A DNA stretch of 64,000 bases, from contig CAVSHF010000004.1 in assembly GCA_963727805.1 (NCBI GenBank), forward strand, positions 32,001 through 96,000, given 5' to 3'. The notes beneath the pieces are model-generated. The model was given only the letters and a program-made list of their open reading frames with translations. It was not told the origin of the DNA and ran no database searches. The DNA is from an uncultured Nitrospiraceae bacterium. GTDB lineage: Bacteria; Nitrospirota; Thermodesulfovibrionia; Thermodesulfovibrionales; Dissulfurispiraceae. The number at the start of each line of letters is the position of its first letter. The first letter of the stretch is position 1. Made by a program: the position numbers and the translations under genes. Shown here one piece after another: positions 1 through 64,000 of the stretch.

Positions 1-425
1 AGATTGCTGGTTGCTCACATGCAGCGGCATGAGCCTTTATAAACTGATCCCGGTGGCCTGCCATGTTCCATGTGCAGCCACCCTACAGAATCGGACAGGT
101 TATTTGCTCTAAAACAGGACAACTCTATTTGTTGACAACAGTGTAGCGATTTTTTTGAGCGTTTTTTTTGAGTTTTGTCAAGGCAAAGCAGAAATGGGTG
201 TCCGGTTCTATGCCACCGCCGTCTGCGGGGTTTTTAGTTTATTGTTAGTGAGGACGAATTTCCCCCTCCAGGGATGATCGCGAGGAGGAATGTACCGCTT
301 CCTCTTCGTCCCTGTCAGCGGTTGTTTTATTTCCTCGGGATGTTTGGTGATCTGAGGATATGCAAGGGACTTGCCCTTACAAAACTAAACTTCGGTAGAA
401 AGCCTGTGTAAGAAGCCATGTCTAC

Positions 426-911
426 TTATTGCTTTACCCAGTCTGTTATGCAAATCGACTCATTATTTTGCGGCACCCATCCCTTCGCAGTCTTGATGAA
501 TTCCATTCTCATATTCTCCAGTCGACAAACCGAGCCAGCCGGAAGGGTGGCATCTACTATGTCGTGACCATTGTCACTCAGTCGCATAACAAATGCTTTG
601 GAGAGAGGTGCTACCCCGCGTTCATCCATGGGGATGCCACTTACCAACCGAGCATTGTGGACGTGTGCGTCTTGGGAACTTCTGACTGTGGCATTGTAGA
701 TAACTGTATAAATATCGTGTGGCAAGGCCCTCCCTTGGAGGCGTTCAAACGAGGTTATCTCAACCTTGACCGGGCATGAGGACTTTGCATCAGCAAATTC
801 ATCGACAATATACTTTTTGATCGAATAGTCTGTTGTGACCCTGTAACTAGCACACCCAAAAAGCATCGCTGTCGCGACGGCAATGATTACTATAGCCGAT
901 GATTTATTCAT
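426..911 (-). CDS. Hypothetical lipoprotein
   Basis: ORF 426..941. Likely start MNKSS at 911 after a GGAGG RBS; hydrophobic signal ending in lipobox LFGC. Confidence 0.6.
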   Translation of the reverse strand: MNKSSAIVIIAVATAMLFGCASYRVTTDYSIKKYIVDEFADAKSSCPVKVEITSFERLQGRALPHDIYTVIYNATVRSSQDAHVHNARLVSGIPMDERGVAPLSKAFVMRLSDNGHDIVDATLPAGSVCRLENMRMEFIKTAKGWVPQNNESICITDWVKQ

Positions 912-1531
912 TCTTATAATCCTCCATCTATCTGTGGCCATTTAAGAATATGCTCTCATATAATAGTTTAATTGATTTTATTTTGACTATACTTGATCAC
1001 TAAGTGCAAATAGGTAAGCGGGTTGATAATAATGAAAGGAGACCTTCCTCTCAAAATAAATGACAAGTATACCAGCCTTTGCACTTGAGATGCGGCACCT
1101 GCCTTAATAAGTGTAAAATTAGGTATCTATCCCGGCTAGTGTCTCTACTCTACTGAATACCCTATTTCTTAGCGATGTAGATCGCTGCACGTTACAAAAA
1201 TTCACTCAACGAAGCGGTTATGATAGATGTTATTCGAAATACTCACTTCTTAGTCGGATCTTAGACTGAAGGTTATCAGGCGGAACCAATAAAGTCCGGC
1301 AAAGAACACCGGTCTCGATTTCAGAAAAAACATTATTTTTCAGCATCAACTACTTAATTTGCGCAGCGTGTAATCTAAAATAGTGCAGTAGGCAATGCTT
1401 CATTCGCGTCAGGATGAAAGTTATCTTGCAGAAAGGGCTGCGAAACTTTTGACATAGCCAAGCGGGCGGACATCTTCAACACATAGAAATGAATAGTATA
1501 CACTGCCTTTTTGATAAGCTATAATAAATAA

Positions 1532-4510
1532 ATGCTTTTGAGACATCGGAATATCTTTTTTTTGCTTTTTGCTTTATCGGGATTCTCCGGTCTAATCTAC
1601 GAATCGATCTGGACCCATTATCTGAAACTTTTCCTTGGACACGCAGCATATGCTCAAACGCTTGTATTGGCTATCTTTATGGGTGGACTGGCTTTGGGTT
1701 CATGGATATGCAGCAAGTACTCAGTGTGGTGGAAGAACCTGCTTTTGGGTTACGCTGTCGCAGAAGGGGCAATTGGTCTGTTTGCTCTGATTTTTCACAC
1801 TGCATTTGTTCAAGCGGTGGACATTTCTTATACCAGTGTGATCCCGAATCTCGGCTCGCCTTTAAGCATTACCGCCTACAAGTGGACCCTCTCGGCGCTG
1901 ATGATTTTGCCCCAGTCGACGCTGCTGGGGATGACCTTTCCCCTGATGAGTGCGGGCGTGCTCCGCCTCTTCCCCGACAAACCGGGCAGGAACGTTGCCA
2001 TGCTGTACTTTACCAACAGTATCGGCGCATCCATCGGCGTTTTAGTGAGCGGGTTCATTCTCATCCGTATGGTAGGGCTGCCCGGGACCATTGGAATAGC
2101 AGGAGTAATAAATATCATTCTGGCTCTCGCAGTCTGGTGGCTGGTGCGGTTTGGGCCGTCAGAGGTTAAGCCTGCAGTAGTCGTGGTAGCTCCACCGAAA
2201 GAGAACATTCGCTGGTACCGGCTATTCCTGCTGGCATCACTGGTCACCGGGCTTGCCTCTTTCATCTATGAGATTGGATGGATCAGGATGCTGAGTCTTG
2301 TTCTCGGCACTTCAACCCATGCCTTCGAGTTAATGCTCAGCGCGTTCATCCTGGGCCTTGCCTTTGGCGGTCTGTGGATACAGCGACATATCGACCAAGT
2401 CGAAAGTCCGGTTCGTTATCTTGCAAAGGTGCAGGTCATCATGGGGCTTCTGGCCCTTTCGACCTTGCTGCTTTACGGACACACCTTTGAGGGCATGCAA
2501 TGGCTTGTGAAGAGTCTGCCGAAGACCGACACCGGATATACACTCTTTAATCTTTCCAGCAGCGGCATAGCGATGGCGATCATGCTGCCGACCACTATCT
2601 GTGCGGGAATGACACTTCCGCTAATCACCTTTATTCTGATCAGGAGGGGGCAGGGAGAGAGTAGCATCGGCGCAGTTTATGCCGCCAACACTGTCGGAGC
2701 GATTATCGGGGTTTTCTTTTCCATTCATATAGGGATGCCGCATTTAGGGCTGAAGGGGCTAATCACCCTTGGGGCCGGCATGGATATCACCCTTGGAGTA
2801 GCGCTTCTATGGAGCACTGCAGCCCGGTTCATTAATCAAATGTTACTACCGGCCGCTATGACTGCGGTCGGCGCTACTGCGGTAGCTGCCACTTTCCTGT
2901 TCGTGCAACTTGATCCCTTTAAAATGGGGTCAGGGGTTTATCGTAATGGGATTCTTGAATCTCCCGACACAGACCGTCTTTTGTATTACAAGGACGGCAG
3001 GACCGCCACAGTAAGCTGCTTCTTGGACAACCAGGGTGTGATATCAATACGTACCAATGGGAAAGTTGACGCAGGAATCATGACCGTTCCTGAGAATGAA
3101 AATACTGTTGATGAAACCACAATGATCCTTCTTGCGGTTGTGCCCATGACCCTAGCTCCGCAAATGAAAACAGTAGCTGCCATCGGCATGGGATCTGGGC
3201 TGACATCCCATACTCTACTTTCGAACCCGTCAATTCAGCAGGTTGATACCGTGGAGATTGAGAAAGAGATGGTTGCGGCTGCAAATTACTTCAGGCCCCG
3301 CGTGGAGTTGGTTTACACCGACCCGCGCAGCAGGATTTACATTGACGATGCCAAGACCTTCTTTTCCACATACAACAAGAAATATGATCTCATCGTGTCG
3401 GAACCTTCGAATCCATGGGTAAGTGGCGTGGCAGGGCTTTTTTCAAGGGAGTTCTATCGGCTGATCAAAACGCATTTGCGTGACGGTGGCCTATTTGTGC
3501 AGTGGGTGCAACTTTACGAAATCAATGTGGACCTGGTAGCATCGGTGCTCAAGGCGATCTCAGAGAACTTTTCGGACTACGAGGTCTATGCAAGCAACGA
3601 TAATGACATGCTGATTGTAGCCAAAAAAGGTGGTCTCCTTCCCGATCCGGATTATTCAGTTCTGACGGTCCCTGCAATCAATTCCGCTTTGAAGCGGATA
3701 AAGGTTAATAGTAGTCAGGATATATCTATTAGAAAGGCAGGATCGAAGAAATTTCTTGCGCCCCTGCTCGAATCATTCTCTACACGTGCCAATTCTGATT
3801 ATCATCCGGTTCTCGACCAGAATGCTGCGCGCGCCCGCTTCCTGAAGGACTCAGCACAGGATTTTCTGAATTTTCAGCACATACCGATTCCTGCCATGGA
3901 GATCCTTGACGGTGCACTATTGCGACAGGATGCGACGAATGTTACTTTCACTAATTACTTATTTAAAGCACAGGCGACGGTCACGGCTATGGCTCTTCGT
4001 GATTATTTTATGTCGGGCAACGTCGCCGCGGGTCAAACTAACGAAGATCTCATGAAGAAAGCTACTTTTATAAAGGCGGCTTGCGGAGGCATGTTCAACA
4101 CTAGCCAACATGAACGCTTGGAAACGATGTTCACCCTGTCGGTTGCGATGGTCCCATACCTTAACCCTTCCGAATTGGGCTCATTTTGGAGCGTACTGAA
4201 ATCAGGAAAGTGCGTCTCGTTGTTGTCAGCCGGCGAGAGGCAGTGGTTGAACCTTTTTAAAGCAGTGGGAAACAGGGATGCAGTCCGTATGATGGAGGAA
4301 GCGCAGACAATACTGGCCAGCGGGAACGAGCTTTCGCCGATAGCAAGGAAATACCTTCTTGCATCCGGGATGGTGGGTGCACTGGCTCAGGGTAAGAGAG
4401 CCGAAGCGAACTGGCTCTGGACTAAATACGGTTTATCGCTCATCGCCACGGACGATCCAGATTTACTTTTCAGAATGCTTGCAGCTGAAAGTGTGGGTGT
4501 GGCCCGCTGA
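1532..4510 (+). CDS. Fused multi-TM (MFS-like) / spermidine-synthase-like SAM-dependent transferase
   Basis: Two repeats of 'SGFSGLIYE..W...L.L.LG' TM blocks, then a Rossmann-type domain (IGMGSG, VEIE, DDAK, YDLIVSEPSNPW). Confidence 0.8.
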   Translation: MLLRHRNIFFLLFALSGFSGLIYESIWTHYLKLFLGHAAYAQTLVLAIFMGGLALGSWICSKYSVWWKNLLLGYAVAEGAIGLFALIFHTAFVQAVDISYTSVIPNLGSPLSITAYKWTLSALMILPQSTLLGMTFPLMSAGVLRLFPDKPGRNVAMLYFTNSIGASIGVLVSGFILIRMVGLPGTIGIAGVINIILALAVWWLVRFGPSEVKPAVVVVAPPKENIRWYRLFLLASLVTGLASFIYEIGWIRMLSLVLGTSTHAFELMLSAFILGLAFGGLWIQRHIDQVESPVRYLAKVQVIMGLLALSTLLLYGHTFEGMQWLVKSLPKTDTGYTLFNLSSSGIAMAIMLPTTICAGMTLPLITFILIRRGQGESSIGAVYAANTVGAIIGVFFSIHIGMPHLGLKGLITLGAGMDITLGVALLWSTAARFINQMLLPAAMTAVGATAVAATFLFVQLDPFKMGSGVYRNGILESPDTDRLLYYKDGRTATVSCFLDNQGVISIRTNGKVDAGIMTVPENENTVDETTMILLAVVPMTLAPQMKTVAAIGMGSGLTSHTLLSNPSIQQVDTVEIEKEMVAAANYFRPRVELVYTDPRSRIYIDDAKTFFSTYNKKYDLIVSEPSNPWVSGVAGLFSREFYRLIKTHLRDGGLFVQWVQLYEINVDLVASVLKAISENFSDYEVYASNDNDMLIVAKKGGLLPDPDYSVLTVPAINSALKRIKVNSSQDISIRKAGSKKFLAPLLESFSTRANSDYHPVLDQNAARARFLKDSAQDFLNFQHIPIPAMEILDGALLRQDATNVTFTNYLFKAQATVTAMALRDYFMSGNVAAGQTNEDLMKKATFIKAACGGMFNTSQHERLETMFTLSVAMVPYLNPSELGSFWSVLKSGKCVSLLSAGERQWLNLFKAVGNRDAVRMMEEAQTILASGNELSPIARKYLLASGMVGALAQGKRAEANWLWTKYGLSLIATDDPDLLFRMLAAESVGVAR

Positions 4511-4824
4511 AAAATTTCGTTCAAACGCTATAGTATAAAGACCCACTTCTTGATGAAGTTATGCCAAAGACAGGGCACGTTATTCCTCATATACTACGCT
4601 TCGAATGTATCCAGATCAGCCTTGACGATTTCCTCGGCGAGTCCATCCGAGCGGAACGGCATGCGCTTGCAGTAGTGATGATCTCCTCTCGTGTCCCGCA
4701 AGATAATCAGTATGGCGAGAGTAAGAGTAAAAGGGACATGATTGCCCCACATCACTTTTTTGATTCAGAGGAGTATAATTTACTATATATCGAAACATAA
4801 CCGCATAAATTCAAGAGGAATAGA

Positions 4825-5271
4825 ATGCAGAAAACAAGTTTGTTATTAGCCCTTATTTCAATCTCTATAGTAATTACTCATATGGCGGAGGGATCAGACT
4901 GGATCTATTTGATGGAAACCCAAGCGGGTGGCTATTCTTATGATAGGCAAAGCGTTAAACGCATATCAAAGGATATCTGGCAGGTATGGACTAAACAAGT
5001 AGTCATAACAAAAGAACAGAGAGACTGGAATATAGAAATTTTGCAAAAACTTAATCTTTCTACTCAAGGTTATGAGGATTTTAGCTATGGAATGGACTTG
5101 TGGGAAATCAATTGCTCAACAGATCAAATGCGTTTGGTACGCTTTGCTGCTTACACCCCAGCACATATGATTATTGATTCAAGTAACGTTGAACAGAAAT
5201 GGAGCCACGTTATTCCCGAATCAACAGGAGGACATCTTTATGCCATATTGTGCAATTCAACGGAAATATAA
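4825..5271 (+). CDS. Secreted protein, surface-adhesin E-like
   Basis: Signal peptide; W..., YYD..S.K..., VW.K, EINC and 'W..VIPES......C' pattern. Confidence 0.5.
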   Translation: MQKTSLLLALISISIVITHMAEGSDWIYLMETQAGGYSYDRQSVKRISKDIWQVWTKQVVITKEQRDWNIEILQKLNLSTQGYEDFSYGMDLWEINCSTDQMRLVRFAAYTPAHMIIDSSNVEQKWSHVIPESTGGHLYAILCNSTEI

Positions 5272-5388
5272 CTTTTATTTCCGCAAGATTACAGAAATGT
5301 TCAGGGGATAACGTAGTTTCTGAAAAGCTACACTCCACAGCCTTCCACTGATAATTGGAGCACCTACGAGGGAGAGAGAAGTTATAAG

Positions 5389-5461
<73 letters not shown>

Positions 5462-5555
5462 TTTTGCAGACTTAAAGAATATCATCTATAATCAAGGATT
5501 GTCAAGGGTTTCCGATTCTGCTATGCTTTAATAATAAGGGGCATGAAAGGCTGCT

Positions 5556-5966
5556 ATGGGCAAACGAGTTGTATGTGCAGGCACATTTGATTACCTCCAC
5601 CAGGGGCATATCGATTTCCTGAATCAGGCAAGAGCGCTCGGGGATGAACTTGTTGTTATTGTGGCCAGGGACGATACGGTGAAGAGGATAAAGGGATTTC
5701 TGCCGAGCCAAAATGAAGAGTTGAGAATGAATCGTATCAAGGAAACCGGTATCCCTGACGCGGTAGTGCTTGGCAACCAGAAAGAAGACCTTTTCCATAT
5801 ACTCGAAGAACTGAAGCCGGATATTATCGCCCTCGGTTATGACCAGCGGGTGTCGGAAGAGATCGTGCAGAAACGTTGTCCCGTATGCACTGTTGTACGG
5901 CTTGCCTCTTACCATCCTGAAAAATTTAAATCCTCTTTATATCGCAGTCGGGATGCAGGAGAGTAA
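5556..5966 (+). CDS. Cytidylyl/adenylyltransferase family protein (RibL-like FAD synthase)
   Basis: GTFDYLHQGH (HxGH) motif, VIVARD, PDIIALGYDQ. Confidence 0.75.
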   Translation: MGKRVVCAGTFDYLHQGHIDFLNQARALGDELVVIVARDDTVKRIKGFLPSQNEELRMNRIKETGIPDAVVLGNQKEDLFHILEELKPDIIALGYDQRVSEEIVQKRCPVCTVVRLASYHPEKFKSSLYRSRDAGE

Positions 5967-5975
5967 GACTTTGGG

Positions 5976-6006
5976 AAAAATAAAAAGGGCCTCCGAAGAG
6001 GCCCTT
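5976..6006 (-). terminator. Intrinsic terminator of atpB-atpE
   Basis: AAGGGCCTC-CGAA-GAGGCCCTT hairpin (UUCG loop on the minus strand) followed by a U-tract on the minus strand. Confidence 0.8.
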
Positions 6007-6035
6007 ACAGAGTAAAAAAATTAGTGGATGAAAGT

Positions 6036-6398
6036 TTACTTCATCAACTTGTCAAGAAAAGGATTTGCATAGAACGTGATAAGAACGACAACGAGGGCAT
6101 AGATAGCAAGGGACTCGATCATGGCCAGACCGATAATAAGGGTCGTCATGATCTTACCGGATACTCCGGGATTCCTTGCAGTACCCTCTGTTGCACCTCT
6201 TAAGCCGTGGCCCATACCGATACCGCAACCTAGTGCTGCCAGGCCGATACCGATGGCACAACCAATCGTGGCAAGACCGAAATACGAAGACTTGGCGGGA
6301 TCGACTCCCTTGGCCATTTCTTCAGCACCGGCAAGTGGTGCAAAGAGCGCCACGACAAAGAGGGTGAGCATTGAGATTACAAACAGTTTCTTCATCAT
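6036..6398 (-). CDS. atpE: F0F1 ATP synthase subunit c
   Basis: GxGxG helix, ARNP loop, MIESLAIY carboxylate motif; N-terminal signal-like extension. Confidence 0.95.
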   Translation of the reverse strand: MMKKLFVISMLTLFVVALFAPLAGAEEMAKGVDPAKSSYFGLATIGCAIGIGLAALGCGIGMGHGLRGATEGTARNPGVSGKIMTTLIIGLAMIESLAIYALVVVLITFYANPFLDKLMK

Positions 6399-6419
6399 TA
6401 TCCTCCTTTCTGGATTATT

Positions 6420-7103
6420 TTAATGCGCTTCCTCTACCGCACCGGCGAGGTAAAGCGTCGTCAAAAGCATAAAAACATAAGCCTGAATGAAACTTATCAG
6501 GGTCCCGAGGAAGAGTATGGCTGCAGGGATAATGGCGGGAGCTAAGATTGCCAGAACGATGAGAAGTATATGTTTTGCGAACATGTTTCCGAAAAGTCGG
6601 ACGGACAGAGTGATCGGCCTCACGAGATGTCCAATCAGTTCGAGGAAGAACATGAATATCATGAAAGGTATGGCGGCAACGGAGCGGATGGGGCCAAGAA
6701 AATGCTTAAGGTAGCTTAAACCGTGTACCTTGAAACCCCAGAACTGATAGATGAGAAATACGGGAATGGCCATGGATGCTGTCATATTGATGTTGCTTGT
6801 CGGAGACTCGAAGCCGGGTATCAGGCCAAAGAGGTTACAAGTCAGAATATACAGAAAGATCGTGCCGAGAAGTGGATAAAACTTTTCTCCGTAGTGGTGG
6901 CCGATGTTATTTTCCGAAGTGGTAAGGAAGAAGTCGGCAAATATCTCCATAAAATTTTGCACTCCGGAAGGTACCAGGCTCAGCTTGCTTCTCACCGCGA
7001 GAGCGGTGCCGATAAGCAGGATCATGGCAAGCCAGGAATAGGTGACATACGGTTCGAATGTATTGAGTCCGGGGATTGCGCCTAAGATTGTCGGTGATTC
7101 CAC
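6420..7103 (-). CDS. atpB: F0F1 ATP synthase subunit a
   Basis: PSGVQNFME, NLFGLIPG, RPITLSVRLFGN, IQAYVFMLL motifs. Confidence 0.95.
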   Translation of the reverse strand: MESPTILGAIPGLNTFEPYVTYSWLAMILLIGTALAVRSKLSLVPSGVQNFMEIFADFFLTTSENNIGHHYGEKFYPLLGTIFLYILTCNLFGLIPGFESPTSNINMTASMAIPVFLIYQFWGFKVHGLSYLKHFLGPIRSVAAIPFMIFMFFLELIGHLVRPITLSVRLFGNMFAKHILLIVLAILAPAIIPAAILFLGTLISFIQAYVFMLLTTLYLAGAVEEAH

Positions 7104-7190
7104 TTTTAAAGTCCTCCTTATGTATCTATAAGCTATATTTATTAATTAGTTAGCGGTTTCAAATACGCAGTTATATTAAAGAAACCGGAA

Positions 7191-8486
7191 TTAAATGTCA
7201 AGCGGATTATCCCTCAGAGATTTCAGTGCCCTGTACGCTATGTCTTTCCGGTAATGCATGCCGTTGAAATGTATATTTTTTATCGCTTCATATGCTTTAT
7301 CTCTGGCAGCCCTGATATCCTCTCCGAGGGCTGTGACTCCAAGTACTCTTCCACCGTTAGTAACGACGTTATTATTTTTGAAGGTAGTGCCCGCATGAAA
7401 AACCGTTACGTCTGCCATCTTCTTCGTCTCGTCAAGTCCTTCGATGACATCGCCTTTTGGGTAGGTGCCCGGATATCCCTTTGCGGCAAGCACGACGCAC
7501 ACAGCCGCTTCCGGCTTCCACTTGACGTCTAGTTCCGAGAGCTTTCCATCGGTCAGGGCAAGGCAGATATCGAGAAGGTCCGTTGAGAGACGTGAAAGGA
7601 CCGGCTGTGTTTCGGGATCGCCGAGCCTGCAATTGAACTCAAGGACGGAAGGTTTATTATTGTTGATCATAAGGCCGGCGTAAAGGATGCCTTTGTATTT
7701 GATTCCTTCGGATTTCATGCCCTCTATAACAGGTCTCATAATAGTATCAACGATTTCTTTTTCAAACGCCGGAGTGATAATCGGGGCTGGACTGTAAGCG
7801 CCCATGCCCCCCGTGTTCAGACCGATATCTCCGTCAAAAACCCTCTTGTGATCCTGTGAACTGACCATCGGGACGATAGTCTCTCCATCAGTAAAAACCA
7901 TGAAAGAGGCCTCCTCACCCTGAAGGCACTGTTCGACAACGACCCTGTCGCCCGCTTCGCCGAAGGCCCTGTCTTTCATAATGAGTCTGAGTGCATCAAT
8001 GGCCTCATCTATAGTGGACGCAACGAAAACGCCCTTGCCGGCAGCAAGGCCGTCAGCCTTGATCACAATAGGCGCGCCCATCATCCTCACATAATCTTCT
8101 GCGTGCATATAGGTCGAGAAGACTTTGTATTCAGCTGTAGGAATGCGGTAGCGCCTCATGAAATCTTTTGCGTAGATTTTGCTCGATTCGAGCATTGCTG
8201 CAGCCTTTGTCGGGCCTATGATCCTCCTGCCCTCTTTTTCGAAAATGTCGACGATGCCTTTAGACAGGGGGTCTTCGGGCCCGACAATGGTCAGGTCGAT
8301 CCATTCGTACCTTACAAAATCGAGCAGTGCCCCGAAGTCATCGGGTGCTACCTCAATACATTCGGCAAGTTCGGCGATCCCGGCATTCCCGGGAGTGCAA
8401 TAAATCTTGTCCACCTTCAGTGATTGCGAGAGCTTCCAGGCAATGGCATGTTCCCGTCCGCCCCCTCCCACGATAAGAACTTTCAT
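7191..8486 (-). CDS. purD: Phosphoribosylamine-glycine ligase
   Basis: GGGGREHA, KADGLAAGKGV, NTGGMGAYSP, EFNCRLGDPETQ. Confidence 0.97.
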   Translation of the reverse strand: MKVLIVGGGGREHAIAWKLSQSLKVDKIYCTPGNAGIAELAECIEVAPDDFGALLDFVRYEWIDLTIVGPEDPLSKGIVDIFEKEGRRIIGPTKAAAMLESSKIYAKDFMRRYRIPTAEYKVFSTYMHAEDYVRMMGAPIVIKADGLAAGKGVFVASTIDEAIDALRLIMKDRAFGEAGDRVVVEQCLQGEEASFMVFTDGETIVPMVSSQDHKRVFDGDIGLNTGGMGAYSPAPIITPAFEKEIVDTIMRPVIEGMKSEGIKYKGILYAGLMINNNKPSVLEFNCRLGDPETQPVLSRLSTDLLDICLALTDGKLSELDVKWKPEAAVCVVLAAKGYPGTYPKGDVIEGLDETKKMADVTVFHAGTTFKNNNVVTNGGRVLGVTALGEDIRAARDKAYEAIKNIHFNGMHYRKDIAYRALKSLRDNPLDI

Positions 8487-8487
8487 A

Positions 8488-9387
8488 TTAGTTATTCCTT
8501 TCTTCGGCTTTAGTCACGAGCCAGAAAACAATGCCCAGTGTTAGTATGAGCGCGATCAGATAGTAAAGTTTTTCGGTTGCTTCGTGCTTGAGGGCCATGA
8601 TCATCGTGTCTCGGATAAAAGCGACAAGGGCGACGCCTACGAAGACGCTGATCCTGAATTTCCCTCCCTTCAGGTGCTTTATCTCCGTATTCATAAGCTC
8701 AATCATAATCCAGAGCACGAGAAGTGACCCGAGCGATGTAATGATACCATGTTCGATGCCTACTGCTACAAGATCTTTTAAATCCATGGCAAAAAGTGCG
8801 ATAACTCCGAGAGTCAGACCGATCAGTGCGAGGACGAGCACAAGGTTCATGGTTTGAGCGAACCGCTCGGCAAACGATATCAGGGCGTTCCTGACGCGGT
8901 AGGCGGGAGAATAGGCCCTCAGCTCTTCCTCGATATAAGATGCTGTAATGACATCGAGGTTCATATCGAGGATTTTTTCAACCGAGATGAGAAGACGTGT
9001 TCTTTCTTCGGCGTCCTCGATATTGCGGTTCAATATATCGATGCAGCAATTTCTGACGATATTGATTGCTCTGTTCATATAGTGAGCATCCACCGAAACG
9101 CGAACATGTGTCTGGCCTATACGCAGCAGCTTTTCATAATATTTTGTGTCGTAGGTACCCGTAAAGAGCAGATGAAACCATGTTTTGTGGGATTCAAAGA
9201 CATACTGTCGCTTGCTGTCGTCGCTAAAAAAACGAGCCGTTTCGTCGATCTTGAGCACCCACGAATGCAAAGCGTTCATGACCACATCGACATGATCATA
9301 CATGAGCTCCTTTAAAGATCCAAGGAGCCGCTCGTCTTCGCTGCTGAAGTCGTAATGAGACTTTATTTCTTTGAAAGATCTCATCAA
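8488..9387 (-). CDS. Protoglobin/globin-sensor domain fused to PsiE-like membrane domain
   Basis: N-terminal globin pattern (F..ED..LL, WF..LF.G.YD..YY....RIG..H, K..D...D.I..SY); four C-terminal TM helices with 'IELMNT' and 'VALVAFIR'. Confidence 0.75.
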   Translation of the reverse strand: MMRSFKEIKSHYDFSSEDERLLGSLKELMYDHVDVVMNALHSWVLKIDETARFFSDDSKRQYVFESHKTWFHLLFTGTYDTKYYEKLLRIGQTHVRVSVDAHYMNRAINIVRNCCIDILNRNIEDAEERTRLLISVEKILDMNLDVITASYIEEELRAYSPAYRVRNALISFAERFAQTMNLVLVLALIGLTLGVIALFAMDLKDLVAVGIEHGIITSLGSLLVLWIMIELMNTEIKHLKGGKFRISVFVGVALVAFIRDTMIMALKHEATEKLYYLIALILTLGIVFWLVTKAEERNN

Positions 9388-9409
9388 TGTTTCAACGGTC
9401 TCTGGCCGC

Positions 9410-10012
9410 TCAGGACCTCTCTTTTTTGATCACTGCTGTCAGATAATCGGCTATCAGGGTGTCATAGCGGGCGGTATGGGTAAAGACTTTATTGGCAAAT
9501 TTGAGCTTTGTATCCCTGCTAATCTCACCGCCGGATTTCTTCATCTCCTGGAGGACTACGGAATAGTCGGCGGGGTCGACCACCACGGTAACGTCCGCGA
9601 AATTCTTCGAAGAAGCCCTGAGCATGGCAGGGCCGCCAATGTCGATATTCTCGATGGCCTCATCGAAGGTCACGTCAGGCTTCGCGATGGTTTTTTCAAA
9701 TGGATAGAGGTTGACGACAACGAGATCAATTGTGCTGATTCCGTGCTTTTTAATATCTTCCATGTCCTTGGGATTGCTGCGGCGCGAAAGTAGGCCGCCA
9801 TGTATCTTCGGGTGGAGCGTCTTAAGCCTTCCGTCGAGCATTTCTGGAAAGCCGGTATAATCGGATACCTCAATGACGGGAACTCCCGCATCGCGTAAGG
9901 TCTTTGCCGTGCCGCCGGTCGAAAGGATCTCAAGTCCCATGGCGGACAATTCTCTCGCGAAATCAACAATGCCTGTCTTGTCTGAAACGCTGATCAACGC
10001 CCTCTTGATCAT
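9410..10012 (-). CDS. purH: IMP cyclohydrolase (N-terminal MGS-like half of PurH only)
   Basis: [39 protein letters not shown]; ends at 200 aa with no transformylase domain. Confidence 0.9.
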
Positions 10013-10121
10013 AATTAAAACCTCCTCAAAAAAGTTAACGATCTGATCTTAAAAAGATAAGATGCAGAAAAAAGCCGACTCGTACGTCTATTGTATCACA
10101 ATATACCTTTTTCTTTGAGGC

Positions 10122-10682
10122 TCACATGTGAACGTCGCAGATAATGATATGACCGAGGGCGGCTATACCGATAACATCGCCGGCCTGCTTCCGCTTTGCG
10201 GTGAGAAAGATGTCATCGGGACTCGGCGTCGGATTTCCGCTCGGATGATTATGGATGAAGATGAGCGATACGGAGGATGCTCTTATCGCCTCCTTGATGC
10301 CTGATGGCGATACAAAAACGAATTGGTGGGTGTGCCTTCGGATATAAGAATGGATCGCGGAGCTTGAGAAAAAAATGGGAGTACTGTCGTTGCATTGGGC
10401 CTCAAATACCGCTTTGCCTTGAGCTATCTTTGCTGTCTCAATACCCGTGATAGCGGCGCGATTGGCGCCCAATGCGCTGTCCAGATTGAGGAGATGCTCA
10501 TAAGTATAGTGGAATGCGATAGCAAGTCCCACCACCCCTTTATCGCTGCTGTCAGTCTTGCGCATCGCAAGCAGTTGGACATCCGAAAGGGCCTGAGCTC
10601 CGTGTCCGAGAATACATTCCCGCGGCCTTTCATTGTCGGGCCACTCATTACCTGTCGCGCAAGAGTTTATCTTGCGACTCAC
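10122..10682 (-). pseudogene. radC: Eroded RadC (JAB/MPN) gene
   Basis: ERPRE, LSD..LLA and HNHPSGNPTPS..D are present, but internal segments are missing and DHII is changed to GHII. Confidence 0.6.
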
Positions 10683-10702
10683 TTTTCAACCCTCGTATCA
10701 GC

Positions 10703-12667
10703 TTATTTTATCTTTGCACCTGTCTTTACGTCCCTTTCCGGTGTGAGAACCGTAAGGGTCCCCTCGTTGTCGGTGGCAGCCAGCAGCATACCCTGGGATT
10801 CGACCCCCATAAGTTTGACCGGCTTCAGATTGGCGAGCACGACGATCTTTTTGCCAATTAGGTCCTCAGGCGAATATGCCTTTCCAATGCCCGCCACGAT
10901 CTGGCGCTCCTCTCCGATATCGACCTTCAACTTTATAAGCTTATCGGACTTCTCTACTTTCTCAGCTGCTATTACCACACCTATCTTGAGTTCAATCTTC
11001 GCAAAATCCTCGATGCCGATCGTCTCTATTAACGTAACAGGTGGCGCTTCGGTCATTTTGGGGTTGTCCTTTTGTGTTTCCACCCTTTGCGTCTTCTGAG
11101 TTTTATTCCCTTTTTCGATCCTCGGGAAGATCTGATCGCCCTTTGTAACTTTTATCTCGTGTAACGGGTTCCATTCCCATGTGAAAATGCAGGAACGGTT
11201 CTGTTCCACATCTTCTGTTAGAGAACGGAGGCCGAGCTGTTTCCACATGCTTTCTGCTGTTGAAGGCATGAAGGGATAAATCGACACGGCTGTTACCCTT
11301 AGAGCATTCCAGATTTCGAAGATAACCGTCTTGAGTGCAGCGGGATCGCTTTTAGCCAGTTTCCAGGGCTCTGTGCGCGCGATATGGTTGTTTGTCGCTC
11401 TGACGATGTTCCATATATGTTCGAGGATGGCATGCAACTTGAGATGGGACCAGTACGTATCCGCCCCATCGTCAAGGGCCAGGTTGAGTTCACCGGCACA
11501 TTCATCTGCGAAATCTCTTGCGATATAGAGTTCGGGCCGTTCTATGCGTCCGTCAAAATACTTTTCTGCCATGGTAAGGAAACGGCTGAGCAGATTGCCG
11601 AGGTCGTTGGCGAGGTCGGTATTGATCCGCCTGATCAGTGCATTTTCCGAGAAATCCCCGTCCAGGCCGAAGGTGACTTCTCTGAAGAGGAAAAACCTGA
11701 ACGCATCGGCACCGTACTTATCAGCCATTGCATTGGGGTCTACGACATTGCCAAGGGATTTCGACATCTTGGCGCCGCTGATCGTCCACCACCCGTGAGC
11801 GAATATATTTTTTGGAAGTGGCAGTCCGAGGGCCATAAGCATCGTTGACCAGTAGACCGAATGAGTTGTCAGTATGTCTTTACCGATGAGATGATGATCT
11901 GCAGGCCACCAGTCGTTACGAACCTCAGGAGCAAGATATGTTGTCGCTGAATAATAATTAACCAGCGCATCAAACCATACATAGGTTGTATAATTTTCAT
12001 CGAAGGGCAGGGGGATACCCCAGGCGAGCCTGCTCTTGGGTCTCGAAATGCAGAGGTCTCCGAGCGGCTTTGATTTTAAAAAACCGAGCACCTCATTTTT
12101 TCGCGTTTCAGGCAGAATAAATGTCTCGTTCTGCTCGATATAATCGATGAGTCTTTGCTGATACTTTGACATGAGAAAGAAGTAATTTTCTTCTTCGATA
12201 GGCTCTACCGGCCGGGCACAGTCGGGACAGATGCTCTCGGTGATATCCTTATCCGTCCAGAACCGCTCGCAGGGAGTACAGTACATGCCGCAATAAGAGC
12301 GCTTCTCGATCTCACCTTTGTCGTAGAGTTCCTGCAAGAGGTCACTGACGCATTTTTGATGTTGCTTGTCAGTCGTTCTGATGAAGGCGTCATTGCTGAT
12401 GGACAGCTTTGCCCAGCTCTTCTTGAAGTTATCGACCATGAGATCGGCGTGCTCCATTGGCGTCCGGCCCTTTTCCCTGGCTGCCTTTTCAACCTTCTGA
12501 CCGTGCTCGTCTGTTCCAGTGAGGAAAAAAACATCTCGTCCCTTGAGTCGATGGTATCGGGCAAGGACGTCGGCTGCTATTGTCGTGTAGGCATGCCCGA
12601 TATGGGGGATGTCGTTAACATAATATATCGGCGTAGTGATATAAAAGTTTGTTTTCTGTGAACTCAT
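10703..12667 (-). CDS. metG: Methionine-tRNA ligase
   Basis: HIGH, GTDEHG, YVWFDAL, KMSKS and C-terminal tRNA-binding OB domain. Confidence 0.97.
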   Translation of the reverse strand: MSSQKTNFYITTPIYYVNDIPHIGHAYTTIAADVLARYHRLKGRDVFFLTGTDEHGQKVEKAAREKGRTPMEHADLMVDNFKKSWAKLSISNDAFIRTTDKQHQKCVSDLLQELYDKGEIEKRSYCGMYCTPCERFWTDKDITESICPDCARPVEPIEEENYFFLMSKYQQRLIDYIEQNETFILPETRKNEVLGFLKSKPLGDLCISRPKSRLAWGIPLPFDENYTTYVWFDALVNYYSATTYLAPEVRNDWWPADHHLIGKDILTTHSVYWSTMLMALGLPLPKNIFAHGWWTISGAKMSKSLGNVVDPNAMADKYGADAFRFFLFREVTFGLDGDFSENALIRRINTDLANDLGNLLSRFLTMAEKYFDGRIERPELYIARDFADECAGELNLALDDGADTYWSHLKLHAILEHIWNIVRATNNHIARTEPWKLAKSDPAALKTVIFEIWNALRVTAVSIYPFMPSTAESMWKQLGLRSLTEDVEQNRSCIFTWEWNPLHEIKVTKGDQIFPRIEKGNKTQKTQRVETQKDNPKMTEAPPVTLIETIGIEDFAKIELKIGVVIAAEKVEKSDKLIKLKVDIGEERQIVAGIGKAYSPEDLIGKKIVVLANLKPVKLMGVESQGMLLAATDNEGTLTVLTPERDVKTGAKIK

Positions 12668-13632
12668 TTTTTGAAACGCCTCCTTCTGTGCCGTCTACGG
12701 TCTTTTTGCCCCTGTTCATCGCTTTTCTTATCCTCTTCTTTAGGGATAGTTGGTGGAGTTGAGAGCGGGACCGCCGGCGATTCAGTATTTTGTGCTTCCG
12801 TGCTGGCAGTGGCAGGTTGAGCATGCTGAGCATGCTGCTCTCCCTGTTCAGCCGGATGAGCTGGCTGAGCCGGATGAGTCGATCTGGCCGGATGGGGCTT
12901 CTTTTCTCTTTGGTGCGATTTAGAAATCTTTTTCTCAACTATCTCGATTGGGGCGTCCTCCGCGCCGAGAGGTATCACGTCATCAGTGGCAATAGTCCCA
13001 AGGTCCCCGTCATATTCGTATCTGAGGCAGCACATGAGCCTGCTGCAGAGGCCCGAGAGCTTGCCGATATTTAATACCATTTCCTGTTTCTTAGCCATTT
13101 TTATCGATACCGGCTCGAAGGTAGTCAGGAAGGTATTGCAGCACAAAGGTCTGCCGCAGACGCCGAAGCCACCGACGAGTTTGGCCTCGTCACGTACCCC
13201 AATCTGTCTCATTTCGATCCTGGTTTTGAAGCGGGCGGCAAGGTCTTTTACTAGTTCCCTGAAATCGATTCTCCCCTCCGCAGTAAAATAAAAAACGATC
13301 CTCTTTCTGTCGAGGGTCGCCTCGGTCGAAACAAGCTTCATAGGGAGCCCCCTCGCCATGATCCTCTCCAGGCAGAAGTCGCGAGTCTCTTTTTCGAGTT
13401 TCTTGTTCTCCTCCTGGGTTTTAAAATCATCATCGGCAGCGAGCCGGACAACGCGTTTCAATTCCCTTTCGCTCTTCTCGATCGTAATTCGCTCTCTGAC
13501 AACCCTTCCGAGGCTAAGGCCAAAATCGGACTCTACTACGACATAATCACCCTCTTTTACCTCAATAGCGTCGACTTCAAAGTCGTATATTTTGCCGCAT
13601 GATTTGAATCTGATACCGATTATATCGGGCAT
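12664..13632 (-). CDS. ricT: RicT/YaaT (PSP1 domain) protein
   Basis: RIDFRELVKDLA, RIEMRQIG.RDEA, G.CGR.LCC, C.RLMCCL.YE; holB-ricT-metG synteny; low-complexity tail. Confidence 0.9.
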   Translation of the reverse strand: MPDIIGIRFKSCGKIYDFEVDAIEVKEGDYVVVESDFGLSLGRVVRERITIEKSERELKRVVRLAADDDFKTQEENKKLEKETRDFCLERIMARGLPMKLVSTEATLDRKRIVFYFTAEGRIDFRELVKDLAARFKTRIEMRQIGVRDEAKLVGGFGVCGRPLCCNTFLTTFEPVSIKMAKKQEMVLNIGKLSGLCSRLMCCLRYEYDGDLGTIATDDVIPLGAEDAPIEIVEKKISKSHQREKKPHPARSTHPAQPAHPAEQGEQHAQHAQPATASTEAQNTESPAVPLSTPPTIPKEEDKKSDEQGQKDRRRHRRRRFKK

Positions 13633-13693
13633 TTATTGTTATTCCTCCGTAAAACGCTATTTGGCAGCCGAATACTGGTTCCAGATCGTATTA

Positions 13694-14644
13694 TTAATGA
13701 TCTCGATGTCGCGGCTGGACGACTGTATTTTGTATTATACCCGATACGTAGTTCCATGTGATTGATTTGTTAAGATTAAGGTCGATCAAGCCCCGCACTT
13801 TCTGGAGGCGCTGATAAGCATCGAGTACCAGCCCGATTTTCCCGGCTGTGTACTTTTCTCCGTATAAAAGGTCTGATTCCCTCCCCGTAATACCTAAAAC
13901 AGCAACGTCTCTTAGAAGAACGAAGGACAGATCAAGCCACTGTTTTATTTCATTCTTGTCAGACCATGCACAGCGGGTTTCTCCCCGCGTCATGCCGGTT
14001 AAAATGTCCAGGAACCATTTCTTTTCCTTGGCAAAGTCCTTTGAGATGCCGATTCCCGGTCTTCCCGTAATAAGTCCTGAAAAGGGCCCGAGGTTTTTGC
14101 CAGGGGCTTTTAAGGAAAGTACACGTTTAAATGCTTCGTCTGAAAGCGGGCGAAAACGGATATGCATGCAACGAGACCGTATAGTTTCAGGCAACCGGTC
14201 AGGGCTAGCCGATACCAGGATGATAATGCTATCTGACGGGGGCTCTTCGAGGGTCTTGAGAAAAGCATTGGCGGCATTGATGTTCATAAAGTCAGCGTCA
14301 TCGAAGATGAGGACCTTTTTCATGCCCTCGTATGGTCTGAGAGAAAGCATCTCTCCTGCCCGCCGAATCGCCTCTATCCTGATTTCATCATTTTCGGGTA
14401 GCAGGGTAGTGACGTCAGGATGCGACTCGACATCAATCTTTCTGCACGAATTACAGTGGTCGCAGGCGTCGAAATCGACAGGCTCCAGGCAGTTGAGGGC
14501 TTTTGCATAGTTGAGGGCAGCAAGCCTTTTGCCGATGCCGGAGTCTCCGGAGAGTAAAATGGAAGAGGGCACGTGTCCTGTCTTTAAAGTGCCAGAAAGG
14601 ATCCGGACTGCCTTGTCCTGCCCTATGATAGTGTGCAAGGACAT
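13694..14644 (-). CDS. holB: DNA polymerase III subunit delta'
   Basis: G..GIGK, C..C.SC zinc motif, HPD, AANAFLKTLEEP, TIRSRC. Confidence 0.93.
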   Translation of the reverse strand: MSLHTIIGQDKAVRILSGTLKTGHVPSSILLSGDSGIGKRLAALNYAKALNCLEPVDFDACDHCNSCRKIDVESHPDVTTLLPENDEIRIEAIRRAGEMLSLRPYEGMKKVLIFDDADFMNINAANAFLKTLEEPPSDSIIILVSASPDRLPETIRSRCMHIRFRPLSDEAFKRVLSLKAPGKNLGPFSGLITGRPGIGISKDFAKEKKWFLDILTGMTRGETRCAWSDKNEIKQWLDLSFVLLRDVAVLGITGRESDLLYGEKYTAGKIGLVLDAYQRLQKVRGLIDLNLNKSITWNYVSGIIQNTVVQPRHRDH

Positions 14645-14695
14645 ATCAGATTATTAGGGTTATGAGTTGATATTTATAGAGTGATACGCTCGTCA

Positions 14696-15358
14696 TCATA
14701 ACAGTCCTTTTTCCTTCATTGCTGCGCCGACAATCTCCCATAGGATGTTCTGGACTTTTTCAAGCGGAAGGGAAGCATCTATTATTTTGACCCGTATAGG
14801 GTCTTTCTTAGCAATCTCGTTAAACCCTTTCAGGACCCTTTGATGGAATTCAATATCTTCAAGTTCAAGCCTGTCGACCTTGTTGATCTTTCTGTTCCTC
14901 TTGAGTCCCGTCTCGATGTCGAGGTCAAACAGAAGGGTCAGGTCGGGTTTGATCCCGCTGGTGGCTATAGCATCGAGTGAGGCGATGAGTGCTAGATCGA
15001 TGCCGCGGCCATATCCCTGATAGGCTACCGTCGAGTCGGAAAATCTGTCGGTAATGACGATCTTCCCTTCTTTCAGTGCTGGCCCGATTTTCTCCGATAG
15101 GAGCTGAGCACGTGCTGCATTGTATAGAAGTAGTTCAGTCACAAAGGACATCTCACTGTGATCGGGAAGGAGTAATATCTCCCGTATCCTGCTGCCGATA
15201 ACCGTGCCTCCCGGCTCCTGGGTTAGAAATACATCGAATCCGGTCTTTGACAAACGTTCGGCAAGTAATGCGGCCTGGGTTGTTTTGCCGGTGCCTTCGA
15301 TTCCTTCAAGAGAAATGAAGAAGCCCGCTCTTTTTGTGGTTTTAGATTTGGCTGCCAT
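14696..15358 (-). CDS. tmk: Thymidylate kinase
   Basis: EGIEGTGKTTQ, EPGG, DRFSDSTVAYQG. Confidence 0.96.
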   Translation of the reverse strand: MAAKSKTTKRAGFFISLEGIEGTGKTTQAALLAERLSKTGFDVFLTQEPGGTVIGSRIREILLLPDHSEMSFVTELLLYNAARAQLLSEKIGPALKEGKIVITDRFSDSTVAYQGYGRGIDLALIASLDAIATSGIKPDLTLLFDLDIETGLKRNRKINKVDRLELEDIEFHQRVLKGFNEIAKKDPIRVKIIDASLPLEKVQNILWEIVGAAMKEKGLL

Positions 15359-15370
15359 AGTCGGACAATA

Positions 15371-16387
15371 TCATCCGACCATCGCTTCTTTTGCGCGCAT
15401 GGTCAACTGAAATATCTTTGTCGCTTCTTCAACAGTTCTCGAGCCGGTCCCGCAGGAAGGAGTGATCAGGGACTGGGAATAAACACTATCTGATCCGATG
15501 CGGGTATGCAATGCTGACACCCTCTTTTTCAAGAGGGTGGAGATATCTGTGTCAGAGACTGACAGAATCGCGTCCGAGGTCGGCACTATTCCCCAGGCCA
15601 GATATCCTCCCTTTTCGAAAAAACCTTTAAGATCTTCGTAATAAAGGGCAAGCGTATCGAAATATTCAAAGGCATCGAAATTGAGCATCCTGACGCCGCT
15701 TTGTATGATCATCTTCCAATCGGCCTTTCCGCAGCAATGTGTGCCGGATATGCCTCCTGCACCTTCGATGGCTGATACAGTGTCGCCGAGCAACCTCATT
15801 ATCTCGCTCTCCTTGACACCCATATAAGAAGAACTCCCGACGGCGGAGAAAATAGGTTCATCGATAAAAATAATCACCTCATCTGCAAATTGCTTTAGAA
15901 TATCAACCTGCCAGCGGGCTTTTGCCTGCAGGAGCATGGAGCCGACCTCACGTAATTCCTCGTCGAAATAAATAGCCGCTCCCCTGCTGTCTTTAAGTCC
16001 GAGGGTAAAGGTGAGGGGACCCGTGATGTGCCCTTTCAATAGCCTGAATTTTCTATGTTTGACGGATTTCAGAAAGGCGTGCAACCCGGCAGCATAATCT
16101 TCTGATATCGCGATCCTCGTACTGTCCGTATGTGATTCATAGAACCGCTCAAGCTCATCGCTTCCGTCCCTTTCGACGTGAACCTTTTGATGTTCCTCAT
16201 CGATTTTTAAAAAGGGCATTCCCTCGGCATACTGGAGGACCATCGACTCCCTGAAAGAGTATTTCGGCAACTGGGGCCAAAAGGGGATGTCGAAGACCGC
16301 CTCGATAAGGGCGCAGGCCTCCTGTGGGCGCGTGTGAGGGGTACTGCCTATGCCGGTGGTGGAAAAAGGGCTTATGATACTGGACAT
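15371..16387 (-). CDS. Core (folate-independent, MesB-like) methionine synthase
   Basis: Single MetE-type barrel: TGIGS.P, PFWPQLP, KGHITGP.T, FIDEP, zinc motif HCCG, LAWGIVP, ITPSCG. Confidence 0.7.
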   Translation of the reverse strand: MSSIISPFSTTGIGSTPHTRPQEACALIEAVFDIPFWPQLPKYSFRESMVLQYAEGMPFLKIDEEHQKVHVERDGSDELERFYESHTDSTRIAISEDYAAGLHAFLKSVKHRKFRLLKGHITGPLTFTLGLKDSRGAAIYFDEELREVGSMLLQAKARWQVDILKQFADEVIIFIDEPIFSAVGSSSYMGVKESEIMRLLGDTVSAIEGAGGISGTHCCGKADWKMIIQSGVRMLNFDAFEYFDTLALYYEDLKGFFEKGGYLAWGIVPTSDAILSVSDTDISTLLKKRVSALHTRIGSDSVYSQSLITPSCGTGSRTVEEATKIFQLTMRAKEAMVG

Positions 16388-16517
16388 GTTGTATTATAAC
16401 ACTCCGGCCGGGAGACTGCGGTTGGATGCCTCCAAATTCTGCCGGTCAAATATTTTTCATGATAACGGTAACTGAGATTTGATTCCGGAGAGAGACCCTG
16501 CCGAGAAATATCCCGTG

Positions 16518-16610
16518 TTATTTTCTCCTTTGGGCCCTTGTGCTCCTGCGGAGCTTACTGTGTTTGTGTTTACGCATCTTCTTTTTGCGCCATTTGACTA
16601 CGCTTCCCAC
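16518..16610 (-). CDS. 30S ribosomal protein bS22 / AURKAIP1-COX24 (mS38) family small protein
   Basis: Not in the ORF track. GTG start after AGGAGGTG RBS; translation MGSVVKWRKKKMRKHKHSKLRRSTRAQRRK. Confidence 0.85.
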   Translation of the reverse strand: MGSVVKWRKKKMRKHKHSKLRRSTRAQRRK

Positions 16611-16628
16611 GACCTCACCTCCTTTTAA

Positions 16629-19600
16629 TTACTTCTCACTTCTCACTGCTTCCATAAAGGCTTCGAGCTGCAGTCCCATAGTCGGCGATTCACTGCCGTC
16701 GTAAGGGATACTAATGCATGGAATCCCGAAATCTTTCCCCATTTTTTTGAGTAATGCCGTCACAATTGTGCCAGGCATGCACCCAAAAGGCATTGCGTTG
16801 ATAATGCCTGCCGCCCCGCGCTCGATCAGGTCTATAGCCTTGCCGATGCTCAAGACTGTCTCTCCTTCAAAGGAGTCATGGACATATGGCGCTGCCTTCT
16901 TCATTATGTCCTTTATTTCCGGCTCGCTGACCGACTTCAAAAAACCCTCGAAGGGTTTCGAATACCTATGCTCGATCCGCTTTTGGAAAAAGCGTTTAGT
17001 AAAGAGATTCATGATATCAGACGTGTCTTTTTTTATCAAGGCCTTCCGCATAGACATGGCATTGATATAGTTGATCCACTCATCCATGGAAGAGAGCCAG
17101 ACCTCTCCCCCAAAGGCCTCAATTTTTCTGATCAAGTCTTCGTTAGAGAATTTGTGAGACCGGACGAATATCTCGCCGACTACTCCGATAAGGGGCTTCT
17201 TTTCGGGCCATTTTGGCATCGAGAGGAACTCTTTTTTCATTTGCTTGAGAATCCCCTCCATGTTCCCATTGCCACCTACGAGAGCCCTGTAAATTTTTTC
17301 ATGGTAAAGGGCATAGAGGGAATCGGCATCTCCCACCATTTTTTCATAAGGGCGTGCTTCATGGAGACATTTTGTGAGCAGATCATATGCGACAATACCC
17401 CTCCACGCTGTCATCGCGAAGCCGTTTCCTACAATGCCAATCGCACGGTAAAATTTGACATCCTGATTGGGGGAAAAGATGGGCACGTCATCGAGTCCGA
17501 GTTTATCGAGGATAAGTTTATGCGAAACGGTATACTGTCCAAAACGGCATGGGCCGCTACCCGAAGGCATAAAAAAGGCCGATTCATCGGGTCGAAAGTC
17601 AGAGGACAAGACCTTTTTCAGCATATCGCCTGCGGTGATCAGATACGGGTAACATTCCTTGCCAGAGACATGCCTTCTTCCGATGTCGACCGATTCCCTG
17701 TCCGAGTCGGGCAGCACCTCGGCTGAGACGCCACAGAATTCAAAGGCAGCCCTGACGGCATGGGAGTGGGCCGTCATGTGCGGCATATAGATGGTCCGTT
17801 TGTTAAGAGCGGCAGGTCTGACGCGCGAACGGGAAATTGAGGAAGTCATTTCGATCGGGTTGATCTTTCTATAGTCATTATCCCCATTACTTCTTCTTTG
17901 CTGTTCGATGCTGTCCAGGAATGCCTCGCATCGAGTAATGGCCCCGGCATCGGCACTGTGTTCGTCGATCTCGATATGCAGGAAGGGCTTCTCACCCATT
18001 TCTTCCTTAAAATATTTCAGTATAAAAGAATCAGGACCACACGAAAAATTCCCGATATATATCGCATAAAGGTTTGGATTGTTCCTTATGATCCGAGCGG
18101 CCTTCAATATTCGCTGGCCTGAGCGCCAGTACATGTTCGGCCACGAATCCCCCAGACTCTCGTCCTCAAGGGCCAGGAAATCCATGGGAATTGAGAGCAC
18201 ATCGATGTGGGAAAGCTTCTTTGGTATTTCGAGGTTGACCCCGGGATCGTAGGAATTATACGCCCTGCCGACAATAACGATAAGAGGCCGTTCGGGAGTC
18301 ACGGAATCCCTAAGTATTTCTTTACCTTTGTTCTTGATCGACCTTCTGAATTCAGACTGTGCGAGCTTTGCCGCGGTAAAGGCATGGTTAATGTCTCTCG
18401 CCTTAACGCCAAATTCAGCGAAAGTTTTTTTAATCTCTTTTTTGATATGAACTTCCCCGCGCTCGAAATCAATAACAGGTGTCAGCATCTTAAACCCGCC
18501 GATTGCCGCCATGGTGATATAGGGAATCGTCTGGGTATGAGGGCAGGCGAGGCCTGTGCTGTATTCGTTTGCTTCGTTGTTTATGTTAATAAAACTCGGG
18601 ATAAAGAGTGCGTCGACCCCCTCGTCCTTTAGATATTTAACATGGCCGTGGGATACCTTTACCGGAAAGCATGCCTCGGAAAGCACGTTTTCGACTCCTA
18701 AATTGATGATCTGCTTGTTTGTCCTTGGTGATACGACAACATCGAAGCCGAGCTCCCAGAGAAACGTTGACCAGAAGGGCAACAGGTCCTGAAAGAAGAA
18801 GATATATGGGATGCCGATTCTCGCCTTGCCTTCGCCTTGCCGCGCTTCTGCTCTTTTATTGTGCTCCTTCCAGAGCATCTCTTCCCTGTATGAGAAGAGG
18901 TCGGGGAGGACCGACTTTTGCGCGTGACGGATGTCATACTTTTCACATCTTCCGCCATAGAAGAGGGGGGTCGTTTCTCCCTGCACTTTTACCCTGTTGA
19001 TTTCGCATACATTAGGGCATCCTTTGCATTCGAAAGAATCGATCTCATAAGATCTTTGAGATAATTCGAGACCCTTAAAAGCTGTGGCTTTCAAAGGCGC
19101 GGCACTCATGCTCTTCATGGAGAGCAGGGCCATGCCGATAGCCCCGGTGACATCGTGGTTGTCAGGAACGGTAACCTTTGCGCCGGTATATTTTTCAAAG
19201 GCGGCGACGACGGCCTTGTTAAAGGCAACGCCTCCCTGAAAGAAGATGTTCTTACCCACGAATTTCCCTGCAACTACTCGGTTTATATAGTTCTGGACGA
19301 TCGAGTAGGCCAGGCCGGCGAGGAGGTCATCTTTTTCGTGGCCTTTCTGGAGGTTTGCCATCAGAGAGTTTTCCATGAAAACCGTACAGCGCTCTCCCAG
19401 TCTGCATGGATTTTTGGACCGGAACGAAGCATCGGCAAACTCATCTTTAACCGAGATATTAAGTTTCTCAGCCTGTTCCTCCAGAAAAGATCCGGTGCCC
19501 GCGGCACACGCCTTGTTCATCTCGAAATCGACGATAATACTGTCTCTGATAGAAATGTATTTCGAATCCTGACCGCCTATCTCGAAGATTGTATCGACGG

Positions 19601-20828
19601 TGGGATCGATATGGATAGCGGCGGTAGCCTGAGCGGTAATCTCATTTTTCACAATGTCGGCTCCAACATAATCGGCAATCATGTATCTTCCCGAACCGGT
19701 AGTGCCGACACCCCTGACGTCAATCAGATGACCGACTTCTTCATATATCTCCTTTAGGCCGGTCCTGACCGCCTCTATGGGCCTTCCAGCGGTCATAAGA
19801 TACCGTTTGGCCATCAACCTGCCTTTTTCATCGATAATGGCAAGATTGGTGCTTATGGAGCCGATATCGATACCGAGGTAAGCATTGATTTTATCTTTCG
19901 TTTCTCCTGATTTCTTATTGCTGACTGCCGAGCCCCCATTTTTCGGCCGGTGTCTCTCAAGGAAATCATCACCTTCCGATATCAGAGGATCATACCCGCG
20001 CTCGGAATTCTGGGATTCCGAGAGAAATGACTCGAGTTTCTCCAGATCAAATGTATTTCTAGTGTTCTCATCCATGTCTTTTCGCGCAGCTCCGATTGCG
20101 CCCATCAGGGCGAAATCAGGGGGAATGAAGAGCTCGTCAAGCTCAAAGACCTCTTTGAAGGCTCGCGCCATTCCTTTATTGGCCGCCACACCCCCCTGGA
20201 AGGAGACCGGGGGATTCAGTTCGATTCCCTGGGCGATACTCCCCTTGAAATTCCTCGCTACGGCAAAACAGAGACCGGCGACAATATCTTCGATTGGGGT
20301 GGCGATCTGCTGCAGATGGATCATATCGGATTTGGCAAAGACGCTGCATCGGCCGGCGACCTTCGAGGGGCGTTGGGATTTCGCAGCTGTTTCACTGAAT
20401 TCTTCAATGGAAAAGCGGAGACGCTCCGCCTGCTGTTCAAGAAATGACCCGGTACCAGCCGCGCACACCGAGTTCATCGAAAAGCACTTGATCCTCCCGT
20501 TTTCCAGAAGGATCAGTTTCGAATCCTCGCCGCCGAGCTCGATGATCGTACCTGTTTCCGGATAGAGCTTTTTTATCGAATAGGATTGCGATACGATTTC
20601 ATTAATGGGCTTGATATTGAGGATCGAGGCAATAATCTTTCCTGCTGATCCCGTGATGGACAGAGAACTCTCCGGATAGCGACCGGTTATCTCACGCAGC
20701 AGGTCGAGCGCCACCCTCAAAGGATGTCCGTAATGCCTGACGTAATGCCCTTCGAGCTTGTTGCCGCCTTCCTGCAGCACGACTGCCTTAACCGTGACCG
20801 ACCCGGCATCAAGGCCAATAAAATGCAT
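16629..20828 (-). CDS. Acyl-CoA dehydratase activase-like protein (two BadF/BcrAD ATPase domains plus DUF2229-type domains)
   Basis: Two GxDxGS...GGxDSK...MNxxCAAGTGSFLE...CxVF modules, C..C.N.C motif, EACFPVK, CGPDSF, PFGCMP. Confidence 0.85.
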   Translation of the reverse strand: MHFIGLDAGSVTVKAVVLQEGGNKLEGHYVRHYGHPLRVALDLLREITGRYPESSLSITGSAGKIIASILNIKPINEIVSQSYSIKKLYPETGTIIELGGEDSKLILLENGRIKCFSMNSVCAAGTGSFLEQQAERLRFSIEEFSETAAKSQRPSKVAGRCSVFAKSDMIHLQQIATPIEDIVAGLCFAVARNFKGSIAQGIELNPPVSFQGGVAANKGMARAFKEVFELDELFIPPDFALMGAIGAARKDMDENTRNTFDLEKLESFLSESQNSERGYDPLISEGDDFLERHRPKNGGSAVSNKKSGETKDKINAYLGIDIGSISTNLAIIDEKGRLMAKRYLMTAGRPIEAVRTGLKEIYEEVGHLIDVRGVGTTGSGRYMIADYVGADIVKNEITAQATAAIHIDPTVDTIFEIGGQDSKYISIRDSIIVDFEMNKACAAGTGSFLEEQAEKLNISVKDEFADASFRSKNPCRLGERCTVFMENSLMANLQKGHEKDDLLAGLAYSIVQNYINRVVAGKFVGKNIFFQGGVAFNKAVVAAFEKYTGAKVTVPDNHDVTGAIGMALLSMKSMSAAPLKATAFKGLELSQRSYEIDSFECKGCPNVCEINRVKVQGETTPLFYGGRCEKYDIRHAQKSVLPDLFSYREEMLWKEHNKRAEARQGEGKARIGIPYIFFFQDLLPFWSTFLWELGFDVVVSPRTNKQIINLGVENVLSEACFPVKVSHGHVKYLKDEGVDALFIPSFININNEANEYSTGLACPHTQTIPYITMAAIGGFKMLTPVIDFERGEVHIKKEIKKTFAEFGVKARDINHAFTAAKLAQSEFRRSIKNKGKEILRDSVTPERPLIVIVGRAYNSYDPGVNLEIPKKLSHIDVLSIPMDFLALEDESLGDSWPNMYWRSGQRILKAARIIRNNPNLYAIYIGNFSCGPDSFILKYFKEEMGEKPFLHIEIDEHSADAGAITRCEAFLDSIEQQRRSNGDNDYRKINPIEMTSSISRSRVRPAALNKRTIYMPHMTAHSHAVRAAFEFCGVSAEVLPDSDRESVDIGRRHVSGKECYPYLITAGDMLKKVLSSDFRPDESAFFMPSGSGPCRFGQYTVSHKLILDKLGLDDVPIFSPNQDVKFYRAIGIVGNGFAMTAWRGIVAYDLLTKCLHEARPYEKMVGDADSLYALYHEKIYRALVGGNGNMEGILKQMKKEFLSMPKWPEKKPLIGVVGEIFVRSHKFSNEDLIRKIEAFGGEVWLSSMDEWINYINAMSMRKALIKKDTSDIMNLFTKRFFQKRIEHRYSKPFEGFLKSVSEPEIKDIMKKAAPYVHDSFEGETVLSIGKAIDLIERGAAGIINAMPFGCMPGTIVTALLKKMGKDFGIPCISIPYDGSESPTMGLQLEAFMEAVRSEK

Positions 20829-20964
20829 GCACAGCCTCCATCTATAAAATTAACGTCTAACAATAGCTTAGTCAACTGTCAAAAACAGAAACTTCTTATA
20901 AGGAGGGTCACTCTATATCAGAGATATTATATCAGATATGGGACGGCAAGGAGAATATGACGCA

Positions 20965-21651
20965 TTATACATCTACAATGATAGAGAGGCTTTTGTCTCC
21001 GCAATTGAAGAGCATATCGATTACTGAAAGATAGGGCACAAAGTCTCCGTATAACTGAGTGTAAATGGGGTGTTTGTAATCCTGGAACTCCACCTTAATT
21101 CCGTGTCTTAGAAAAATGTCCGGGTCAATATAATTCTTACCGGCCGCGCCTTCATAAAAAATATCAGCCTGAAAATGTTGGCAGATTTTGATGAGCTTTT
21201 CTATTCTATCTCCTGTAATGTCCAGTGATGATGAGCGAACTATTTTATTTGACTCTATGCCAAGGCATACAGCTAGCAGTTTTATAAGTTGAAAATCAAT
21301 ATCTATCAGGCATTCCCAGTTTGTTGAGTAAACATCCTCGAAATAGTTGATATATTTTTTGTAAAAAAAAGCTTTTGAGTAGTTTTGTCTGATCGATGAC
21401 AAATGTTTCTTGCGCCAATTGACAGTGTTGTCGATCGTCACATTCTTTATTAAAGGATGTTGTTCGAATTTCATAAGAACGGGGACCGTGAGCCATTGGA
21501 TTCCATTTGCTGTCTTAATCCTGTTCCTGTTTCTCCAGCCATTTTTATCATACTGGACATCATCATAAATGACAAAAACATCGCTTCTGTGCATTTGTTC
21601 GAAAAACCCAAGCCATGGGAGATAACCAGGTTGAAGGATTCCGATTCTCAT
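20965..21651 (-). CDS. WbqC family protein (putative glycyltransferase)
   Basis: QPGYLPWLGFF, DDVQY...WRNRN.I, WLTVP, Y.Q..G.F.P.LS..D.LFN.G. Confidence 0.9.
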   Translation of the reverse strand: MRIGILQPGYLPWLGFFEQMHRSDVFVIYDDVQYDKNGWRNRNRIKTANGIQWLTVPVLMKFEQHPLIKNVTIDNTVNWRKKHLSSIRQNYSKAFFYKKYINYFEDVYSTNWECLIDIDFQLIKLLAVCLGIESNKIVRSSSLDITGDRIEKLIKICQHFQADIFYEGAAGKNYIDPDIFLRHGIKVEFQDYKHPIYTQLYGDFVPYLSVIDMLFNCGDKSLSIIVDV

Positions 21652-22343
21652 TTCTTACCGATGAAATATAAGGTGGCGGCTGTTTTATGTGCTTCCGGAT
21701 GTTTACGGAGATAAAAATCTATAAGCTTGAACGGCGTCAGCAGTATCATGAAGAAAATATATAGTAACTGATAGAGGACTCTGCTGCGAAAAGATAAAAG
21801 CATGGCTAACCACTCTTGCAGTATAATCAGCATTGATGAGGTGGGGCCGCTGTAAACTCCAACTTCAATTTCGTCAAAGGAGCAGAATAAGTTTCTGATG
21901 CCTTCCTTAGTCCATCTATAGTAGTCACTGGGGGCCGAATGATACCCGAATATGAATGGAACTATGGAGTATATATGCCCTCCGGGTTTCAATATCCGAT
22001 GCATTTCATCGACAACTGACTTAGGGTTCTCGACATGTTCCAGCATGGCCACAGAAATTACCCCTCCAACCGAATTCGATTTGAACGGGAGGTAATGAAC
22101 GTCAGCGATAATATCAACGTTTTTATACAGATAAAAATCGACATTCAAAATGCGGCCAGACAGTCTGGTAGGCCCGGATCCGAGATTCAGAACCATTTCC
22201 TCCGTTGGAACCCGGTCTAATATCGCTTTGTACGACTTGCCAGTCGCAAGGACCGGAGATAGGAAGTTCAAAATAAAGATATACAGAGACGGATGTTTTT
22301 TAACGAATGCTTTTAGATAATTCAGAATGTGACAGTTGTGCAT
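21648..22343 (-). CDS. Class I SAM-dependent methyltransferase
   Basis: LNLGSG, LEHV..P, RILKPGG, H..P.DY.RW. Confidence 0.85.
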   Translation of the reverse strand: MHNCHILNYLKAFVKKHPSLYIFILNFLSPVLATGKSYKAILDRVPTEEMVLNLGSGPTRLSGRILNVDFYLYKNVDIIADVHYLPFKSNSVGGVISVAMLEHVENPKSVVDEMHRILKPGGHIYSIVPFIFGYHSAPSDYYRWTKEGIRNLFCSFDEIEVGVYSGPTSSMLIILQEWLAMLLSFRSRVLYQLLYIFFMILLTPFKLIDFYLRKHPEAHKTAATLYFIGKK

Positions 22344-22349
22344 ACAATT

Positions 22350-23375
22350 CTAATACCAGACAGTAGTTCCATCAGGCATCTTAACCGGTACTTTTTTCAT
22401 CGCGATCTGCTTTCTCCAGACCTGTTCATGATCTTTATACCAGGCTATCGTTTGTATTAGTCCGTCTTCAAATGTTATGGAGGCTTGAAACCCAAGAATT
22501 GTTTTCGCTTTGTTTGCAGTTCCTATATGTTTCTGGACTTGACCGAAGCGATCAAGCATAAACTCAAGCTTCGACTGATTTCCAAACTCCGCAGCAATCA
22601 TACGCGCTATATCAGCAACACTGATTGATCTGCCTGTCGCGAGATTGAACACTTCACCTTTTACCTTATCCAAAGGTGCCCGAATTGCAAGATCAATACC
22701 TTTTGCGGTATCTTCAGCAAAAAGCCAATCTCGCTCAGCCGATCCGTCGCCATGTATCGTTAAAGGCTCTTTCAAAATGCAGCTTGTAATGAATCGGGGA
22801 ACAACCTTTTCAAGGTGCTGCCTGGGGCCGTAATTATTGAAGGGCCGGATAATTACTGCAGGTATGTCATGAGCTACGACGTACGAATATACAAGGCGAT
22901 CTGCTCCGGTCTTTGCCGATGCATAAGGGCTTGTCGGGTTGAGGGGGTGGTTTTCATCCATAGGTTCATAGGCAGCAGTTCCGTATACTTCGGATGTTGA
23001 AATATGGATGAACCGCTCAATACGAGCCGAGTACTTCAGCACAGCATTAGCAACCGCTTGAGTGCCTAAGACATCCGTGACAAAGAACTCCCTGTGAGAA
23101 TAGAGCGACCGGGCGACATGAGTCTCAGCAGCAAAATGCACAACATAATTTGACCTGCTGACGAGATCACTTACGAGATCGAGATTATTGATATTGCCAT
23201 ACCAGAATTCAAATCTATCGGAGTTTCTGACTTCGGGTTGGATATTATAAATATCGCCGGCATAGGTTAAAGCATCGAGGACAAGTATTTTGTGGTCAGC
23301 ATGAGTATGAAAGATATAGTTGACGAAAGTACTTCCTATAAGGCCCGCTCCACCTGTTACCAAAATTGTTTTCAT
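22350..23375 (-). CDS. dTDP-glucose 4,6-dehydratase-like NAD-dependent SDR
   Basis: VTGGAG.IG, DALTYAG, HFAAETHV, STSEVYG, YASAK, NNYGPRQH.EK. Start adjusted to MKTIL. Confidence 0.88.
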   Translation of the reverse strand: MKTILVTGGAGLIGSTFVNYIFHTHADHKILVLDALTYAGDIYNIQPEVRNSDRFEFWYGNINNLDLVSDLVSRSNYVVHFAAETHVARSLYSHREFFVTDVLGTQAVANAVLKYSARIERFIHISTSEVYGTAAYEPMDENHPLNPTSPYASAKTGADRLVYSYVVAHDIPAVIIRPFNNYGPRQHLEKVVPRFITSCILKEPLTIHGDGSAERDWLFAEDTAKGIDLAIRAPLDKVKGEVFNLATGRSISVADIARMIAAEFGNQSKLEFMLDRFGQVQKHIGTANKAKTILGFQASITFEDGLIQTIAWYKDHEQVWRKQIAMKKVPVKMPDGTTVWY

Positions 23376-23432
23376 GCGATACCCTCGCAAGGAATTAGTA
23401 GGTGTTCTATCTCCGATAGATTAACATAAGTT

Positions 23433-24155
23433 TCAGGATTTTTTGGCTACAGCCACTATCGAAGTACCAATCGGCAATTTGATAAACCGTGACATGAATC
23501 TTTCACATTCGAAATATAACATCATCAGAATATTAAGAGCTTTGCTTATTTTAAAGTGATTGGCCACTTCCGTTTTCTTTCCCCTGCGTAGTTTCATTGG
23601 TAGATAAAGCATCATGAACATATATTCAATTGACATCGGCAGAAAAGACGCAGCGGTAAGACTTAAATTGAGATCGCTTGTCGAATAACGCCTTTTGTGA
23701 AATGCAATCTCGTCTATCCTGCTCCACAGCTCGTTTCGCGCGGGAACAGTGATAACCAGTATACCGTTTTTGTTGAGAACCCGACGGGCTTCAATCAGGA
23801 TTTGTGTTTCGTCACTGAAATGCTCGAGAACGTCAAACATGCCCACTATATCAAAGGAGTCATTAGCAAAGGGGAGAGTTGCTGCATCGCCTTGCACCTT
23901 GTCATACCCTGGCCATGCTTCATCAATAGCTTCCCTATAGAACTCACAACCCGTAACATGATAACCCTTTTGAGCAAGGAAGTTGCTGACATTGCCGGTG
24001 CCGCAGCCTATTTCGAGGACATTGGGTGCAGAATGCTCAAATCTGCGAATTCTGTCGGCTATCCACTTTCTGCGAATCTTAAACCAAAAGTAGTTTTTTT
24101 CCGCTTTCTTGAGCTGTTGAAAAAATGAAGGATGAAATGTGCCATTGTGTTCCAT
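23433..24155 (-). CDS. Class I SAM-dependent methyltransferase
   Basis: FWF..R, EIGCGTG, DVLEH, ITVPA...LW...D....H.RRY. Confidence 0.85.
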   Translation of the reverse strand: MEHNGTFHPSFFQQLKKAEKNYFWFKIRRKWIADRIRRFEHSAPNVLEIGCGTGNVSNFLAQKGYHVTGCEFYREAIDEAWPGYDKVQGDAATLPFANDSFDIVGMFDVLEHFSDETQILIEARRVLNKNGILVITVPARNELWSRIDEIAFHKRRYSTSDLNLSLTAASFLPMSIEYMFMMLYLPMKLRRGKKTEVANHFKISKALNILMMLYFECERFMSRFIKLPIGTSIVAVAKKS

Positions 24156-24191
24156 ATATTTCTGTCACAAGATATATTTATACATGTCGTA

Positions 24192-25028
24192 TTATAGTTT
24201 GGGCACTTTCCCCAATCCCCAAAAGGTTTCTAGTTCATTTGATATTTCATTTGAGAAAAGATTAACTAATAAATCCCACAATTCAGACGATAATCTGCTC
24301 CATTCTTCACTGTGTGTTGGCATTGGATCACCCAGTATCCCTTCGACTGATCGATATTGCATAGGCATGCCATAGATCTGGGAAGCATTCAATTGAAATG
24401 AATTGTTCGACTGAAATGTCTTCATTGCCGCTATTTTGGAAGCTGTAAAATATTTGTCACCGAGAATGTAATAGAGTAAAAGAAATTCTCTCCAATCTGC
24501 ATGTCTACCGGGTTTTTGATTGAATCTATTCTCTATGATAGAAGAAGCTTTGTAAATACTTGTAACAAGGACGGGGCGAACCGTATCTTGTCCCTTACTA
24601 TACTGTTCATTTACCATCCAATACCCAATTTCTCTTAAGGAACACTCCGCACTGCCATGACCACAAATAATTACGAGAGCGTCAAAAGGGGAATTCATGA
24701 TTGAAGAGCAGACTGCTTGAGCATAAAGTCTGAATTCAGCGTCTTTAATTGATACTGTTCCATAATAATCGGCGTTAGATTGTGATGGGGTATAACTAAT
24801 CGTAGGGAAGACATAACCAAAATACTTGTCCGAAAGCTGAACTGCTATCTGACGAGTTATTTTTTCTGAGATTAATGAATCTGTCTCAAGGGGAAGAAAG
24901 GGGCCATGCTGTTCCATGCATCCGACTGGAAGGTACGCAATGGTGTGTATCCTTTGTTTATTGGCACTGTCAATTGATTCGCGGAGTTCTTTTGTTGAAA
25001 AATTAATCATTACCGAAGATACTCCCAT
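24192..25028 (-). CDS. Creatininase-family amidohydrolase
   Basis: LPVG..EQHGP.LPL.TD, GHG, HAD..E metal-binding motifs. Confidence 0.8.
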   Translation of the reverse strand: MGVSSVMINFSTKELRESIDSANKQRIHTIAYLPVGCMEQHGPFLPLETDSLISEKITRQIAVQLSDKYFGYVFPTISYTPSQSNADYYGTVSIKDAEFRLYAQAVCSSIMNSPFDALVIICGHGSAECSLREIGYWMVNEQYSKGQDTVRPVLVTSIYKASSIIENRFNQKPGRHADWREFLLLYYILGDKYFTASKIAAMKTFQSNNSFQLNASQIYGMPMQYRSVEGILGDPMPTHSEEWSRLSSELWDLLVNLFSNEISNELETFWGLGKVPKL

Positions 25029-25569
25029 ATTCTTCTTTTAGTATCGCCATGTGCACGGTGTCATGAAATGTCCCATCAATTGAAACGTCCTGCCGATAAA
25101 TACCTTCCTGCTTGAAGCCGAGATGTTCATAAAAAAGTCTTGCCTTCAGGTTAAAATCAAGAACATACAGGTAAAGCCTATTCAAATTTTGTTTATTGAA
25201 AGCATATTCAATAAGATGTTTAACTGCATCACTTCCATAGCCATGGCCTCTTGTCCTATGGTCACCTATAAATATCCAGAGTTCTGCTTTTTGGTTAATA
25301 GGATCAATATTTCTCAGCCCACATTGACCGATAAGCTTGCCTGTTCTGCTATTTTCTATCGAAAAAACTATCCGACTTTCATCGCATTGCAATTTATTAT
25401 ACCATTCAAGATGTGATGACCAGGTCGTTTTTTGTGAGCGATTGATGGATTTCAGAAGGTTCTTATTCTGCATCCATGAATAGAGAATGCTTAGATCTTT
25501 CTTTTGGACTTGCCGCAATATGACTTTACCAGATAGTGAAATCGGCTGTCGGCAATCACTTTTCTGCAT
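25003..25569 (-). CDS. GNAT (RimJ/PseH-like) N-acyltransferase
   Basis: AE.WIFIG...RG.GYG, LNRLYL.V..FN..A...YE.LGF..EG. Confidence 0.85.
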   Translation of the reverse strand: MQKSDCRQPISLSGKVILRQVQKKDLSILYSWMQNKNLLKSINRSQKTTWSSHLEWYNKLQCDESRIVFSIENSRTGKLIGQCGLRNIDPINQKAELWIFIGDHRTRGHGYGSDAVKHLIEYAFNKQNLNRLYLYVLDFNLKARLFYEHLGFKQEGIYRQDVSIDGTFHDTVHMAILKEEYGSIFGND

Positions 25570-26389
25570 AGATTATCAAATACTTGAACAGGTGCCTTGA
25601 AAGGGGCAGGATTTCTTGAAGGTATTTATGCAAGGAAATCAATGTCTCTTCGTTTCCTTCATGTATTGCTTTTGCTTCGCCCAAGAACCATTCATATTTA
25701 ATATCAACTTTGGTAAAGCCAGCATCATGTAACCTCTCTCTTAGATACTCTTCTTTAAAACCATTTTCATCATGTTTGAGGTGTTCAGCAAGTCTAATAA
25801 TATTCCTGTCAATACCAAACTGTGCTTCTAATTCTTTATCTTTATTTAATACCGCATCTATTTCTCTTTTAACAATTTCGGAGTATTCGCTGTTGGGGAC
25901 GAGACTGGAAATCGCTTCCCAAAAATAAAAGTTAGGATCAAGATCTGAATAAAATACCCCACCTTTTTTAAGAATCCGGTGAATCTCCTTAAAAGTAGGT
26001 TCAAGGCTGTCGAGATGATGCAAAACTGCGTAAGCAGTGCAAACATCAAAATAATTGTCTGTAAAAGGTAAATGATCGGATTCAGCCAGTTGGACCTGAA
26101 TATCGTGCGTCTCATGAGTAGTGTCAATTCGATCCAGCATTACCTGGGTAACATCAACTCCCCTAACGACTGGGAAATAATGCTTTGCTATGTCTATGAT
26201 AAACCCCATACCGCAACCCACGTCGAGAAGACTGTTGCCGTTGGTTCTTTTATGAAGATTCGAAAGGATATTTCGCACTCGAAGAATATTTTCCGCCTTA
26301 TAGTGAGGCTCCGTCTCTTTATACTTATCGGCTATGGCAGAATGCAGTTGGATATTTGCTTGAATTACTTCTTTCTTGTCATGTTTCAT
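25556..26389 (-). CDS. Class I SAM-dependent methyltransferase
   Basis: LLDVGCGMG, LPF.DN.FD, VLHH, RILKKGG. Confidence 0.85.
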   Translation of the reverse strand: MKHDKKEVIQANIQLHSAIADKYKETEPHYKAENILRVRNILSNLHKRTNGNSLLDVGCGMGFIIDIAKHYFPVVRGVDVTQVMLDRIDTTHETHDIQVQLAESDHLPFTDNYFDVCTAYAVLHHLDSLEPTFKEIHRILKKGGVFYSDLDPNFYFWEAISSLVPNSEYSEIVKREIDAVLNKDKELEAQFGIDRNIIRLAEHLKHDENGFKEEYLRERLHDAGFTKVDIKYEWFLGEAKAIHEGNEETLISLHKYLQEILPLSRHLFKYLIIYAEK

Positions 26390-27315
26390 TTGGTTTTCTC
26401 TTTTTCCGGGTAAAAGAATTCCGAACGTCCGGCCTGCCAGTCCTTACATTTACTGCATAAGTCATGCGTAAAATCACCACGCCAGTGCCGTTCTCTGCGG
26501 AAGGACAGTTCACCTTCCCAAATCTCCTTTATAGACTGTGTTGTCACGGTTCCGGGACTATAATTACCTTCAAAGTCGGCATCGCATTGTGCAAGCTTGC
26601 CAGACCAATGTATGGAGACAGTCCTGTTTAACCACGGACATGGGAAATCTCTTTCGCTATCAGGAAGATTTAAGTTCTCAGCCTGAACGCCGGTACCCCA
26701 ACCAAGTTTAGGCCGTATTTTTACTGTAGCTCCCTGAGCAAGCCAACAATTCTTGAATTGTTCCACCTCGTGTTCATTTTCATCCATGACTATGAACTGC
26801 AATATCACCGATGGCCGTAAGAGGTTCTTCTGTTTCTTTGACGCAAGAAGATGTTCAATATTTTTAACCGTTTCGTGAAAATCTCCGCCAATACGTATTT
26901 TATTATATGTTGCCTCGGTGAATGCATCTAAACCCACGATTATTTCATCAAGCTCCGAGGAAATCAATTTATCTGACATTTGCGCATCGAGATATCGTGC
27001 ATTCGTGTTTAGTATAACCTTTTGAATCCCTTGCCTTTTTGCGTATGTTATCATTGCAACAATCTTATCACCGAGCATTAGTGATTCGCCCATGAGAGCA
27101 AGCCAGAGCCTGCTTGATGGGCTTTCCTGCGCAATTTCATCTACGATTTTTTTGAAAACGTCAAAATCCATCTCACCACGCTGTCTTTTAAGCGTCGGTT
27201 GGGGACACATAATACATCTCAAGTTACAATACGCTATTGTTTCAACAACTATATCGACGGGGAATGGATGTTTTACAAGGGTTCTTTTGACTTCATCTAT
27301 TCTTAGTTTCCTCAT
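26386..27315 (-). CDS. Radical SAM / SPASM(twitch) domain protein
   Basis: CNLRCIMC motif; C-terminal C.W....I.W.G....C..D...C..C. Start set at MRKLR after GAGGAG RBS. Confidence 0.88.
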   Translation of the reverse strand: MRKLRIDEVKRTLVKHPFPVDIVVETIAYCNLRCIMCPQPTLKRQRGEMDFDVFKKIVDEIAQESPSSRLWLALMGESLMLGDKIVAMITYAKRQGIQKVILNTNARYLDAQMSDKLISSELDEIIVGLDAFTEATYNKIRIGGDFHETVKNIEHLLASKKQKNLLRPSVILQFIVMDENEHEVEQFKNCWLAQGATVKIRPKLGWGTGVQAENLNLPDSERDFPCPWLNRTVSIHWSGKLAQCDADFEGNYSPGTVTTQSIKEIWEGELSFRRERHWRGDFTHDLCSKCKDWQAGRSEFFYPEKEKTK

Positions 27316-28258
27316 ATATCTCCTCTTGTGGATGAATGTTGATCTTTTCATCAATTAAAAAAAGCGGTCTGTTCAAAACTTCCTGGTATATCCTGTACAT
27401 ATTGTCCCCTAATATCCCCAGTGATAGTAAAATTGCGCCGCCAATAAAAAAAATTGATACCATAATGCTTGTATATCCCGACACGTCTATTCCATAAAGC
27501 AGTTTTTTGATTATCAGTATAACTGCAATGAAAAAACTTAGTATTGCTATTAAGAATCCGGAGTAAACCATCAAAGCTATTGGAATTTTGGTATAGGTTG
27601 AAAGAGAATCCACTGCCATCCGACATAGCTTAATAAAAGAGTAATGTGTTTTACCTTTCAATCTGCTGTGCTTATTAACTGAGAGGAAGGAGCATTTAAA
27701 GCCGATAGATGTCATGAGCGGCCCGTATAAGATTTTCCTTTCATGATATCTGTTTAAACTCTTGAGTACTTTTCTGTTAAATAATCTCAGTGTGCCTATG
27801 TTGCTGGGGACTTTAGCCCCCGAGATTTTTGAAAATACAAAATGGTACACCAACGAGTATATTTTTCTCAGGAGAGATCTTTCTTTGTTCAATATCTGTG
27901 TGAACACTATATCGTAGCCTTGTCCAATTCTTTCGTATAAAGCGGTGATATCAGCAGGATCATCCTGAAGATCAGCATCCATTAAAATTATATAGTTCCC
28001 CTTGGCGTAGTTAAAGGCAGCACTTATAGCCGGATGCTGACCAAAGTTTCTTGAAAACCTGATAACTTTCACTGCTTTATTCTTTGCTGCGATGTCTTTA
28101 AGGAGACTGAAAGAATCGTCTGAGCTGCCGTCATCAACAAAAATGATCTCATATCCCGCAATCTTTTCTAAGGATACGATGAGACGGTCATAAAGTTCCG
28201 GGATATTTTCTTCTTCGTTGTATATCGGAATAACAACTGAGAGTTCGGGATTAACCAT
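27293..28258 (-). CDS. GT2 polyprenyl-phosphate glycosyltransferase (GtrB/ArnC-like)
   Basis: VIPIYNEE, VDDGS.D, SRNFGQ, MDADLQD.P and two C-terminal TM helices. Confidence 0.88.
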   Translation of the reverse strand: MVNPELSVVIPIYNEEENIPELYDRLIVSLEKIAGYEIIFVDDGSSDDSFSLLKDIAAKNKAVKVIRFSRNFGQHPAISAAFNYAKGNYIILMDADLQDDPADITALYERIGQGYDIVFTQILNKERSLLRKIYSLVYHFVFSKISGAKVPSNIGTLRLFNRKVLKSLNRYHERKILYGPLMTSIGFKCSFLSVNKHSRLKGKTHYSFIKLCRMAVDSLSTYTKIPIALMVYSGFLIAILSFFIAVILIIKKLLYGIDVSGYTSIMVSIFFIGGAILLSLGILGDNMYRIYQEVLNRPLFLIDEKINIHPQEEIYEETKNR

Positions 28259-29381
28259 TTATAACCTCTCTGACTACCTCCATAACACGCACTATTTCTT
28301 TATCCTCCAACTTTGGATAAAGAGGTAATGAGATGGTTCTTTTCCCGATATTTTCCGCAATTGGGAAGAGGCCATCCTTATGGCCAAAGGTTTTCCTGTA
28401 GTATTGTAACAAATGTATGGGTCTATAGTTAACTGCTACTCCGATGCCTCTTTCTTGCAAAGCCCAGAGGATAGTATCCCTTTTATCAGAATCAACAAGG
28501 ATGGTGAACAGGTGTCTGGCATGTTTTGAGTTTGGGACAGTATCCAGTATTTTTATTCCTTTCATAGTTTTCAGTTGCTCTTCGTACAGGTTCCAAAGGT
28601 AGTCACGTCTTGCCCAAAGATTTTCAATTCGTTCTAATTGGCCGATAAGAAGGGATGCCTGGATATTATCCATGTTGTATTTCCACCCGAGGATTGGCAT
28701 GTCCCAGTGCTGATAACGCTTTGTATATCGATCAGCCGCTGATTTATCGATCCCATGGCTTCGCAGCATCCTTAGTAAATCTGCCTTTTCTGAATCGTTC
28801 GTGACGATTGCGCCACCCTCTCCGGAGGTGATATTCTTTGTTGCATAGAAACTGAAACAGGCAGCATGCCCCAGCTGCCCCGGTTTAATACCGTCCCTAC
28901 ATCCTTCAATACAATGGGCAGCGTCCTCGATAACGATCAGTTTGTGCTTCTGGGCGATAGTGTGAATCTTGCGCATATCACACATTTGACCATAAAGATG
29001 CACTGGTAAAATGGCTTTTGTTTTTTTGTTTATTGCAGGCTCGATCAGGTCGGCATTAATGTTCCCGGTCTCTTCCTCCACATCGACAAAAACAGGTACT
29101 GCACCAGCATGAAGAATAGCATTAGACGTAGCACAAAAGCTCATCGGTGTTGTAATGACTTCATCTCCGAAGCCAATGCCCCAGGCAAGCAAGGAAAGAT
29201 GAAGGGCGGCGGTGCAACTTGTAATGCCCACTCCGTGTTCGCTCGAGAGATACTCGGATAATGCATTTTCAAATCTGCTCACACTATCGCCTGTCGTCAA
29301 AAAAATAGACTGCAGGACATCGGTCGCATTATCGATGTCTATTTTTTCAATGTTGTGTTTAAAAAACTGTATATGATCCAT
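28251..29381 (-). CDS. DegT/DnrJ/EryC1/StrS sugar aminotransferase
   Basis: SCTAALHL, GDEVIT, EDAAH, FSFYATKNITSGEGG. Confidence 0.92.
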   Translation of the reverse strand: MDHIQFFKHNIEKIDIDNATDVLQSIFLTTGDSVSRFENALSEYLSSEHGVGITSCTAALHLSLLAWGIGFGDEVITTPMSFCATSNAILHAGAVPVFVDVEEETGNINADLIEPAINKKTKAILPVHLYGQMCDMRKIHTIAQKHKLIVIEDAAHCIEGCRDGIKPGQLGHAACFSFYATKNITSGEGGAIVTNDSEKADLLRMLRSHGIDKSAADRYTKRYQHWDMPILGWKYNMDNIQASLLIGQLERIENLWARRDYLWNLYEEQLKTMKGIKILDTVPNSKHARHLFTILVDSDKRDTILWALQERGIGVAVNYRPIHLLQYYRKTFGHKDGLFPIAENIGKRTISLPLYPKLEDKEIVRVMEVVREVING

Positions 29382-29385
29382 TATT

Positions 29386-31209
29386 TCATTTCTCTATTTT
29401 CTTTTTTGGTGATATTGGATTCTTGACTTTGAACTCGCCCTCCAATATTTTGATGTTGAACCGCATCATTTGCAAGTCACTTTCTTTAAATGCATAAGAA
29501 TCTCTAACGTTATCATGGTAAAAGGAAGCTATTTCGTTGAGTTCATGCGGACCGGCAGTAAAGGCATACATTGTAAATAAATGCATGAGTACCGAGGGAT
29601 CGTCAATATCATGAAAACGCGAAGGGCTTAAATCGATCGAGTTAAACTGCGAGTTGTGTTCCTCATAAAAGGATTTAAGTACTATGACGGCCGCTATTTT
29701 GTCAAAATAGGCAAGCTTCCATTGAGGGGAGTGTAAAAACAATGATATGATCTTTTGTTCTTTGAGATTAATAAGAGCAGCTTTAAAACCGTACTTCGCA
29801 GTCAAGTTATCTAATGCTTCAGGCGTCAACCCTGACTTTAGCTCAAACCAATCTCTCACAACTCCGTTGACATATGGACCATAACGGGGATCAATAAAAA
29901 CTTTATATTCCGGGTAGAGGCTCCAGATCATATACCCGCCTGTCAAATAATCATTAAATAAAGGACCAGGCACCTTATGTTCTTTGATAAAAGCGATTTC
30001 TTTTTCAGGGACCGAATCCATTATATTTGTACCGAGCCATGAGAGCCTTGGGAAATAGGTTGTAAAATACATATCTGAAGCTACAAAGTAGACTAGCAGG
30101 ATAAGTGCAATCCATTTGAGCAATCGCTGTGGAACAATCAATGTTCTGATACTCCGATATAGGTAAGGCATTGAGAAAAGCCAGATGAGAGGGAAATAAT
30201 ACCTGGAACGACCTGCCATCATGCTCAAAGTAAAAAAAAGGAAATTTATGATTATTATCGTGGGATCGACCTTTTTAGTCTTTACGTAAACATAAGCATT
30301 TACGAGGACGAATATCGTAATCATAATAATCATAAACCATGCTATCTGGATAGGTCTTATTGAGAATCCGGGTGGGAAAAGCTGGATCCAGAGGCTATCA
30401 AAAGCTTGAATGTAGCCGACCGTATAATGCATATAGTCCGAAAAAAATAAGTCTTTCAACAGACCGAGATGGTAATAGATACCATAAGGATTTACGAGCA
30501 GAGCGATGTAAGATAAAATAATACTGAACCCGAAGGACTTTAAAAGATTAACGGGTAGGGGGCTCTTTCGTAAAATGGCATAATCGAGTAGTTCAAGCAT
30601 GAAAACGGAAGTAATAAATAGTATGCCAAAGATGAAGACGCCGTGAATGTTTACCCAAAGCAGAAATAGAGGAGGATAAAGATAAAACAGATGCCTTGAG
30701 GAAGTCTTGGAGTAAATAAAGATAAAAACAACCAGCGCAAAAAAGAATACTGAAAAAAGTTCAGTTTTGACAGATGCTTGATATATGGCATAAGAAACCA
30801 GGAATAAAGATAAAATATGCAGACTGTTAAAGTCATCACCGATGGTTTTCAGATAATAGAGATATAAAGAATAAATCGCCAATAGGCTTATGATTTGCAT
30901 TGAGTATAAACCTGCAAATGAAAATACAGTGAAGATAAGATACATCAGGACGTCGCCAAGCCATGATACATACTGCCAGTCGGAGACGGTTTGTGACCAA
31001 GAGAATATTGAATGATCTATAATCCACGTATGATGCTGGACAAAGTATTCACCGTACTTCAGATGCCACCATATATCATAATCATCATAAACATCGGGAT
31101 AACATATCATGACAATCATAACGAGCATCACCATGAGTAGGATACATTTTAAAATATATTTCTTATTCAGCAAGCTGGCTGTTTCCATGGGATAAAGATC
31201 TTCCTTCAT
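29386..31209 (-). CDS. Multi-TM membrane protein, putative GT-C-fold glycosyltransferase
   Basis: Acidic D.DIWWHL loop after the first TM, LW.N.HG.F, many TM helices, periplasmic 'FNDY..GGY.IW...P...VFIDPR' domain. Function is inferred. Confidence 0.55.
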   Translation of the reverse strand: MKEDLYPMETASLLNKKYILKCILLMVMLVMIVMICYPDVYDDYDIWWHLKYGEYFVQHHTWIIDHSIFSWSQTVSDWQYVSWLGDVLMYLIFTVFSFAGLYSMQIISLLAIYSLYLYYLKTIGDDFNSLHILSLFLVSYAIYQASVKTELFSVFFFALVVFIFIYSKTSSRHLFYLYPPLFLLWVNIHGVFIFGILFITSVFMLELLDYAILRKSPLPVNLLKSFGFSIILSYIALLVNPYGIYYHLGLLKDLFFSDYMHYTVGYIQAFDSLWIQLFPPGFSIRPIQIAWFMIIMITIFVLVNAYVYVKTKKVDPTIIIINFLFFTLSMMAGRSRYYFPLIWLFSMPYLYRSIRTLIVPQRLLKWIALILLVYFVASDMYFTTYFPRLSWLGTNIMDSVPEKEIAFIKEHKVPGPLFNDYLTGGYMIWSLYPEYKVFIDPRYGPYVNGVVRDWFELKSGLTPEALDNLTAKYGFKAALINLKEQKIISLFLHSPQWKLAYFDKIAAVIVLKSFYEEHNSQFNSIDLSPSRFHDIDDPSVLMHLFTMYAFTAGPHELNEIASFYHDNVRDSYAFKESDLQMMRFNIKILEGEFKVKNPISPKKKIEK

Positions 31210-31305
31210 TCGGGATCCTCATGCAGGATATTTACCAAAGACTGCGACAAAGGGTCTCCGCTCCGCGAGCTCCGAGCCGTGGATTCCATCACCGCAGGGA
31301 TCCCG

Positions 31306-31727
31306 TGTATTGCCTCAGACGGAAATGGATTTTCATGCGCATGAGTTAAGGGAGAGCAATGCTCTCCTGAGCTGTGATATCCTGACGTATTTTTACCGCT
31401 CTGAGCTGTCTGACCGCATCCAGTTTTTGATCCCGTGCTTTGAATATCTTTTTCTCCCTGTCTGTGAGTTTTTCAGCGGTAATGATTAGCCAAATGACGC
31501 TATGAAGCCGGACCGCATTGTGATGATCGTTGTAATCTGCCATAATCTTTCCGCCATCGTCAAGACACAGAAGCGTTTTCGAGCGGATGCAATCTGCCCC
31601 AATCGTTTTATGGCACCGTTCGAGCTGTTCGTGTAATTATGGATAATATTGCGAAGTCTTTGCATTCCCTGTTTGAGATAGTTCATCTCATCTAAACGAA
31701 AAGTCCATTTCAAGCTGGACTGAAACA
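31306..31727 (-). mobile_element. Internally deleted, degenerate IS3-family element (422 bp)
   Basis: TG...CA ends, imperfect IRs sharing CAG...GAAATGGA, CCCG flanking direct repeat, frameshifted integrase-core C-terminus (SNG.I.R ... HNAVRLHS ... EKL..RE..IF..RD.KL). Confidence 0.75.
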
Positions 31728-31798
31728 CCCGCAGGACGCTGCGGGGAATGCACTTGAGTCTATAGGTTTAGATTTTGAGAAGTTCGTTCGTCATTTAG

Positions 31799-31833
31799 AA
31801 ACAAGAAAGGAGGGTAAAACCCTCCTTTCTTGT
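31799..31833 (-). terminator. Intrinsic terminator downstream of pilin
   Basis: 14-bp stem ACAAGAAAGGAGGG-TAAAA-CCCTCCTTTCTTGT. Confidence 0.75.
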
Positions 31834-31857
31834 CCGAAGCTAAAAGTACGGTCAGAA

Positions 31858-32220
31858 TTAATTACAGGTGAATGACGAGTTAGTGTAAGAGCAAGTTGCC
31901 GTTCCGTTGTTAACTTTCACAGCTACTGCATTGCCAAATACAACATTGCCATTGTTATCGAGAGCCAGTGTTTGGTCAGTACCATTACAAGGAAGCTGAT
32001 CATTTACATTGCCATCGTTTGCATAGGTTGCAACAAGTTCACTCGCGCAGATGGTCAAGCCAGATACTGCGTTGGAAGCAACAGCCTTTTGCCTGTACTG
32101 TGAATACTGAGGAATTGCGATCGCTGCCAGAATGGCGATAATGGCAATGACGATTAGCAGTTCGATTAAGGTGAAACCTCTTTGGTCTTTCTTCTTCATC
32201 ATATCCAGAGTCTTAAACAT
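31858..32220 (-). CDS. pilA: Type IVa major pilin
   Basis: Class III signal QRG|FTLIELLIVIAIIAILAAIAIPQY; 105-aa mature pilin with four Cys; divergent from pilSR. Confidence 0.9.
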   Translation of the reverse strand: MFKTLDMMKKKDQRGFTLIELLIVIAIIAILAAIAIPQYSQYRQKAVASNAVSGLTICASELVATYANDGNVNDQLPCNGTDQTLALDNNGNVVFGNAVAVKVNNGTATCSYTNSSFTCN

Positions 32221-32285
32221 GTTGTGTCTCCTCGTGCTGAGATATTCTTGCCGCCGAGGGCGGCTGGTTATTTTACATTTACTAA

Positions 32286-32301
32286 TGCAAATGCCATGCC
32301 A
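32286..32301 (-). promoter_or_regulatory. Sigma-54 (-24/-12) promoter of pilA
   Basis: Minus strand TGGCATGGCATTTGCA = GG-N10-GC; the adjacent PilR is a sigma-54 activator. Confidence 0.85.
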
Positions 32302-32517
32302 CTAAATATTGAGCGAGTAATAACTGCAAATAATTCTCCCGATGCTCATTTATAGGCTAGGCTACTTAACTAAAACCATGGGGAAACAATGAGATATCTG
32401 AAAAGAGTGCCAGAGGACAATAATATCTGGCAACAAAAAAAAATGAGTTATCATTTCGACATGACGTTAATTGTCAGCGAGATTGACAAAAAACGGCAAT
32501 AAATTATTTAATTCAAT

Positions 32518-33708
32518 ATGGTGCTGTCTCCGGGCTACAGTTATTATAAGATCGGCAGGGTTGTCTTTGCCCTTGCTCTGCTCGTTTCCTTTCAGATAGC
32601 CGGGCTGTTGCACGCCCTGCCGGGCCTCTTTTATATCATCACTATCTATGGTTTCATAACCCTTGTTCGGCTTGCGATAGCACAGGAAGTTATGGGCTAT
32701 TTTGATTTCATTTTGGATATCGTATTCATTTCGGCCTTAGTGCATGTGAGCTTTGGAATATATTCATATCTCTCTCTTTTTTACCTGTTTCCGATCTTTT
32801 TTTCCTCAATTATAATCAGGGCCGGGAAAATATTTCTCTATCCCGCAATCGCTACTATTTTTTATGGAACGGTTTTTGTCCTCAATGGCGCCGCTTCATC
32901 GAGGGAAAATCTCTTGAATATTTTACTTCATGCGTTTTCTTTCTTCATAATCTCCTTGGCAGGAAATAACTTGAATAAAAAACTTGAAACTCAGGATAAA
33001 TATATAAAAAGTCTTGAAGAGGAACGGATAAAAATGCAGGGATACGAGAGGCTTTACCGGGTCAGTGCGGACCTGGCTCATGAATTGCGGAACCCTCTGG
33101 CCTCGATTTCAGCTACAGTGCAGTTTTTGAAGGAAGGCAAAAGCAGCAAGGACTTTGTAGAAATACTCGACACTGAAACAACTAGACTGACTCAGCTTGT
33201 TCAGGACTTTTTGATGTTTTCGCGACCGTCGGATGCTCCCAGGGAAGAGGTGGATCTATCCGATATGGTAAGAATCATTATCGAACGAAATAGAACTGGC
33301 AAGGCTATCTCAGCTGATATTGAGGAAGGTATCTCTATCGCTGCAAACCGGATGTTTATCGAGGCAGCGTTGACTAATATAATCAAGAATGCCAGGGAGG
33401 CTGCTCGCTCAAATGTATTTGTGACGCTTAAGAGAAAGACTGCGGATATTGCTATCGGTGCACATGATGTAGTTATCGTGGAGGTAGATGACGACGGTCA
33501 TGGTATTGATGAATCAAGCAAAGACCGTATTTTCGAGCCATTTTTTACTACTAAACAGAATGGCACCGGACTTGGACTTGCCATCGCCTACAGGGTCATA
33601 ACAAGTTTCGGTGGGTATATTGTTGCGGGAAAATCGCCTCATGGGGGCGCAAAGTTTACCATTGTCATGCCACATGTAAACAATAAAAACGAAAAAGAAG
33701 GTAGATGA
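32518..33708 (+). CDS. pilS: PilS-like sensor histidine kinase
   Basis: Multi-TM N-terminus, LAHELRNPL, N-box, DDDG.G, FEPFFTTK..GTGLGL. Confidence 0.82.
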   Translation: MVLSPGYSYYKIGRVVFALALLVSFQIAGLLHALPGLFYIITIYGFITLVRLAIAQEVMGYFDFILDIVFISALVHVSFGIYSYLSLFYLFPIFFSSIIIRAGKIFLYPAIATIFYGTVFVLNGAASSRENLLNILLHAFSFFIISLAGNNLNKKLETQDKYIKSLEEERIKMQGYERLYRVSADLAHELRNPLASISATVQFLKEGKSSKDFVEILDTETTRLTQLVQDFLMFSRPSDAPREEVDLSDMVRIIIERNRTGKAISADIEEGISIAANRMFIEAALTNIIKNAREAARSNVFVTLKRKTADIAIGAHDVVIVEVDDDGHGIDESSKDRIFEPFFTTKQNGTGLGLAIAYRVITSFGGYIVAGKSPHGGAKFTIVMPHVNNKNEKEGR

Positions 33709-33711
33709 TAC

Positions 33712-35058
33712 ATGAGGGCGTTAATAGTCGATGACGAGATCAACATCAGAAAGGTATTGAAGGTAGTCCTTGAAGAGAGCGACTTTGAGGTTCTTGAGGC
33801 GGCCAATGTCTCTGAAGGTGTTGCATTGACAAAAGACTATTTCTTTGAAGTGGCGATTGTAGACATGCGCCTGCCCGATGGATCAGGTATTGATGTGCTC
33901 AGAACGATAAAGGGTGCCAACCCCGATACGGTAGTGCTGGTCATCACCGCTTTCGCGTCCACCGAAACAGCGGTAGAGACTATGAAAGCGGGGGCTTATG
34001 ATTATGTGACAAAACCTTTCAATGTCGATGAGATTCGGATCATCCTCAAAAATATCAGTGAAAAGATCTTGCTCGAAAACAGGGTCAAAGAACTTCAGCA
34101 ATATGCCGACGAGTACCAAAACATGATCGGCAAATCCGAGGCCATGCAGAGGCTTTTCAAAGTAATCGATAAAGTAGCCCCTTTCGATTCACACATATTG
34201 ATTATCGGAGAGAGTGGTTCGGGAAAGGAACTCATTGCTAAAGCTTTACACAACAGAAGCCGGAGATTGAATAGGCGTCTTGTGGCAATAAATTGCGCAA
34301 GTCTGCCGTCGGAGCTTCTCGAAAGCGAACTCTTCGGATATTCAAAAGGGGCATTTACCGGTGCATATACGTCCAAGCGGGGACTGATTGAGGATGCCGA
34401 TGGCGGTACATTATTTTTAGATGAGATCGGGGAGATGCCGCTTTCACTCCAGTCAAAACTGCTGAGGTTTCTTGAGGACAAGAAAATCAGACCCCTGGGC
34501 AGTGGAAAGGAAACTGAAGTCGATGTCAGAGTCGTTGCTGCGACCAATAAGACTTTCAAAGAATTGATCGAAAAGGGCGAGTTCAGGGAAGACCTTTATT
34601 ACAGGCTTTCTACGTTTGAACTAATGGTACCGTCTTTAAGAGAGAGGCGTGAGGACATACCTCTCCTTGTGGATCACTTTATTAGGCTCTTTTCCAGAAA
34701 ATTCGAGAAAAATATAGTCAAGGTCGATCCCGCTTTCCTGGATTATATTATGCAGCATGAGTTAAGGGGAAATGTGAGAGAACTTAAGAATATCATTGAA
34801 CGCGAGGTAATCCTGTCCGAAGACGGCTGTATCAGGTGCACAAGCGGCCAGTATCAGGTCCGCATCGATAGCACAGCGGCGGAAATCCCTGACGAAGGCC
34901 TGGATATCAACGCGTATCTTGCAGATATCGAAAATAAGCTCTTACAACAAGCACTGAAAAAAGCCAATGGAATCAAAACAAGGGCAGCCGAACTGCTAGG
35001 ATTGACATTTAGGGAATTCAGATACAGGCTGACAAAATACAAAGATACGGGAGACTGA
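33712..35058 (+). CDS. pilR: PilR sigma-54-dependent response regulator
   Basis: Receiver domain, GESGSGKE, ESELFG..KGAFTGA, C-terminal 'GLTFREFRYRL' HTH. Confidence 0.88.
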   Translation: MRALIVDDEINIRKVLKVVLEESDFEVLEAANVSEGVALTKDYFFEVAIVDMRLPDGSGIDVLRTIKGANPDTVVLVITAFASTETAVETMKAGAYDYVTKPFNVDEIRIILKNISEKILLENRVKELQQYADEYQNMIGKSEAMQRLFKVIDKVAPFDSHILIIGESGSGKELIAKALHNRSRRLNRRLVAINCASLPSELLESELFGYSKGAFTGAYTSKRGLIEDADGGTLFLDEIGEMPLSLQSKLLRFLEDKKIRPLGSGKETEVDVRVVAATNKTFKELIEKGEFREDLYYRLSTFELMVPSLRERREDIPLLVDHFIRLFSRKFEKNIVKVDPAFLDYIMQHELRGNVRELKNIIEREVILSEDGCIRCTSGQYQVRIDSTAAEIPDEGLDINAYLADIENKLLQQALKKANGIKTRAAELLGLTFREFRYRLTKYKDTGD

Positions 35059-35081
35059 TTATAAATCTGTCTCCCGTATCT
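35043..35081. terminator. Hairpin between convergent pilR and pilC
   Basis: AGATACGGGAGAC...GTCTCCCGTATCT 13-bp inverted repeat. Confidence 0.6.
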
Positions 35082-35083
35082 CT

Positions 35084-36310
35084 TTAATGCGATCCTGAGA
35101 CGACTGCACCGAGTTTAAATATCGGCAAATAGAGAGCAACAACGATAAACCCGATAACAGTGCCGAGAAAAACCATTAAAACCGGTTCAAGTAATACGGT
35201 GAGGTTTTGGACACTATTGTCAACTTCATCGTCATAAAAATCAGCAATCTTTGCAAGCATCTGATCGAGGGAACCCGTAGCTTCCCCGACGCTTATCATT
35301 TGAACAACCATAGGAGGGAAAACATCAGATTTGGCTAACGGTTCCGAGACCGTTTTCCCGGCAGAGACGTCTCTTTTTACTTCAAATACAACCTTCTCCA
35401 CGACTTTATTGCCAGCAGATTTCGCGCATATTTCGAGACCATCAAGGATGGGTACTCCGCTGCTAATAAGCGTCCCGAGGGTACGGGAAAATCTTGCTAC
35501 CGCCACCTTCCTGATAAGCTCACCGATAATAGGTATTTTAAGAAAAAGCTTGTCAGTTGCTATCCGGCCACCTGTGGTTTTTCTATACTGTCGGAAGCCA
35601 ACTACCGATCCAACGATAACAAAAAACACAATGAGGCCGCCAATACCGCTTAGGAAATTACTAAAGTTGATGACTAACTGTGTTGGAAGCGGAAGCCCGA
35701 CGCCCATTTCTGTGAAGACCTTGGCAAAGACAGGGATAACGAAGATCATGATAATCGCGACAACGAGAACGGCGATAAACATAACGACGGAGGGATAGAT
35801 CATAGCCCCTTTGACTTTCTTCTTAAGCTTCATGGCTTTTTCTATATAGACTGCGAGCCTCTGAAGCACCGAATCCAGAACTCCACCTGTTTCGCCGGCT
35901 GCCACGAGGTTAACATATAGATCATCAAATGCTTTGGGATGCTTTTTCATAGCCTCAGCCAGAGTCGTACCTGCCTCTACGTCGCCTTTTACCCGTCCTA
36001 CAATTTCCCGTAAGTTTTTATTTTCAGTTTGCTTGGACATAATATCGAGGCCCTGAACAATCGGAATTCCAGCGTTGTACATGCTGGCAAACTGACGGGT
36101 AAAGACGATGATATCCCTCTCTTTGATCTTCTTCCCTCTGCTAAAACCTCCAAATTTGACCACAGTGGCTTGCTTTTCTGCAACGATAGTCGGGATAATG
36201 CTCTGCCTCCGGAGAGATGCAATTACATCTTCTCTGGTTTCAGCACTAATTTCTCCGTGCTGAACGGTTCCTTTAGTAGTCTTCCCTGTCCACTTAAAGG
36301 TAGTCGGCAT
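35084..36310 (-). CDS. pilC: Type IV pilus inner-membrane platform protein (T2SS F family)
   Basis: FTRQ.A.M..AG.P, AGE.GG.LD, AMIYP, GE.TG.LD.ML.KIA.FY, ALYLPIF. Start MPTT after GAAGGAG. Confidence 0.92.
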   Translation of the reverse strand: MPTTFKWTGKTTKGTVQHGEISAETREDVIASLRRQSIIPTIVAEKQATVVKFGGFSRGKKIKERDIIVFTRQFASMYNAGIPIVQGLDIMSKQTENKNLREIVGRVKGDVEAGTTLAEAMKKHPKAFDDLYVNLVAAGETGGVLDSVLQRLAVYIEKAMKLKKKVKGAMIYPSVVMFIAVLVVAIIMIFVIPVFAKVFTEMGVGLPLPTQLVINFSNFLSGIGGLIVFFVIVGSVVGFRQYRKTTGGRIATDKLFLKIPIIGELIRKVAVARFSRTLGTLISSGVPILDGLEICAKSAGNKVVEKVVFEVKRDVSAGKTVSEPLAKSDVFPPMVVQMISVGEATGSLDQMLAKIADFYDDEVDNSVQNLTVLLEPVLMVFLGTVIGFIVVALYLPIFKLGAVVSGSH

Positions 36311-36497
36311 TCGTATCTCCTTCAAATAATTCTGCTTTCAGCATAACGAAAAAACCTGCTCTATACACTTACATCTATTCCAAAGAAATGTACCATAGAT
36401 GTAACGTCCAATACAACTGTATTGCAATGATTAATTATAAGTATACCGTCTAATCGTATATGCTTGTTGTGATACCCGTCACATATTATAGTTTCAA

Positions 36498-37403
36498 TTA
36501 GACTCCGGCATGCAACTTAGCAGATTTTACAGTGTTCTTCATGAGCATTGTAATCGTCATAGGTCCAACGCCGCCGGGCACGGGTGTGATGGCCCCTGCG
36601 ATCTCCTTGGCCTTGTCAAAATCAACATCACCCCTCAGGATGGGGACCATCTTTCCGGTCTTTTCGCTCTTCTTCTCGCCGACACGATTGACGCCTACAT
36701 CGATAACGCAGGCTCCGGGTTTGATCCATTCGGGCTTTACAAGGCCGGCTACTCCCGCTGCGACGATGAGGATGTCTGCCCGTTTGCAGTGCGCTTCAAG
36801 GTTCTTCGTGCGAGTATGCACGATCGTTACGGTTGAGTTTGCTCCAGCGGCTTTTTGGACCATGATCATTGCGATCGGTTTGCCGACGATATTGGAGCGG
36901 CCCACTACGACGACCTCAGCACCGGATGTCTCATAACCGGAGCGCACGATCAGCTCCTGGATACCGGCAGGGGTGCAGGGCAGGAACTTTGCTTCTTTAC
37001 CACCTATCATCAAACGGCCGACATTGACCGGGTGGAAGCCATCTACATCTTTATCGGGATCGATAGCATTGAGAATCTTCTTATCATCCATGTGCTTGGG
37101 CAGGGGCAGCTGGACCAGGATGCCGTGCACCTTCGGGTCCTTGTTGTACTTGTCGATAATCTTGAGCAGGTCTGCTTCGGAGAGGTCCTCAGGCTGGGTG
37201 TCCTGCACTGAATAGAACCCGAGTTCGTGGGCTGTCTTCTGTTTGGCGGTAACATAGCTGACAGAAGCGGGGTTCGCGCCTACAAGAATGGTGATCAACC
37301 CCGGAACTACCCCATGTTTGGCCTTGAGTTCGTCAACTTCCTTCTTGAGTTCCTCCCTGATCTGAGCGGCGACTTCTGTTCCACTAATAATCTTGGCTGC
37401 CAT
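36498..37403 (-). CDS. folD: Methylene-THF dehydrogenase/cyclohydrolase
   Basis: GILVQLPLP, KDVDGFH, PCTP.G, GRSNIVGKP, TPVPGGVGPMT. Confidence 0.96.
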   Translation of the reverse strand: MAAKIISGTEVAAQIREELKKEVDELKAKHGVVPGLITILVGANPASVSYVTAKQKTAHELGFYSVQDTQPEDLSEADLLKIIDKYNKDPKVHGILVQLPLPKHMDDKKILNAIDPDKDVDGFHPVNVGRLMIGGKEAKFLPCTPAGIQELIVRSGYETSGAEVVVVGRSNIVGKPIAMIMVQKAAGANSTVTIVHTRTKNLEAHCKRADILIVAAGVAGLVKPEWIKPGACVIDVGVNRVGEKKSEKTGKMVPILRGDVDFDKAKEIAGAITPVPGGVGPMTITMLMKNTVKSAKLHAGV

Positions 37404-37473
37404 AATTACTCCTCCTTTGATAAAAATATTTTATTGTGAAAATACCACTAAACACACTATATCAAAAATGCCC

Positions 37474-38034
37474 TTATTCCCTTTGTTTCAACAGTTCGAG
37501 CATTTCCTCCCTGGTGCTTTGCTTGCTTCTGAAAATGCCTCTGACTGCTGAAGTGACGGTCTTCGCTCCAGGCTTTTTTATCCCTCTCATGCTGAGGCAG
37601 AGGTGCTCGGCGTCAATTACTACCATGCATCCTCTGGGTTTGAGTTTCTCCATGATAATGTCGGCCAGCTGCGTGGTCAGCCTCTCCTGGACTTGAGGCC
37701 GGCTTGCCAGGTGTTCGAGGGCTTTTGCGAGTTCACTGAGACCCGTAATTTTGCCGTCTGGAATATAGGCAATGCTGGCCTTCCCGATGAAGGGCAGCAG
37801 ATGGTGTTCACAGATGGAATAGAATGGTATCTCCTTGAGCAGCACCATCTCGTCATGGCTTTCACCAGCAATTGGCTTTAACAGGTCTTCGCTTGGTTCT
37901 TTCAGGCCTGAAAAAAGTTCAGTGTACATTTTTGCGACTCGTGCCGGGGTATCCTTGATGCCGGGACGGCTCGGGTCTTCTCCGATGCCTTCCAGGATAA
38001 GCTTCACGCCGTCTTCAATCTTCTTAAGGTTCAT
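37474..38034 (-). CDS. folE: GTP cyclohydrolase I
   Basis: [28 protein letters not shown]. Confidence 0.9.
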
Positions 38035-38692
38035 TACAAGTTATAGTCCTTTTATCAGTAATGACGATATCCATTTTTATATCGTGTGGATTGCAGGGGA
38101 GGGAAGATACTATTTGCTCTTCATAGGCGAGTCCGACGATAAGGGGTTTATGCGCCGAAGAGCCTCTTGCGCTCAGTAATTTGTCATAATAACCCTTACC
38201 GTATCCCAGCCTGTTACAGCTTTCATCGAATGCGACGCCGGGTGCTAAAACGATGTCGATGTCGACCGCCTGCAGCTCCCTTTCCCTTGCTTCAATGGGT
38301 TCTAGTATCCCCCAGCTTCCAGGGGCCAGATCAGCCCAGTTTCTGATAACATAAAGCTTAAGTGTATCGTTGATCTTGACCACGCGCGGCAGGACCGTGA
38401 TTCGGAGTCCTTCAAGGGATTCCCGGATAAGTTTTTCGGTGTTCACTTCACTGCGGAACGAGGCATAAAATAGTATTGTTCGCGCGTCTTGAAACGATTT
38501 AAGTCCGGTCAACTGTTTCTCTATTGCCCTATCTTTCACTTCTTTGATATCGGAAGGGATAGAGTCACGCCGGAAGATGATCTCTTTTCTCAGAGATTTT
38601 TTATCGAGTAATGGGGCGACGGGAATTTTGCGGCAGTTATTGGCGATGGTTTTTCCAGTTCGTTGAACAGGGGCCTCGGCCATCTCTCTCAT
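38024..38692 (-). CDS. 5-formyltetrahydrofolate cyclo-ligase
   Basis: K..LR, SEVNT, GILEP, PGVAFD...[16 protein letters not shown]. Confidence 0.92.
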
Positions 38693-39468
38693 TTGTGCGC
38701 GAAGGCATCGAGTTGCAGTTTAATCTCCTTAACCTGTGCAACGGCTTCTGGCGAACCATGGAAAGGAGAAATCCCCTTGATGTCTGAATCCATCAGTGAC
38801 TGGTTGAATCGAAGAGCGCCCAGAAACTGTACATCTTTAATATTTCTCTTTAGGAACTCGATATCCTCATCAGTCCTGATCTTATTGGCGACGAAAAAAA
38901 CCTTCTTCACGCCGAGACCTTTAGCCATTTCCTTCACGGTATTGGCCGTCTGGATGCTCCTTTGACCCGGCTCGACAACGACGATAAATGCATCGACTGC
39001 CTCGGATGTCCCCCGTGTCATATGTTCGATCCCGGCTTCCATATCGGCGATCACGATCTCATCCCTTTCGACGACAAGGTGCTTGAGAAGTTGCTTCAGG
39101 AGGACATTTTCGGGACAATAGCATCCCGATGAAGCTGTCTTCGCTTTTCCCATCATCAGGAGGGTAATGCCGTCGATCTTGTAACCTATTTCTTCGGGGA
39201 GGTCATCAACCTTGGGATTCATTTTAAAGACGCTCCCTATAGTCCCCGGCTTTGCGCCGGTCCTTTCCTCGATCAGGTCAGCCATATCGGCGATCGGTCT
39301 TAACTTTTCTATTTCGTAAGGAGAAACACCAAGGGCCTGCGCGAGGTTCGCATCGGGATCTGCATCAACGGCAATGACCCTTTTCCCCTCTGCCGCATAG
39401 AGATGACTTAGTATTGCCGAGAGGGTTGTTTTCCCCACTCCGCCTTTGCCAGTAATAGCGATTTTCAT
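38689..39468 (-). CDS. cooC: CooC/AcsF nickel-insertion ATPase
   Basis: KIAITGKGGVGKT, DADPD.NL, GCYCPEN, DMEAGIEH..RG. Confidence 0.9.
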   Translation of the reverse strand: MKIAITGKGGVGKTTLSAILSHLYAAEGKRVIAVDADPDANLAQALGVSPYEIEKLRPIADMADLIEERTGAKPGTIGSVFKMNPKVDDLPEEIGYKIDGITLLMMGKAKTASSGCYCPENVLLKQLLKHLVVERDEIVIADMEAGIEHMTRGTSEAVDAFIVVVEPGQRSIQTANTVKEMAKGLGVKKVFFVANKIRTDEDIEFLKRNIKDVQFLGALRFNQSLMDSDIKGISPFHGSPEAVAQVKEIKLQLDAFAHK

Positions 39469-39523
39469 AAATGAAATTATAGCATAACTTTAATATTTTT
39501 TGGCGGATGTGTTATCATTTTGC

Positions 39524-40726
39524 ATGGAAACCAGCAAGATCATAGACGACGCCGATCATTATCTGATGCCCACTTACAGCCGTTTCCCCGTAGTTTTGCG
39601 CAAGGGAAGAGGCATAAAAGTATGGGATACAAACGGCAAGGAATACCTCGACTTCGTGGGCGGTATCGCGGTCAATGTCCTCGGCCATTGTCATCCCAGG
39701 GTAGTAGTGGCAATTCAGAAACAGGCGCAGAGGCTTATTCATGTTTCCAACCTCTATTACATTGAACCCCAGGGCAAGCTGGCAAAACTGCTTGTGACGA
39801 ACTCTTTTGCCGACAAGGTTTTTTTCTGCAATTCAGGGGCCGAGGCGAACGAGGCGGCCATAAAGTTAGCTCGGAAATATGCCAAAGAGCAGCTGGGGTC
39901 GGAACGCTACGAGATTATCACAGCCTTAAACTCGTTTCACGGCAGGACTATGGCCACTTTGACGGCAACGGGGCAACCCAAATTTCAGAAGGGGTTCGAG
40001 CCCCTCTTGCCCGGATTCAAGTATGTGCCTTTCAATGACATCGATGCTCTTGCCGCTGCAATAACCGAGAATACCTGCGCGGTGATGCTAGAGCCTATTC
40101 AGGGTGAAGGTGGCGTGATTCTGCCAGTGGCAGGATATCTGAAAAAGGTCCGCGAACTCTGCGATGAAAAGAAGCTGCTTCTTATCTTCGATGAGGTCCA
40201 GACTGGCATGGGGCGTACCGGAAAGCTCTTTGCTTATGAACATTACGGCATTCTCCCTGATATTATGTCTTTGGCCAAGGGGCTTGGCGGAGGTGTTCCT
40301 ATTGGCGCGATGCTTGCAACCGATGAGGTCGCCACCGCTTTTCAGCCGCGTACTCACGCTTCAACTTTTGGGGGCAACCCCTTAGTCTGCGCAGCCGCAA
40401 TAGCGACGATTGAGACCCTTCTGGAAGACGGCTTCATCCTTGATCAGTGCAACCGGATGTCGAAATACCTTATGGAAAGCTTGACCCAACTCAAGTATGA
40501 CTACCAGGGTAAGGTTGTTGAAATCAGGGGCAAAGGACTGCTCATCGCGATGGAATTGTTGCGAGATGCTGTCCCGTATGTCTCCGCATGCATGGAAAGC
40601 GGAATCCTGGTCGGTCTTGCCGGAGGGGGCAACGTTCTCAGGTTCACCCCACCATTGATTGTGGAGGGAAAAGATATCGATAACATGATCGAAGTACTGG
40701 AAGATGTGATGGAAAAATTGCCATGA
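39524..40726 (+). CDS. argD: Acetylornithine aminotransferase
   Basis: NSGAEANE, SFHGRT, EPIQGEGG, DEVQTG.GRTG, AKGLGGG. ATG at 39524 preferred over the upstream TTG. Confidence 0.93.
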   Translation: METSKIIDDADHYLMPTYSRFPVVLRKGRGIKVWDTNGKEYLDFVGGIAVNVLGHCHPRVVVAIQKQAQRLIHVSNLYYIEPQGKLAKLLVTNSFADKVFFCNSGAEANEAAIKLARKYAKEQLGSERYEIITALNSFHGRTMATLTATGQPKFQKGFEPLLPGFKYVPFNDIDALAAAITENTCAVMLEPIQGEGGVILPVAGYLKKVRELCDEKKLLLIFDEVQTGMGRTGKLFAYEHYGILPDIMSLAKGLGGGVPIGAMLATDEVATAFQPRTHASTFGGNPLVCAAAIATIETLLEDGFILDQCNRMSKYLMESLTQLKYDYQGKVVEIRGKGLLIAMELLRDAVPYVSACMESGILVGLAGGGNVLRFTPPLIVEGKDIDNMIEVLEDVMEKLP

Positions 40727-41640
40727 AAAGAGCCACAAAGCGAGATTGTCTGACACTATTTGATTTTTCGGAAGATGAAATAGACTTCCTGCTGAAAAGG
40801 GCCATTGGACTGAAATCGGGCGTTGATGCCGGCAAATGCCCTCTTATCGGCAAGAGCATTGGGCTCTTCTTTGAAAAACCGTCCACGCGGACGAGGGTGT
40901 CGTTCGAGGTTGGCGTCTATCAACTTGGCGCTCAACCGATCTATCTCAGCCCTAAGGACATCCAGCTCGGCCGTGGAGAAACTATTGCCGATACAGCACG
41001 AACTCTTTCGCGGTATTTGCACGGAATGGTTATGCGTGTTTTCAAGCAATCTGCGCTTGAGGAATTTGCCCGCTATGCGTCAGTGCCTGTCATAAATGGC
41101 CTCTCCGATATGCATCATCCCTGCCAGGCGTTTGCGGATCTTATGACCGTGCTTGAGCGGAAAGGGCGTCTCAAAGGTATCCGGTTTGCATTTATCGGAG
41201 ACGGCAATAATGTCGCCAATTCCCTCATAGAATCAGCATCACGCACTGGGCTCGATTTTGTCATTGCTTCTCCTGAAGGGTATGGCCCGGATGCATCAAC
41301 AGTCGCTCGTGTGCGCAAGGATGGAAAGGGCAGCATTACGGTGACTAACGATCCGAAGGAAGCTGTCGCCGGTGCCGATGTACTTTATACTGACGTATGG
41401 GTGAGCATGGGGCAAGAGGCCGAGGCAGAAGAAAAGGCCAGGAAGTTCAAGGGATACCAGATAAATAGCGCTCTGCTCAGCCTGGCAAAACCGGATGCTA
41501 TCGTGCTTCATTGCCTGCCTGCCTATCGCGGCAAGGAGATTACGGCAGAAGTGATGGACGGTCCCCAGAGCGCTGTTTTCGACCAGGCCGAAAATAGGCT
41601 CCACACCGAGAAGGCACTCCTCGAATTTCTGGTTCGGTGA
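40723..41640 (+). CDS. argF: Ornithine carbamoyltransferase
   Basis: STRTR, HPCQ, WVSMG, HCLP. Confidence 0.95.
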   Translation: MKRATKRDCLTLFDFSEDEIDFLLKRAIGLKSGVDAGKCPLIGKSIGLFFEKPSTRTRVSFEVGVYQLGAQPIYLSPKDIQLGRGETIADTARTLSRYLHGMVMRVFKQSALEEFARYASVPVINGLSDMHHPCQAFADLMTVLERKGRLKGIRFAFIGDGNNVANSLIESASRTGLDFVIASPEGYGPDASTVARVRKDGKGSITVTNDPKEAVAGADVLYTDVWVSMGQEAEAEEKARKFKGYQINSALLSLAKPDAIVLHCLPAYRGKEITAEVMDGPQSAVFDQAENRLHTEKALLEFLVR

Positions 41641-41761
41641 CCGCTGATCATCTCTTGATCCTTTCCTTGACTTGGATTCTCTATCTTGGATAAACTAAAA
41701 ATCGCTCAATTTCTTATGGAGACCGGCTGATACCGGATTTTGTGAAAGGAGACGCACGCTC

Positions 41762-42214
41762 ATGCTCATCGCCATCGGTTCTGACCACGCAGGTCTCGAT
41801 CTAAAGAAAGATGTAATCGCACTCCTCAAAGAATTAGGTCACGAATTAACTGATTACGGCACTGACACTCCGCAATCGGTCGATTACCCCGATTTTGGAG
41901 AGAAGGTCGCTAGGGACGTTTCTACCGGGAAGGCAGACAGAGGCATTCTTATCTGTGGCACCGGCATAGGGATGTCTATCGTTGCCAACAAATTCCGCAA
42001 TATCAGGGCTGCGCTCTGCAACGACCTTTTTTCGGCAAAGATGAGCAGGCTCCATAACAACGCCAATATTCTTGTGATGGGCGGCAGGATAATCGGGAAA
42101 GACCTTGCCAAAGAGATCGTCCGCACCTGGATAGACACCCCTTTTGATGGCGGAAGGCACGTTAACAGGCTTAAAAAGATTTCGCTCATCGAATTAAAGA
42201 CCCTTGAGAAATAG
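41762..42214 (+). CDS. rpiB: Ribose-5-phosphate isomerase B
   Basis: GSDHAG, VDYPD, CGTGIG, HNNAN, FDGGRH. Confidence 0.95.
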   Translation: MLIAIGSDHAGLDLKKDVIALLKELGHELTDYGTDTPQSVDYPDFGEKVARDVSTGKADRGILICGTGIGMSIVANKFRNIRAALCNDLFSAKMSRLHNNANILVMGGRIIGKDLAKEIVRTWIDTPFDGGRHVNRLKKISLIELKTLEK

Positions 42215-42250
42215 CCGATAAAATATATAAGGAAACAGAGTGACCGCCCC

Positions 42251-43495
42251 ATGAACGCAGAACACCTTAAAGCCGTCGACCCCGAAATTTATGAAGCTAT
42301 TCTTAACGAAGAAGAACGCGAGCGGAAGAAGATACTTCTAATAGCCTCAGAGAATTATGCAAGCCGGGCGGTTATGGATGCCCAGGGCTCCGTCTTTACC
42401 AATAAATACGCTGAAGGGTATCCCGGAAGGCGCTACTACGGCGGATGCGAGTTCGCAGACCAGGTTGAGAGGCTCGCTATCAACCGCGCCACACAGATAT
42501 TTGGTGCCGAACATGTGAATGTCCAGCCTCACTCCGGGAGCCAGGCGAATATGGCGGTCTTCTTTTCAGTGCTAAAGCCGGGGGACACCATCCTCGGGAT
42601 GGACCTGAAGCATGGTGGCCATCTTTCGCATGGCGCTTCGGTCAACTTTACCGGCATGTTCTATAAGGCCGTATCCTACGGTGTTACCCGTGAAACCGGT
42701 TACATCGATATGGACGGGGTAAGAAAAACCGCATTTGAGCATAAGCCAAAAATTATCGTCGTGGGAGCGAGTGCCTATTCGAGGATTATCGATTTTGAGG
42801 GTTTTTCTGCGATTGCTAAAGAAGTAGGTGCTTACCTGATGGCTGACATCGCCCATATCGCTGGACTGGTCGCCGCTGGAGTGCATCCGTCTCCGATTCC
42901 ACACGCTGACTTTGTGACCTCCACAACCCACAAGACGCTGAGGGGGCCAAGAGGCGGTCTCATTATGTGTAAGGCCAATTTCGCAAAAGCCATCGACAAG
43001 ATGATTTTTCCGGGGATACAGGGTGGGCCTCTTGTGCAGGTTATCGCGTCAAAGGCTGTTGCTTTGAAAGAAGCGTTAAGCCCTGAATTCACCGATTATC
43101 AAAAAAGAGTTGTCGCTAATGCGAAAAGACTTGCTGCGGGCCTGATAGCAAAGGGATTTACTATCATATCAGGCGGTACCGACAACCATCTTATGCTTGT
43201 GGATTTGAGCAATATGAATGTTACGGGAAAAGACGCCGAAGAAGCCCTCGACAAAACAGGCATTACAGTTAACAAGAACGGCATCCCATATGATCAAAAA
43301 CCGGCAACTATTACGGGTGGCATAAGACTGGGGACACCCTGCGTTACTACGAGGGGGATGGGCGAGAGTGAGATGGATGAGATCGCCGACATCATCGCCA
43401 ACGTCATCCGCAATATCGACAACGATGCAATTCTAAAGGCCACGAAGCACAGGGTACAGGCCCTTTGCGAGCGATTTTCCGTTTATCAGCCATGA
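42251..43495 (+). CDS. glyA: Serine hydroxymethyltransferase
   Basis: [31 protein letters not shown]. Confidence 0.97.
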
Positions 43496-43511
43496 AGCCC
43501 CATAGTCGATC

Positions 43512-43985
43512 ATGAAGTGCCCTTTCTGCGGGAGCATCGAAGACAAGGTCATTGATTCAAGGATGGCCAAAGAAGGAGATGTCATCCGTCGCAGGAGGAA
43601 ATGCCTCAAATGTGAACAAAGGTTCACCTCTTATGAGCGTGTCGACGAACCCCTTCCAATGGTCATCAAGAAAGACGGGAGCCGGGAATTCTTCGATGCG
43701 TATAAAATTATCAGCGGTCTCAAAAAGGCATGTGAAAAAAGACCCATCCCAATCAATAACCTCGAAGGGGTCGAAAAGACGATCGAAAAGAAACTCATGA
43801 GCATGGGCGTTAAGGAAATTCCGAGTTCCTGGATAGGTGAAGAAATCATGGCCGCCCTGAAGGATCTCGATAAAGTAGCTTATGTAAGGTTCGCCTCGGT
43901 ATACCGGCAATTCAAGGATATCAACGACCTGATAAAGGAAGTGAAAAACCTGTTCGACGAAAAAGGAAGAGAAGTTAAAAGTTGA
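43512..43985 (+). CDS. nrdR: Transcriptional repressor NrdR
   Basis: CPFC...VIDSR, RRRKC..C, ATP cone, VAYVRFASVY. Confidence 0.96.
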   Translation: MKCPFCGSIEDKVIDSRMAKEGDVIRRRRKCLKCEQRFTSYERVDEPLPMVIKKDGSREFFDAYKIISGLKKACEKRPIPINNLEGVEKTIEKKLMSMGVKEIPSSWIGEEIMAALKDLDKVAYVRFASVYRQFKDINDLIKEVKNLFDEKGREVKS

Positions 43986-44024
43986 CTTGAAATGCTTTTT
44001 TTTATTATTCTACTCTTTGCCTTT

Positions 44025-44095
44025 TGGGGAGTCGTACAATGGCAGTACGGCAGGCTCTGGATCTGCTTATAGGGGTTCGAATCCTCTCTCCCCAG
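44025..44095 (+). tRNA. tRNA-Gln(CTG)
   Basis: TGGGGAG/CTCCCCA acceptor stem, GCAGG-ctCTGga-TCTGC anticodon arm, GGTTCGAATCC. Confidence 0.95.
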
Positions 44096-44102
44096 TCACA
44101 AT

Positions 44103-44178
44103 GGTCCCATCGTCTAGAGGCCTAGGACATAGCCCTCTCAAGGCTAAGACACGGGTTCGACTCCCGTTGGGACTACCA
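44103..44178 (+). tRNA. tRNA-Glu(CTC), CCA encoded; island integration site
   Basis: GGTCCCA...TAGCC-ctCTCaa-GGCTA...GGTTCGACTCC...TGGGACTACCA. Confidence 0.96.
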
Positions 44179-44548
44179 AAAAAACATATTAGTTCAGGGT
44201 TTTGTGGCAAGTAACACCTTGATCTATTGGATTTTTATCACCATCAAGTGTTAACACTGTTGTGCGCTTGAATAGTCGCGCAGCTTTCGCACCGCAAGGC
44301 TAAGACACTGGTTCTAATCCATTTTGGATAATCAAATAAAATTACGGCAAAAACAATGGGTTGCACCATTAATCCTTTCTTTTTAACCGCGTTATTCGTA
44401 GCAGCGTCATAAAAACGTCATGATGTCGAATCCCACAATACACAGATTATTGATTCACATTTGATGCCGCGTCTTCTGTGCTGTCGGTAGTTAAACGTAG
44501 CGGCATCTAAAATTCGAGGCAAGCATTTGCCCGCCGCTCTATTGTAAT

Positions 44549-44722
44549 TTGCCAGCTGAGCTAATTGTAGGGGATGTCGCTAAAAAGACGGGAATGCCGT
44601 TGTCTACAATTTCACGAATTGAGGGACTCACGCATGGATTGCCTATGCTTTCAACCCTTAAAAAGATAGCCGATGCTCTTGATACAAAACTTGTGATAAG
44701 GATAGAGGGTAAAAGACGGTAG
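44549..44722 (+). pseudogene. XRE-family HTH fragment (HigA-like), probably 5'-truncated
   Basis: Frame reads ...DVAKKTGMPLSTISRIEG...P.LSTLKKIADALDTKLVIRIE...; no good RBS or start; below the ORF-track cutoff. Confidence 0.6.
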
Positions 44723-44779
44723 AATGCCCTCTACTTCTCTATCTGGCAACCAATCAAATCAAGTTGTTTGTCCGTTTTC

Positions 44780-45502
44780 TCACTTTTGGCCTCGTCGTGA
44801 GCCATAGTTAGTGCGTTTATAAATCCTGATTTCATTCGTGTCCGGATCTTGAAAAACATTCTCAATTTTATTCCTTTTTGCGTTGTAGGTTATCGGCTCA
44901 TCCAAAGAGTATGCGTAGAGCGGACGCAAGCTTCTCGCTGCACACAGCAGCGTCCGGAATACGTAATTCAGAAACGATCCAGTGTAACGGTAGCGCCGTA
45001 TGCACGTTTCAAGTCTCTTTTGAATTTCATCGTCATATCCTTGCCAGCGAAATAAGCACTGATAACGGTCAATCCACACGTCAATAGTGTAACGAACAAG
45101 TTTGATGATCTCCCGTCTAGCTGACTGATTTCCGCACTGAGCCAATCGAACAAGTGCAATGCTGATAATGTCCTGCATGCGCCTTTCTTCTTGATCGGAG
45201 AATGCAATAAAAACGTATAAGTGTTCGTCATATCTCTTAAGGACGGCGCCGACCTCGGAAGAATTCTCATATGGCTTTCGGTTCTTGTGCCTTCGCCACG
45301 GAACCCACCGACGTTGGAATTTCCACTCCAGCGCATAGGTTACTCTATCCCAGTCTATATGACCGAGCTCCGTCCTGATATTCTTGTAAATGAAACGATA
45401 GCAATGTGGAGCGTGTTTCAGGATCCATGAACTATTAAAAGCATCGGGATTTTGCCGATTCAAGGTCTCGTTGAGAATTACTATAACTTGATCGAAGATC
45501 AT
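44780..45502 (-). CDS. Hypothetical protein with sigma-70 region 2-like segment
   Basis: LVRLAQCGNQSARREII, F.NYVFR.L, YSLDEPI. Start MIFD after a G-rich RBS. Confidence 0.5.
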   Translation of the reverse strand: MIFDQVIVILNETLNRQNPDAFNSSWILKHAPHCYRFIYKNIRTELGHIDWDRVTYALEWKFQRRWVPWRRHKNRKPYENSSEVGAVLKRYDEHLYVFIAFSDQEERRMQDIISIALVRLAQCGNQSARREIIKLVRYTIDVWIDRYQCLFRWQGYDDEIQKRLETCIRRYRYTGSFLNYVFRTLLCAARSLRPLYAYSLDEPITYNAKRNKIENVFQDPDTNEIRIYKRTNYGSRRGQK

Positions 45503-45609
45503 CAGTACCCCCCCAAATATGAGAAAATATATGGTATTGTACTGTACGATTAGACGCGTTATGAAACTAGACAAGATAATAACGTTCAGGCAGAAAAATT
45601 ATCTGCTGA

Positions 45610-48039
45610 TTGTACTGCCAAAGGCGGTCCGTAATCTTGAAAGGTGATTCCGCAAACACGCTTAAAGAAGAAATAGCTGAAATCGAGTCTCGCCTCGCCG
45701 AACTATATAAGGAACGGGACAGCCTTGATGAGCGTCTTCAGTCCTTGCAGGTAAAACTGCGGGAAGTTCTGTCGAATAATCAGCAAAAGAAGACTGTATC
45801 AGTCATTCTTTCGCCTGAAGAAAAAATTCATATTTTCCGTGATCTTTTCCGTGGTCGAGAAGACGTCTATCCTAAACTCTGGACAAGTAAGAAGACAGGA
45901 GCAAAGGGGTACAGTCCCGTTTGCCTTAAAGAGTGGCAATCAGGCGTATGTAGAAAGCCGACGGTAAAATGTAGCGAATGTAACAATCGGGCCTTCGCAC
46001 CAGTGACCGATAGTGTCATAAGACAGCACCTTGACGGACAGATTACAGCCGGTGTGTATCCTTTGCTTGAAGATGACACATGCTGGTTCCTTGCTGTTGA
46101 TTTCGATAAAAAAGAATGGGAGAAAGACGCAATTGCCTTTCTGACAACATGCGAAGCAAACGCAATTTTGGCTTACATTGAGCGGTCCAGATCCGGTAAC
46201 GGTGCGCACGTCTGGATCTTTTTCAGTGAGCCAGTCCCGGCTGTACTGGCCCGCCAGCTCGGTGAGTTCCTCATAACTGAAACCATGGAGGAAAGGCATG
46301 AGCTCGATATGAAGAGCTACGACAGATTCTTTCCCAACCAGGACACTCTTCCAAGAGGTGGGTTCGGTAATCTGATAGCGCTTCCACTTCAGAAAATTCC
46401 GCGTGAAACAGGCAATAGCGTCTTTGTCGATAAGAGCCTTACTCCTTATCCTAATCAGTGGGCTATCCTTGGCAATGTCGGCCACATCTCTTTTCCAGAA
46501 CTATCTCAATTTCTCGAAGAGAACATCAAGGCAAAAGGCCTCCTTGGAATTAGAACGAGCCAGGGCGACGACGAGTCTGCACCTTGGGAAAGCCAGTCAC
46601 TGTCCAAGCGCGTATTCACAAAGCTCACATGTGCCCTACCTGATCAAATAACCGTTGTTATCGCCAACAGGCTGTACATTAATGAAGAAGGTCTTCCTTC
46701 CCAACTTATAACTCGTATAAAACGTCTAGCATCATTTCAGAACCCTGAATTCTTTAAGAAACAAAGCATGCGCTTCTCGACGGCGAAAACTCCAAGAGTC
46801 ATTTGTTGCGCCGAAGAGGTTAATTCATTCGTCGCTTTGCCACGAGGCTGTCTGGAAGATCTTGGTAAACTCTTATCGATTAATGATATTAACCTCGCCA
46901 TCGACGACAAGAGATTTAGCGGTGAACCTGCCGATTTCATATTCCAAGGTGAACTTAATTCGCTCCAGAAAAAAGTTCTGAAGGAGATGCTTAATTATGA
47001 TACCGGGGTTTTCGTTGCTCCTCCCGGCATAGGAAAGACAATTTTGGGCATCAAACTTATAGCCGAAAGAAAGGTAAATGCTCTTATTCTGGTCCATCGC
47101 AAACCGCTTCTTGATCAGTGGCGTGCCCAAATTGCATCATTTTTAGATATGGATATAACGAATGTTGGACAGATCGGCGGAGCTAAAGATAAAGCAACGG
47201 GAATCATTGATGTCGCTATGCTTCAGAGCCTGGACAAAGAGGATGGCATAGACGATAGGGTCAAGCAGTACGGGCAGATAATCGTAGATGAATGCCATCA
47301 TATCTCTGCGGTTTCCTTTGAGCGCGTCATGATGGCGTCAAACGCGAAGTATGTTACTGGCCTCACTGCTACACCTTATCGGAGGGATGGGCATCAGCCA
47401 ATTATTATCATGCAGTGTGGCCCAATTCGTTATTCTGTGAGCACGAAGTCAGTGACGAAAGAGGCTTCGTTTCGACAGCTTTTAGTCGAACGTAAGACAG
47501 ACTTTTCATGCGAATGGGTCGAAGGCGACCATATTACTTCGATTTGGCCACCGCTGATAGCCGATGCTGCCAGAAACGATCTCATCTGTTCGGACGTACC
47601 TAATTGCCTCTCGGAAAGGCGCTCTCCCATTATTCTTACTGAAAGAAAAGAACACCTTGAATTGTTGAGAGGCTTATTAGAAGGATCAGTTGAGCATTTG
47701 GTCGTGTTGCATGGTGGGATGAAAGCCCCACAGCGAAGGGAGATGCTCCAGAGGCTTTTCAATACCCCGGAGACCGAAAAGCGTGCTATTTTGGCAACCG
47801 GACCATATATTGGGGAAGGGTTTGACGATCCGAGACTTGATACACTTTTTCTGGCTATGCCCTTTTCTTTCAAAGGAAAGATGGTGCAGTATGCCGGCAG
47901 ACTTCATCGCCAGCGTGAAAACAAGACTGAGATAAGAATTTACGATTACGTCGATAGTAAGATGCCGCTTCTCGATAAAATGTATAAAAGGAGATTGAAG
48001 GCTTATAAGTCTCTTGGATATGAGAAACTGGAGTTGTAA
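45610..48039 (+). CDS. AEP (TOTE-type) primase domain fused to SF2 DEAD/DEAH (ResIII-like) helicase
   Basis: LFRGREDVY, GVYPL...C.FLAVDFD, ERSRSGNGAHVW, GNLIALPLQ; then APPGIGKT, DECHH, TATP, GEGFD, QYAGRLHR. Start uncertain. Confidence 0.85.
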   Translation: MYCQRRSVILKGDSANTLKEEIAEIESRLAELYKERDSLDERLQSLQVKLREVLSNNQQKKTVSVILSPEEKIHIFRDLFRGREDVYPKLWTSKKTGAKGYSPVCLKEWQSGVCRKPTVKCSECNNRAFAPVTDSVIRQHLDGQITAGVYPLLEDDTCWFLAVDFDKKEWEKDAIAFLTTCEANAILAYIERSRSGNGAHVWIFFSEPVPAVLARQLGEFLITETMEERHELDMKSYDRFFPNQDTLPRGGFGNLIALPLQKIPRETGNSVFVDKSLTPYPNQWAILGNVGHISFPELSQFLEENIKAKGLLGIRTSQGDDESAPWESQSLSKRVFTKLTCALPDQITVVIANRLYINEEGLPSQLITRIKRLASFQNPEFFKKQSMRFSTAKTPRVICCAEEVNSFVALPRGCLEDLGKLLSINDINLAIDDKRFSGEPADFIFQGELNSLQKKVLKEMLNYDTGVFVAPPGIGKTILGIKLIAERKVNALILVHRKPLLDQWRAQIASFLDMDITNVGQIGGAKDKATGIIDVAMLQSLDKEDGIDDRVKQYGQIIVDECHHISAVSFERVMMASNAKYVTGLTATPYRRDGHQPIIIMQCGPIRYSVSTKSVTKEASFRQLLVERKTDFSCEWVEGDHITSIWPPLIADAARNDLICSDVPNCLSERRSPIILTERKEHLELLRGLLEGSVEHLVVLHGGMKAPQRREMLQRLFNTPETEKRAILATGPYIGEGFDDPRLDTLFLAMPFSFKGKMVQYAGRLHRQRENKTEIRIYDYVDSKMPLLDKMYKRRLKAYKSLGYEKLEL

Positions 48040-48144
48040 GGTAATTTTGGGACAGATTAATATATTAACAAAATAAGGCATATTTACATATATTCAGATA
48101 ATAGGTATAATTAAATATAACGTAGGAAGGGCGGGTGATAACAA

Positions 48145-48390
48145 ATGGAAACAGTCATAGTTGGAGAAAGAGGGCAGGTGACAATCCCGAAGAAATTGAG
48201 GGATCGTTTCGGCATTAAATCAAAGTCTCCTGTTGTTTTTGAACTCAGGGAAGACGGGATTATGATCAAGCCGGCCATGACCGTAACGATACGGGAGTTC
48301 CCGGACGACTTTATAAGGGAGATCACTGAGGCGGATCAACTGAAATCTGCGGAAAGGAAGGATATTCTCTCTAGATGGAGAAAAAAATAA
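48145..48390 (+). CDS. AbrB/MazE/SpoVT-family antitoxin
   Basis: GERGQVTIPKKLR..FGI swapped-hairpin motif; overlaps the PIN gene. Confidence 0.88.
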   Translation: METVIVGERGQVTIPKKLRDRFGIKSKSPVVFELREDGIMIKPAMTVTIREFPDDFIREITEADQLKSAERKDILSRWRKK

Positions 48391-48803
48391 AGGTCTTTCT
48401 CGATAGTAATGTCCTGTTTTCGATCGCGTATACGGGCAAGGAGAAATCGCGTTCATACTTAATCTATGAGATCCAGGGTATGGGCATCATTCAAGTATGT
48501 CTTTCAAAGCTGGTCTGCGAGGAGACTTTGTCGAATATCAGAAGAAAGAAGCCTGATTCGGAAAGCCTTCTCAAAGAGCTGATCGAGAAATCGAAGATAT
48601 TGGGAGATATTGCCGCAGACCTGAAGCATGCGGAGATACGGAAACTCCCACAGAATGACCGGATTATTCTCACGACAGCTATCTATCATAAGGCAGACAT
48701 CTTTGTGACCGGAAATGAGAAGGATTTCAGAAAACTTTATCATAAGAGGGTTTTTAATACTATAGTGCTTAGACCGATCGATTTCCTTAATATGAACTTT
48801 TAA
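48375..48803 (+). CDS. PIN-domain (VapC-like) toxin
   Basis: VFLDSNVL, E, D..IL..A, FVTGN.KDF. Confidence 0.88.
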   Translation: MEKKIKVFLDSNVLFSIAYTGKEKSRSYLIYEIQGMGIIQVCLSKLVCEETLSNIRRKKPDSESLLKELIEKSKILGDIAADLKHAEIRKLPQNDRIILTTAIYHKADIFVTGNEKDFRKLYHKRVFNTIVLRPIDFLNMNF

Positions 48804-49324
48804 TCATTGTTTAAAGCGTATATACGCTACTTTATCTTTGTCCACTGCCCGTTTCTAAAACTGCTACTTACGGGAGACGCGATAATATGAAACACCGGCG
48901 AAATCCGCAGGCAAGGCAAAGGAACGTTAGTCGTGATGGATATCTAGCCTAAGTCGATGTCATAAAAACGTCATAAATTTAGCGGAAAACAAAGGAATCC
49001 AAGGGAATCCATAGGAAAACTCAAAACGCTGAAATGGCATTTAAAACAGTCTGTTATAATAAAATATGTAGGTATTTCAAGCCTGCTTAAAAAACCTATC
49101 TACGTACTCTCAACTCCACGACACTCAGATGATTAGACTGATCATGTGTTCGATGCACTGACCGGGTAGATCATTATTTTTAAGGCAGGCAGGAACCCTG
49201 AAAAAGCCTGTTAGCCCTACAATTTGGATCCGCTTGCGTGTCCCTTCCTGCATTAAGGTATACTTTGTTGACGGGTTGTTGAGGATGATTAATTTCGAAG
49301 TAGGTAAACGGGAGACTGTCAATT

Positions 49325-50677
49325 ATGAATAATGTTGGGAGAAATGATCCCTGCCCTTGTGGCAGTGGAAAGAAATACAAGAAATGTTGCCTTGCAGAAA
49401 CCTTTCTGCAAGTTGGCAAGGAAGACTCCATCCAAAAACAGCTTGTAGCGGAACTCCAGAACTTCTACAACAAGAATTATAAGGACACCGTTGAAGAAGC
49501 CCATGCAATGTTCTGGGATGACTTTATTCCACGAGAACACCTTGAAGGTCATGACCTTGATATCGCTTATCAAAACTTCTTTGAATGGATTACCTTTGAT
49601 TTCATTATAGATCCCGATACCGACAAGACTCTCGTAGACCTCTATATGGAGCGGAATAAGAGATTGTCACAAGACCAATATAAAATCCTGACTCTCATGA
49701 AGAACTCCGTCATAAGTCTATTTGAGGTCCAGGAGGTCTTTCCTGAGAAGGGACTGTTGCTGAAGGACTTACTGCTGGGTGGGGAATATGATGTAAAGGA
49801 AAAGTCTGCTACCCGGAGTCTTAAACGATACGATATTTTTGCTGCCCGGCTATTGCTGATTGATGGTCAATATATCATGAGCGGTTCAGTCTTCCCATAT
49901 AGCATCATGAGGAAAGAAAAGATTCTCGATGACATCATGAACGAGTTCCGAGAGTATCAAGAGGCATTGTCCGATGGCACTATGGATATGTTCCTGAAGG
50001 AGGCAGGTGATTTATTCAACTTCCACTGGTATTTTCCAATCCAATATCCACCGCCGCCGCTGAAACTGCATACCACAAGTGGAGAACCGGTGCTGATTTC
50101 CAGAGCGCTATTTGAGATTAAGGATCATGAGGCCGTCAAGATAGGGTTGCCCAAAATCAAGGGATTTGAACAAGACCACGATGGTTTTACTTGGTATGAC
50201 AAGAGGAAGCCGGATGGTAGTGCCACGATCCTTGGCACAATCGAGATCAAGGGTAATAAACTTACACTTGCATGCCATTCAAAGAAAAGACTTGACCGCG
50301 GCAAGAAACTTATTCTCGGGGCTCTATCCAATACCGTTGTCCACAAGTTAGACACATTTCAAGATCCGATGGAAGCCATTAAATCTCTCAAGGAACAAGC
50401 TCCCAATACCACCCCTGAGAATGACTTGCCGATGGAGATCCAGCAACGACTATATTATCAGTTCATGCAGAACCACTATGAGAAATGGTTTAGTGATAGA
50501 ATCCCAGTTCTTGATAACAAGACCCCGTTGGAGGCTGTTAAGACTGAAGCGGGAAAGCTAAAAGTTATAGAGTTACTTAAACTATATGAAAATGGAGAGG
50601 AACTGAATAAACGGGAATCCAGGCCTTATTATGACCTTGCTTGGGTTTGGCAACGACTTGGCATTGAAAAGGAATAG
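49325..50677 (+). CDS. SEC-C motif protein with C-terminal MbcA/ParS-like segment
   Basis: GRNDPCPCGSGKKYKKCC at the N-terminus; W....IP.LDNKTPLEA near the C-terminus. Confidence 0.75.
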   Translation: MNNVGRNDPCPCGSGKKYKKCCLAETFLQVGKEDSIQKQLVAELQNFYNKNYKDTVEEAHAMFWDDFIPREHLEGHDLDIAYQNFFEWITFDFIIDPDTDKTLVDLYMERNKRLSQDQYKILTLMKNSVISLFEVQEVFPEKGLLLKDLLLGGEYDVKEKSATRSLKRYDIFAARLLLIDGQYIMSGSVFPYSIMRKEKILDDIMNEFREYQEALSDGTMDMFLKEAGDLFNFHWYFPIQYPPPPLKLHTTSGEPVLISRALFEIKDHEAVKIGLPKIKGFEQDHDGFTWYDKRKPDGSATILGTIEIKGNKLTLACHSKKRLDRGKKLILGALSNTVVHKLDTFQDPMEAIKSLKEQAPNTTPENDLPMEIQQRLYYQFMQNHYEKWFSDRIPVLDNKTPLEAVKTEAGKLKVIELLKLYENGEELNKRESRPYYDLAWVWQRLGIEKE

Positions 50678-50808
50678 ATACAAGCCAGGGAAATGTATCA
50701 AAGGTGGCCGGGATTAATTGCTGGTCTTTTGTCCTCTTGACATGAGTTAACGTGCAGGTGAACATCTTAATGGGTGAAGGTCTTTGCTGAACACAAAAAA
50801 GCGGGATC

Positions 50809-51078
50809 TTATTTATAAACATCACCACGAGGCGCGATATTGACAATGGCTATGGTGAGAATCTCCGGCATTAACGCAAAGACGATCCGATAATCGCCAA
50901 CGCGAAGACGGTAAAGTCCCCTCAACTCGCCGGTCAACGGTTTTACATGGCGGTGTTCAATAGGTGAGTTGCATTCAGCCAACTCCTGGAGATCTTTTTT
51001 TATCCGCTTGCGAAGGTCCCTGTCGAGCCGGGTGAAATAGGCTTCAGCTTTGGACGATATCTTAATCGTCCAGGTCAT
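50809..51078 (-). CDS. RelE/ParE-family toxin
   Basis: KPLTG...GLYRLRVGDYRIVF ... RGDVYK. Confidence 0.9.
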   Translation of the reverse strand: MTWTIKISSKAEAYFTRLDRDLRKRIKKDLQELAECNSPIEHRHVKPLTGELRGLYRLRVGDYRIVFALMPEILTIAIVNIAPRGDVYK

Positions 51079-51301
51079 TTAAGATTTTCCCGCCACCAGC
51101 GTGGATTTCGGCTAGGCCCTCTTTGCACTCTTCTAGGAAGCCGGGTATGCCAAGCAGTTCTAGGGTCTCTTTGTGTCTACCAATATACTCATCGGTCAGT
51201 TCCGTATATATGTCGGAAAGCGATCTATTTTCGTAACCTGCGATAGCTCTGATGACCTTGAGGCGGTCATCAGGTAGTCTTAATGTCGTTGAGCCTTTCA
51301 T
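51062..51301 (-). CDS. Antitoxin (RHH-like) of the RelE pair
   Basis: TLRLPDD N-terminus, acidic C-terminus, ETLE.L; overlaps relE. Confidence 0.75.
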   Translation of the reverse strand: MKGSTTLRLPDDRLKVIRAIAGYENRSLSDIYTELTDEYIGRHKETLELLGIPGFLEECKEGLAEIHAGGGKILNDLDD

Positions 51302-51700
51302 TGTTTTTCACCAGTCCTTATAAGATACTTACTGTATTAATATTATAATACTATGATATTACAATATCAAGACACTCACATGTTATGGCAGTAAACTAAC
51401 AGGATCGATTACAGGGAACTACGTTGGAAGCTCTCCTTTTTCAGCAGTCCAGATCAAGATCTTGATTTGCACCGTTTTGCATGTGGGGGGCTGCCTGAGC
51501 GATTACTGGTCGGGCATGTGGGGTCCTTTTAAGTGTCAACACTTTTGTCAACATATATGAAAGAAATAGGCACTTTTTACCGGAAATAATGGTAAATAAG
51601 AGAAATGACAGAAATAACAGAAAGCTCAAAACACCCTGAAAACTAAAGTAAATCGCCCAAACCGTTGACAGACAATAGAATTAATAAAATGCTACTAACA

Positions 51701-52004
51701 CCCTCTCAAGGCTAAGACACGGGTTCGACTCCCGTTGGGACTACCAATAAAGCATTTTAGTTCACGGTTATATGGCCGGCAACCTACTGATCTATTTTAT
51801 TTTTCTCACTATCAAGTGTTAACACGTTTGTGCGCTTGAATAGTCCTGCAGCGTTGCCTTCGCAAGGCTAAGACACTGGTTCGCATCCATTTTGGATACG
51901 AAATAATATTGCAACAAAAACAAGGTGTTGCACCATCAACCATTTCTTTTTAAACGAATCATTATTAGCAACGTCATAAAAACGTAATAATGTCGAATCC
52001 CACA
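51701..52004 (+). repeat. Second copy of tRNA-Glu 3' half plus diverged ~260-bp tail (homologous to 44133-44437)
   Basis: Identical 46-bp core followed by alignable blocks (TCAAGTGTTAACAC, TGTGCGCTTGAATAGTC, GCAAGGCTAAGACACTGGTTC, GTCATAAAAACGT, TGTCGAATCCCACA). Confidence 0.9.
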
Positions 52005-52469
52005 CCTCCAGGTTTCACTGAGAAGAGTAAACGTTAGTTTCCCGTTCTAGTGCTCGCGTGTTTTTTTAACTGCGGATAAGGAATTAGTACGGGGAGGTGG
52101 CAAAAGTATGTGGGATGAACTTACCGATTATTTGATCATCGTATAGTTGAAAGTCAATACATCCCAAAATATTTTAGCATCTTACCAAAGATAAGGGCAT
52201 CCTCCATCTCGGTATTCATCATGTTTGAAGTGCTGATGTGTTGTATCGGCAATAATCGATAGTCGTTTCAAAATATCACCGAGATAGTTCTATCAATTGC
52301 ATGTCGTAATTATTGAGGGCAGCCACATCAAGGCTGCTGACTTAGTCCTGCTGAAAACGCTGTACCGCCAGCATACGAAATCTGATGATTTGCAAAATAA
52401 TCTATCAGTGCTCCCGCTACACAATTGGAGCATTAGACAGCATCACGCACGTGCCATTTCTTTATTCTT

Positions 52470-53882
52470 CTACTTGCCGAATGGACACACTGGATAGCGG
52501 CATTCGGCGCAATGCAGGCAGAGACCTCCGTGACCCAATGCGGCGAGGTCATCGCGGCCTATGCGTTCTCCTGCAAGAACACGCGGCACGACTACGTCGA
52601 AGATGGTAGTTTTATGATACATGCCGCATGCGGGGATACCGATTATCGGTACGGAACGAGTTGTGGAAGTATCGTCCAAATAGGCAATCAGAAACATAGC
52701 ACCAGGCAATACTGCAGATCCATACGTAATATCCTTTGCGCCAAGCTGGCGTATCGCAAACCGTGTCACGTCATCGGGGTCTACCGACATCCCGCCCGTT
52801 GTTATAAGCATGTCAGCCCCTTGCGCTAGCAGATCCTTCAGTTTTTCTTCTATTATTTTTTCATCGTCGGGAGCATAATGAATGCCGACAATGGTGCCAC
52901 CAAGTTCCGCTATCTTTCGGGACATAATCGGTCCAAAGGCATCGGCAATCCGACCATGATAGACTTCATTACCGGTGATTACAATACCTGCTTTTGGCTG
53001 CCGCATTGGTAGAACTTCAACAGCTCGCGGCTGTCCATGCACCGCCTGGACCGCTTTTTCAACGATAGTTTTCTTGACTACAAGCGGAATTGCACGCGTG
53101 GCAGCGACCACTTGGCCTTCGCGTACAACCGTATTGCCATGCAAAGATGCACACATCACGTCGCCGAGACGGTTAAAACGACGGAGTGCCTCGGTGTTTA
53201 TTTTCAGGAGGCCTTTTTGGGAAGCAACTAGGTTCAGCTTGCCTTCCTTAGGTTCGTCAGGTACAGACACACCACTCCCTTTCAGAGCATCAGCAATGAG
53301 AGCAGCTGCCTCATCTTCGTGTATCTCATCCTCCTGAATCGAAAGCACAAAAAGATTCTCCTTGCCCAACCGTTGCAGATGTTCAATATCGTCAGGACGG
53401 ACTATATGACCCTTGCGAAACGCACGCCCCTTAAATTCATCTTTTCGGATTTCGGTAATATCATGGGCAAGCGCCATCCCGATAGCCGCACTCACCGGTA
53501 CCGTCATGCCATCGTTGCGACTGCATGCTAATTCAGAAACATTATTATCAGCCCCGCCGAATATTTTGCTGAAACGGTCGTCAACAAGTTCGTGGATGCC
53601 CTGCTCAAGCATGCGGTATTTCTTCAGAAACTGTTTAGCCTCTTCTGTCAGACAGGCTCCGCCACCGTCCTTGCCCCCTGTTTGACAATCGACGAGCGCG
53701 AATCCAAGCCGCTTCTCCATTGCTTTGATATAGCCCCATGCTTTTCGATAGGATATGTTAACTTCCTTTGCCGCCTGAGTGATCGAGCCGTGCTTGTCTA
53801 TGGACTCAAGCAGGAATCTTCGTCCTCTGCCAAATACCGGTTGTCCATCTACCTCTATCCAAAGCTTCGAACGTATCTCCAT
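52470..53882 (-). CDS. ModE-type HTH fused to molybdopterin-binding (MoeA/MogA-like) domain
   Basis: G.GR..LL..I...GSI..AA....SYRKAW; then HDITEI...FKG.AF.KGH, TGGMSVDPDD.T, LPG.M, GGLC..C..C.YP.CPFGK. Confidence 0.8.
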   Translation of the reverse strand: MEIRSKLWIEVDGQPVFGRGRRFLLESIDKHGSITQAAKEVNISYRKAWGYIKAMEKRLGFALVDCQTGGKDGGGACLTEEAKQFLKKYRMLEQGIHELVDDRFSKIFGGADNNVSELACSRNDGMTVPVSAAIGMALAHDITEIRKDEFKGRAFRKGHIVRPDDIEHLQRLGKENLFVLSIQEDEIHEDEAAALIADALKGSGVSVPDEPKEGKLNLVASQKGLLKINTEALRRFNRLGDVMCASLHGNTVVREGQVVAATRAIPLVVKKTIVEKAVQAVHGQPRAVEVLPMRQPKAGIVITGNEVYHGRIADAFGPIMSRKIAELGGTIVGIHYAPDDEKIIEEKLKDLLAQGADMLITTGGMSVDPDDVTRFAIRQLGAKDITYGSAVLPGAMFLIAYLDDTSTTRSVPIIGIPACGMYHKTTIFDVVVPRVLAGERIGRDDLAALGHGGLCLHCAECRYPVCPFGK

Positions 53883-53901
53883 AGTAATCCTTCCCTCATT
53901 C

Positions 53902-53924
53902 CGTTATGGATTTATTGCATAACG
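53902..53924. promoter_or_regulatory. ModE-box-like operator upstream of the modE fusion
   Basis: CGTTATG-N9-CATAACG perfect 7-bp inverted repeat resembling the CGTTAT...ATAACG ModE consensus. Confidence 0.65.
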
Positions 53925-53928
53925 CATG

Positions 53929-54567
53929 TCAAAAAATATCATCTTTCTGAGACTTATAATATCCACCTCCGGCACATACTCGGCATAAGACTTTCTCCCC
54001 TTTACAAACTTCCCGCATGTCCTGAATATACTCAGCACACAAATCGCATCTTACCCTTCCCAACGGCCTGCCGGGTATGTCCTCGGGCTTAAGGTCTATC
54101 TTCACATCCATAACATCAAAAAGCTCCCTGTCAGTCATGATTTTATATGCCTGAAGCTGGGCCTCGTACTTGTTTTTAATCTCAGGAAAATATTCCTTCG
54201 CCCTCTGCCTCGATTCCTCTTTTGCTATAACCCTCACGGCCTTGCCAGTCTTGAGGTTCAGAAATGTTGCCGCCATCTTACCGTAGTCCATGAACTTCAT
54301 AGTGCGATGGCCCAGGCTGCATCCAGTAACAGACTGAACCGCATCAGTAGCACAGCGGTCCATTTCAACAAAGACGATAATACTCTTTCTGTCCTTCCCC
54401 TTCGGATCTTCGATGCCTATCTCACGGAGCCCGAGAATGGACATCTTAACTCCCAGCACTTGGCCAGGGCAGAGGTGTCCATGGATCCTTGTCGACTCAG
54501 CGAGAAGAGATTCAAACCCTGAAGTCCGATCCAGCTCTTCGCTCTTATTCATTTTGTCATCTCTCAA
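53929..54567 (-). CDS. FmdE family protein
   Basis: HGHLCPGQVLG, E.DRC..DAVQ..TGC..G, DYGK.AATF, C-terminal C..C...C..C. Confidence 0.88.
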   Translation of the reverse strand: MRDDKMNKSEELDRTSGFESLLAESTRIHGHLCPGQVLGVKMSILGLREIGIEDPKGKDRKSIIVFVEMDRCATDAVQSVTGCSLGHRTMKFMDYGKMAATFLNLKTGKAVRVIAKEESRQRAKEYFPEIKNKYEAQLQAYKIMTDRELFDVMDVKIDLKPEDIPGRPLGRVRCDLCAEYIQDMREVCKGEKVLCRVCAGGGYYKSQKDDIF

Positions 54568-55153
54568 TCAGGTCGATCATAGACCGAGTCACTCTTGCCA
54601 ATGTTTTATAAAATGAGAGATCAGCTGCATCTTCCATGTCCAGTGCGAATTGCGGCGCCCACTTTAGAATATGATCAGAAAGAAACCCTTTTGCGAGGTC
54701 CCGATAGTATGGTTCTTTTCCGGGATCACTATTCGCCTTCTGAAGAACAACAGCGAGGAAGTTAAGCTCCGCCCCGATGTGATCCGCCATGATGCCCTGA
54801 TTGTTGACAGTCAACCCGGCTTTGCTGTAATAGTCCCTGACTTCGTCGTATGCTTCTTGCATCAGGAGTCTTTTCGGTGACGTATAAACGGACTCCCAAG
54901 GAGGACATGGCAACTTGTAAGGACCGATAAATAGTCTGGTGTATTCCCATAACAAATCTTCCAACTCACTGTCTGACGAGATGTCTATTTTATCCAAGGC
55001 ATTCTTCAAGTCTGACAGAATATCCGGGACTGCTTCTGATAACAAAGCTCTCCAGCTATCCAACGTCTCTCTATCTGGTTTGCATAGATACATGCTTCCC
55101 AAAAGCCCGCATGCGTCTATCAGCTCGCTATCCGTCATCGTAGCATTTTGCAT
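54557..55153 (-). CDS. TorD/DmsD-family molybdoenzyme chaperone
   Basis: EYTRLFIGP, PPWESVY, DHIGAELNFL. Start after GGAG RBS. Confidence 0.9.
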   Translation of the reverse strand: MQNATMTDSELIDACGLLGSMYLCKPDRETLDSWRALLSEAVPDILSDLKNALDKIDISSDSELEDLLWEYTRLFIGPYKLPCPPWESVYTSPKRLLMQEAYDEVRDYYSKAGLTVNNQGIMADHIGAELNFLAVVLQKANSDPGKEPYYRDLAKGFLSDHILKWAPQFALDMEDAADLSFYKTLARVTRSMIDLIER

Positions 55154-55227
55154 AATCCGAAACTCCTTAAAGGAACTTTTGTGCAGGGGCAACCCAGTGG
55201 TTACCCCTGCGGTCTCTGGTTAAAAGC

Positions 55228-55818
55228 CTACTTCTTTATATTCTTTGCCTCTACGAACCTTATTGACGGGATGGTCAGTTTTGGGTCGGCAAAATGCGGC
55301 AGCCGGTCCTGAATCTTGGTTTTAAAAACTGGATCTGGAAAGGCATTGCCAGCTTCGACATCGGGCATTTTGCCATTTGAAAGGGCATAGCCCATGCAGG
55401 TTCTGACACAGGCAGGTGGGAGACCAGCCTTCAATCTGTGTATGCAAAAATCACACTTGTCCACCTTCTTTTCCTTTTCATTAAATTGAGGGGCACCGTA
55501 AGGACAAGCCGCCATACAGCGCTTGCATCCGATGCATTTCTTCTTGTCATGAAGAACTACGCCGAATTCCTCTTCCTTGGAGTACGCTCCCACAGGGCAA
55601 GCTTTCAGGCACGATGGTTCCTCACAGTGATTGCAAGAAACCGAAATATATCTCACTTCCGGATTAGGATACTTTCCCGCTTCCTGGATAATGACCCTCC
55701 TTCGTCTAATGCCGACGGGGAGGTCGAATTCCTGCTTGCAGCCGGACTCGCAACCCCGGCAAGCGATGCAATTATTTTCATTGTAAAGCCATGTCATCTG
55801 TTTAGGGTTCTTTGCCAT
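55228..55818 (-). CDS. 4x[4Fe-4S] electron-transfer subunit (DmsB/PsrB-like)
   Basis: CIACRGCESGC, CNHC..P.C...CP, CIGCKRCMAACP, CDFC...P.C...C. Confidence 0.92.
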   Translation of the reverse strand: MAKNPKQMTWLYNENNCIACRGCESGCKQEFDLPVGIRRRRVIIQEAGKYPNPEVRYISVSCNHCEEPSCLKACPVGAYSKEEEFGVVLHDKKKCIGCKRCMAACPYGAPQFNEKEKKVDKCDFCIHRLKAGLPPACVRTCMGYALSNGKMPDVEAGNAFPDPVFKTKIQDRLPHFADPKLTIPSIRFVEAKNIKK

Positions 55819-55829
55819 TTGTCCCTCCT

Positions 55830-58160
55830 CTACGCCCTTGTTACCTTAACGCCGATTTCTTTGTGGACAGCCATGCCTGAAGTTTTCTCAGACACACCAG
55901 CAAGGAATTGTCCATCTCCGGTGCCTTCGGGAGACCACCTGTTAATCTTGTTCATTGAACCTCTTGCGATCTTCCCGAACCCCCAATGTCCAAATCCATG
56001 ATGAAGAGCCACTACCTCCGGATGGATCCTCTCCGTTACCTGAACTGACCCCTTTGCCTTTGCATAAGGGGACTCTATCCATATAGGGTCTCCGTCCTTA
56101 AGTCCAAGCCTAGCAGCTGTGGCGGTATTCATGAGAAGAGGATTATCAGGCTTCATCTCCATCAGCCAGTCGTTGTTAAACGTCCTTGAATGGGTGTGTT
56201 CGGCCTGCTTATAGTTGACTAGATAGAGAGGAAACTCAGGGGTCGGATTGTATATAGGCTCAACATAGTCAGGCAATGGATTTAGTCCCTTCTTCGCCAT
56301 CTGTTCAGAATAGAACTCTATCTTCTTCGACGGAGTTGCAAAGCCTTTTTCTTTATACTTTTCATAATGGGTCTCGCCACCGATGAACACGGCTCCAGGA
56401 AGAGCCAACATTTCATCCAGGGTCTTTCCTATGGGTCCGTTTTTGAGCTGATCGGACATGTATTCCGGATAAGTATCAGGCAGGGTCTTGCCGTCCTTGT
56501 CCTTCAGTCCCATCTTTTTTGCCAGGGCGAGGATGAACTCCTGTTCAGTCATCCCGTTTATTACCGACTTGACCGCAGGCTGCCTTATTGACGTCGCGGG
56601 GAAGGTAACCCAGTTTCCATGTATCTCCCATCTCTCCAGGTAGTGACTGCCCGGTATCACGATATCAGCAAGCTCTGCTAGCTCGCTCATCATCGTATCC
56701 AGAACGACAACGTAATCGAGTTTCTTGACCGCCTCGATGTTCTTCTTCGTATTGGGGACAGACATAATAAAGTTTTGGAACATAAATACGCCTGCTCTGA
56801 GCTGGTAAGGTTGCCCTGAAATCATGGCATCCCTTGTCTCGGTGTATATCCCAGACGAATGAGCGAAGGGATACTTTGTACCTAGACCATCAATCCTAGC
56901 TGCCTTAGGTTTGTCCACGTCAAATGCCCTGCGCTTGCCCCCCTTTGCCTCTCTGCTTATCATTGTGCCGGGTTTATCGTACTGCCCCAAGAGAGCAGGC
57001 AACATTGCAATGGCTCTTCCGCCATCGGTTGCATTGGTGTGGTGCCCGGGGCCGCTCCATGTGTCGATGGCAGCGGGTTTTGTGGATGCAAGCTCTTTTG
57101 CTATCCTTCTAGTTGTTTCGGCTGGTACCGAGGTGATCTTCTCGGCCCATTCCGGGGTTTTATCTTTCACAAGCTCCGCATACTTATCGAAGCCGACTGT
57201 ATAATTATTTATAAACTCTTGGTCATGCCAGCCATTTTTAACTATCTCATGCCCCAGCGCGAGAGCAAATGCTCCGTCGGTGCCCGGTCTGATGGGAACC
57301 CATTCATCAGCCTTTGCGGCTGTCTGGTTATAGAAGGGATCGACATAGACCATCTTTGCGCCTTTAGCTTTCCCCCAATTCCAGATTCCCGGAAGGTGCG
57401 CCCACTTTGTAGCCGCAAGCATATTCCAGCCGAATACAAGGGCATACTTAGTATTGGCGAAATCGGGGAGTGGTCTGTCATCGCCCATCACCAGCTTAAA
57501 GGAGGCCTTTCTTGCGACATCGCAGGTATTGGAATGCATCGAGTAGTTTGGAGAGCCATACAGGAGGTTGAAGTCCGCTTGCATGTCGGTGAATGAGGAA
57601 TCCTCAGTGCACCAGAACATCGTCTCGGGTCCATATTTCTCTCGGATGTCTAATAGGTTTCTTGAAACGTCATCGAGGGCCTCCTCCCACGAAATGGCTT
57701 TCCACTTGCCAGATTCTCTCGGTCCCACTCTCTTCATAGGTGTTTTCAGCCTGTCGGGATCGTAAAGCGCTCTCGCCCCGGCATTACCCTTTGCGCAGAT
57801 CCTTCCGCCAAGAGTCTTTTTCTGTTCGTAATCTGTCGAGATATTGGCCACACCTATGGGGTTGAATTCGCTTGGTTCTATCTTAACGACTCTGCCATCT
57901 ACAACATGGACTTTTATCCCAGATGTCCCGCCGCACATATGGCATGTCGTATATATCCACTTGCCTTTCCCTGCCATTTTCTCCTCTGCCGATGCCTCCC
58001 TGAAAAGACCGAGTTTGTCATCCCACAGAAGGCCGCTCGCAATGGCTGCACCTGCAAGGGCTGACGACCATTTAAGGAAGGACCGCCTGCTAAATTCTTG
58101 TCCTGTCGTTTTTTCGAAAATGTCTTTTTCGTCTTCGGTGATCATTCTGTTTTCGCTCAT
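55830..58160 (-). CDS. Tat-exported DMSO-reductase-family molybdoenzyme catalytic subunit (Cys-ligated, PsrA/PhsA/SrrA/ArrA/AnrA-like group)
   Basis: SRRSFLK Tat motif, CHMC...C FS0 site, YDPDRLKTP, GSPN...HSNTC, IRPGTD, ADIV.P...YLE, C-terminal Mo-binding domain. Start after AAGGAGG RBS. Confidence 0.9.
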   Translation of the reverse strand: MSENRMITEDEKDIFEKTTGQEFSRRSFLKWSSALAGAAIASGLLWDDKLGLFREASAEEKMAGKGKWIYTTCHMCGGTSGIKVHVVDGRVVKIEPSEFNPIGVANISTDYEQKKTLGGRICAKGNAGARALYDPDRLKTPMKRVGPRESGKWKAISWEEALDDVSRNLLDIREKYGPETMFWCTEDSSFTDMQADFNLLYGSPNYSMHSNTCDVARKASFKLVMGDDRPLPDFANTKYALVFGWNMLAATKWAHLPGIWNWGKAKGAKMVYVDPFYNQTAAKADEWVPIRPGTDGAFALALGHEIVKNGWHDQEFINNYTVGFDKYAELVKDKTPEWAEKITSVPAETTRRIAKELASTKPAAIDTWSGPGHHTNATDGGRAIAMLPALLGQYDKPGTMISREAKGGKRRAFDVDKPKAARIDGLGTKYPFAHSSGIYTETRDAMISGQPYQLRAGVFMFQNFIMSVPNTKKNIEAVKKLDYVVVLDTMMSELAELADIVIPGSHYLERWEIHGNWVTFPATSIRQPAVKSVINGMTEQEFILALAKKMGLKDKDGKTLPDTYPEYMSDQLKNGPIGKTLDEMLALPGAVFIGGETHYEKYKEKGFATPSKKIEFYSEQMAKKGLNPLPDYVEPIYNPTPEFPLYLVNYKQAEHTHSRTFNNDWLMEMKPDNPLLMNTATAARLGLKDGDPIWIESPYAKAKGSVQVTERIHPEVVALHHGFGHWGFGKIARGSMNKINRWSPEGTGDGQFLAGVSEKTSGMAVHKEIGVKVTRA

Positions 58161-58170
58161 TCGATCCTCC

Positions 58171-58524
58171 TTACTTTGCAAATAAATTCCACGCGCCATT
58201 CACACCGCCGCTGTGGCAACCAGCACAGACTTGAGGGTCAACCTCTTTCCTTAATGAGGCCGCTGAACTGTCCCTCAGATCGACAGATTGATGACAGTCT
58301 GTACACAGCTTCGGCGTTGCGAGTTTCGATTCGAGGTGGACCCGGTGAAACATCTTATACTTTTTGTTGAGCGACACTTCCTTCAGGACACTTGCATGAC
58401 AGTTCAAACATTCCTTGTTGCTGAGTTTGGCTGCGTTCTTATGGAGGTCTACAAGGTTCTGCTCCAACGCAACCGCGCTCGTGGAAAACATCAGCACCAG
58501 ACAAATAACCAAGGCATTCCGCAT
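58171..58524 (-). CDS. Small periplasmic triheme cytochrome c
   Basis: Sec signal (AVA) and three CxxCH motifs: CLNCH, CTDCH, CAGCH. Confidence 0.85.
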   Translation of the reverse strand: MRNALVICLVLMFSTSAVALEQNLVDLHKNAAKLSNKECLNCHASVLKEVSLNKKYKMFHRVHLESKLATPKLCTDCHQSVDLRDSSAASLRKEVDPQVCAGCHSGGVNGAWNLFAK

Positions 58525-58802
58525 GATTTCCTCCTTTTATATATTGCTATTCTGCACTGACTCTGTGCTCCAATGCTTTGACCTGCCTCCATGCATAAGT
58601 GAGTAATCTTAGCGATATTAACACATATACTTTAGTATATGCGTTGAATACGTGTTGAATAGGAGTCAGCTCACTTGCCGTATGTCTCAGCTCAGGGCAT
58701 TTTCATCCTTTTCCCCTGTTATCAATTAATAATATACAGATTATTTTGGTATAGTTAAATATATGAAAGATTATACGATAATTCATGGAGGTTCGCAAAG
58801 AC

Positions 58803-59153
58803 ATGAAGAATATGATAGATGTCTTTAAGTCACTGACTGATGAGACCAGGCTCAGGATACTGAAACTCCTGGAAAACGGAGAACTCTGCGTTTGCGAGAT
58901 TGTTGCCGCTGTGAATGTTGTGCAGCCCCAGGTGTCTTTCCATCTCCGTACATTGAAACACGCCGGACTGGTCAAGGATAGCAAACATGGCAAATGGACA
59001 CATTACCGCCTCGACGATTCAGATATATTTAAAAGGTTTCTTTTGATGGGCGTACTGGAAAGGGTAGAGGGTGATAAGATCCTGAAAGATAGATCAAGAC
59101 TCGAAAAATTCCGCCAGGGCAAGGATGTTGCGGCTGCCTGTGGCAAGTGTTGA
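58803..59153 (+). CDS. arsR: ArsR/SmtB repressor
   Basis: FKSL.DETRLRI, ELCVCE, VSFHL..LK.AGLV; C-terminal CGKC. Confidence 0.9.
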   Translation: MKNMIDVFKSLTDETRLRILKLLENGELCVCEIVAAVNVVQPQVSFHLRTLKHAGLVKDSKHGKWTHYRLDDSDIFKRFLLMGVLERVEGDKILKDRSRLEKFRQGKDVAAACGKC

Positions 59154-59304
59154 AAGGAATTCCATCATTAGTGAGAAAAGCGGTGGCAGAATTTAATGCG
59201 ATTGTAACACTTCTGTAATCACAAAGTGGTAATACTAAACATAGTTTACGAAAAAGCGGATGATCTTATAGGGCCGGTTTACGAAAGAATGAGGAGGTAG
59301 AGAT

Positions 59305-59775
59305 ATGGATAAGAAACGTGTGTTGTTCGTATGCATTCACAATAGTGCAAGGAGTCAGATGGCACAAGCTTTTCTGAACTTGATAGCCGGGGATCGTTTT
59401 GTGGCTGAGAGCGCAGGTCTCGAAGCCGGTACATTAAATCCCATTGCAGTAGAAGCGATGGCTGAAGTGGGCATTGATATATCAGGCAATACCACCCGGA
59501 GAGCGTTTGATTTGCTTAAAAGCGGCAAGCGTTTCCAATACGTTATTACCGTTTGCGATGCGGCAAATGCACAGAAGTGTCCTGTGTTCCCCGGCGCGCT
59601 ACAGCACATAAACTGGAGTTTCCCCGATCCTGCTCAATTGCAGGGTACTCACGAAGAGAAAATGACGGAAGTCAGAAAGATTCGTGATGCTATTAAAGCA
59701 AAAATAGAGTCTTGGGTCTCCGATAAGAGAGAGCGCACCGGGGTTGAGATTCCACCTTTCAAAGTCGGGTTATAA
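59305..59775 (+). CDS. arsC: Thioredoxin-type (LMW-PTP fold) arsenate reductase
   Basis: [20 protein letters not shown]....CPVFP, W.F.DP. Confidence 0.88.
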
Positions 59776-59889
59776 TCTCCTCGAAAAGCCTTAGCATCTT
59801 CTTTTTTAGCGAGTCCTGTATCACTCTTGATATTCGCTTATAGACTGTCCAGATTTTTCTGATTGCAGTACAAACAGCCCATTCCCTAC

Positions 59890-59918
59890 TTGACATCATA
59901 TAAAATTTAGTTTATGTT
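59890..59918 (+). promoter_or_regulatory. Sigma-70 promoter with overlapping ArsR-type operator
   Basis: TTGACA-N17-TATGTT; ATAAA-N6-TTTAT palindrome at 59900-59915. Confidence 0.65.
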
Positions 59919-59939
59919 TAAATTAGGGGAAGGGAAAGA

Positions 59940-60887
59940 ATGCTAAAACAATTTGCCGACTATGTTACCTATGCCTTGCTGAAGCTGGAGCCTGCCAGTC
60001 ATGTCGGAGATGCGCTAAACTTCTTTATATACGATACCATAAAGATATTCTTATTGCTCACCACGATAGTTTTTGTCGTAGCGGTCATCCGTGCGTACTT
60101 CTCGCCAGAGAAGACCAAAAGAATACTAACGCATAAAAAAGAAATTATAGGTAATATACTTGCCGCCCTGCTTGGCATCGTCACTCCTTTCTGCTCATGC
60201 TCGGCAGTCCCTCTCTTCATCGGGTTCGTAGAGGCAGGAGTGCCACTTGGGGTCACTTTTTCATTTCTCATCTCTTCTCCCATGGTCAACGAAGTGGCGC
60301 TGATAATGTTATGGGGGCTTTTCGGATGGAAGATTGCTATGATTTACGCTGGAGCGGGTGTTGTCCTAGCGATTCTCTCCGGCATAGTCATCGGCAAGCT
60401 AAGGATGGAAAAGTACGTTCAAAATTACGTTTGGGAGATGCAGGTGGGTGAAATGGAGGTCACGGAAACCGGCTTCCGCGACAAGCTTGTGTATGCCCGT
60501 GGCTATACAGCAGACCTGCTAAAAAAACTCTGGCCCTATGTTGTTATAGGTATTGGCTTGGGAGCTGCCGTGCACGGGTACATACCGGCAGACTTTATCG
60601 TTAAATATGCTGGGCCGGATAATCCTATAGCGGTACTGGTTGCAGTTTTGATCGGCATACCGCTTTATAGCAATGCCGCCGGCATGATTCCAGTTGTTCA
60701 GGCGCTCGTGGGAAAAGGTATGGCCATGGGTACGGTGCTGGCATTCATGATGTCGGTCACTGCAATTTCATTCCCGGAGGCTGTAATACTGAAGAACGTA
60801 TTGAAGCTGCCTCTTATCGTCACCTTTTTTAGCATAGTTGCGGTAGGAATCGTCATTGTCGGATATCTGTTTAATGCCATTTTGTGA
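59940..60887 (+). CDS. arsP: ArsP (DUF318) permease
   Basis: FFIYD..KI, TPFCSCS..P, FL.SSP..NE, G.PLYSN..G..P, FMM.V...S.PE. Confidence 0.85.
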   Translation: MLKQFADYVTYALLKLEPASHVGDALNFFIYDTIKIFLLLTTIVFVVAVIRAYFSPEKTKRILTHKKEIIGNILAALLGIVTPFCSCSAVPLFIGFVEAGVPLGVTFSFLISSPMVNEVALIMLWGLFGWKIAMIYAGAGVVLAILSGIVIGKLRMEKYVQNYVWEMQVGEMEVTETGFRDKLVYARGYTADLLKKLWPYVVIGIGLGAAVHGYIPADFIVKYAGPDNPIAVLVAVLIGIPLYSNAAGMIPVVQALVGKGMAMGTVLAFMMSVTAISFPEAVILKNVLKLPLIVTFFSIVAVGIVIVGYLFNAIL

Positions 60888-60926
60888 AGATCCTTGGTCT
60901 TCCGATTTCAACACCAGGAGGAATAT

Positions 60927-61277
60927 ATGTCAGAGTGTGCATGCGGCGGAAATACCTATATTTTTTCATGTTCAGGCGCGGCAGACGTAGGGGCTCTATC
61001 TGATCGGATAGCCAGAAAATTGTCAAAGGATGGAAAGGGGAAAATGTATTGCATGGCTGCGGTGGGGGCGAACATCCCTGAAAAGATAGCACCGCTGAAA
61101 GCGGCCTTAGGTGCTGTTACCATCGACGGATGCTCCTCTTTATGTGCAAAAAAGGTGCTGGAAAATGCCGGCTTCAAACCCGTCTCTTATAACTTGGAGG
61201 ATTTCGGTTTTAAGAAGGGCAAAACAGATGTGAATGATGCAGCGATAGATCTTGCAATCGGAAAGTTAGGACTATAA
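60927..61277 (+). CDS. DGC-domain putative zinc-binding protein
   Basis: CSG...G..D..AR.L, C, IDGC...CA. Start after AGGAGG. Confidence 0.8.
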   Translation: MSECACGGNTYIFSCSGAADVGALSDRIARKLSKDGKGKMYCMAAVGANIPEKIAPLKAALGAVTIDGCSSLCAKKVLENAGFKPVSYNLEDFGFKKGKTDVNDAAIDLAIGKLGL

Positions 61278-61304
61278 TTCGAGGAAGAGAAGGGAGCGTA
61301 GGCA

Positions 61305-61544
61305 ATGGAGATTAAAGTATTGGGTCCAGGCTGTGCTAACTGCCACAAGATGGAGGCGTTGGTGAAACAGGCTATCAAAGAGTTGGGCATTGACGCCAAA
61401 ATAGAAAAGGTGAGCGATATCCGCGATATAATGAAATATACAATGTCTACGCCCGGGTTCGTGGTGAACGGTAAGCTCAAACATTTTGGCAAACCTTTAC
61501 CAAGCCTCGATAAGGTTAAAGAGCTTATCAAATCGGAGGCATAA
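61305..61544 (+). CDS. Small thioredoxin-like redox-active disulfide protein
   Basis: IKVLGPGCANC ... STPG.VVNG. Confidence 0.88.
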   Translation: MEIKVLGPGCANCHKMEALVKQAIKELGIDAKIEKVSDIRDIMKYTMSTPGFVVNGKLKHFGKPLPSLDKVKELIKSEA

Positions 61545-61548
61545 TCTG

Positions 61549-61938
61549 ATGCAGGAGATTCTTAACATTTTCAAGGCCCTCTCCGATGAAACGCGGTTGA
61601 GGATATTGAAGCTCCTCGAACATGGAGAATTATGCGTCTGCGACCTATTTTCAGCCCTCGAAATGGTCCAGCCAAAGGTCTCTTTTCACTTGTCTGTTCT
61701 CAAAGACGCTGGATTGATAACGGATAGAAAAGAAGGGCGCTGGGTTCACTATCGCCTCGATGATAAGGACATACTAAGAAGGTTTATGTTGCTTACCGTC
61801 ATGGAGAGGGTTTCCGAAGATGTCATTAAAGATGATAGAGCGCGTCTCACGGCTTTTCTGGAAAGTAAGCAGGAAGCTAATAATAATGAAAAGACGACGA
61901 CAACGCCTATTAAGAAAAGTAAATGCTGCGGGAGGTAA
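61549..61938 (+). CDS. arsR: Second ArsR/SmtB repressor
   Basis: FKALSDETRLRI, ELCVCD, VSFHL; C-terminal CC. Confidence 0.9.
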   Translation: MQEILNIFKALSDETRLRILKLLEHGELCVCDLFSALEMVQPKVSFHLSVLKDAGLITDRKEGRWVHYRLDDKDILRRFMLLTVMERVSEDVIKDDRARLTAFLESKQEANNNEKTTTTPIKKSKCCGR

Positions 61939-61947
61939 TACAATCAA

Positions 61948-63027
61948 ATGAGCACCGTCACTAAGCGTCTCTCCTTTCTCGACCGCTATCTAACACTCTG
62001 GATATTTGCCGCGATGCTCCTGGGTGTTGGTCTTGGCTATTTTGTGCCGCAAGTAGAGGGTTTAATCAACAGTTTTCAGGTAGGTACTACCAACATTCCC
62101 ATTGCTATCGGCCTCATTCTCATGATGTATCCGCCCCTCGCAAAGGTGAAGTATGAAGAGCTGGGTGAGGTCTTCAAAAATAAAAAAGTTTTGGGACTTT
62201 CCCTAATTCAAAACTGGGTGATCGGGCCGATACTTATGTTTCTGCTGGCAATTATTTTTCTTCAGGATTATCCGGAATATATGGTAGGCCTCATTATGAT
62301 CGGGCTGGCGCGCTGTATTGCCATGGTCATTGTCTGGAACGACCTGGCGTGCGGAGATCCGGAGTACGCAGCCGGATTGGTCGCCTTCAATTCGATATTT
62401 CAGGTGCTCTTCTTCTCGGTCTATGCCTACATATTCATAACAATCCTGCCTGCGTGGTTCGGACTCAAAGGTGCGGTTGTGCATGTCACAATCGGCCAGA
62501 TCGCCGAAAGTGTATTTATCTATCTGGGGATTCCTTTTCTGGCTGGAATGTTGACCCGGTTCAGCTTGCTCAAAATTAAGAGCCGCCAATGGTACGAACA
62601 CGAATTCATACCGAGAGTAAGCCCTCTTACTCTTGTCTTCCTGCTATTTACTATAGTTGTGATGTTTTCCCTGAAGGGAAATTATATAGTCAGGTTGCCA
62701 ATGGATGTAGTGCACATTGCAATACCCTTACTGATCTATTTTGTAGTAATGTTTCTTGTTTCGTTCTACCTCGGCAGAAAGATAGGAGCAGATTATGCCA
62801 AGACCGCTACGCTTTCGTTCACTGCTGCGAGCAATAATTTCGAACTGGCCATAGCCGTTGCCGTAGCTGTTTTCGGGATAAACTCTGGCGCTGCCTTTGC
62901 TGCAGTCATCGGCCCTCTTGTGGAAGTGCCGGCCTTAATCGGCTTGGTAAACGTTGCACTCTATTTTCAGAGAAAATATTTTTCGGACAAATACTGCAAG
63001 GTGGCTGAGGTAAAACCTCATTTGTAA
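61948..63027 (+). CDS. acr3: Acr3 arsenite efflux permease
   Basis: [45 protein letters not shown]. Confidence 0.95.
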
Positions 63028-63062
63028 TATGTAACACGGTGAATATCGGAAAGGAATACCGC

Positions 63063-63752
63063 ATGCTCAAGATCGATCCTGCACCAGATTATCCGACCGA
63101 AGAAGGCCGATACCTCAGAGGGAACGACTATTCTCCAGTGGCCGTCGCTGTTATCCTGATCTATGACAGCGATAAAATCCCAAAGGACATCGAAATGCTT
63201 GTGAGGACCGGGGTCGAAGCGGGGGCCGCGCTTTCCGGCACAATACAGACCGAAAACATCGGCGTCGAAAAGATGGTCTGCAATATCATTGGTAATCCCA
63301 ATATCCGGTATCTCGTACTGACCGGCCCTGAATCTCCCGGTCATTCGACCGGCGAAGCCATAATGTCACTGCTTAAAGATGGTGTCGATGAGCGCAAGAG
63401 GATCAGGAACACCGGTGCGCCTACACCTTATCTATTCAATCTTCCAATAGAATATATCGAGCGATTCAGAAAACAAATTATTTCCGTAGTCGATCTACTT
63501 AACCGTGGAACTCCCGATCTCGTAAGAAAGGCTGTCTGGTCCTGCTACCAGGAAACCCCAACGGAGTTTGAGGAGCATATGTTGTACGATATCGGCGCGT
63601 ATCCTGAAACGCCGATAAGTGCCGTCCTCACATGGAGGGTTACTAATCCTGCTTTTGAACCAAAGGATGAACAGGAGCGAAAGCAGAAAGATGATTTTGC
63701 AAAGAAGATGGAGGAGATCAGAAAAAAAGTTCAGGAGAAACACAGAACATGA
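63063..63752 (+). CDS. Soluble MtrA-like (tetrahydromethanopterin S-methyltransferase subunit A) corrinoid-binding protein
   Basis: G.Y..G...SPVAV, EAGAA.SG...TEN.G.EK...N...NPNIR.L.L.G.E..GH.TG, GVD....I, P...N.P...IERF.KQ; no C-terminal TM anchor. Confidence 0.85.
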   Translation: MLKIDPAPDYPTEEGRYLRGNDYSPVAVAVILIYDSDKIPKDIEMLVRTGVEAGAALSGTIQTENIGVEKMVCNIIGNPNIRYLVLTGPESPGHSTGEAIMSLLKDGVDERKRIRNTGAPTPYLFNLPIEYIERFRKQIISVVDLLNRGTPDLVRKAVWSCYQETPTEFEEHMLYDIGAYPETPISAVLTWRVTNPAFEPKDEQERKQKDDFAKKMEEIRKKVQEKHRT

Positions 63753-63776
63753 CATGTTTAAAAATGGAGGCATCAG

Positions 63777-64000
63777 GTGAAACTTGTTAAGGTTTTTATA
63801 TTGATTGGCTTTCTGGTCTTTTCATATGGCACCGGCTGGGCGGCCGATTTCGATGCGTTGCTAACAAAAGCAAAGATAGAGAAAAAAGTCGTAATGCTGG
63901 AGCTCGGATCAGTTGGTTGCGTTCCCTGTGATCAGATGAGACCGGTGATGGACAAGCTCACGCAGAACTATAAAGGCAAGCTCGAAGTCATCTTCGTGGA
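63777..64000 (+). CDS. Exported thioredoxin-family protein (runs off the window)
   Basis: GTG after GGAGG; signal peptide; MLELGS.GCVPC..M.PV. Confidence 0.8.
   Translation, partial: MKLVKVFILIGFLVFSYGTGWAADFDALLTKAKIEKKVVMLELGSVGCVPCDQMRPVMDKLTQNYKGKLEVIFV

Follow-up and report, generated by a model that had tools for sequence, protein, structure and literature searches.

The closest described relatives of the locus presented here are the sulfur-compound reductases PsrABC and PhsABC and the arsenate reductase ArrAB. To our knowledge, ArrAB of Shewanella is soluble and has no anchor gene, so that an anchor-less layout is not unusual for arsenate reductases, and the Shewanella arr genes lie head-to-head with an ars operon. 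Arr and Arx enzymes are described as reversible in vitro in the available text of PMC13685797, and the direction of such a reaction can hence not be fixed from sequence. In the accessible part of a further study (Badilla 2018, PMC5908839), each X protein binds the substrate of its own enzyme; for ArrX this is arsenate (Kd 1 uM), and arsenite is not bound. The portion of PMC13284237 at hand names Desulfuribacillus and Geobacter sp. SVR as sources of AnrA.

Based on analyses of a window of 64,000 nucleotides (the whole stretch of DNA studied) from an uncultured Nitrospiraceae bacterium, we tentatively propose that a molybdoenzyme operon divergent from arsR encodes a periplasmic reductase of arsenate, or of a close As/Sb analogue, to arsenite, a reading held with somewhat less than even confidence. 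The original prediction of a metalloid reductase stands in its anatomy, separate clade and metalloid link, and the reducing direction is what we infer. If correct, this unstudied family would be a further kind of arsenate-reducing enzyme, overlooked by current gene surveys.

Operon and island

The gene set predicted originally, comprising a three-haem cytochrome c, a Tat-exported catalytic subunit, a 4Fe-4S subunit, TorD, FmdE and a ModE/MoCF fusion, is confirmed by ORFs and Pfam (Table 1): six minus-strand ORFs between 52470 and 58524, with gaps or overlaps of at most 46 nt, lie head-to-head with plus-strand arsR-arsC-arsP-DGC-arsR-acr3, in agreement with the layout claimed. The subunit A ORF is open back to 58199, database homologues starting 13 codons inside, at 58160. 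Subunit B has 16 invariant Cys in an alignment of 19 sequences, enough for four [4Fe-4S] clusters, and neither a signal peptide nor a TM segment was found in it. The fusion protein matches Pfam HTH_1 (36.9 bits) and MoCF_biosynth (83.2 bits), reaching 87.7 bits on NCBIfam ModE_repress, under the cut-off of 98.5. The lack of an NrfD/PsrC anchor also held, as contig C4 has 0 matches to NrfD (PF03916) and all five matches in the genome fall on contigs C3 and C5.

The Mo and ars genes lie on an inserted 14.7-kb island bounded by tRNA-Glu 3' repeats. The last 44 nt of the intact tRNA gene (44135-44178) recur at 51703-51746 and 2.4 kb past the window end, and about 300 nt following the 51703-51746 copy are also common to the other copies in a three-copy alignment. 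A thioredoxin and DsbD_TM/CcdA gene pair, found here after the ars cluster, adjoins ars genes in 8-11 related loci. Among sequencing runs, 0 RNA runs matched the stretch.

Table 1 Features in and beside the window (window positions unless a locus or contig is named)
Feature	Position	Strand	Remarks
Intact tRNA-Glu (CTC)	44103..44178	+	ARAGORN
Exact tRNA-Glu 3'-end copy, left island boundary	51703..51746	+	pattern search, 0 mismatches, 0 expected by chance
ModE-type HTH + MoCF_biosynth (molybdopterin-binding) fusion	52470..53882	-	470 aa; last operon gene
FmdE-family protein	53929..54567	-	212 aa; Pfam FmdE 121.7 bits
TorD/DmsD-type maturation chaperone	54557..55192	-	211 aa; Pfam Nitrate_red_del 108.3 bits
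Electron-transfer subunit B	55228..55818	-	196 aa; Pfam Fer4_11 94.7 bits
Catalytic subunit A	55830..58160	-	776 aa; Pfam TAT_signal, Molybdop_Fe4S4, Molybdopterin, Molydop_binding
Small periplasmic cytochrome c, three CXXCH	58171..58524	-	117 aa; Pfam Cytochrome_C7
12-2-12 inverted repeat AACACATATACT-tt-AGTATATGCGTT	58620..58645	.	between arsR and cytochrome gene
ArsR/SmtB regulator	58785..59153	+	ELCVCE motif, C-terminal CGKC; divergent from Mo operon
ars cluster	59305..63752	+	Pfam/NCBIfam
ArsC, LMWP/thioredoxin type	59305-59775	+	
ArsP permease	59940-60887	+	
DGC-domain protein	60894-61277	+	
Second ArsR	61486-61938	+	
Acr3	61948-63027	+	TIGR00832, 465 bits vs cut-off 283
MtrA-like corrinoid-type protein	63039-63752	+	
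Thioredoxin gene, start	63777..64000	+	whole gene L139:777-1154, past window end
DsbD_TM/CcdA gene	L139:1159-1848		beyond window, after thioredoxin gene
Right island boundary copy	L139:3400-3443 = C4:98400-98443		outside window

Catalytic subunit and family placement

Subunit A carries the Tat motif SRRSFLKW and an FS0 motif, CHMCGGTS...C, whose third Cys is Ser, this position being Ser or Thr across the family core. The strings HSNTC and FWCTEDSSF quoted at the outset are both present in the translation, and the Cys of HSNTCDVARK, taken from the start as the likely Mo ligand, falls in the alignment on the Cys that binds Mo in Thermus PsrA and in ArrA. The spacing of His209, Cys213 and Lys218 equals that of ArrA residues 189, 193 and 198 (numbering from the available text of PMC13685797). 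The ArrA RGRY and ArxA GRGWG motifs, rightly described as absent, are missing in the alignment, and the family shares the signature W-x-x-E-D-x-S-F. At the position of Arg165-Tyr166 of RGRY, the two arsenate-contacting residues of ArrA, the family has invariant Glu186-Asp187, a charge reversal that argues against ArrA-like anion binding; the position of ArrA Tyr210 is taken by an invariant Arg229.

These acidic residues bear on several rival substrates. They could serve as hydrogen-bond acceptors for neutral As(OH)3, in line with an arsenite oxidase, or bind Sb(OH)6-, an all-hydroxyl anion, through carboxylates. They also suggest a substrate bound unlike arsenate. This would suit a PhsA-derived enzyme that splits monothioarsenate, in which arsenic takes the place of the central sulfur of thiosulfate, at its S-As bond into arsenite and sulfide, or one that reduces methylated As(V) species. 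The nearest named clade in both our trees, which holds curated PhsA, is compatible with such an enzyme, as are sulfur-cycling anaerobic hosts (this genome itself has a dsrA that passes its cut-off) and the recurrence nearby of ArsP, the MtrA-like corrinoid-type protein and ArsM (302 bits in locus L123, curated cut-off 263). Strain MLMS-1 grows by monothioarsenate disproportionation, as cited in the part of PMC5607362 at hand, where no enzyme is given for it. However, our literature search found no Psr/Phs-type enzyme tied to thioarsenate, and the ArrX-like sensors described below are closest to an arsenate binder; we consider a thioarsenate or organoarsenical reductase unlikely.

By sequence, the clade is closer to sulfur-compound reductases than to ArrA, subunit A matching Thermus PsrA at E 1e-86 and ArrA at E 4e-62. 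An AF2 model (pLDDT 83.4, pTM 0.82) has its best fold matches in PsrA 2vpw (TMq 0.79) and ArrA 6cz7 (TMq 0.80-0.81). None of the curated PhsA, ArrA and TtrA models is passed: PhsA gives 444 bits (cut-off 694; true PhsA proteins score 998-1058) and ArrA 235 bits (cut-off 1600). Within the DMSO-reductase superfamily, subunit A belongs to the part that holds PsrA/PhsA and ArrA and there to a separate, unnamed clade (SH-aLRT 100, stem 0.45), with members known from metagenomes only. The phylogeny against PhsA and PsrA reveals no orthology and a sharp separation, in agreement, together with the curated models, with a clade apart from both.

An ordinary reductase of polysulfide, thiosulfate or tetrathionate, merely travelling on the island with ars genes, would explain why PhsA is the best curated model and Thermus polysulfide reductase the best solved structure, why many members bear the JGI label 'thiosulfate reductase/polysulfide reductase chain A', and why the hosts cycle sulfur. 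We nevertheless find it improbable, given the score under the PhsA cut-off, the separation of the clade, the absence of a PsrC/PhsC anchor from all 61 counted loci and the presence in the same genome of another, PhsA-clade enzyme at C3:1309k. Moreover, an ArsR-linked palindrome lies within the operon's own promoter region, and among relatives a dedicated arsenic-type sensor stands directly upstream on the same strand.

Arsenic context of related loci

The order cytochrome-A-B-TorD is near-invariant over 93 related loci. Neighbourhoods were counted in loci whose extra flank was 3 kb or longer, both close (A at least 75% identical) and distant (A 55-66%). TorD follows B in 27/28 close and 33/34 distant loci, and homologues of FmdE (10/30 and 12/31) and of the ModE/MoCF fusion (9/30 and 9/31) are found less often. 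Genes of the ars type stand beside the operon in 16/30 close and 6/31 distant loci, and an X-S-R module of ArrX-like sensor, kinase and sigma-54 regulator in 5/30 and 8/31; either is present in 20/30 and 13/31, leaving about one third of close and more than half of distant loci with no arsenic gene in the available flanks. A further single-domain X protein occurs in eight loci, some already counted via kinase or regulator genes. The X proteins score higher on ArrX than on AioX (L004, 173 vs 141 bits; L126, 131 vs 64 bits). Since ars genes or ArrX-like sensors recur in many loci across several phyla, the metalloid link is much stronger than one neighbourhood would make it.

Of the antimony and arsenic originally linked to the locus, arsenic has a recurrent context, which antimony fits less well. 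A respiratory antimonate reductase, orthologous or analogous to AnrA, would be in line with ArsR/Acr3 systems, which sense Sb(III) and export it as well. Yet thioredoxin-type ArsC and ArrX-like sensors point to arsenic, and the family is common in metagenomes from peat, fen and lake sediment, where arsenic is the commoner metalloid. Only two MAGs among 239 Geobacterales genomes carry the family (E<=1e-120); if the genome of strain SVR is among the 239, its AnrA is not a family member. An antimonate reductase therefore appears improbable as well.

The closest loci are in MAGs labelled Dissulfurispiraceae or Nitrospirae. Among 301 sampled genomes of the class, 19 have the family, 40 an ArrA-lineage gene and none both, which is not significant (hypergeometric P = 0.06, related genomes not being independent); no ArrA above the curated cut-off was found in host genomes G000-G005.

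We regard the 12-2-12 palindrome as a candidate operator through which ArsR would control the Mo operon. It is unique in the window (chance expectation 0 matches), forms a conserved island amid diverged flanks in the alignment and is kept in 10/74 related loci, all within the ArsR1-linked 92-96% group, namely in 7/10 loci where arsR is the immediate upstream neighbour and points away, and in three more that retain an arsR remnant. Both ArsR proteins have the ELCVC As(III)-site motif.

Proposed mechanism and comparison with known systems

The cytochrome (Cytochrome_C7 27.6 bits, cut-off 24.8; Sec-type signal, ...SAVA/LE) has no relatives at E<0.1 in a sequence search of the PDB. Exactly three CXXCH are present in 80/81 family cytochromes, the extra His H28, H60 and H63 are conserved in 80, 76 and 81 of 81 sequences, and the only Met is kept in 18/81, which suggests three bis-His, low-potential, electron-donating haems. 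With the gene present in 73/74 loci with room upstream, the cytochrome originally claimed to feed the enzyme is fixed in the operon, and the electron route through it is putative.

An anchor-less A-B pair with a soluble cytochrome is also the layout of a periplasmic dehydrogenase, and an anaerobic arsenite (or antimonite) oxidase could have the small cytochrome as its electron acceptor, in the way that Aio uses soluble cytochromes. The Ser/Thr in FS0 would fit a modified, possibly higher-potential cluster such as that of AioA, ArsR responds to As(III), and a NapA-like gene and one haem-copper oxidase occur in the host. However, three distal His but no Met are conserved in the cytochrome, in line with low-potential haems, which would accept electrons poorly from the As(V)/As(III) couple. 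The sensors are also more similar to ArrX (arsenate) than to AioX (arsenite), and the hosts are mostly strict anaerobes of peat and sediment, making an oxidase rather unlikely.

For the preferred arsenate reductase, we envisage the following mechanism. As(III) would release ArsR from the palindrome, derepressing the operon. A and B would fold in the cytoplasm, assisted by TorD, FmdE and ModE/MoCF, and be exported together via the Tat pathway. The cytochrome would be reduced by the pool of periplasmic cytochromes or by a quinol dehydrogenase of the membrane whose genes lie elsewhere, and would pass the electrons via the four B clusters and FS0 to Mo, with Mo(IV) then taking an oxygen atom off arsenate. 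The resulting arsenite would be dealt with by the neighbouring Acr3, ArsP and ArsC genes.

In layout, the operon resembles FdhABC3, the periplasmic formate dehydrogenase of Desulfovibrio. This molybdo/tungsto-enzyme is likewise exported by Tat as an A-B pair that lacks an anchor, and a small multihaem cytochrome of the c3 type, dedicated to it, connects it with the pool of periplasmic cytochromes. The likeness is one of layout only, as catalytic clade and substrate differ and the c3 has four haems vs three here. PsrABC (Thermus thermophilus) and PhsABC (Salmonella; E. coli SE11 plasmid copy, L056), which match best in sequence and fold, likewise have a Tat-exported, Cys-ligated Mo-bisPGD A subunit (PhsA about 30% identical) and a four-cluster B subunit, but the operon replaces the PsrC/PhsC membrane subunit by a three-haem cytochrome gene in front and differs in its FS0 Ser, its WxxEDxSF and its arsenic-type regulators. 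AnrA of Desulfuribacillus stibiiarsenatis and Geobacter sp. SVR is likewise of the DMSO-reductase family, acts on a group-15 oxyanion and comes from organisms with ars genes, a likeness by description only, from the available parts of PMC12183865 and PMC13284237. ArrAB of Shewanella sp. ANA-3 is a soluble periplasmic A-B complex, as predicted here, with a fold match as good as that of PsrA and with equivalents of His189, Cys193 and Lys198 kept in subunit A, and the ArrXSR system of Chrysiogenes arsenatis has its counterpart in relatives with ArrX-like sensor, kinase and sigma-54 regulator. Unlike ArrA, to which it is 24% identical, subunit A has x-x-E-D for RGRY and Arg229 for Tyr210, and the operon, unlike ArrAB, brings its own cytochrome gene.

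Operon architecture and genomic island

The molybdenum (Mo) operon comprises six close-set minus-strand ORFs, neighbours being separated or overlapping by no more than 46 nt, all present where the original prediction had placed them and with domains assigned by Pfam/NCBIfam. In translation, the catalytic subunit A carries the Tat motif SRRSFLKW and the cytochrome a Sec-type signal together with three CXXCH motifs. Database homologues of A start at an internal Met, corresponding to a protein of 776 aa with its start at 58160. The iron-sulfur (FeS) subunit B holds 16 Cys that are invariant across 19 aligned B subunits (alignment A3), enough for four [4Fe-4S] clusters. The divergent ars cluster on the plus strand encodes, in order, ArsR, ArsC (LMWP type), ArsP, a DGC-domain protein, a second ArsR, Acr3, which passes its curated cut-off, and an MtrA-like protein (corrinoid-binding methyltransferase subunit A), and thioredoxin and CcdA genes come right after the window end. 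The order acr3, MtrA-like gene recurs in seven related loci (L002, L011, L059, L061, L062, L064 and L068), and the latter gene may, in the ars cluster, be connected with methylating or demethylating arsenic.

Coordinates of the features discussed (window positions unless a contig or locus is named; C3 and C4 are contigs of the host genome, L139 is a stretch of C4 reaching past the window, and L091 is a related locus)
Feature	Position	Strand	Remarks
Small cytochrome c, 117 aa	58171-58524	-	Pfam Cytochrome_C7 (PF14522), 27.6 bits, cut-off 24.8
Catalytic subunit A, 789-aa ORF	55830-58199	-	Molybdopterin, Molydop_binding, Fe4S4 and TAT_signal domains
FeS subunit B, 196 aa	55228-55818	-	Fer4_11
TorD/DmsD-type chaperone	54557-55192	-	Pfam/NCBIfam
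FmdE protein	53929-54567	-	Pfam/NCBIfam
ModE-HTH/MoCF_biosynth fusion	52470-53882	-	Pfam/NCBIfam
12-2-12 inverted repeat	58620-58645		260-nt arsR/cytochrome spacer; single occurrence in window
MtrA-like gene	63039-63752	+	Directly 3' of acr3
tRNA-Gln and tRNA-Glu	44024-44178
Exact repeat of last 44 nt of tRNA-Glu	51703-51746
One-mismatch repeat of the same 44 nt	C4:98400-98443		2.4 kb beyond the window
First TOTE module	44103-52000		Primase-helicase 809 aa
Second TOTE module	L139:3400-7900 (C4:98400-102900)		Primase-helicase 802 aa
Protoglobin-PsiE fusion, 299 aa	8488-9387	-
Second acr3-arsC pair	C3:93907-95538		Main chromosome contig
Weak integrase-family match	C3:91959-92390
Mo/W-enzyme gene, one in-frame TGA	C3:768815-770791
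Mo/W-enzyme gene, one in-frame TGA	C3:497328-499355
Mo/W-enzyme gene, one in-frame TGA	C3:1810323-1813289
302-aa Cys-rich protein	L091:4196-5104

The first 44 kb of the window are housekeeping genes; this part also encodes a fusion of a protoglobin domain with a PsiE (phosphate-starvation-inducible) membrane domain. Thereafter, the 3' end of tRNA-Glu occurs in three copies, each followed by about 300 nt of common sequence. The first interval between copies contains TOTE primase-helicase, PIN, SEC-C and ParE genes, the second, of 14.65 kb, the Mo operon and the ars cluster, and a second TOTE module, which shares 84% identity with the first across 3.46 kb, follows the third copy. These flanking TOTE modules (conflict systems) each start at one of these 3'-end copies and consist of an opposite-strand gene (264 or 284 aa) and an AEP primase-helicase. 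Such an arrangement suggests that related islands inserted in tandem at a single tRNA gene; a search of contig C4 for tyrosine integrases (PF00589) gave no match. Elsewhere in the host genome, another acr3-arsC pair, with 93% and 80% identity to the window copies, adjoins a weak integrase-family match and has no Mo operon alongside.

The relatives of the operon were surveyed by tblastn in 93 loci, 13 from genomes (82-94% identity) and 80 from metagenomes. Two of the 93 were dropped from the counts for lack of a sufficient match to A; the remaining loci are non-independent, several being near-identical. In the close group (A at least 75% identical) and the distant group (55-66%), respectively, the cytochrome gene lies directly before A in 36/36 and 37/38 loci, B follows A in 32/33 and 36/36, and TorD follows B in 27/28 and 33/34. 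The 13 genome loci derive from MAGs labelled Nitrospirae/Nitrospiraceae, Dissulfurispiraceae, NC10, Deltaproteobacteria, Geobacteraceae and Alphaproteobacteria, and a metagenome scan confirmed 519 relatives. In L078 (11.4 kb), two A-B-TorD copies lie in opposite orientation around a MoaA gene, and L003 has a second, unrelated 856-aa Mo enzyme with TorD, FmdE and MoCF genes of its own.

The predicted lack of an NrfD/PsrC membrane anchor holds for contig C4 and for the related loci searched. A profile search detected five NrfD-family proteins (PF03916) in the 3.89-Mb genome and none on contig C4, and four own-genome NrfD proteins gave no tblastn match in either group across the 61 loci whose flanks reached 3 kb or more. 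Clustering of flank ORFs likewise returned no recurrent membrane protein of the NrfD/PsrC or PhsC type. In seven relatives (L091 and, as equivalents, L067, L084, L093, L094, L098 and L099), the gene just before the cytochrome gene, in the same orientation, encodes a cytoplasmic Cys-rich protein of 302 aa that does not occur in the window. It is weakly similar to reductive dehalogenase/QueG-type FeS proteins (E 1e-5) and, having zero TM segments, was ruled out as an anchor.

The cytochrome belongs with the small multihaem c7/c3-like cytochromes and has exactly three CXXCH motifs in 80 of 81 homologues, in which H28, H60 and H63 are conserved in 80, 76 and 81, respectively, and the sole Met in 18. 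This pattern fits three bis-His haems. The PDB held no sequence relatives of the cytochrome at E<0.1; judged by synteny, its binding to A-B is a candidate pairing.

Family placement and signature residues of A

Subunit A belongs to the DMSO-reductase superfamily (Mo/W-bisPGD, complex iron-sulfur molybdoenzymes), with Pfam matches of 133.9, 68.2 and 34.8 bits, each above its cut-off. It fails the models for PhsA (NF012032; 444.4 bits, cut-off 694), DmsA/YnfE (312 bits, cut-off 778), ArrA (NF041714; 234.7 bits, cut-off 1600) and TtrA (122 bits, cut-off 1750). On the PhsA model, genuine PhsA representatives reach 998 and 1058 bits; on the ArrA model, full-length ArrA-lineage proteins from Geobacterales and from the class of the host reach about 1000-1160 bits. 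Sequence searches rank Thermus polysulfide reductase (E 1e-86) and Shewanella ArrA (E 4e-62) as the nearest solved relatives, and the AlphaFold (AF2) model of A, based on alignment A1 (pLDDT 83.4), matches 2vpw (TMq 0.79) and 6cz7 (TMq 0.81) about equally, with a Foldseek probability of 1.00 for both.

In a library of representatives at 50% identity, just ten clusters score above 450 bits to A (38-54% identity), followed by a plateau at or below 385 bits that, with 62 of 150 representatives scanned, contains two proteins passing the PhsA cut-off. The ten clusters have no NCBIfam match at E<=1e-140, and their named members are all MAG proteins with generic names. Homologues of A form a monophyletic family (support 100, stem 0.45-0.46) in both a FastTree phylogeny of 173 rows, 28 of them from the family, and an IQ-TREE LG+C20 PMSF phylogeny of 44 rows, 15 of them from the family, each rooted on Geobacterales ArrA-lineage proteins. 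In both, the A family lies outside the clade with curated PhsA, as the original prediction implied, in trees built without Wolinella and Thermus PsrA, SrrA, ArxA, TtrA and AnrA (BHU72_07145; Geobacter SVR). No description of the A family was found in the literature searched on Psr/Phs-like arsenic enzymes or a 'novel arsenate reductase', and a search for AnrA found only papers using it as a marker. AnrA is reportedly the subject of papers by Abin & Hollibaugh (2019) and Kambara (2024), the latter on AnrA of Geobacter SVR.

The Cys of HSNTC, originally proposed as the Mo ligand, aligns with the Mo-ligand Cys of both PsrA and ArrA. His209, Cys213 and Lys218 of A (HSNTCDVARK) are spaced like residues 189, 193 and 198 of ArrA (HSSVCAEAHK), numbered as the conserved His189, Cys193 and Lys198 of ArrA/ArxA in excerpts of PMC13685797; since this pattern is partly common to PhsA, it does not discriminate for ArrA/ArxA. 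Two deep members of the A family lack the ligand Cys, namely the archaeal P0130 (Methanosarcinaceae MAG proteins, 797 aa; YNQNSDSARK) and P0132 (SSNIKNAGKK).

The ArrA substrate-binding motif (R/K)GRY is assigned to residues 163-166 in the same excerpts (PMC13685797). At these positions A reads C-T-E-D, within a family signature W-x-x-E-D-x-S-F, and the aligned segment contains no ArxA xGRGWG motif, so that both signatures are missing from A as predicted. All of 17 diverse family members have E186, D187 and R229, the last at the position of ArrA Tyr210. At the FS0 site, for which the [4Fe-4S] motif of the superfamily reads C-x2-C-x3-C...C, C73, C76 and C122 are invariant, but the third position is Ser/Thr in the close and 831-aa groups (S80 in A), and only the basal P0127, P0129, P0131 and P0132 have Cys there; the cluster may be either 3Fe-4S or a Ser-ligated 4Fe-4S.

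Arsenic context and regulation

Where at least 3 kb of extra flank was available, ars genes adjoin the operon in 16/30 close and 6/31 distant loci. A module of an ArrX-like sensor, a histidine kinase and a sigma-54 regulator (X-S-R) occurs in 5/30 and 8/31, and either feature in 20/30 and 13/31. Also found repeatedly nearby are genes for molybdate transport and Moco biosynthesis, CcdA together with thioredoxin, and ArsM, which is above its cut-off in L123.

According to Pfam searches of the flanks, the X-S-R module of L004, L005, L006 and L010 lies just upstream, in the same orientation. Its periplasmic X protein is of the Phosphonate-bd type, its histidine kinase has Cache/HAMP domains and its response regulator is of the sigma-54 class; L006 has a second set followed by another FeS protein. 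An additional single-domain X protein occurs in eight loci, some of which are already counted via kinase or regulator genes. The X proteins match ArrX over AioX (173 vs 141 and 131 vs 64 bits), and their best PDB match is ArrX 6x6b (E 7e-50 and 7e-37). In excerpts of Badilla 2018 (PMC5908839), ArrX binds arsenate and not arsenite, and X proteins are described as binding the substrates of their cognate enzymes.

The window has ArsR in place of an X-S-R module. Its two ArsR proteins each have ELCVC and, towards the C-terminus, a pair of Cys, and the arsR/cytochrome spacer contains a 12-2-12 inverted repeat, a form typical of ArsR/SmtB operators. Ten of 74 loci also have the palindrome core (up to 2 mismatches), 119-148 nt before the cytochrome gene. 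They all fall in the 92-96% group and have an ArsR1-type gene or its remnant, and no X-S-R locus has the core. In the spacer alignment, the palindrome and a related site by the arsR start form conserved islands amid diverged, indel-bearing sequence. The Mo operon appears to be under ArsR control. In L001, L063 and L136, the palindrome and what appear to be the initial ten or so codons of a divergent arsR remain upstream of the cytochrome gene, with acr3 and a TauE-like gene upstream on the operon strand. A strict sigma-54 promoter pattern precedes the cytochrome gene in only 4 of 74 loci, two of them without X-S-R, and scans for sigma-70 promoters and terminators did not rise above shuffled sequences. 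A search of sequencing runs listed no RNA dataset with this stretch.

Proposed reaction and significance

A link of the A family to arsenic is well supported, but no specific reaction is, and the original prediction of a metalloid reductase is upheld in part. We tentatively favour periplasmic arsenate reduction fed through the cytochrome, at a likelihood somewhat short of even, because of the ArrX-type sensors, the apparent ArsR control, haems that look low-potential, a layout like that of soluble ArrAB and the fact that the family appears to replace ArrA in sampled genomes. Of 301 genomes sampled from the host's class, 19 contain the A family (17 of the 248 of high quality), as do 2 of 4 other genomes of the host genus and 5 of 53 of the host family; an ArrA-lineage gene occurs in 40 of the 301 (about 530-1160 bits, mostly about 1000-1160, none above 1600). 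The two never occur together (0/301; expected about 2.5, P = 0.06, with related genomes non-independent), and neither the window's own genome nor five other host genomes (G001-G005) contain ArrA above cut-off. In Geobacterales, the A family is present in 2 of 239 genomes, a count that bears at most indirectly on kinship with AnrA, and an ArrA-lineage gene in 25 of 151 sampled.

Rival readings draw on the Glu-Asp pair, the altered FS0 motif and an ancestry on the PhsA side. Reduction of thioarsenates or organoarsenicals is unlikely, given sensors of the arsenate-binding type. Within that chemistry, a PhsA-type descendant could cleave monothioarsenate to arsenite and sulfide, S-AsO3 being the arsenic twin of the thiosulfate S-SO3; we consider this thioarsenate reductase rather unlikely, too. 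It would enable sulfur-cycling members of Nitrospirota and Desulfobacterota in peat, paddy and lake sediments to respire or disproportionate thioarsenate, for which the literature searched names no enzyme. Plain sulfur-compound reduction, to which the same ancestry would lend itself, is improbable next to the recurrent ars genes and sensors. Arsenite oxidation is likewise rather unlikely considering the closer match of the X proteins to ArrX than to AioX. With dsrA, a NapA-like gene and one haem-copper oxidase, the host's physiology would be compatible with either reaction direction. Antimonate reduction shares the Glu-Asp pair as its opening and faces the same arsenate-type sensors, and is also improbable. 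The Sb(III) oxidase NaoABC, a NapA-like enzyme with a Rieske subunit, was considered and set aside. Three other Mo/W-enzyme genes of the host with an in-frame TGA are likely selenocysteine formate-dehydrogenase-type subunits.

In conclusion, the operon represents a compact soluble three-component system of cytochrome, FeS and Mo subunits on a mobile island, practical for expression and assay. The genes arrA, arxA and aioA serve as markers for arsenic mobilisation in wetlands, paddy soils and aquifers; the A family is widespread, yet fails every curated model tried. Should it reduce arsenate, present surveys would undercount arsenic-respiring anaerobes, and the family would constitute a further independent lineage of dissimilatory arsenate reductases, besides ArrA and the TtrA-like archaeal enzyme.

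Follow-up and report, generated by a model that had tools for sequence, protein, structure and literature searches.

A soluble MtrA-fold protein with a predicted cobamide site recurs in the arsenic operons of Wood-Ljungdahl anaerobes

Introduction

Enzymes that make or remove methylarsenic in anoxic soils have a direct bearing on arsenic in rice, and the accessible parts of two papers (PMC10579292; 10.64898/2026.08.27.747368) point only to incidental methyltransferases of methanogens. The window analysed here, a stretch of 64,000 nucleotides from an uncultured Nitrospiraceae bacterium, raises the question of what a homologue of MtrA, known from the Mtr complex, is doing directly behind an arsenite efflux gene. 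A first-pass annotation of the sequence proposed a B12-dependent, ArsM-independent module for arsenic methylation or demethylation, a proposal that is partly supported by the present analysis. A protein with a predicted B12 site that is fixed in the ars operons of Wood-Ljungdahl anaerobes offers a single, small and soluble candidate for assay, and a relative encoded directly after arsM in Methanosarcinaceae could be approached by genetics in a genus available in culture. If the proposed role is true, it would give a function to orphan bacterial MtrA homologues, warn against reading metagenome 'mtrA' annotations as methanogenesis markers, and bear on the presence in ars clusters of HgcA, another corrinoid protein.

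The gene, its operon and its host genome

The MtrA-like open reading frame begins with ATG preceded by a ribosome-binding-like GGAAAGGAA, starts 35 bp downstream of the acr3 stop codon, is separated by 24 bp from the thioredoxin gene that follows, and differs from four close homologs by mostly synonymous codon changes (82–109 versus 36–42); it is a real, conserved gene. Its product carries the motifs TENIGVEK (63–70), NPNIR (78–82) and ESPGHSTG (90–97) and matches Pfam MtrA PF04208 (E 1e-38; 133 bits, cut-off 25) and the sequence of PDB 5LAA (E 6e-34), with Dissulfurispiraceae, Nitrospirota, as the top named protein matches. The model for cytoplasmic MtrA homologues, NF002126, is passed marginally (168.7 bits, cut-off 161), while the MtrA equivalog TIGR01111 (129.5 bits, cut-off 249) and the MtxA model NF010654 (92.9 bits, cut-off 279) are not reached, the protein also being separate from the MtxA clade in the tree. 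Among Pfam and NCBIfam models only the MtrA family is matched; neither a SAM-binding class I methyltransferase domain nor a match to PF03599 or NF040863, which mark HgcA, was found. The protein is a soluble MtrA homologue and not an Mtr subunit.

The genes run in the order arsR, arsC, then arsP, DGC, ArsE-type thioredoxin, arsR, acr3, the MtrA-like gene, thioredoxin and a CcdA-like gene (Table 1). Motifs, Pfam match and neighbours thus bear out the first-pass description of an MtrA-like protein directly after acr3 and co-oriented with arsP, DGC, thioredoxin and arsR.

Table 1. Features of the arsenic operon and their coordinates in the window
Feature	Position	Strand	Basis or remark
ArsR-family repressor, first copy	58785..59153	+	Pfam and NCBIfam
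ArsC-like arsenate reductase, LMW phosphatase fold (Cys10, Cys84, Cys92)	59305..59775	+	PF01451; TIGR02691 118 bits, below cut-off 174
Promoter-like site TTGACA-17-TATGTT	59890..59918	+	Overlapped by inverted-repeat, operator-like motif 59897-59916
ArsP-family permease (methylarsenite efflux type)	59940..60887	+	PF03773 E 4e-78
DGC-domain cysteine-rich protein	60927..61277	+	PF08859; six cysteines
MTH895/ArsE-type small thioredoxin (CxxC)	61305..61544	+	TIGR00412 above cut-off; PF13192
ArsR-family repressor, second copy	61549..61938	+	PF01022, NF033788
acr3, arsenite efflux permease	61948..63027	+	TIGR00832 465 bits, cut-off 283
Soluble MtrA-fold protein gene	63063..63752	+	229 aa; Pfam MtrA, PDB 5LAA match, AlphaFold model
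Thioredoxin-fold protein, hydrophobic N-terminus	63777..64000, extends beyond window	+	Pfam
CcdA-like membrane protein	G000:C4:96159-96848, beyond window		Next after thioredoxin-fold gene 63777

The promoter-like site may, weakly, mark the start of a unit from arsP to ccdA, the scans for promoters (9 sites versus 8.9 in shuffles) and terminators (5 versus 5.3) being at chance level. An inverted repeat, CATATA-N6-8-T(A/T)TATG, precedes three ars units (58624-58641, 59897-59916 and G000:C3:93715) and is a possible ArsR operator; it has 8 matches in the genome versus 1, 6 and 1 in three simulations, the motif having been defined after the sites were seen. In small shares of two RNA runs, a 226-nt contig with 9 differences covers 63035-63260, and among the pieces listed from these shares no contig bridges the junction of acr3 and the MtrA-like gene.

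The host genome (100% complete) agrees with the further first-pass remark that no other mtr gene and no arsM lie in the window: it holds a single PF04208 match, no match to MtrH, and no ArsM, the best score being 62 bits against a cut-off of 263. It also encodes cobS and cobQ, together with a complete Wood-Ljungdahl cluster (cooC-acsE-acsD-acsC-acsB-cooS) on another contig than the window. In the window itself, the earlier suggestion of a methyl pool represented by cooC, folD and a MesB-like gene stands in part: folD and a gene for a CooC/ParA-type ATPase are found amid housekeeping genes at a distance of about 25 kb from the MtrA-like gene, and the MesB-like candidate (15374-16387) has no Pfam or NCBIfam match and is unconfirmed. 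A second ars cluster of the genome, arsR-acr3-arsC-hgcA-hgcB (G000:C3:93222-97030; L115), has an acr3 with 93% protein identity to that of the window, and each of the two clusters contains a different corrinoid protein.

Recurrence of the arsenic linkage

Relatives were sought in GTDB genomes; of the 401 obtained, the best 80, nearly all from uncultured MAGs, were examined. To label neighbours, profiles were made from the BLAST hits of window genes and locus representatives, and the labels were checked against NCBIfam with arsM representatives (L072 above the cut-off, L038 below it) and an hgcA representative. With acr3, arsP, arsM, arsA and arsD taken as core ars genes, such a gene lies within 5 kb at 40 of these best 80 loci, and at 26 of the 42 with long flanks, against a chance level given by the 0.66% of the gene's own genome that falls within 5 kb of a core ars gene.

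The split between linked and unlinked loci tracks the tree. Among the best 80 of 401, clade B (mostly Desulfobacterota; support 100/99) shows the ars link at only 4 of its 38 loci, and at 2 of the 17 whose flanks are long, whereas the others, including the window gene, are linked at 36 of 42 (24 of 25 with long flanks). The latter are called non-B here because their support as one clade is weak; a single 'clade A', given 89 by FastTree, received only 74/84 from IQ-TREE and was set aside. The arsenic association is therefore real and clade-specific, and the recurrence expected from the first-pass annotation holds for the non-B loci of many phyla and fails for clade B. Ten taxon labels occur among the non-B loci of the best 80, including Acidobacteriota, Nitrospirota, Planctomycetota, Aerophobota, Bipolaricaulota, Chloroflexota, Lentisphaerae and Spirochaetota, and under at least eight phylum labels the gene retains its place within the ars unit in many different gene orders. 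The six unlinked non-B loci comprise three on short contigs, one with DGC and trx beside it at the edge of a contig, one (L055) in which the MtrA-like domain is fused in frame to ArsC, and one true exception (L033). The remaining 34 of the 38 clade-B loci in this set occur in varied contexts without ars genes, and three of them adjoin Tso selenoprotein genes; in these three (L027, L028 and L058, all Desulfobacterota), the clade-B gene is directly 3' of tsoC, with tsoB upstream in L027 and L058.

No constant neighbour was found among the 42 non-B loci of the best 80 of 401. Within 5 kb, arsR occurs at 31, acr3 at 28, trx at 20, arsP at 18, arsC at 18, arsM at 13, DGC at 9 and hgcA at 4, arsP or arsM is nearby at 28, and Trx/CcdA is often directly 3' of the gene. 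Neither the DGC protein, at 9 of 42 loci, nor the ArsE-type thioredoxin, at 20, is a constant companion, against the earlier idea that they may serve as thiol partners, and an MtaB-like, substrate-activating methyltransferase is no recurrent neighbour in the loci examined. Only L055 is counted as an ArsC fusion, because P0237, in which Pfam also finds ArsC and MtrA, looks like a frameshift read-through; likewise, the SAM-methyltransferase fusion P0168, a single sequence, was rejected as ArsM (46 of 263 bits). The family is patchy: among 201 genomes of the window's own order, 9 match at E 0.001, only 3 of them at more than 70% identity, and the MtrA-like protein finds no counterpart in a congeneric genome that is 98% complete.

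The ArsC fusion, the arsC genes near 18 of 42 loci and the frequent Trx/CcdA downstream could be read as signs of a cob(I)amide reductant that, fed by ArsC, thioredoxin and CcdA, would reduce pentavalent arsenicals or produce arsines; hydride generation by cob(I)alamin is the subject of a title cited in the accessible part of PMC13262295. Such a reductant is very improbable, as arsenate is already reduced by ArsC and the co-occurrence with AcsC described below would be left unexplained.

Structure and the predicted cobamide site

An AlphaFold model of the 229-aa protein, built on an alignment of 30 sequences (pLDDT 86.6), was compared by Foldseek and matched 5L8X and 5LAA with a target TM of 0.90 (E 1e-15); all 7 chains found below E 0.001 are MtrA structures. 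Residues were mapped with the residue list in the accessible part of PMC4915002 and a sequence alignment to 5LAA, in which Tyr18, Thr53, Glu54, Asn55, Gly57, Asn64 and His84 correspond to Tyr17, Thr63, Glu64, Asn65, Gly67, Asn74 and His94. By this alignment, the axial His84/Glu54 of MtrA become His94/Glu64, and the protein has a predicted base-off/His-on cobamide site. Among the best 80 of 401 loci, His94 is kept in 41 of 42 non-B and 38 of 38 clade-B loci, and Glu64 in 42 of 42 and 37 of 38, respectively, in keeping with the first-pass remark that the His of the GH motif is the cobalt ligand in the MtrA of methanogens. Asn82 of 5LAA, the backbone NH of which contacts the corrin according to the part of PMC4915002 available, corresponds to Pro92, with Pro at 40 of the 42 non-B loci of the same set. 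Cys73, one of two cysteines in the protein (the other is Cys161), is invariant in all 80 of these best loci and stands at an Ala in 5LAA; an extra insertion follows strand 1. At a single non-B locus of the 42 (L005:629-1549; P0028), the cobalt-ligand His is replaced by Arg and Thr63 by Lys, and the protein has an extra N-terminal domain.

The first-pass observation that a charged tail takes the place of the membrane anchor was also confirmed. No membrane helix was found, the top 19-mer hydropathy of the protein being 0.92 versus 2.18 in canonical MtrA; the C-terminal tail is 65% charged, has a best hydropathy of -1.8, and forms in the model an amphipathic helix (203-228) that is no membrane anchor. 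The tail is not junk, since its elements TWRVTxP and EPKD-ER, which end in helix 203-228, are conserved among 121 proteins.

Related lineages and fusions

A sister clade (P0204) bears a C-terminal Fe-S domain, PF04060, which corresponds to AcsC positions 4-50; the N-terminal cluster domain of AcsC is the site of action of the activator RACo. Among the best 80 of 237 metagenome loci of this clade, a redundant set in which edge fragments were allowed a looser acr3 threshold, an ars link is present at 67, including all 21 that have 3-kb flanks, and 65 have acr3 as a neighbour, mostly with the MtrA-like gene directly before it. Another relative is fused to ferredoxin.

In archaea, a distant soluble MtrA of 182 aa (the P0343 clade; support 100/100) occurs in 25 of 121 Methanosarcinaceae genomes, and the clade of the window protein in 1 of 81. 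Of 20 extended P0343-clade loci (from 28 matches), 7 are part of ars clusters and 13 are without ars genes; L114 is a further locus in an ars cluster. The gene directly follows arsM in L114 (6837-8362) and L174, and directly follows DGC in five cases. The P0343-clade loci concerned (L114:6837-8362, L174, L177, L179, L181-L183 and L192) have the His motif ESxH, without the Gly. NF010654 was considered as an ars-linked Methanosarcina paralogue and rejected, as NF010654 is MtxA.

The nearest outgroups are fusions to a thymidylate-synthase domain (P0183-P0192, P0226, P0228, P0241 and P0243), which point to methyl donation and possibly represent a cobamide-linked route to dTMP, and sister clades include TusA fusions. 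Because the thymidylate-synthase fusions lie between both ars-linked groups in the tree, the bacterial and Methanosarcinaceae groups appear to reflect two recruitments, as far as the phylogeny suggests. Further architectures were encountered in passing. In L104:5322-6596, L105:769-2007, P0124 and P0129, MtrA is joined to a C-terminal Cys-rich helical domain, often with an N-terminal TusA-like domain; a neighbouring gene repeats the Cys-rich domain, and no ars genes were seen in the three stretches examined. In L107-L110 (Nitrospirota) a Cys-rich-MtrA-DUF4346 fusion is found, followed in L110 by an ArsM-like fragment of 121 aa.

These wider contexts lend some weight to a general housekeeping role in the methyl or cobamide metabolism of Wood-Ljungdahl organisms, with the gene carried along in ars islands and its product not acting on arsenic; examples would be the recycling of methionine and SAM for ArsM, or a broader response to metalloid and thiol stress. 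The 34 clade-B loci in varied contexts (three of them by Tso genes), the 13 of 20 Methanosarcinaceae loci without ars genes, and the thymidylate-synthase and TusA fusions all agree with it. It is nonetheless rather unlikely, given the position kept in the ars unit under at least eight phylum labels, in the Fe-S clade and in the distant archaeal clade, the in-frame ArsC fusion, and a host genome that has no ArsM to serve.

Partners at the genome level

The 42 non-B loci of the best 80 of 401 come from 40 carrier genomes, all 40 of which have full-length AcsC-type matches (E 1e-87 or better). As background, AcsC occurs in 14 of 137 genomes from the order of an Acidobacteriota carrier and in 42 of 251 from the class to which a Pirellulales carrier belongs; in the window's own order, the figure is 173 of 201, so that AcsC is near-universal and the Nitrospirota carriers are uninformative on the overlap. 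In this Acidobacteriota order, 10 carriers were found; AcsC is encoded by 9, and the other has a match of AcsD size near a contig end. The set of 40 already includes 9 of these 10 carriers, which may be close kin. Among clade-B genomes of the best 80, 31 of 35 have AcsC, and of the 4 without it, one has AcsB and three yielded neither protein; one of these three is a chromosome in a single record, on which the gene is present twice. AcsC may also be a proxy for the lifestyle of strict anaerobes rich in cobamide. The first-pass link to the Wood-Ljungdahl pathway thus stands at the genome level and not in the window.

ArsM is present above its cut-off in 27 of the 40 carrier genomes (30 at E 1e-45), and the MtrA-like protein is therefore no plain substitute for it; 'ArsM-independent' describes the host genome and not the family, which has arsM within 5 kb at 13 of 42 loci. 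The Wood-Ljungdahl idea of the first-pass annotation is better supported than its ArsM-independent and DGC-partner ideas. MtrH was found in 4 of the 40 carriers.

The co-occurrence with AcsC and the absence of a fixed partner would be explained equally well by a protective role, in which the protein is a cobamide-binding decoy or chaperone that shields the corrinoid and nickel enzymes of the Wood-Ljungdahl pathway from arsenite and methylarsenite, or binds arsenic through Cys73 and Cys161, without net catalysis. Although the invariant Cys73 is in its favour, this role is unlikely: the protein retains the His-Glu pair that methyl cycling requires, it has only two cysteines, and the fusions to ferredoxin and to an AcsC-type Fe-S domain suggest that the cobalt undergoes redox activation.

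Proposed function

The reading put first, tentatively and with confidence clearly short of even, is that a soluble MtrA-fold protein was recruited into the ars operons of Wood-Ljungdahl anaerobes as a predicted cobamide methyl carrier, which would pass methyl groups from the Wood-Ljungdahl pool to trivalent arsenic without oxygen. The cobalt would cycle between Co(I) and methyl-Co(III), held His-on through His94/Glu64. AcsE is the bacterial pterin-binding counterpart of MtrH; as MtrH is mostly missing, re-methylation of the cobamide is proposed to proceed either by AcsE from methyl-THF or from methyl-CoFeSP. As(III), and more readily methylarsenite, would then attack the methyl group, to yield a pentavalent methylarsenical and Co(I), and methylarsenite would thereby be removed without oxygen, alongside efflux by ArsP and Acr3. 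Where ArsM is present, the carrier would complement it, and ArsC, thioredoxins and CcdA, as putative partners, would supply reduction within the same regulon.

Methyl transfer to trivalent arsenic is preferred because 28 of the 42 loci have a nearby arsP or arsM, each of them linked to methylarsenite, and because ArsH and ArsI, the usual removers of methylarsenite, require oxygen. It is also the direction known for methylcobalamin (PMC13262295, accessible part), although for the present protein the direction is argued by analogy with general chemistry. Against the carrier, clade B keeps the same residues and is ars-linked at only 4 of 38 loci of the best 80, and a second methylating route would be partly redundant in the 27 of 40 carriers that have ArsM. 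The Pro at position 92, where MtrA has the corrin-contacting Asn, and the absence of any constant neighbour for a substrate-activating methyltransferase also count against it. A predicted complex of the 229-aa protein with the AcsE of its genome (score 0.00, mark 0.32) weighs neither way.

Alternatively, the transfer could run in reverse, with the protein acting as an anaerobic demethylase whose cobamide strips the methyl group from a methylarsenical into the Wood-Ljungdahl pathway while Acr3 exports the arsenite. This would suit acr3 as the commonest neighbour (28 of 42 non-B loci of the best 80 of 401; 65 of 80 in the Fe-S clade, best 80 of 237) and the methyl sink on offer with AcsC in all 40 carriers, and corrinoid methyltransferases have been implicated in the demethylation of DMAs(III) by methanogens (accessible parts of PMC10579292 and 10.64898/2026.08.27.747368). 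A demethylase remains improbable, however, since the removal of a methyl cation from trivalent arsenic is reasoned to be chemically unfavourable, no MtaB-like activating methyltransferase recurs nearby, and arsM as a neighbour (13 of 42) would invite a futile cycle.

In the broadest terms, it is a possibility somewhat below an even chance that a dedicated, ArsR-controlled cobamide family couples the Wood-Ljungdahl methyl pool to the making or breaking of C-As bonds without oxygen or SAM, with at least two recruitments from the MtrA fold (the bacterial family and the distant Methanosarcinaceae clade), parallel to the unrelated HgcA.

Relation to known systems

With MtrA of the Mtr complex, the protein shares the fold (TM 0.90), the cobalt-ligand His with its Glu partner, and the nucleotide-pocket residues. 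It differs by lacking the membrane helix, an mtr operon and an MtrH in the genome, by its ars neighbours, and by the insertion after strand 1, Cys73, Pro92 and TWRVTxP with the charged helix, in a separate clade (100/99). MtxA (NF010654; mtxXAH operon) and P0343 (NF002126 core) are also soluble MtrA-fold proteins, but both form clades separate from the query, and P0343 scores 263 on NF002126 versus 168.7 for the query. HgcAB (NF040863, NF040864) resembles the present case in that anaerobes encode this corrinoid protein inside or close to ars clusters; the accessible part of 10.1101/2022.10.17.512643 reports control of the ArsR type and a phenotype with As(V). HgcA, however, has an unrelated, CoFeSP-like fold with a membrane part, whereas the 229-aa protein matches only PF04208. 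ArsM (NF008823) occurs in the same operons and has the same proposed class of product, but it is a SAM-dependent class I fold, a domain that the 229-aa protein does not have. The side reactions of MtaA/MtaB in methanogens are similar as cobamide-based arsenic methylation or demethylation in anoxia, methylcobalamin-dependent arsenic methylation being described as a side reaction of MtaA in the accessible part of the review PMC13262295; as far as these sources extend, they are incidental, not As-regulated and of other folds, whereas here a dedicated gene lies in an ars unit.

In the literature, MtrA homologues in some bacteria are mentioned without a function in the accessible part of PMC4915002, and the activity of Asgard MtrA-like proteins is called unclear in that of PMC11291895. 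A full-text search, largely outside subscription journals, yielded no link between an MtrA-like gene and ars operons: 'mtrA' occurs 0 times in the main text, so far as accessible, of 10.64898/2026.08.27.747368, 10.1101/2022.10.17.512643 and PMC13262295, and the accessible parts of PMC10579292, PMC13188914 and PMC11362671 contain no such link. For P. mercurii ND132, an arsR-arsP-arsE-DGC operon is described without mention of MtrA in the accessible part of 10.1101/2022.10.17.512643.

Other features beside the operon

Divergent from arsR, the stretch 52470-58524 (-) encodes a small multihaem cytochrome, a Tat-exported molybdopterin oxidoreductase, an Fe-S subunit, a TorD-like protein, an FmdE-like protein and an HTH-molybdopterin-binding fusion. 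The oxidoreductase, which has the Fe-S motif CHMCGGTSG and scores best among NCBIfam models with PhsA (444 of 694; ArrA 235 of 1600), is, judged from its sequence, a candidate respiratory arsenate or antimonate reductase. A similar set lies within the ars cluster of L002 and adjoins that of L003. The block of molybdenum-enzyme and ars genes is flanked by an AEP-TOTE primase-helicase gene and small toxin-antitoxin-like pairs (45610-48039, 50809-51301; G000:C4:97320-102837), with an 802-aa ORF of motifs similar to the AEP-TOTE gene downstream, and it may be a mobile island.
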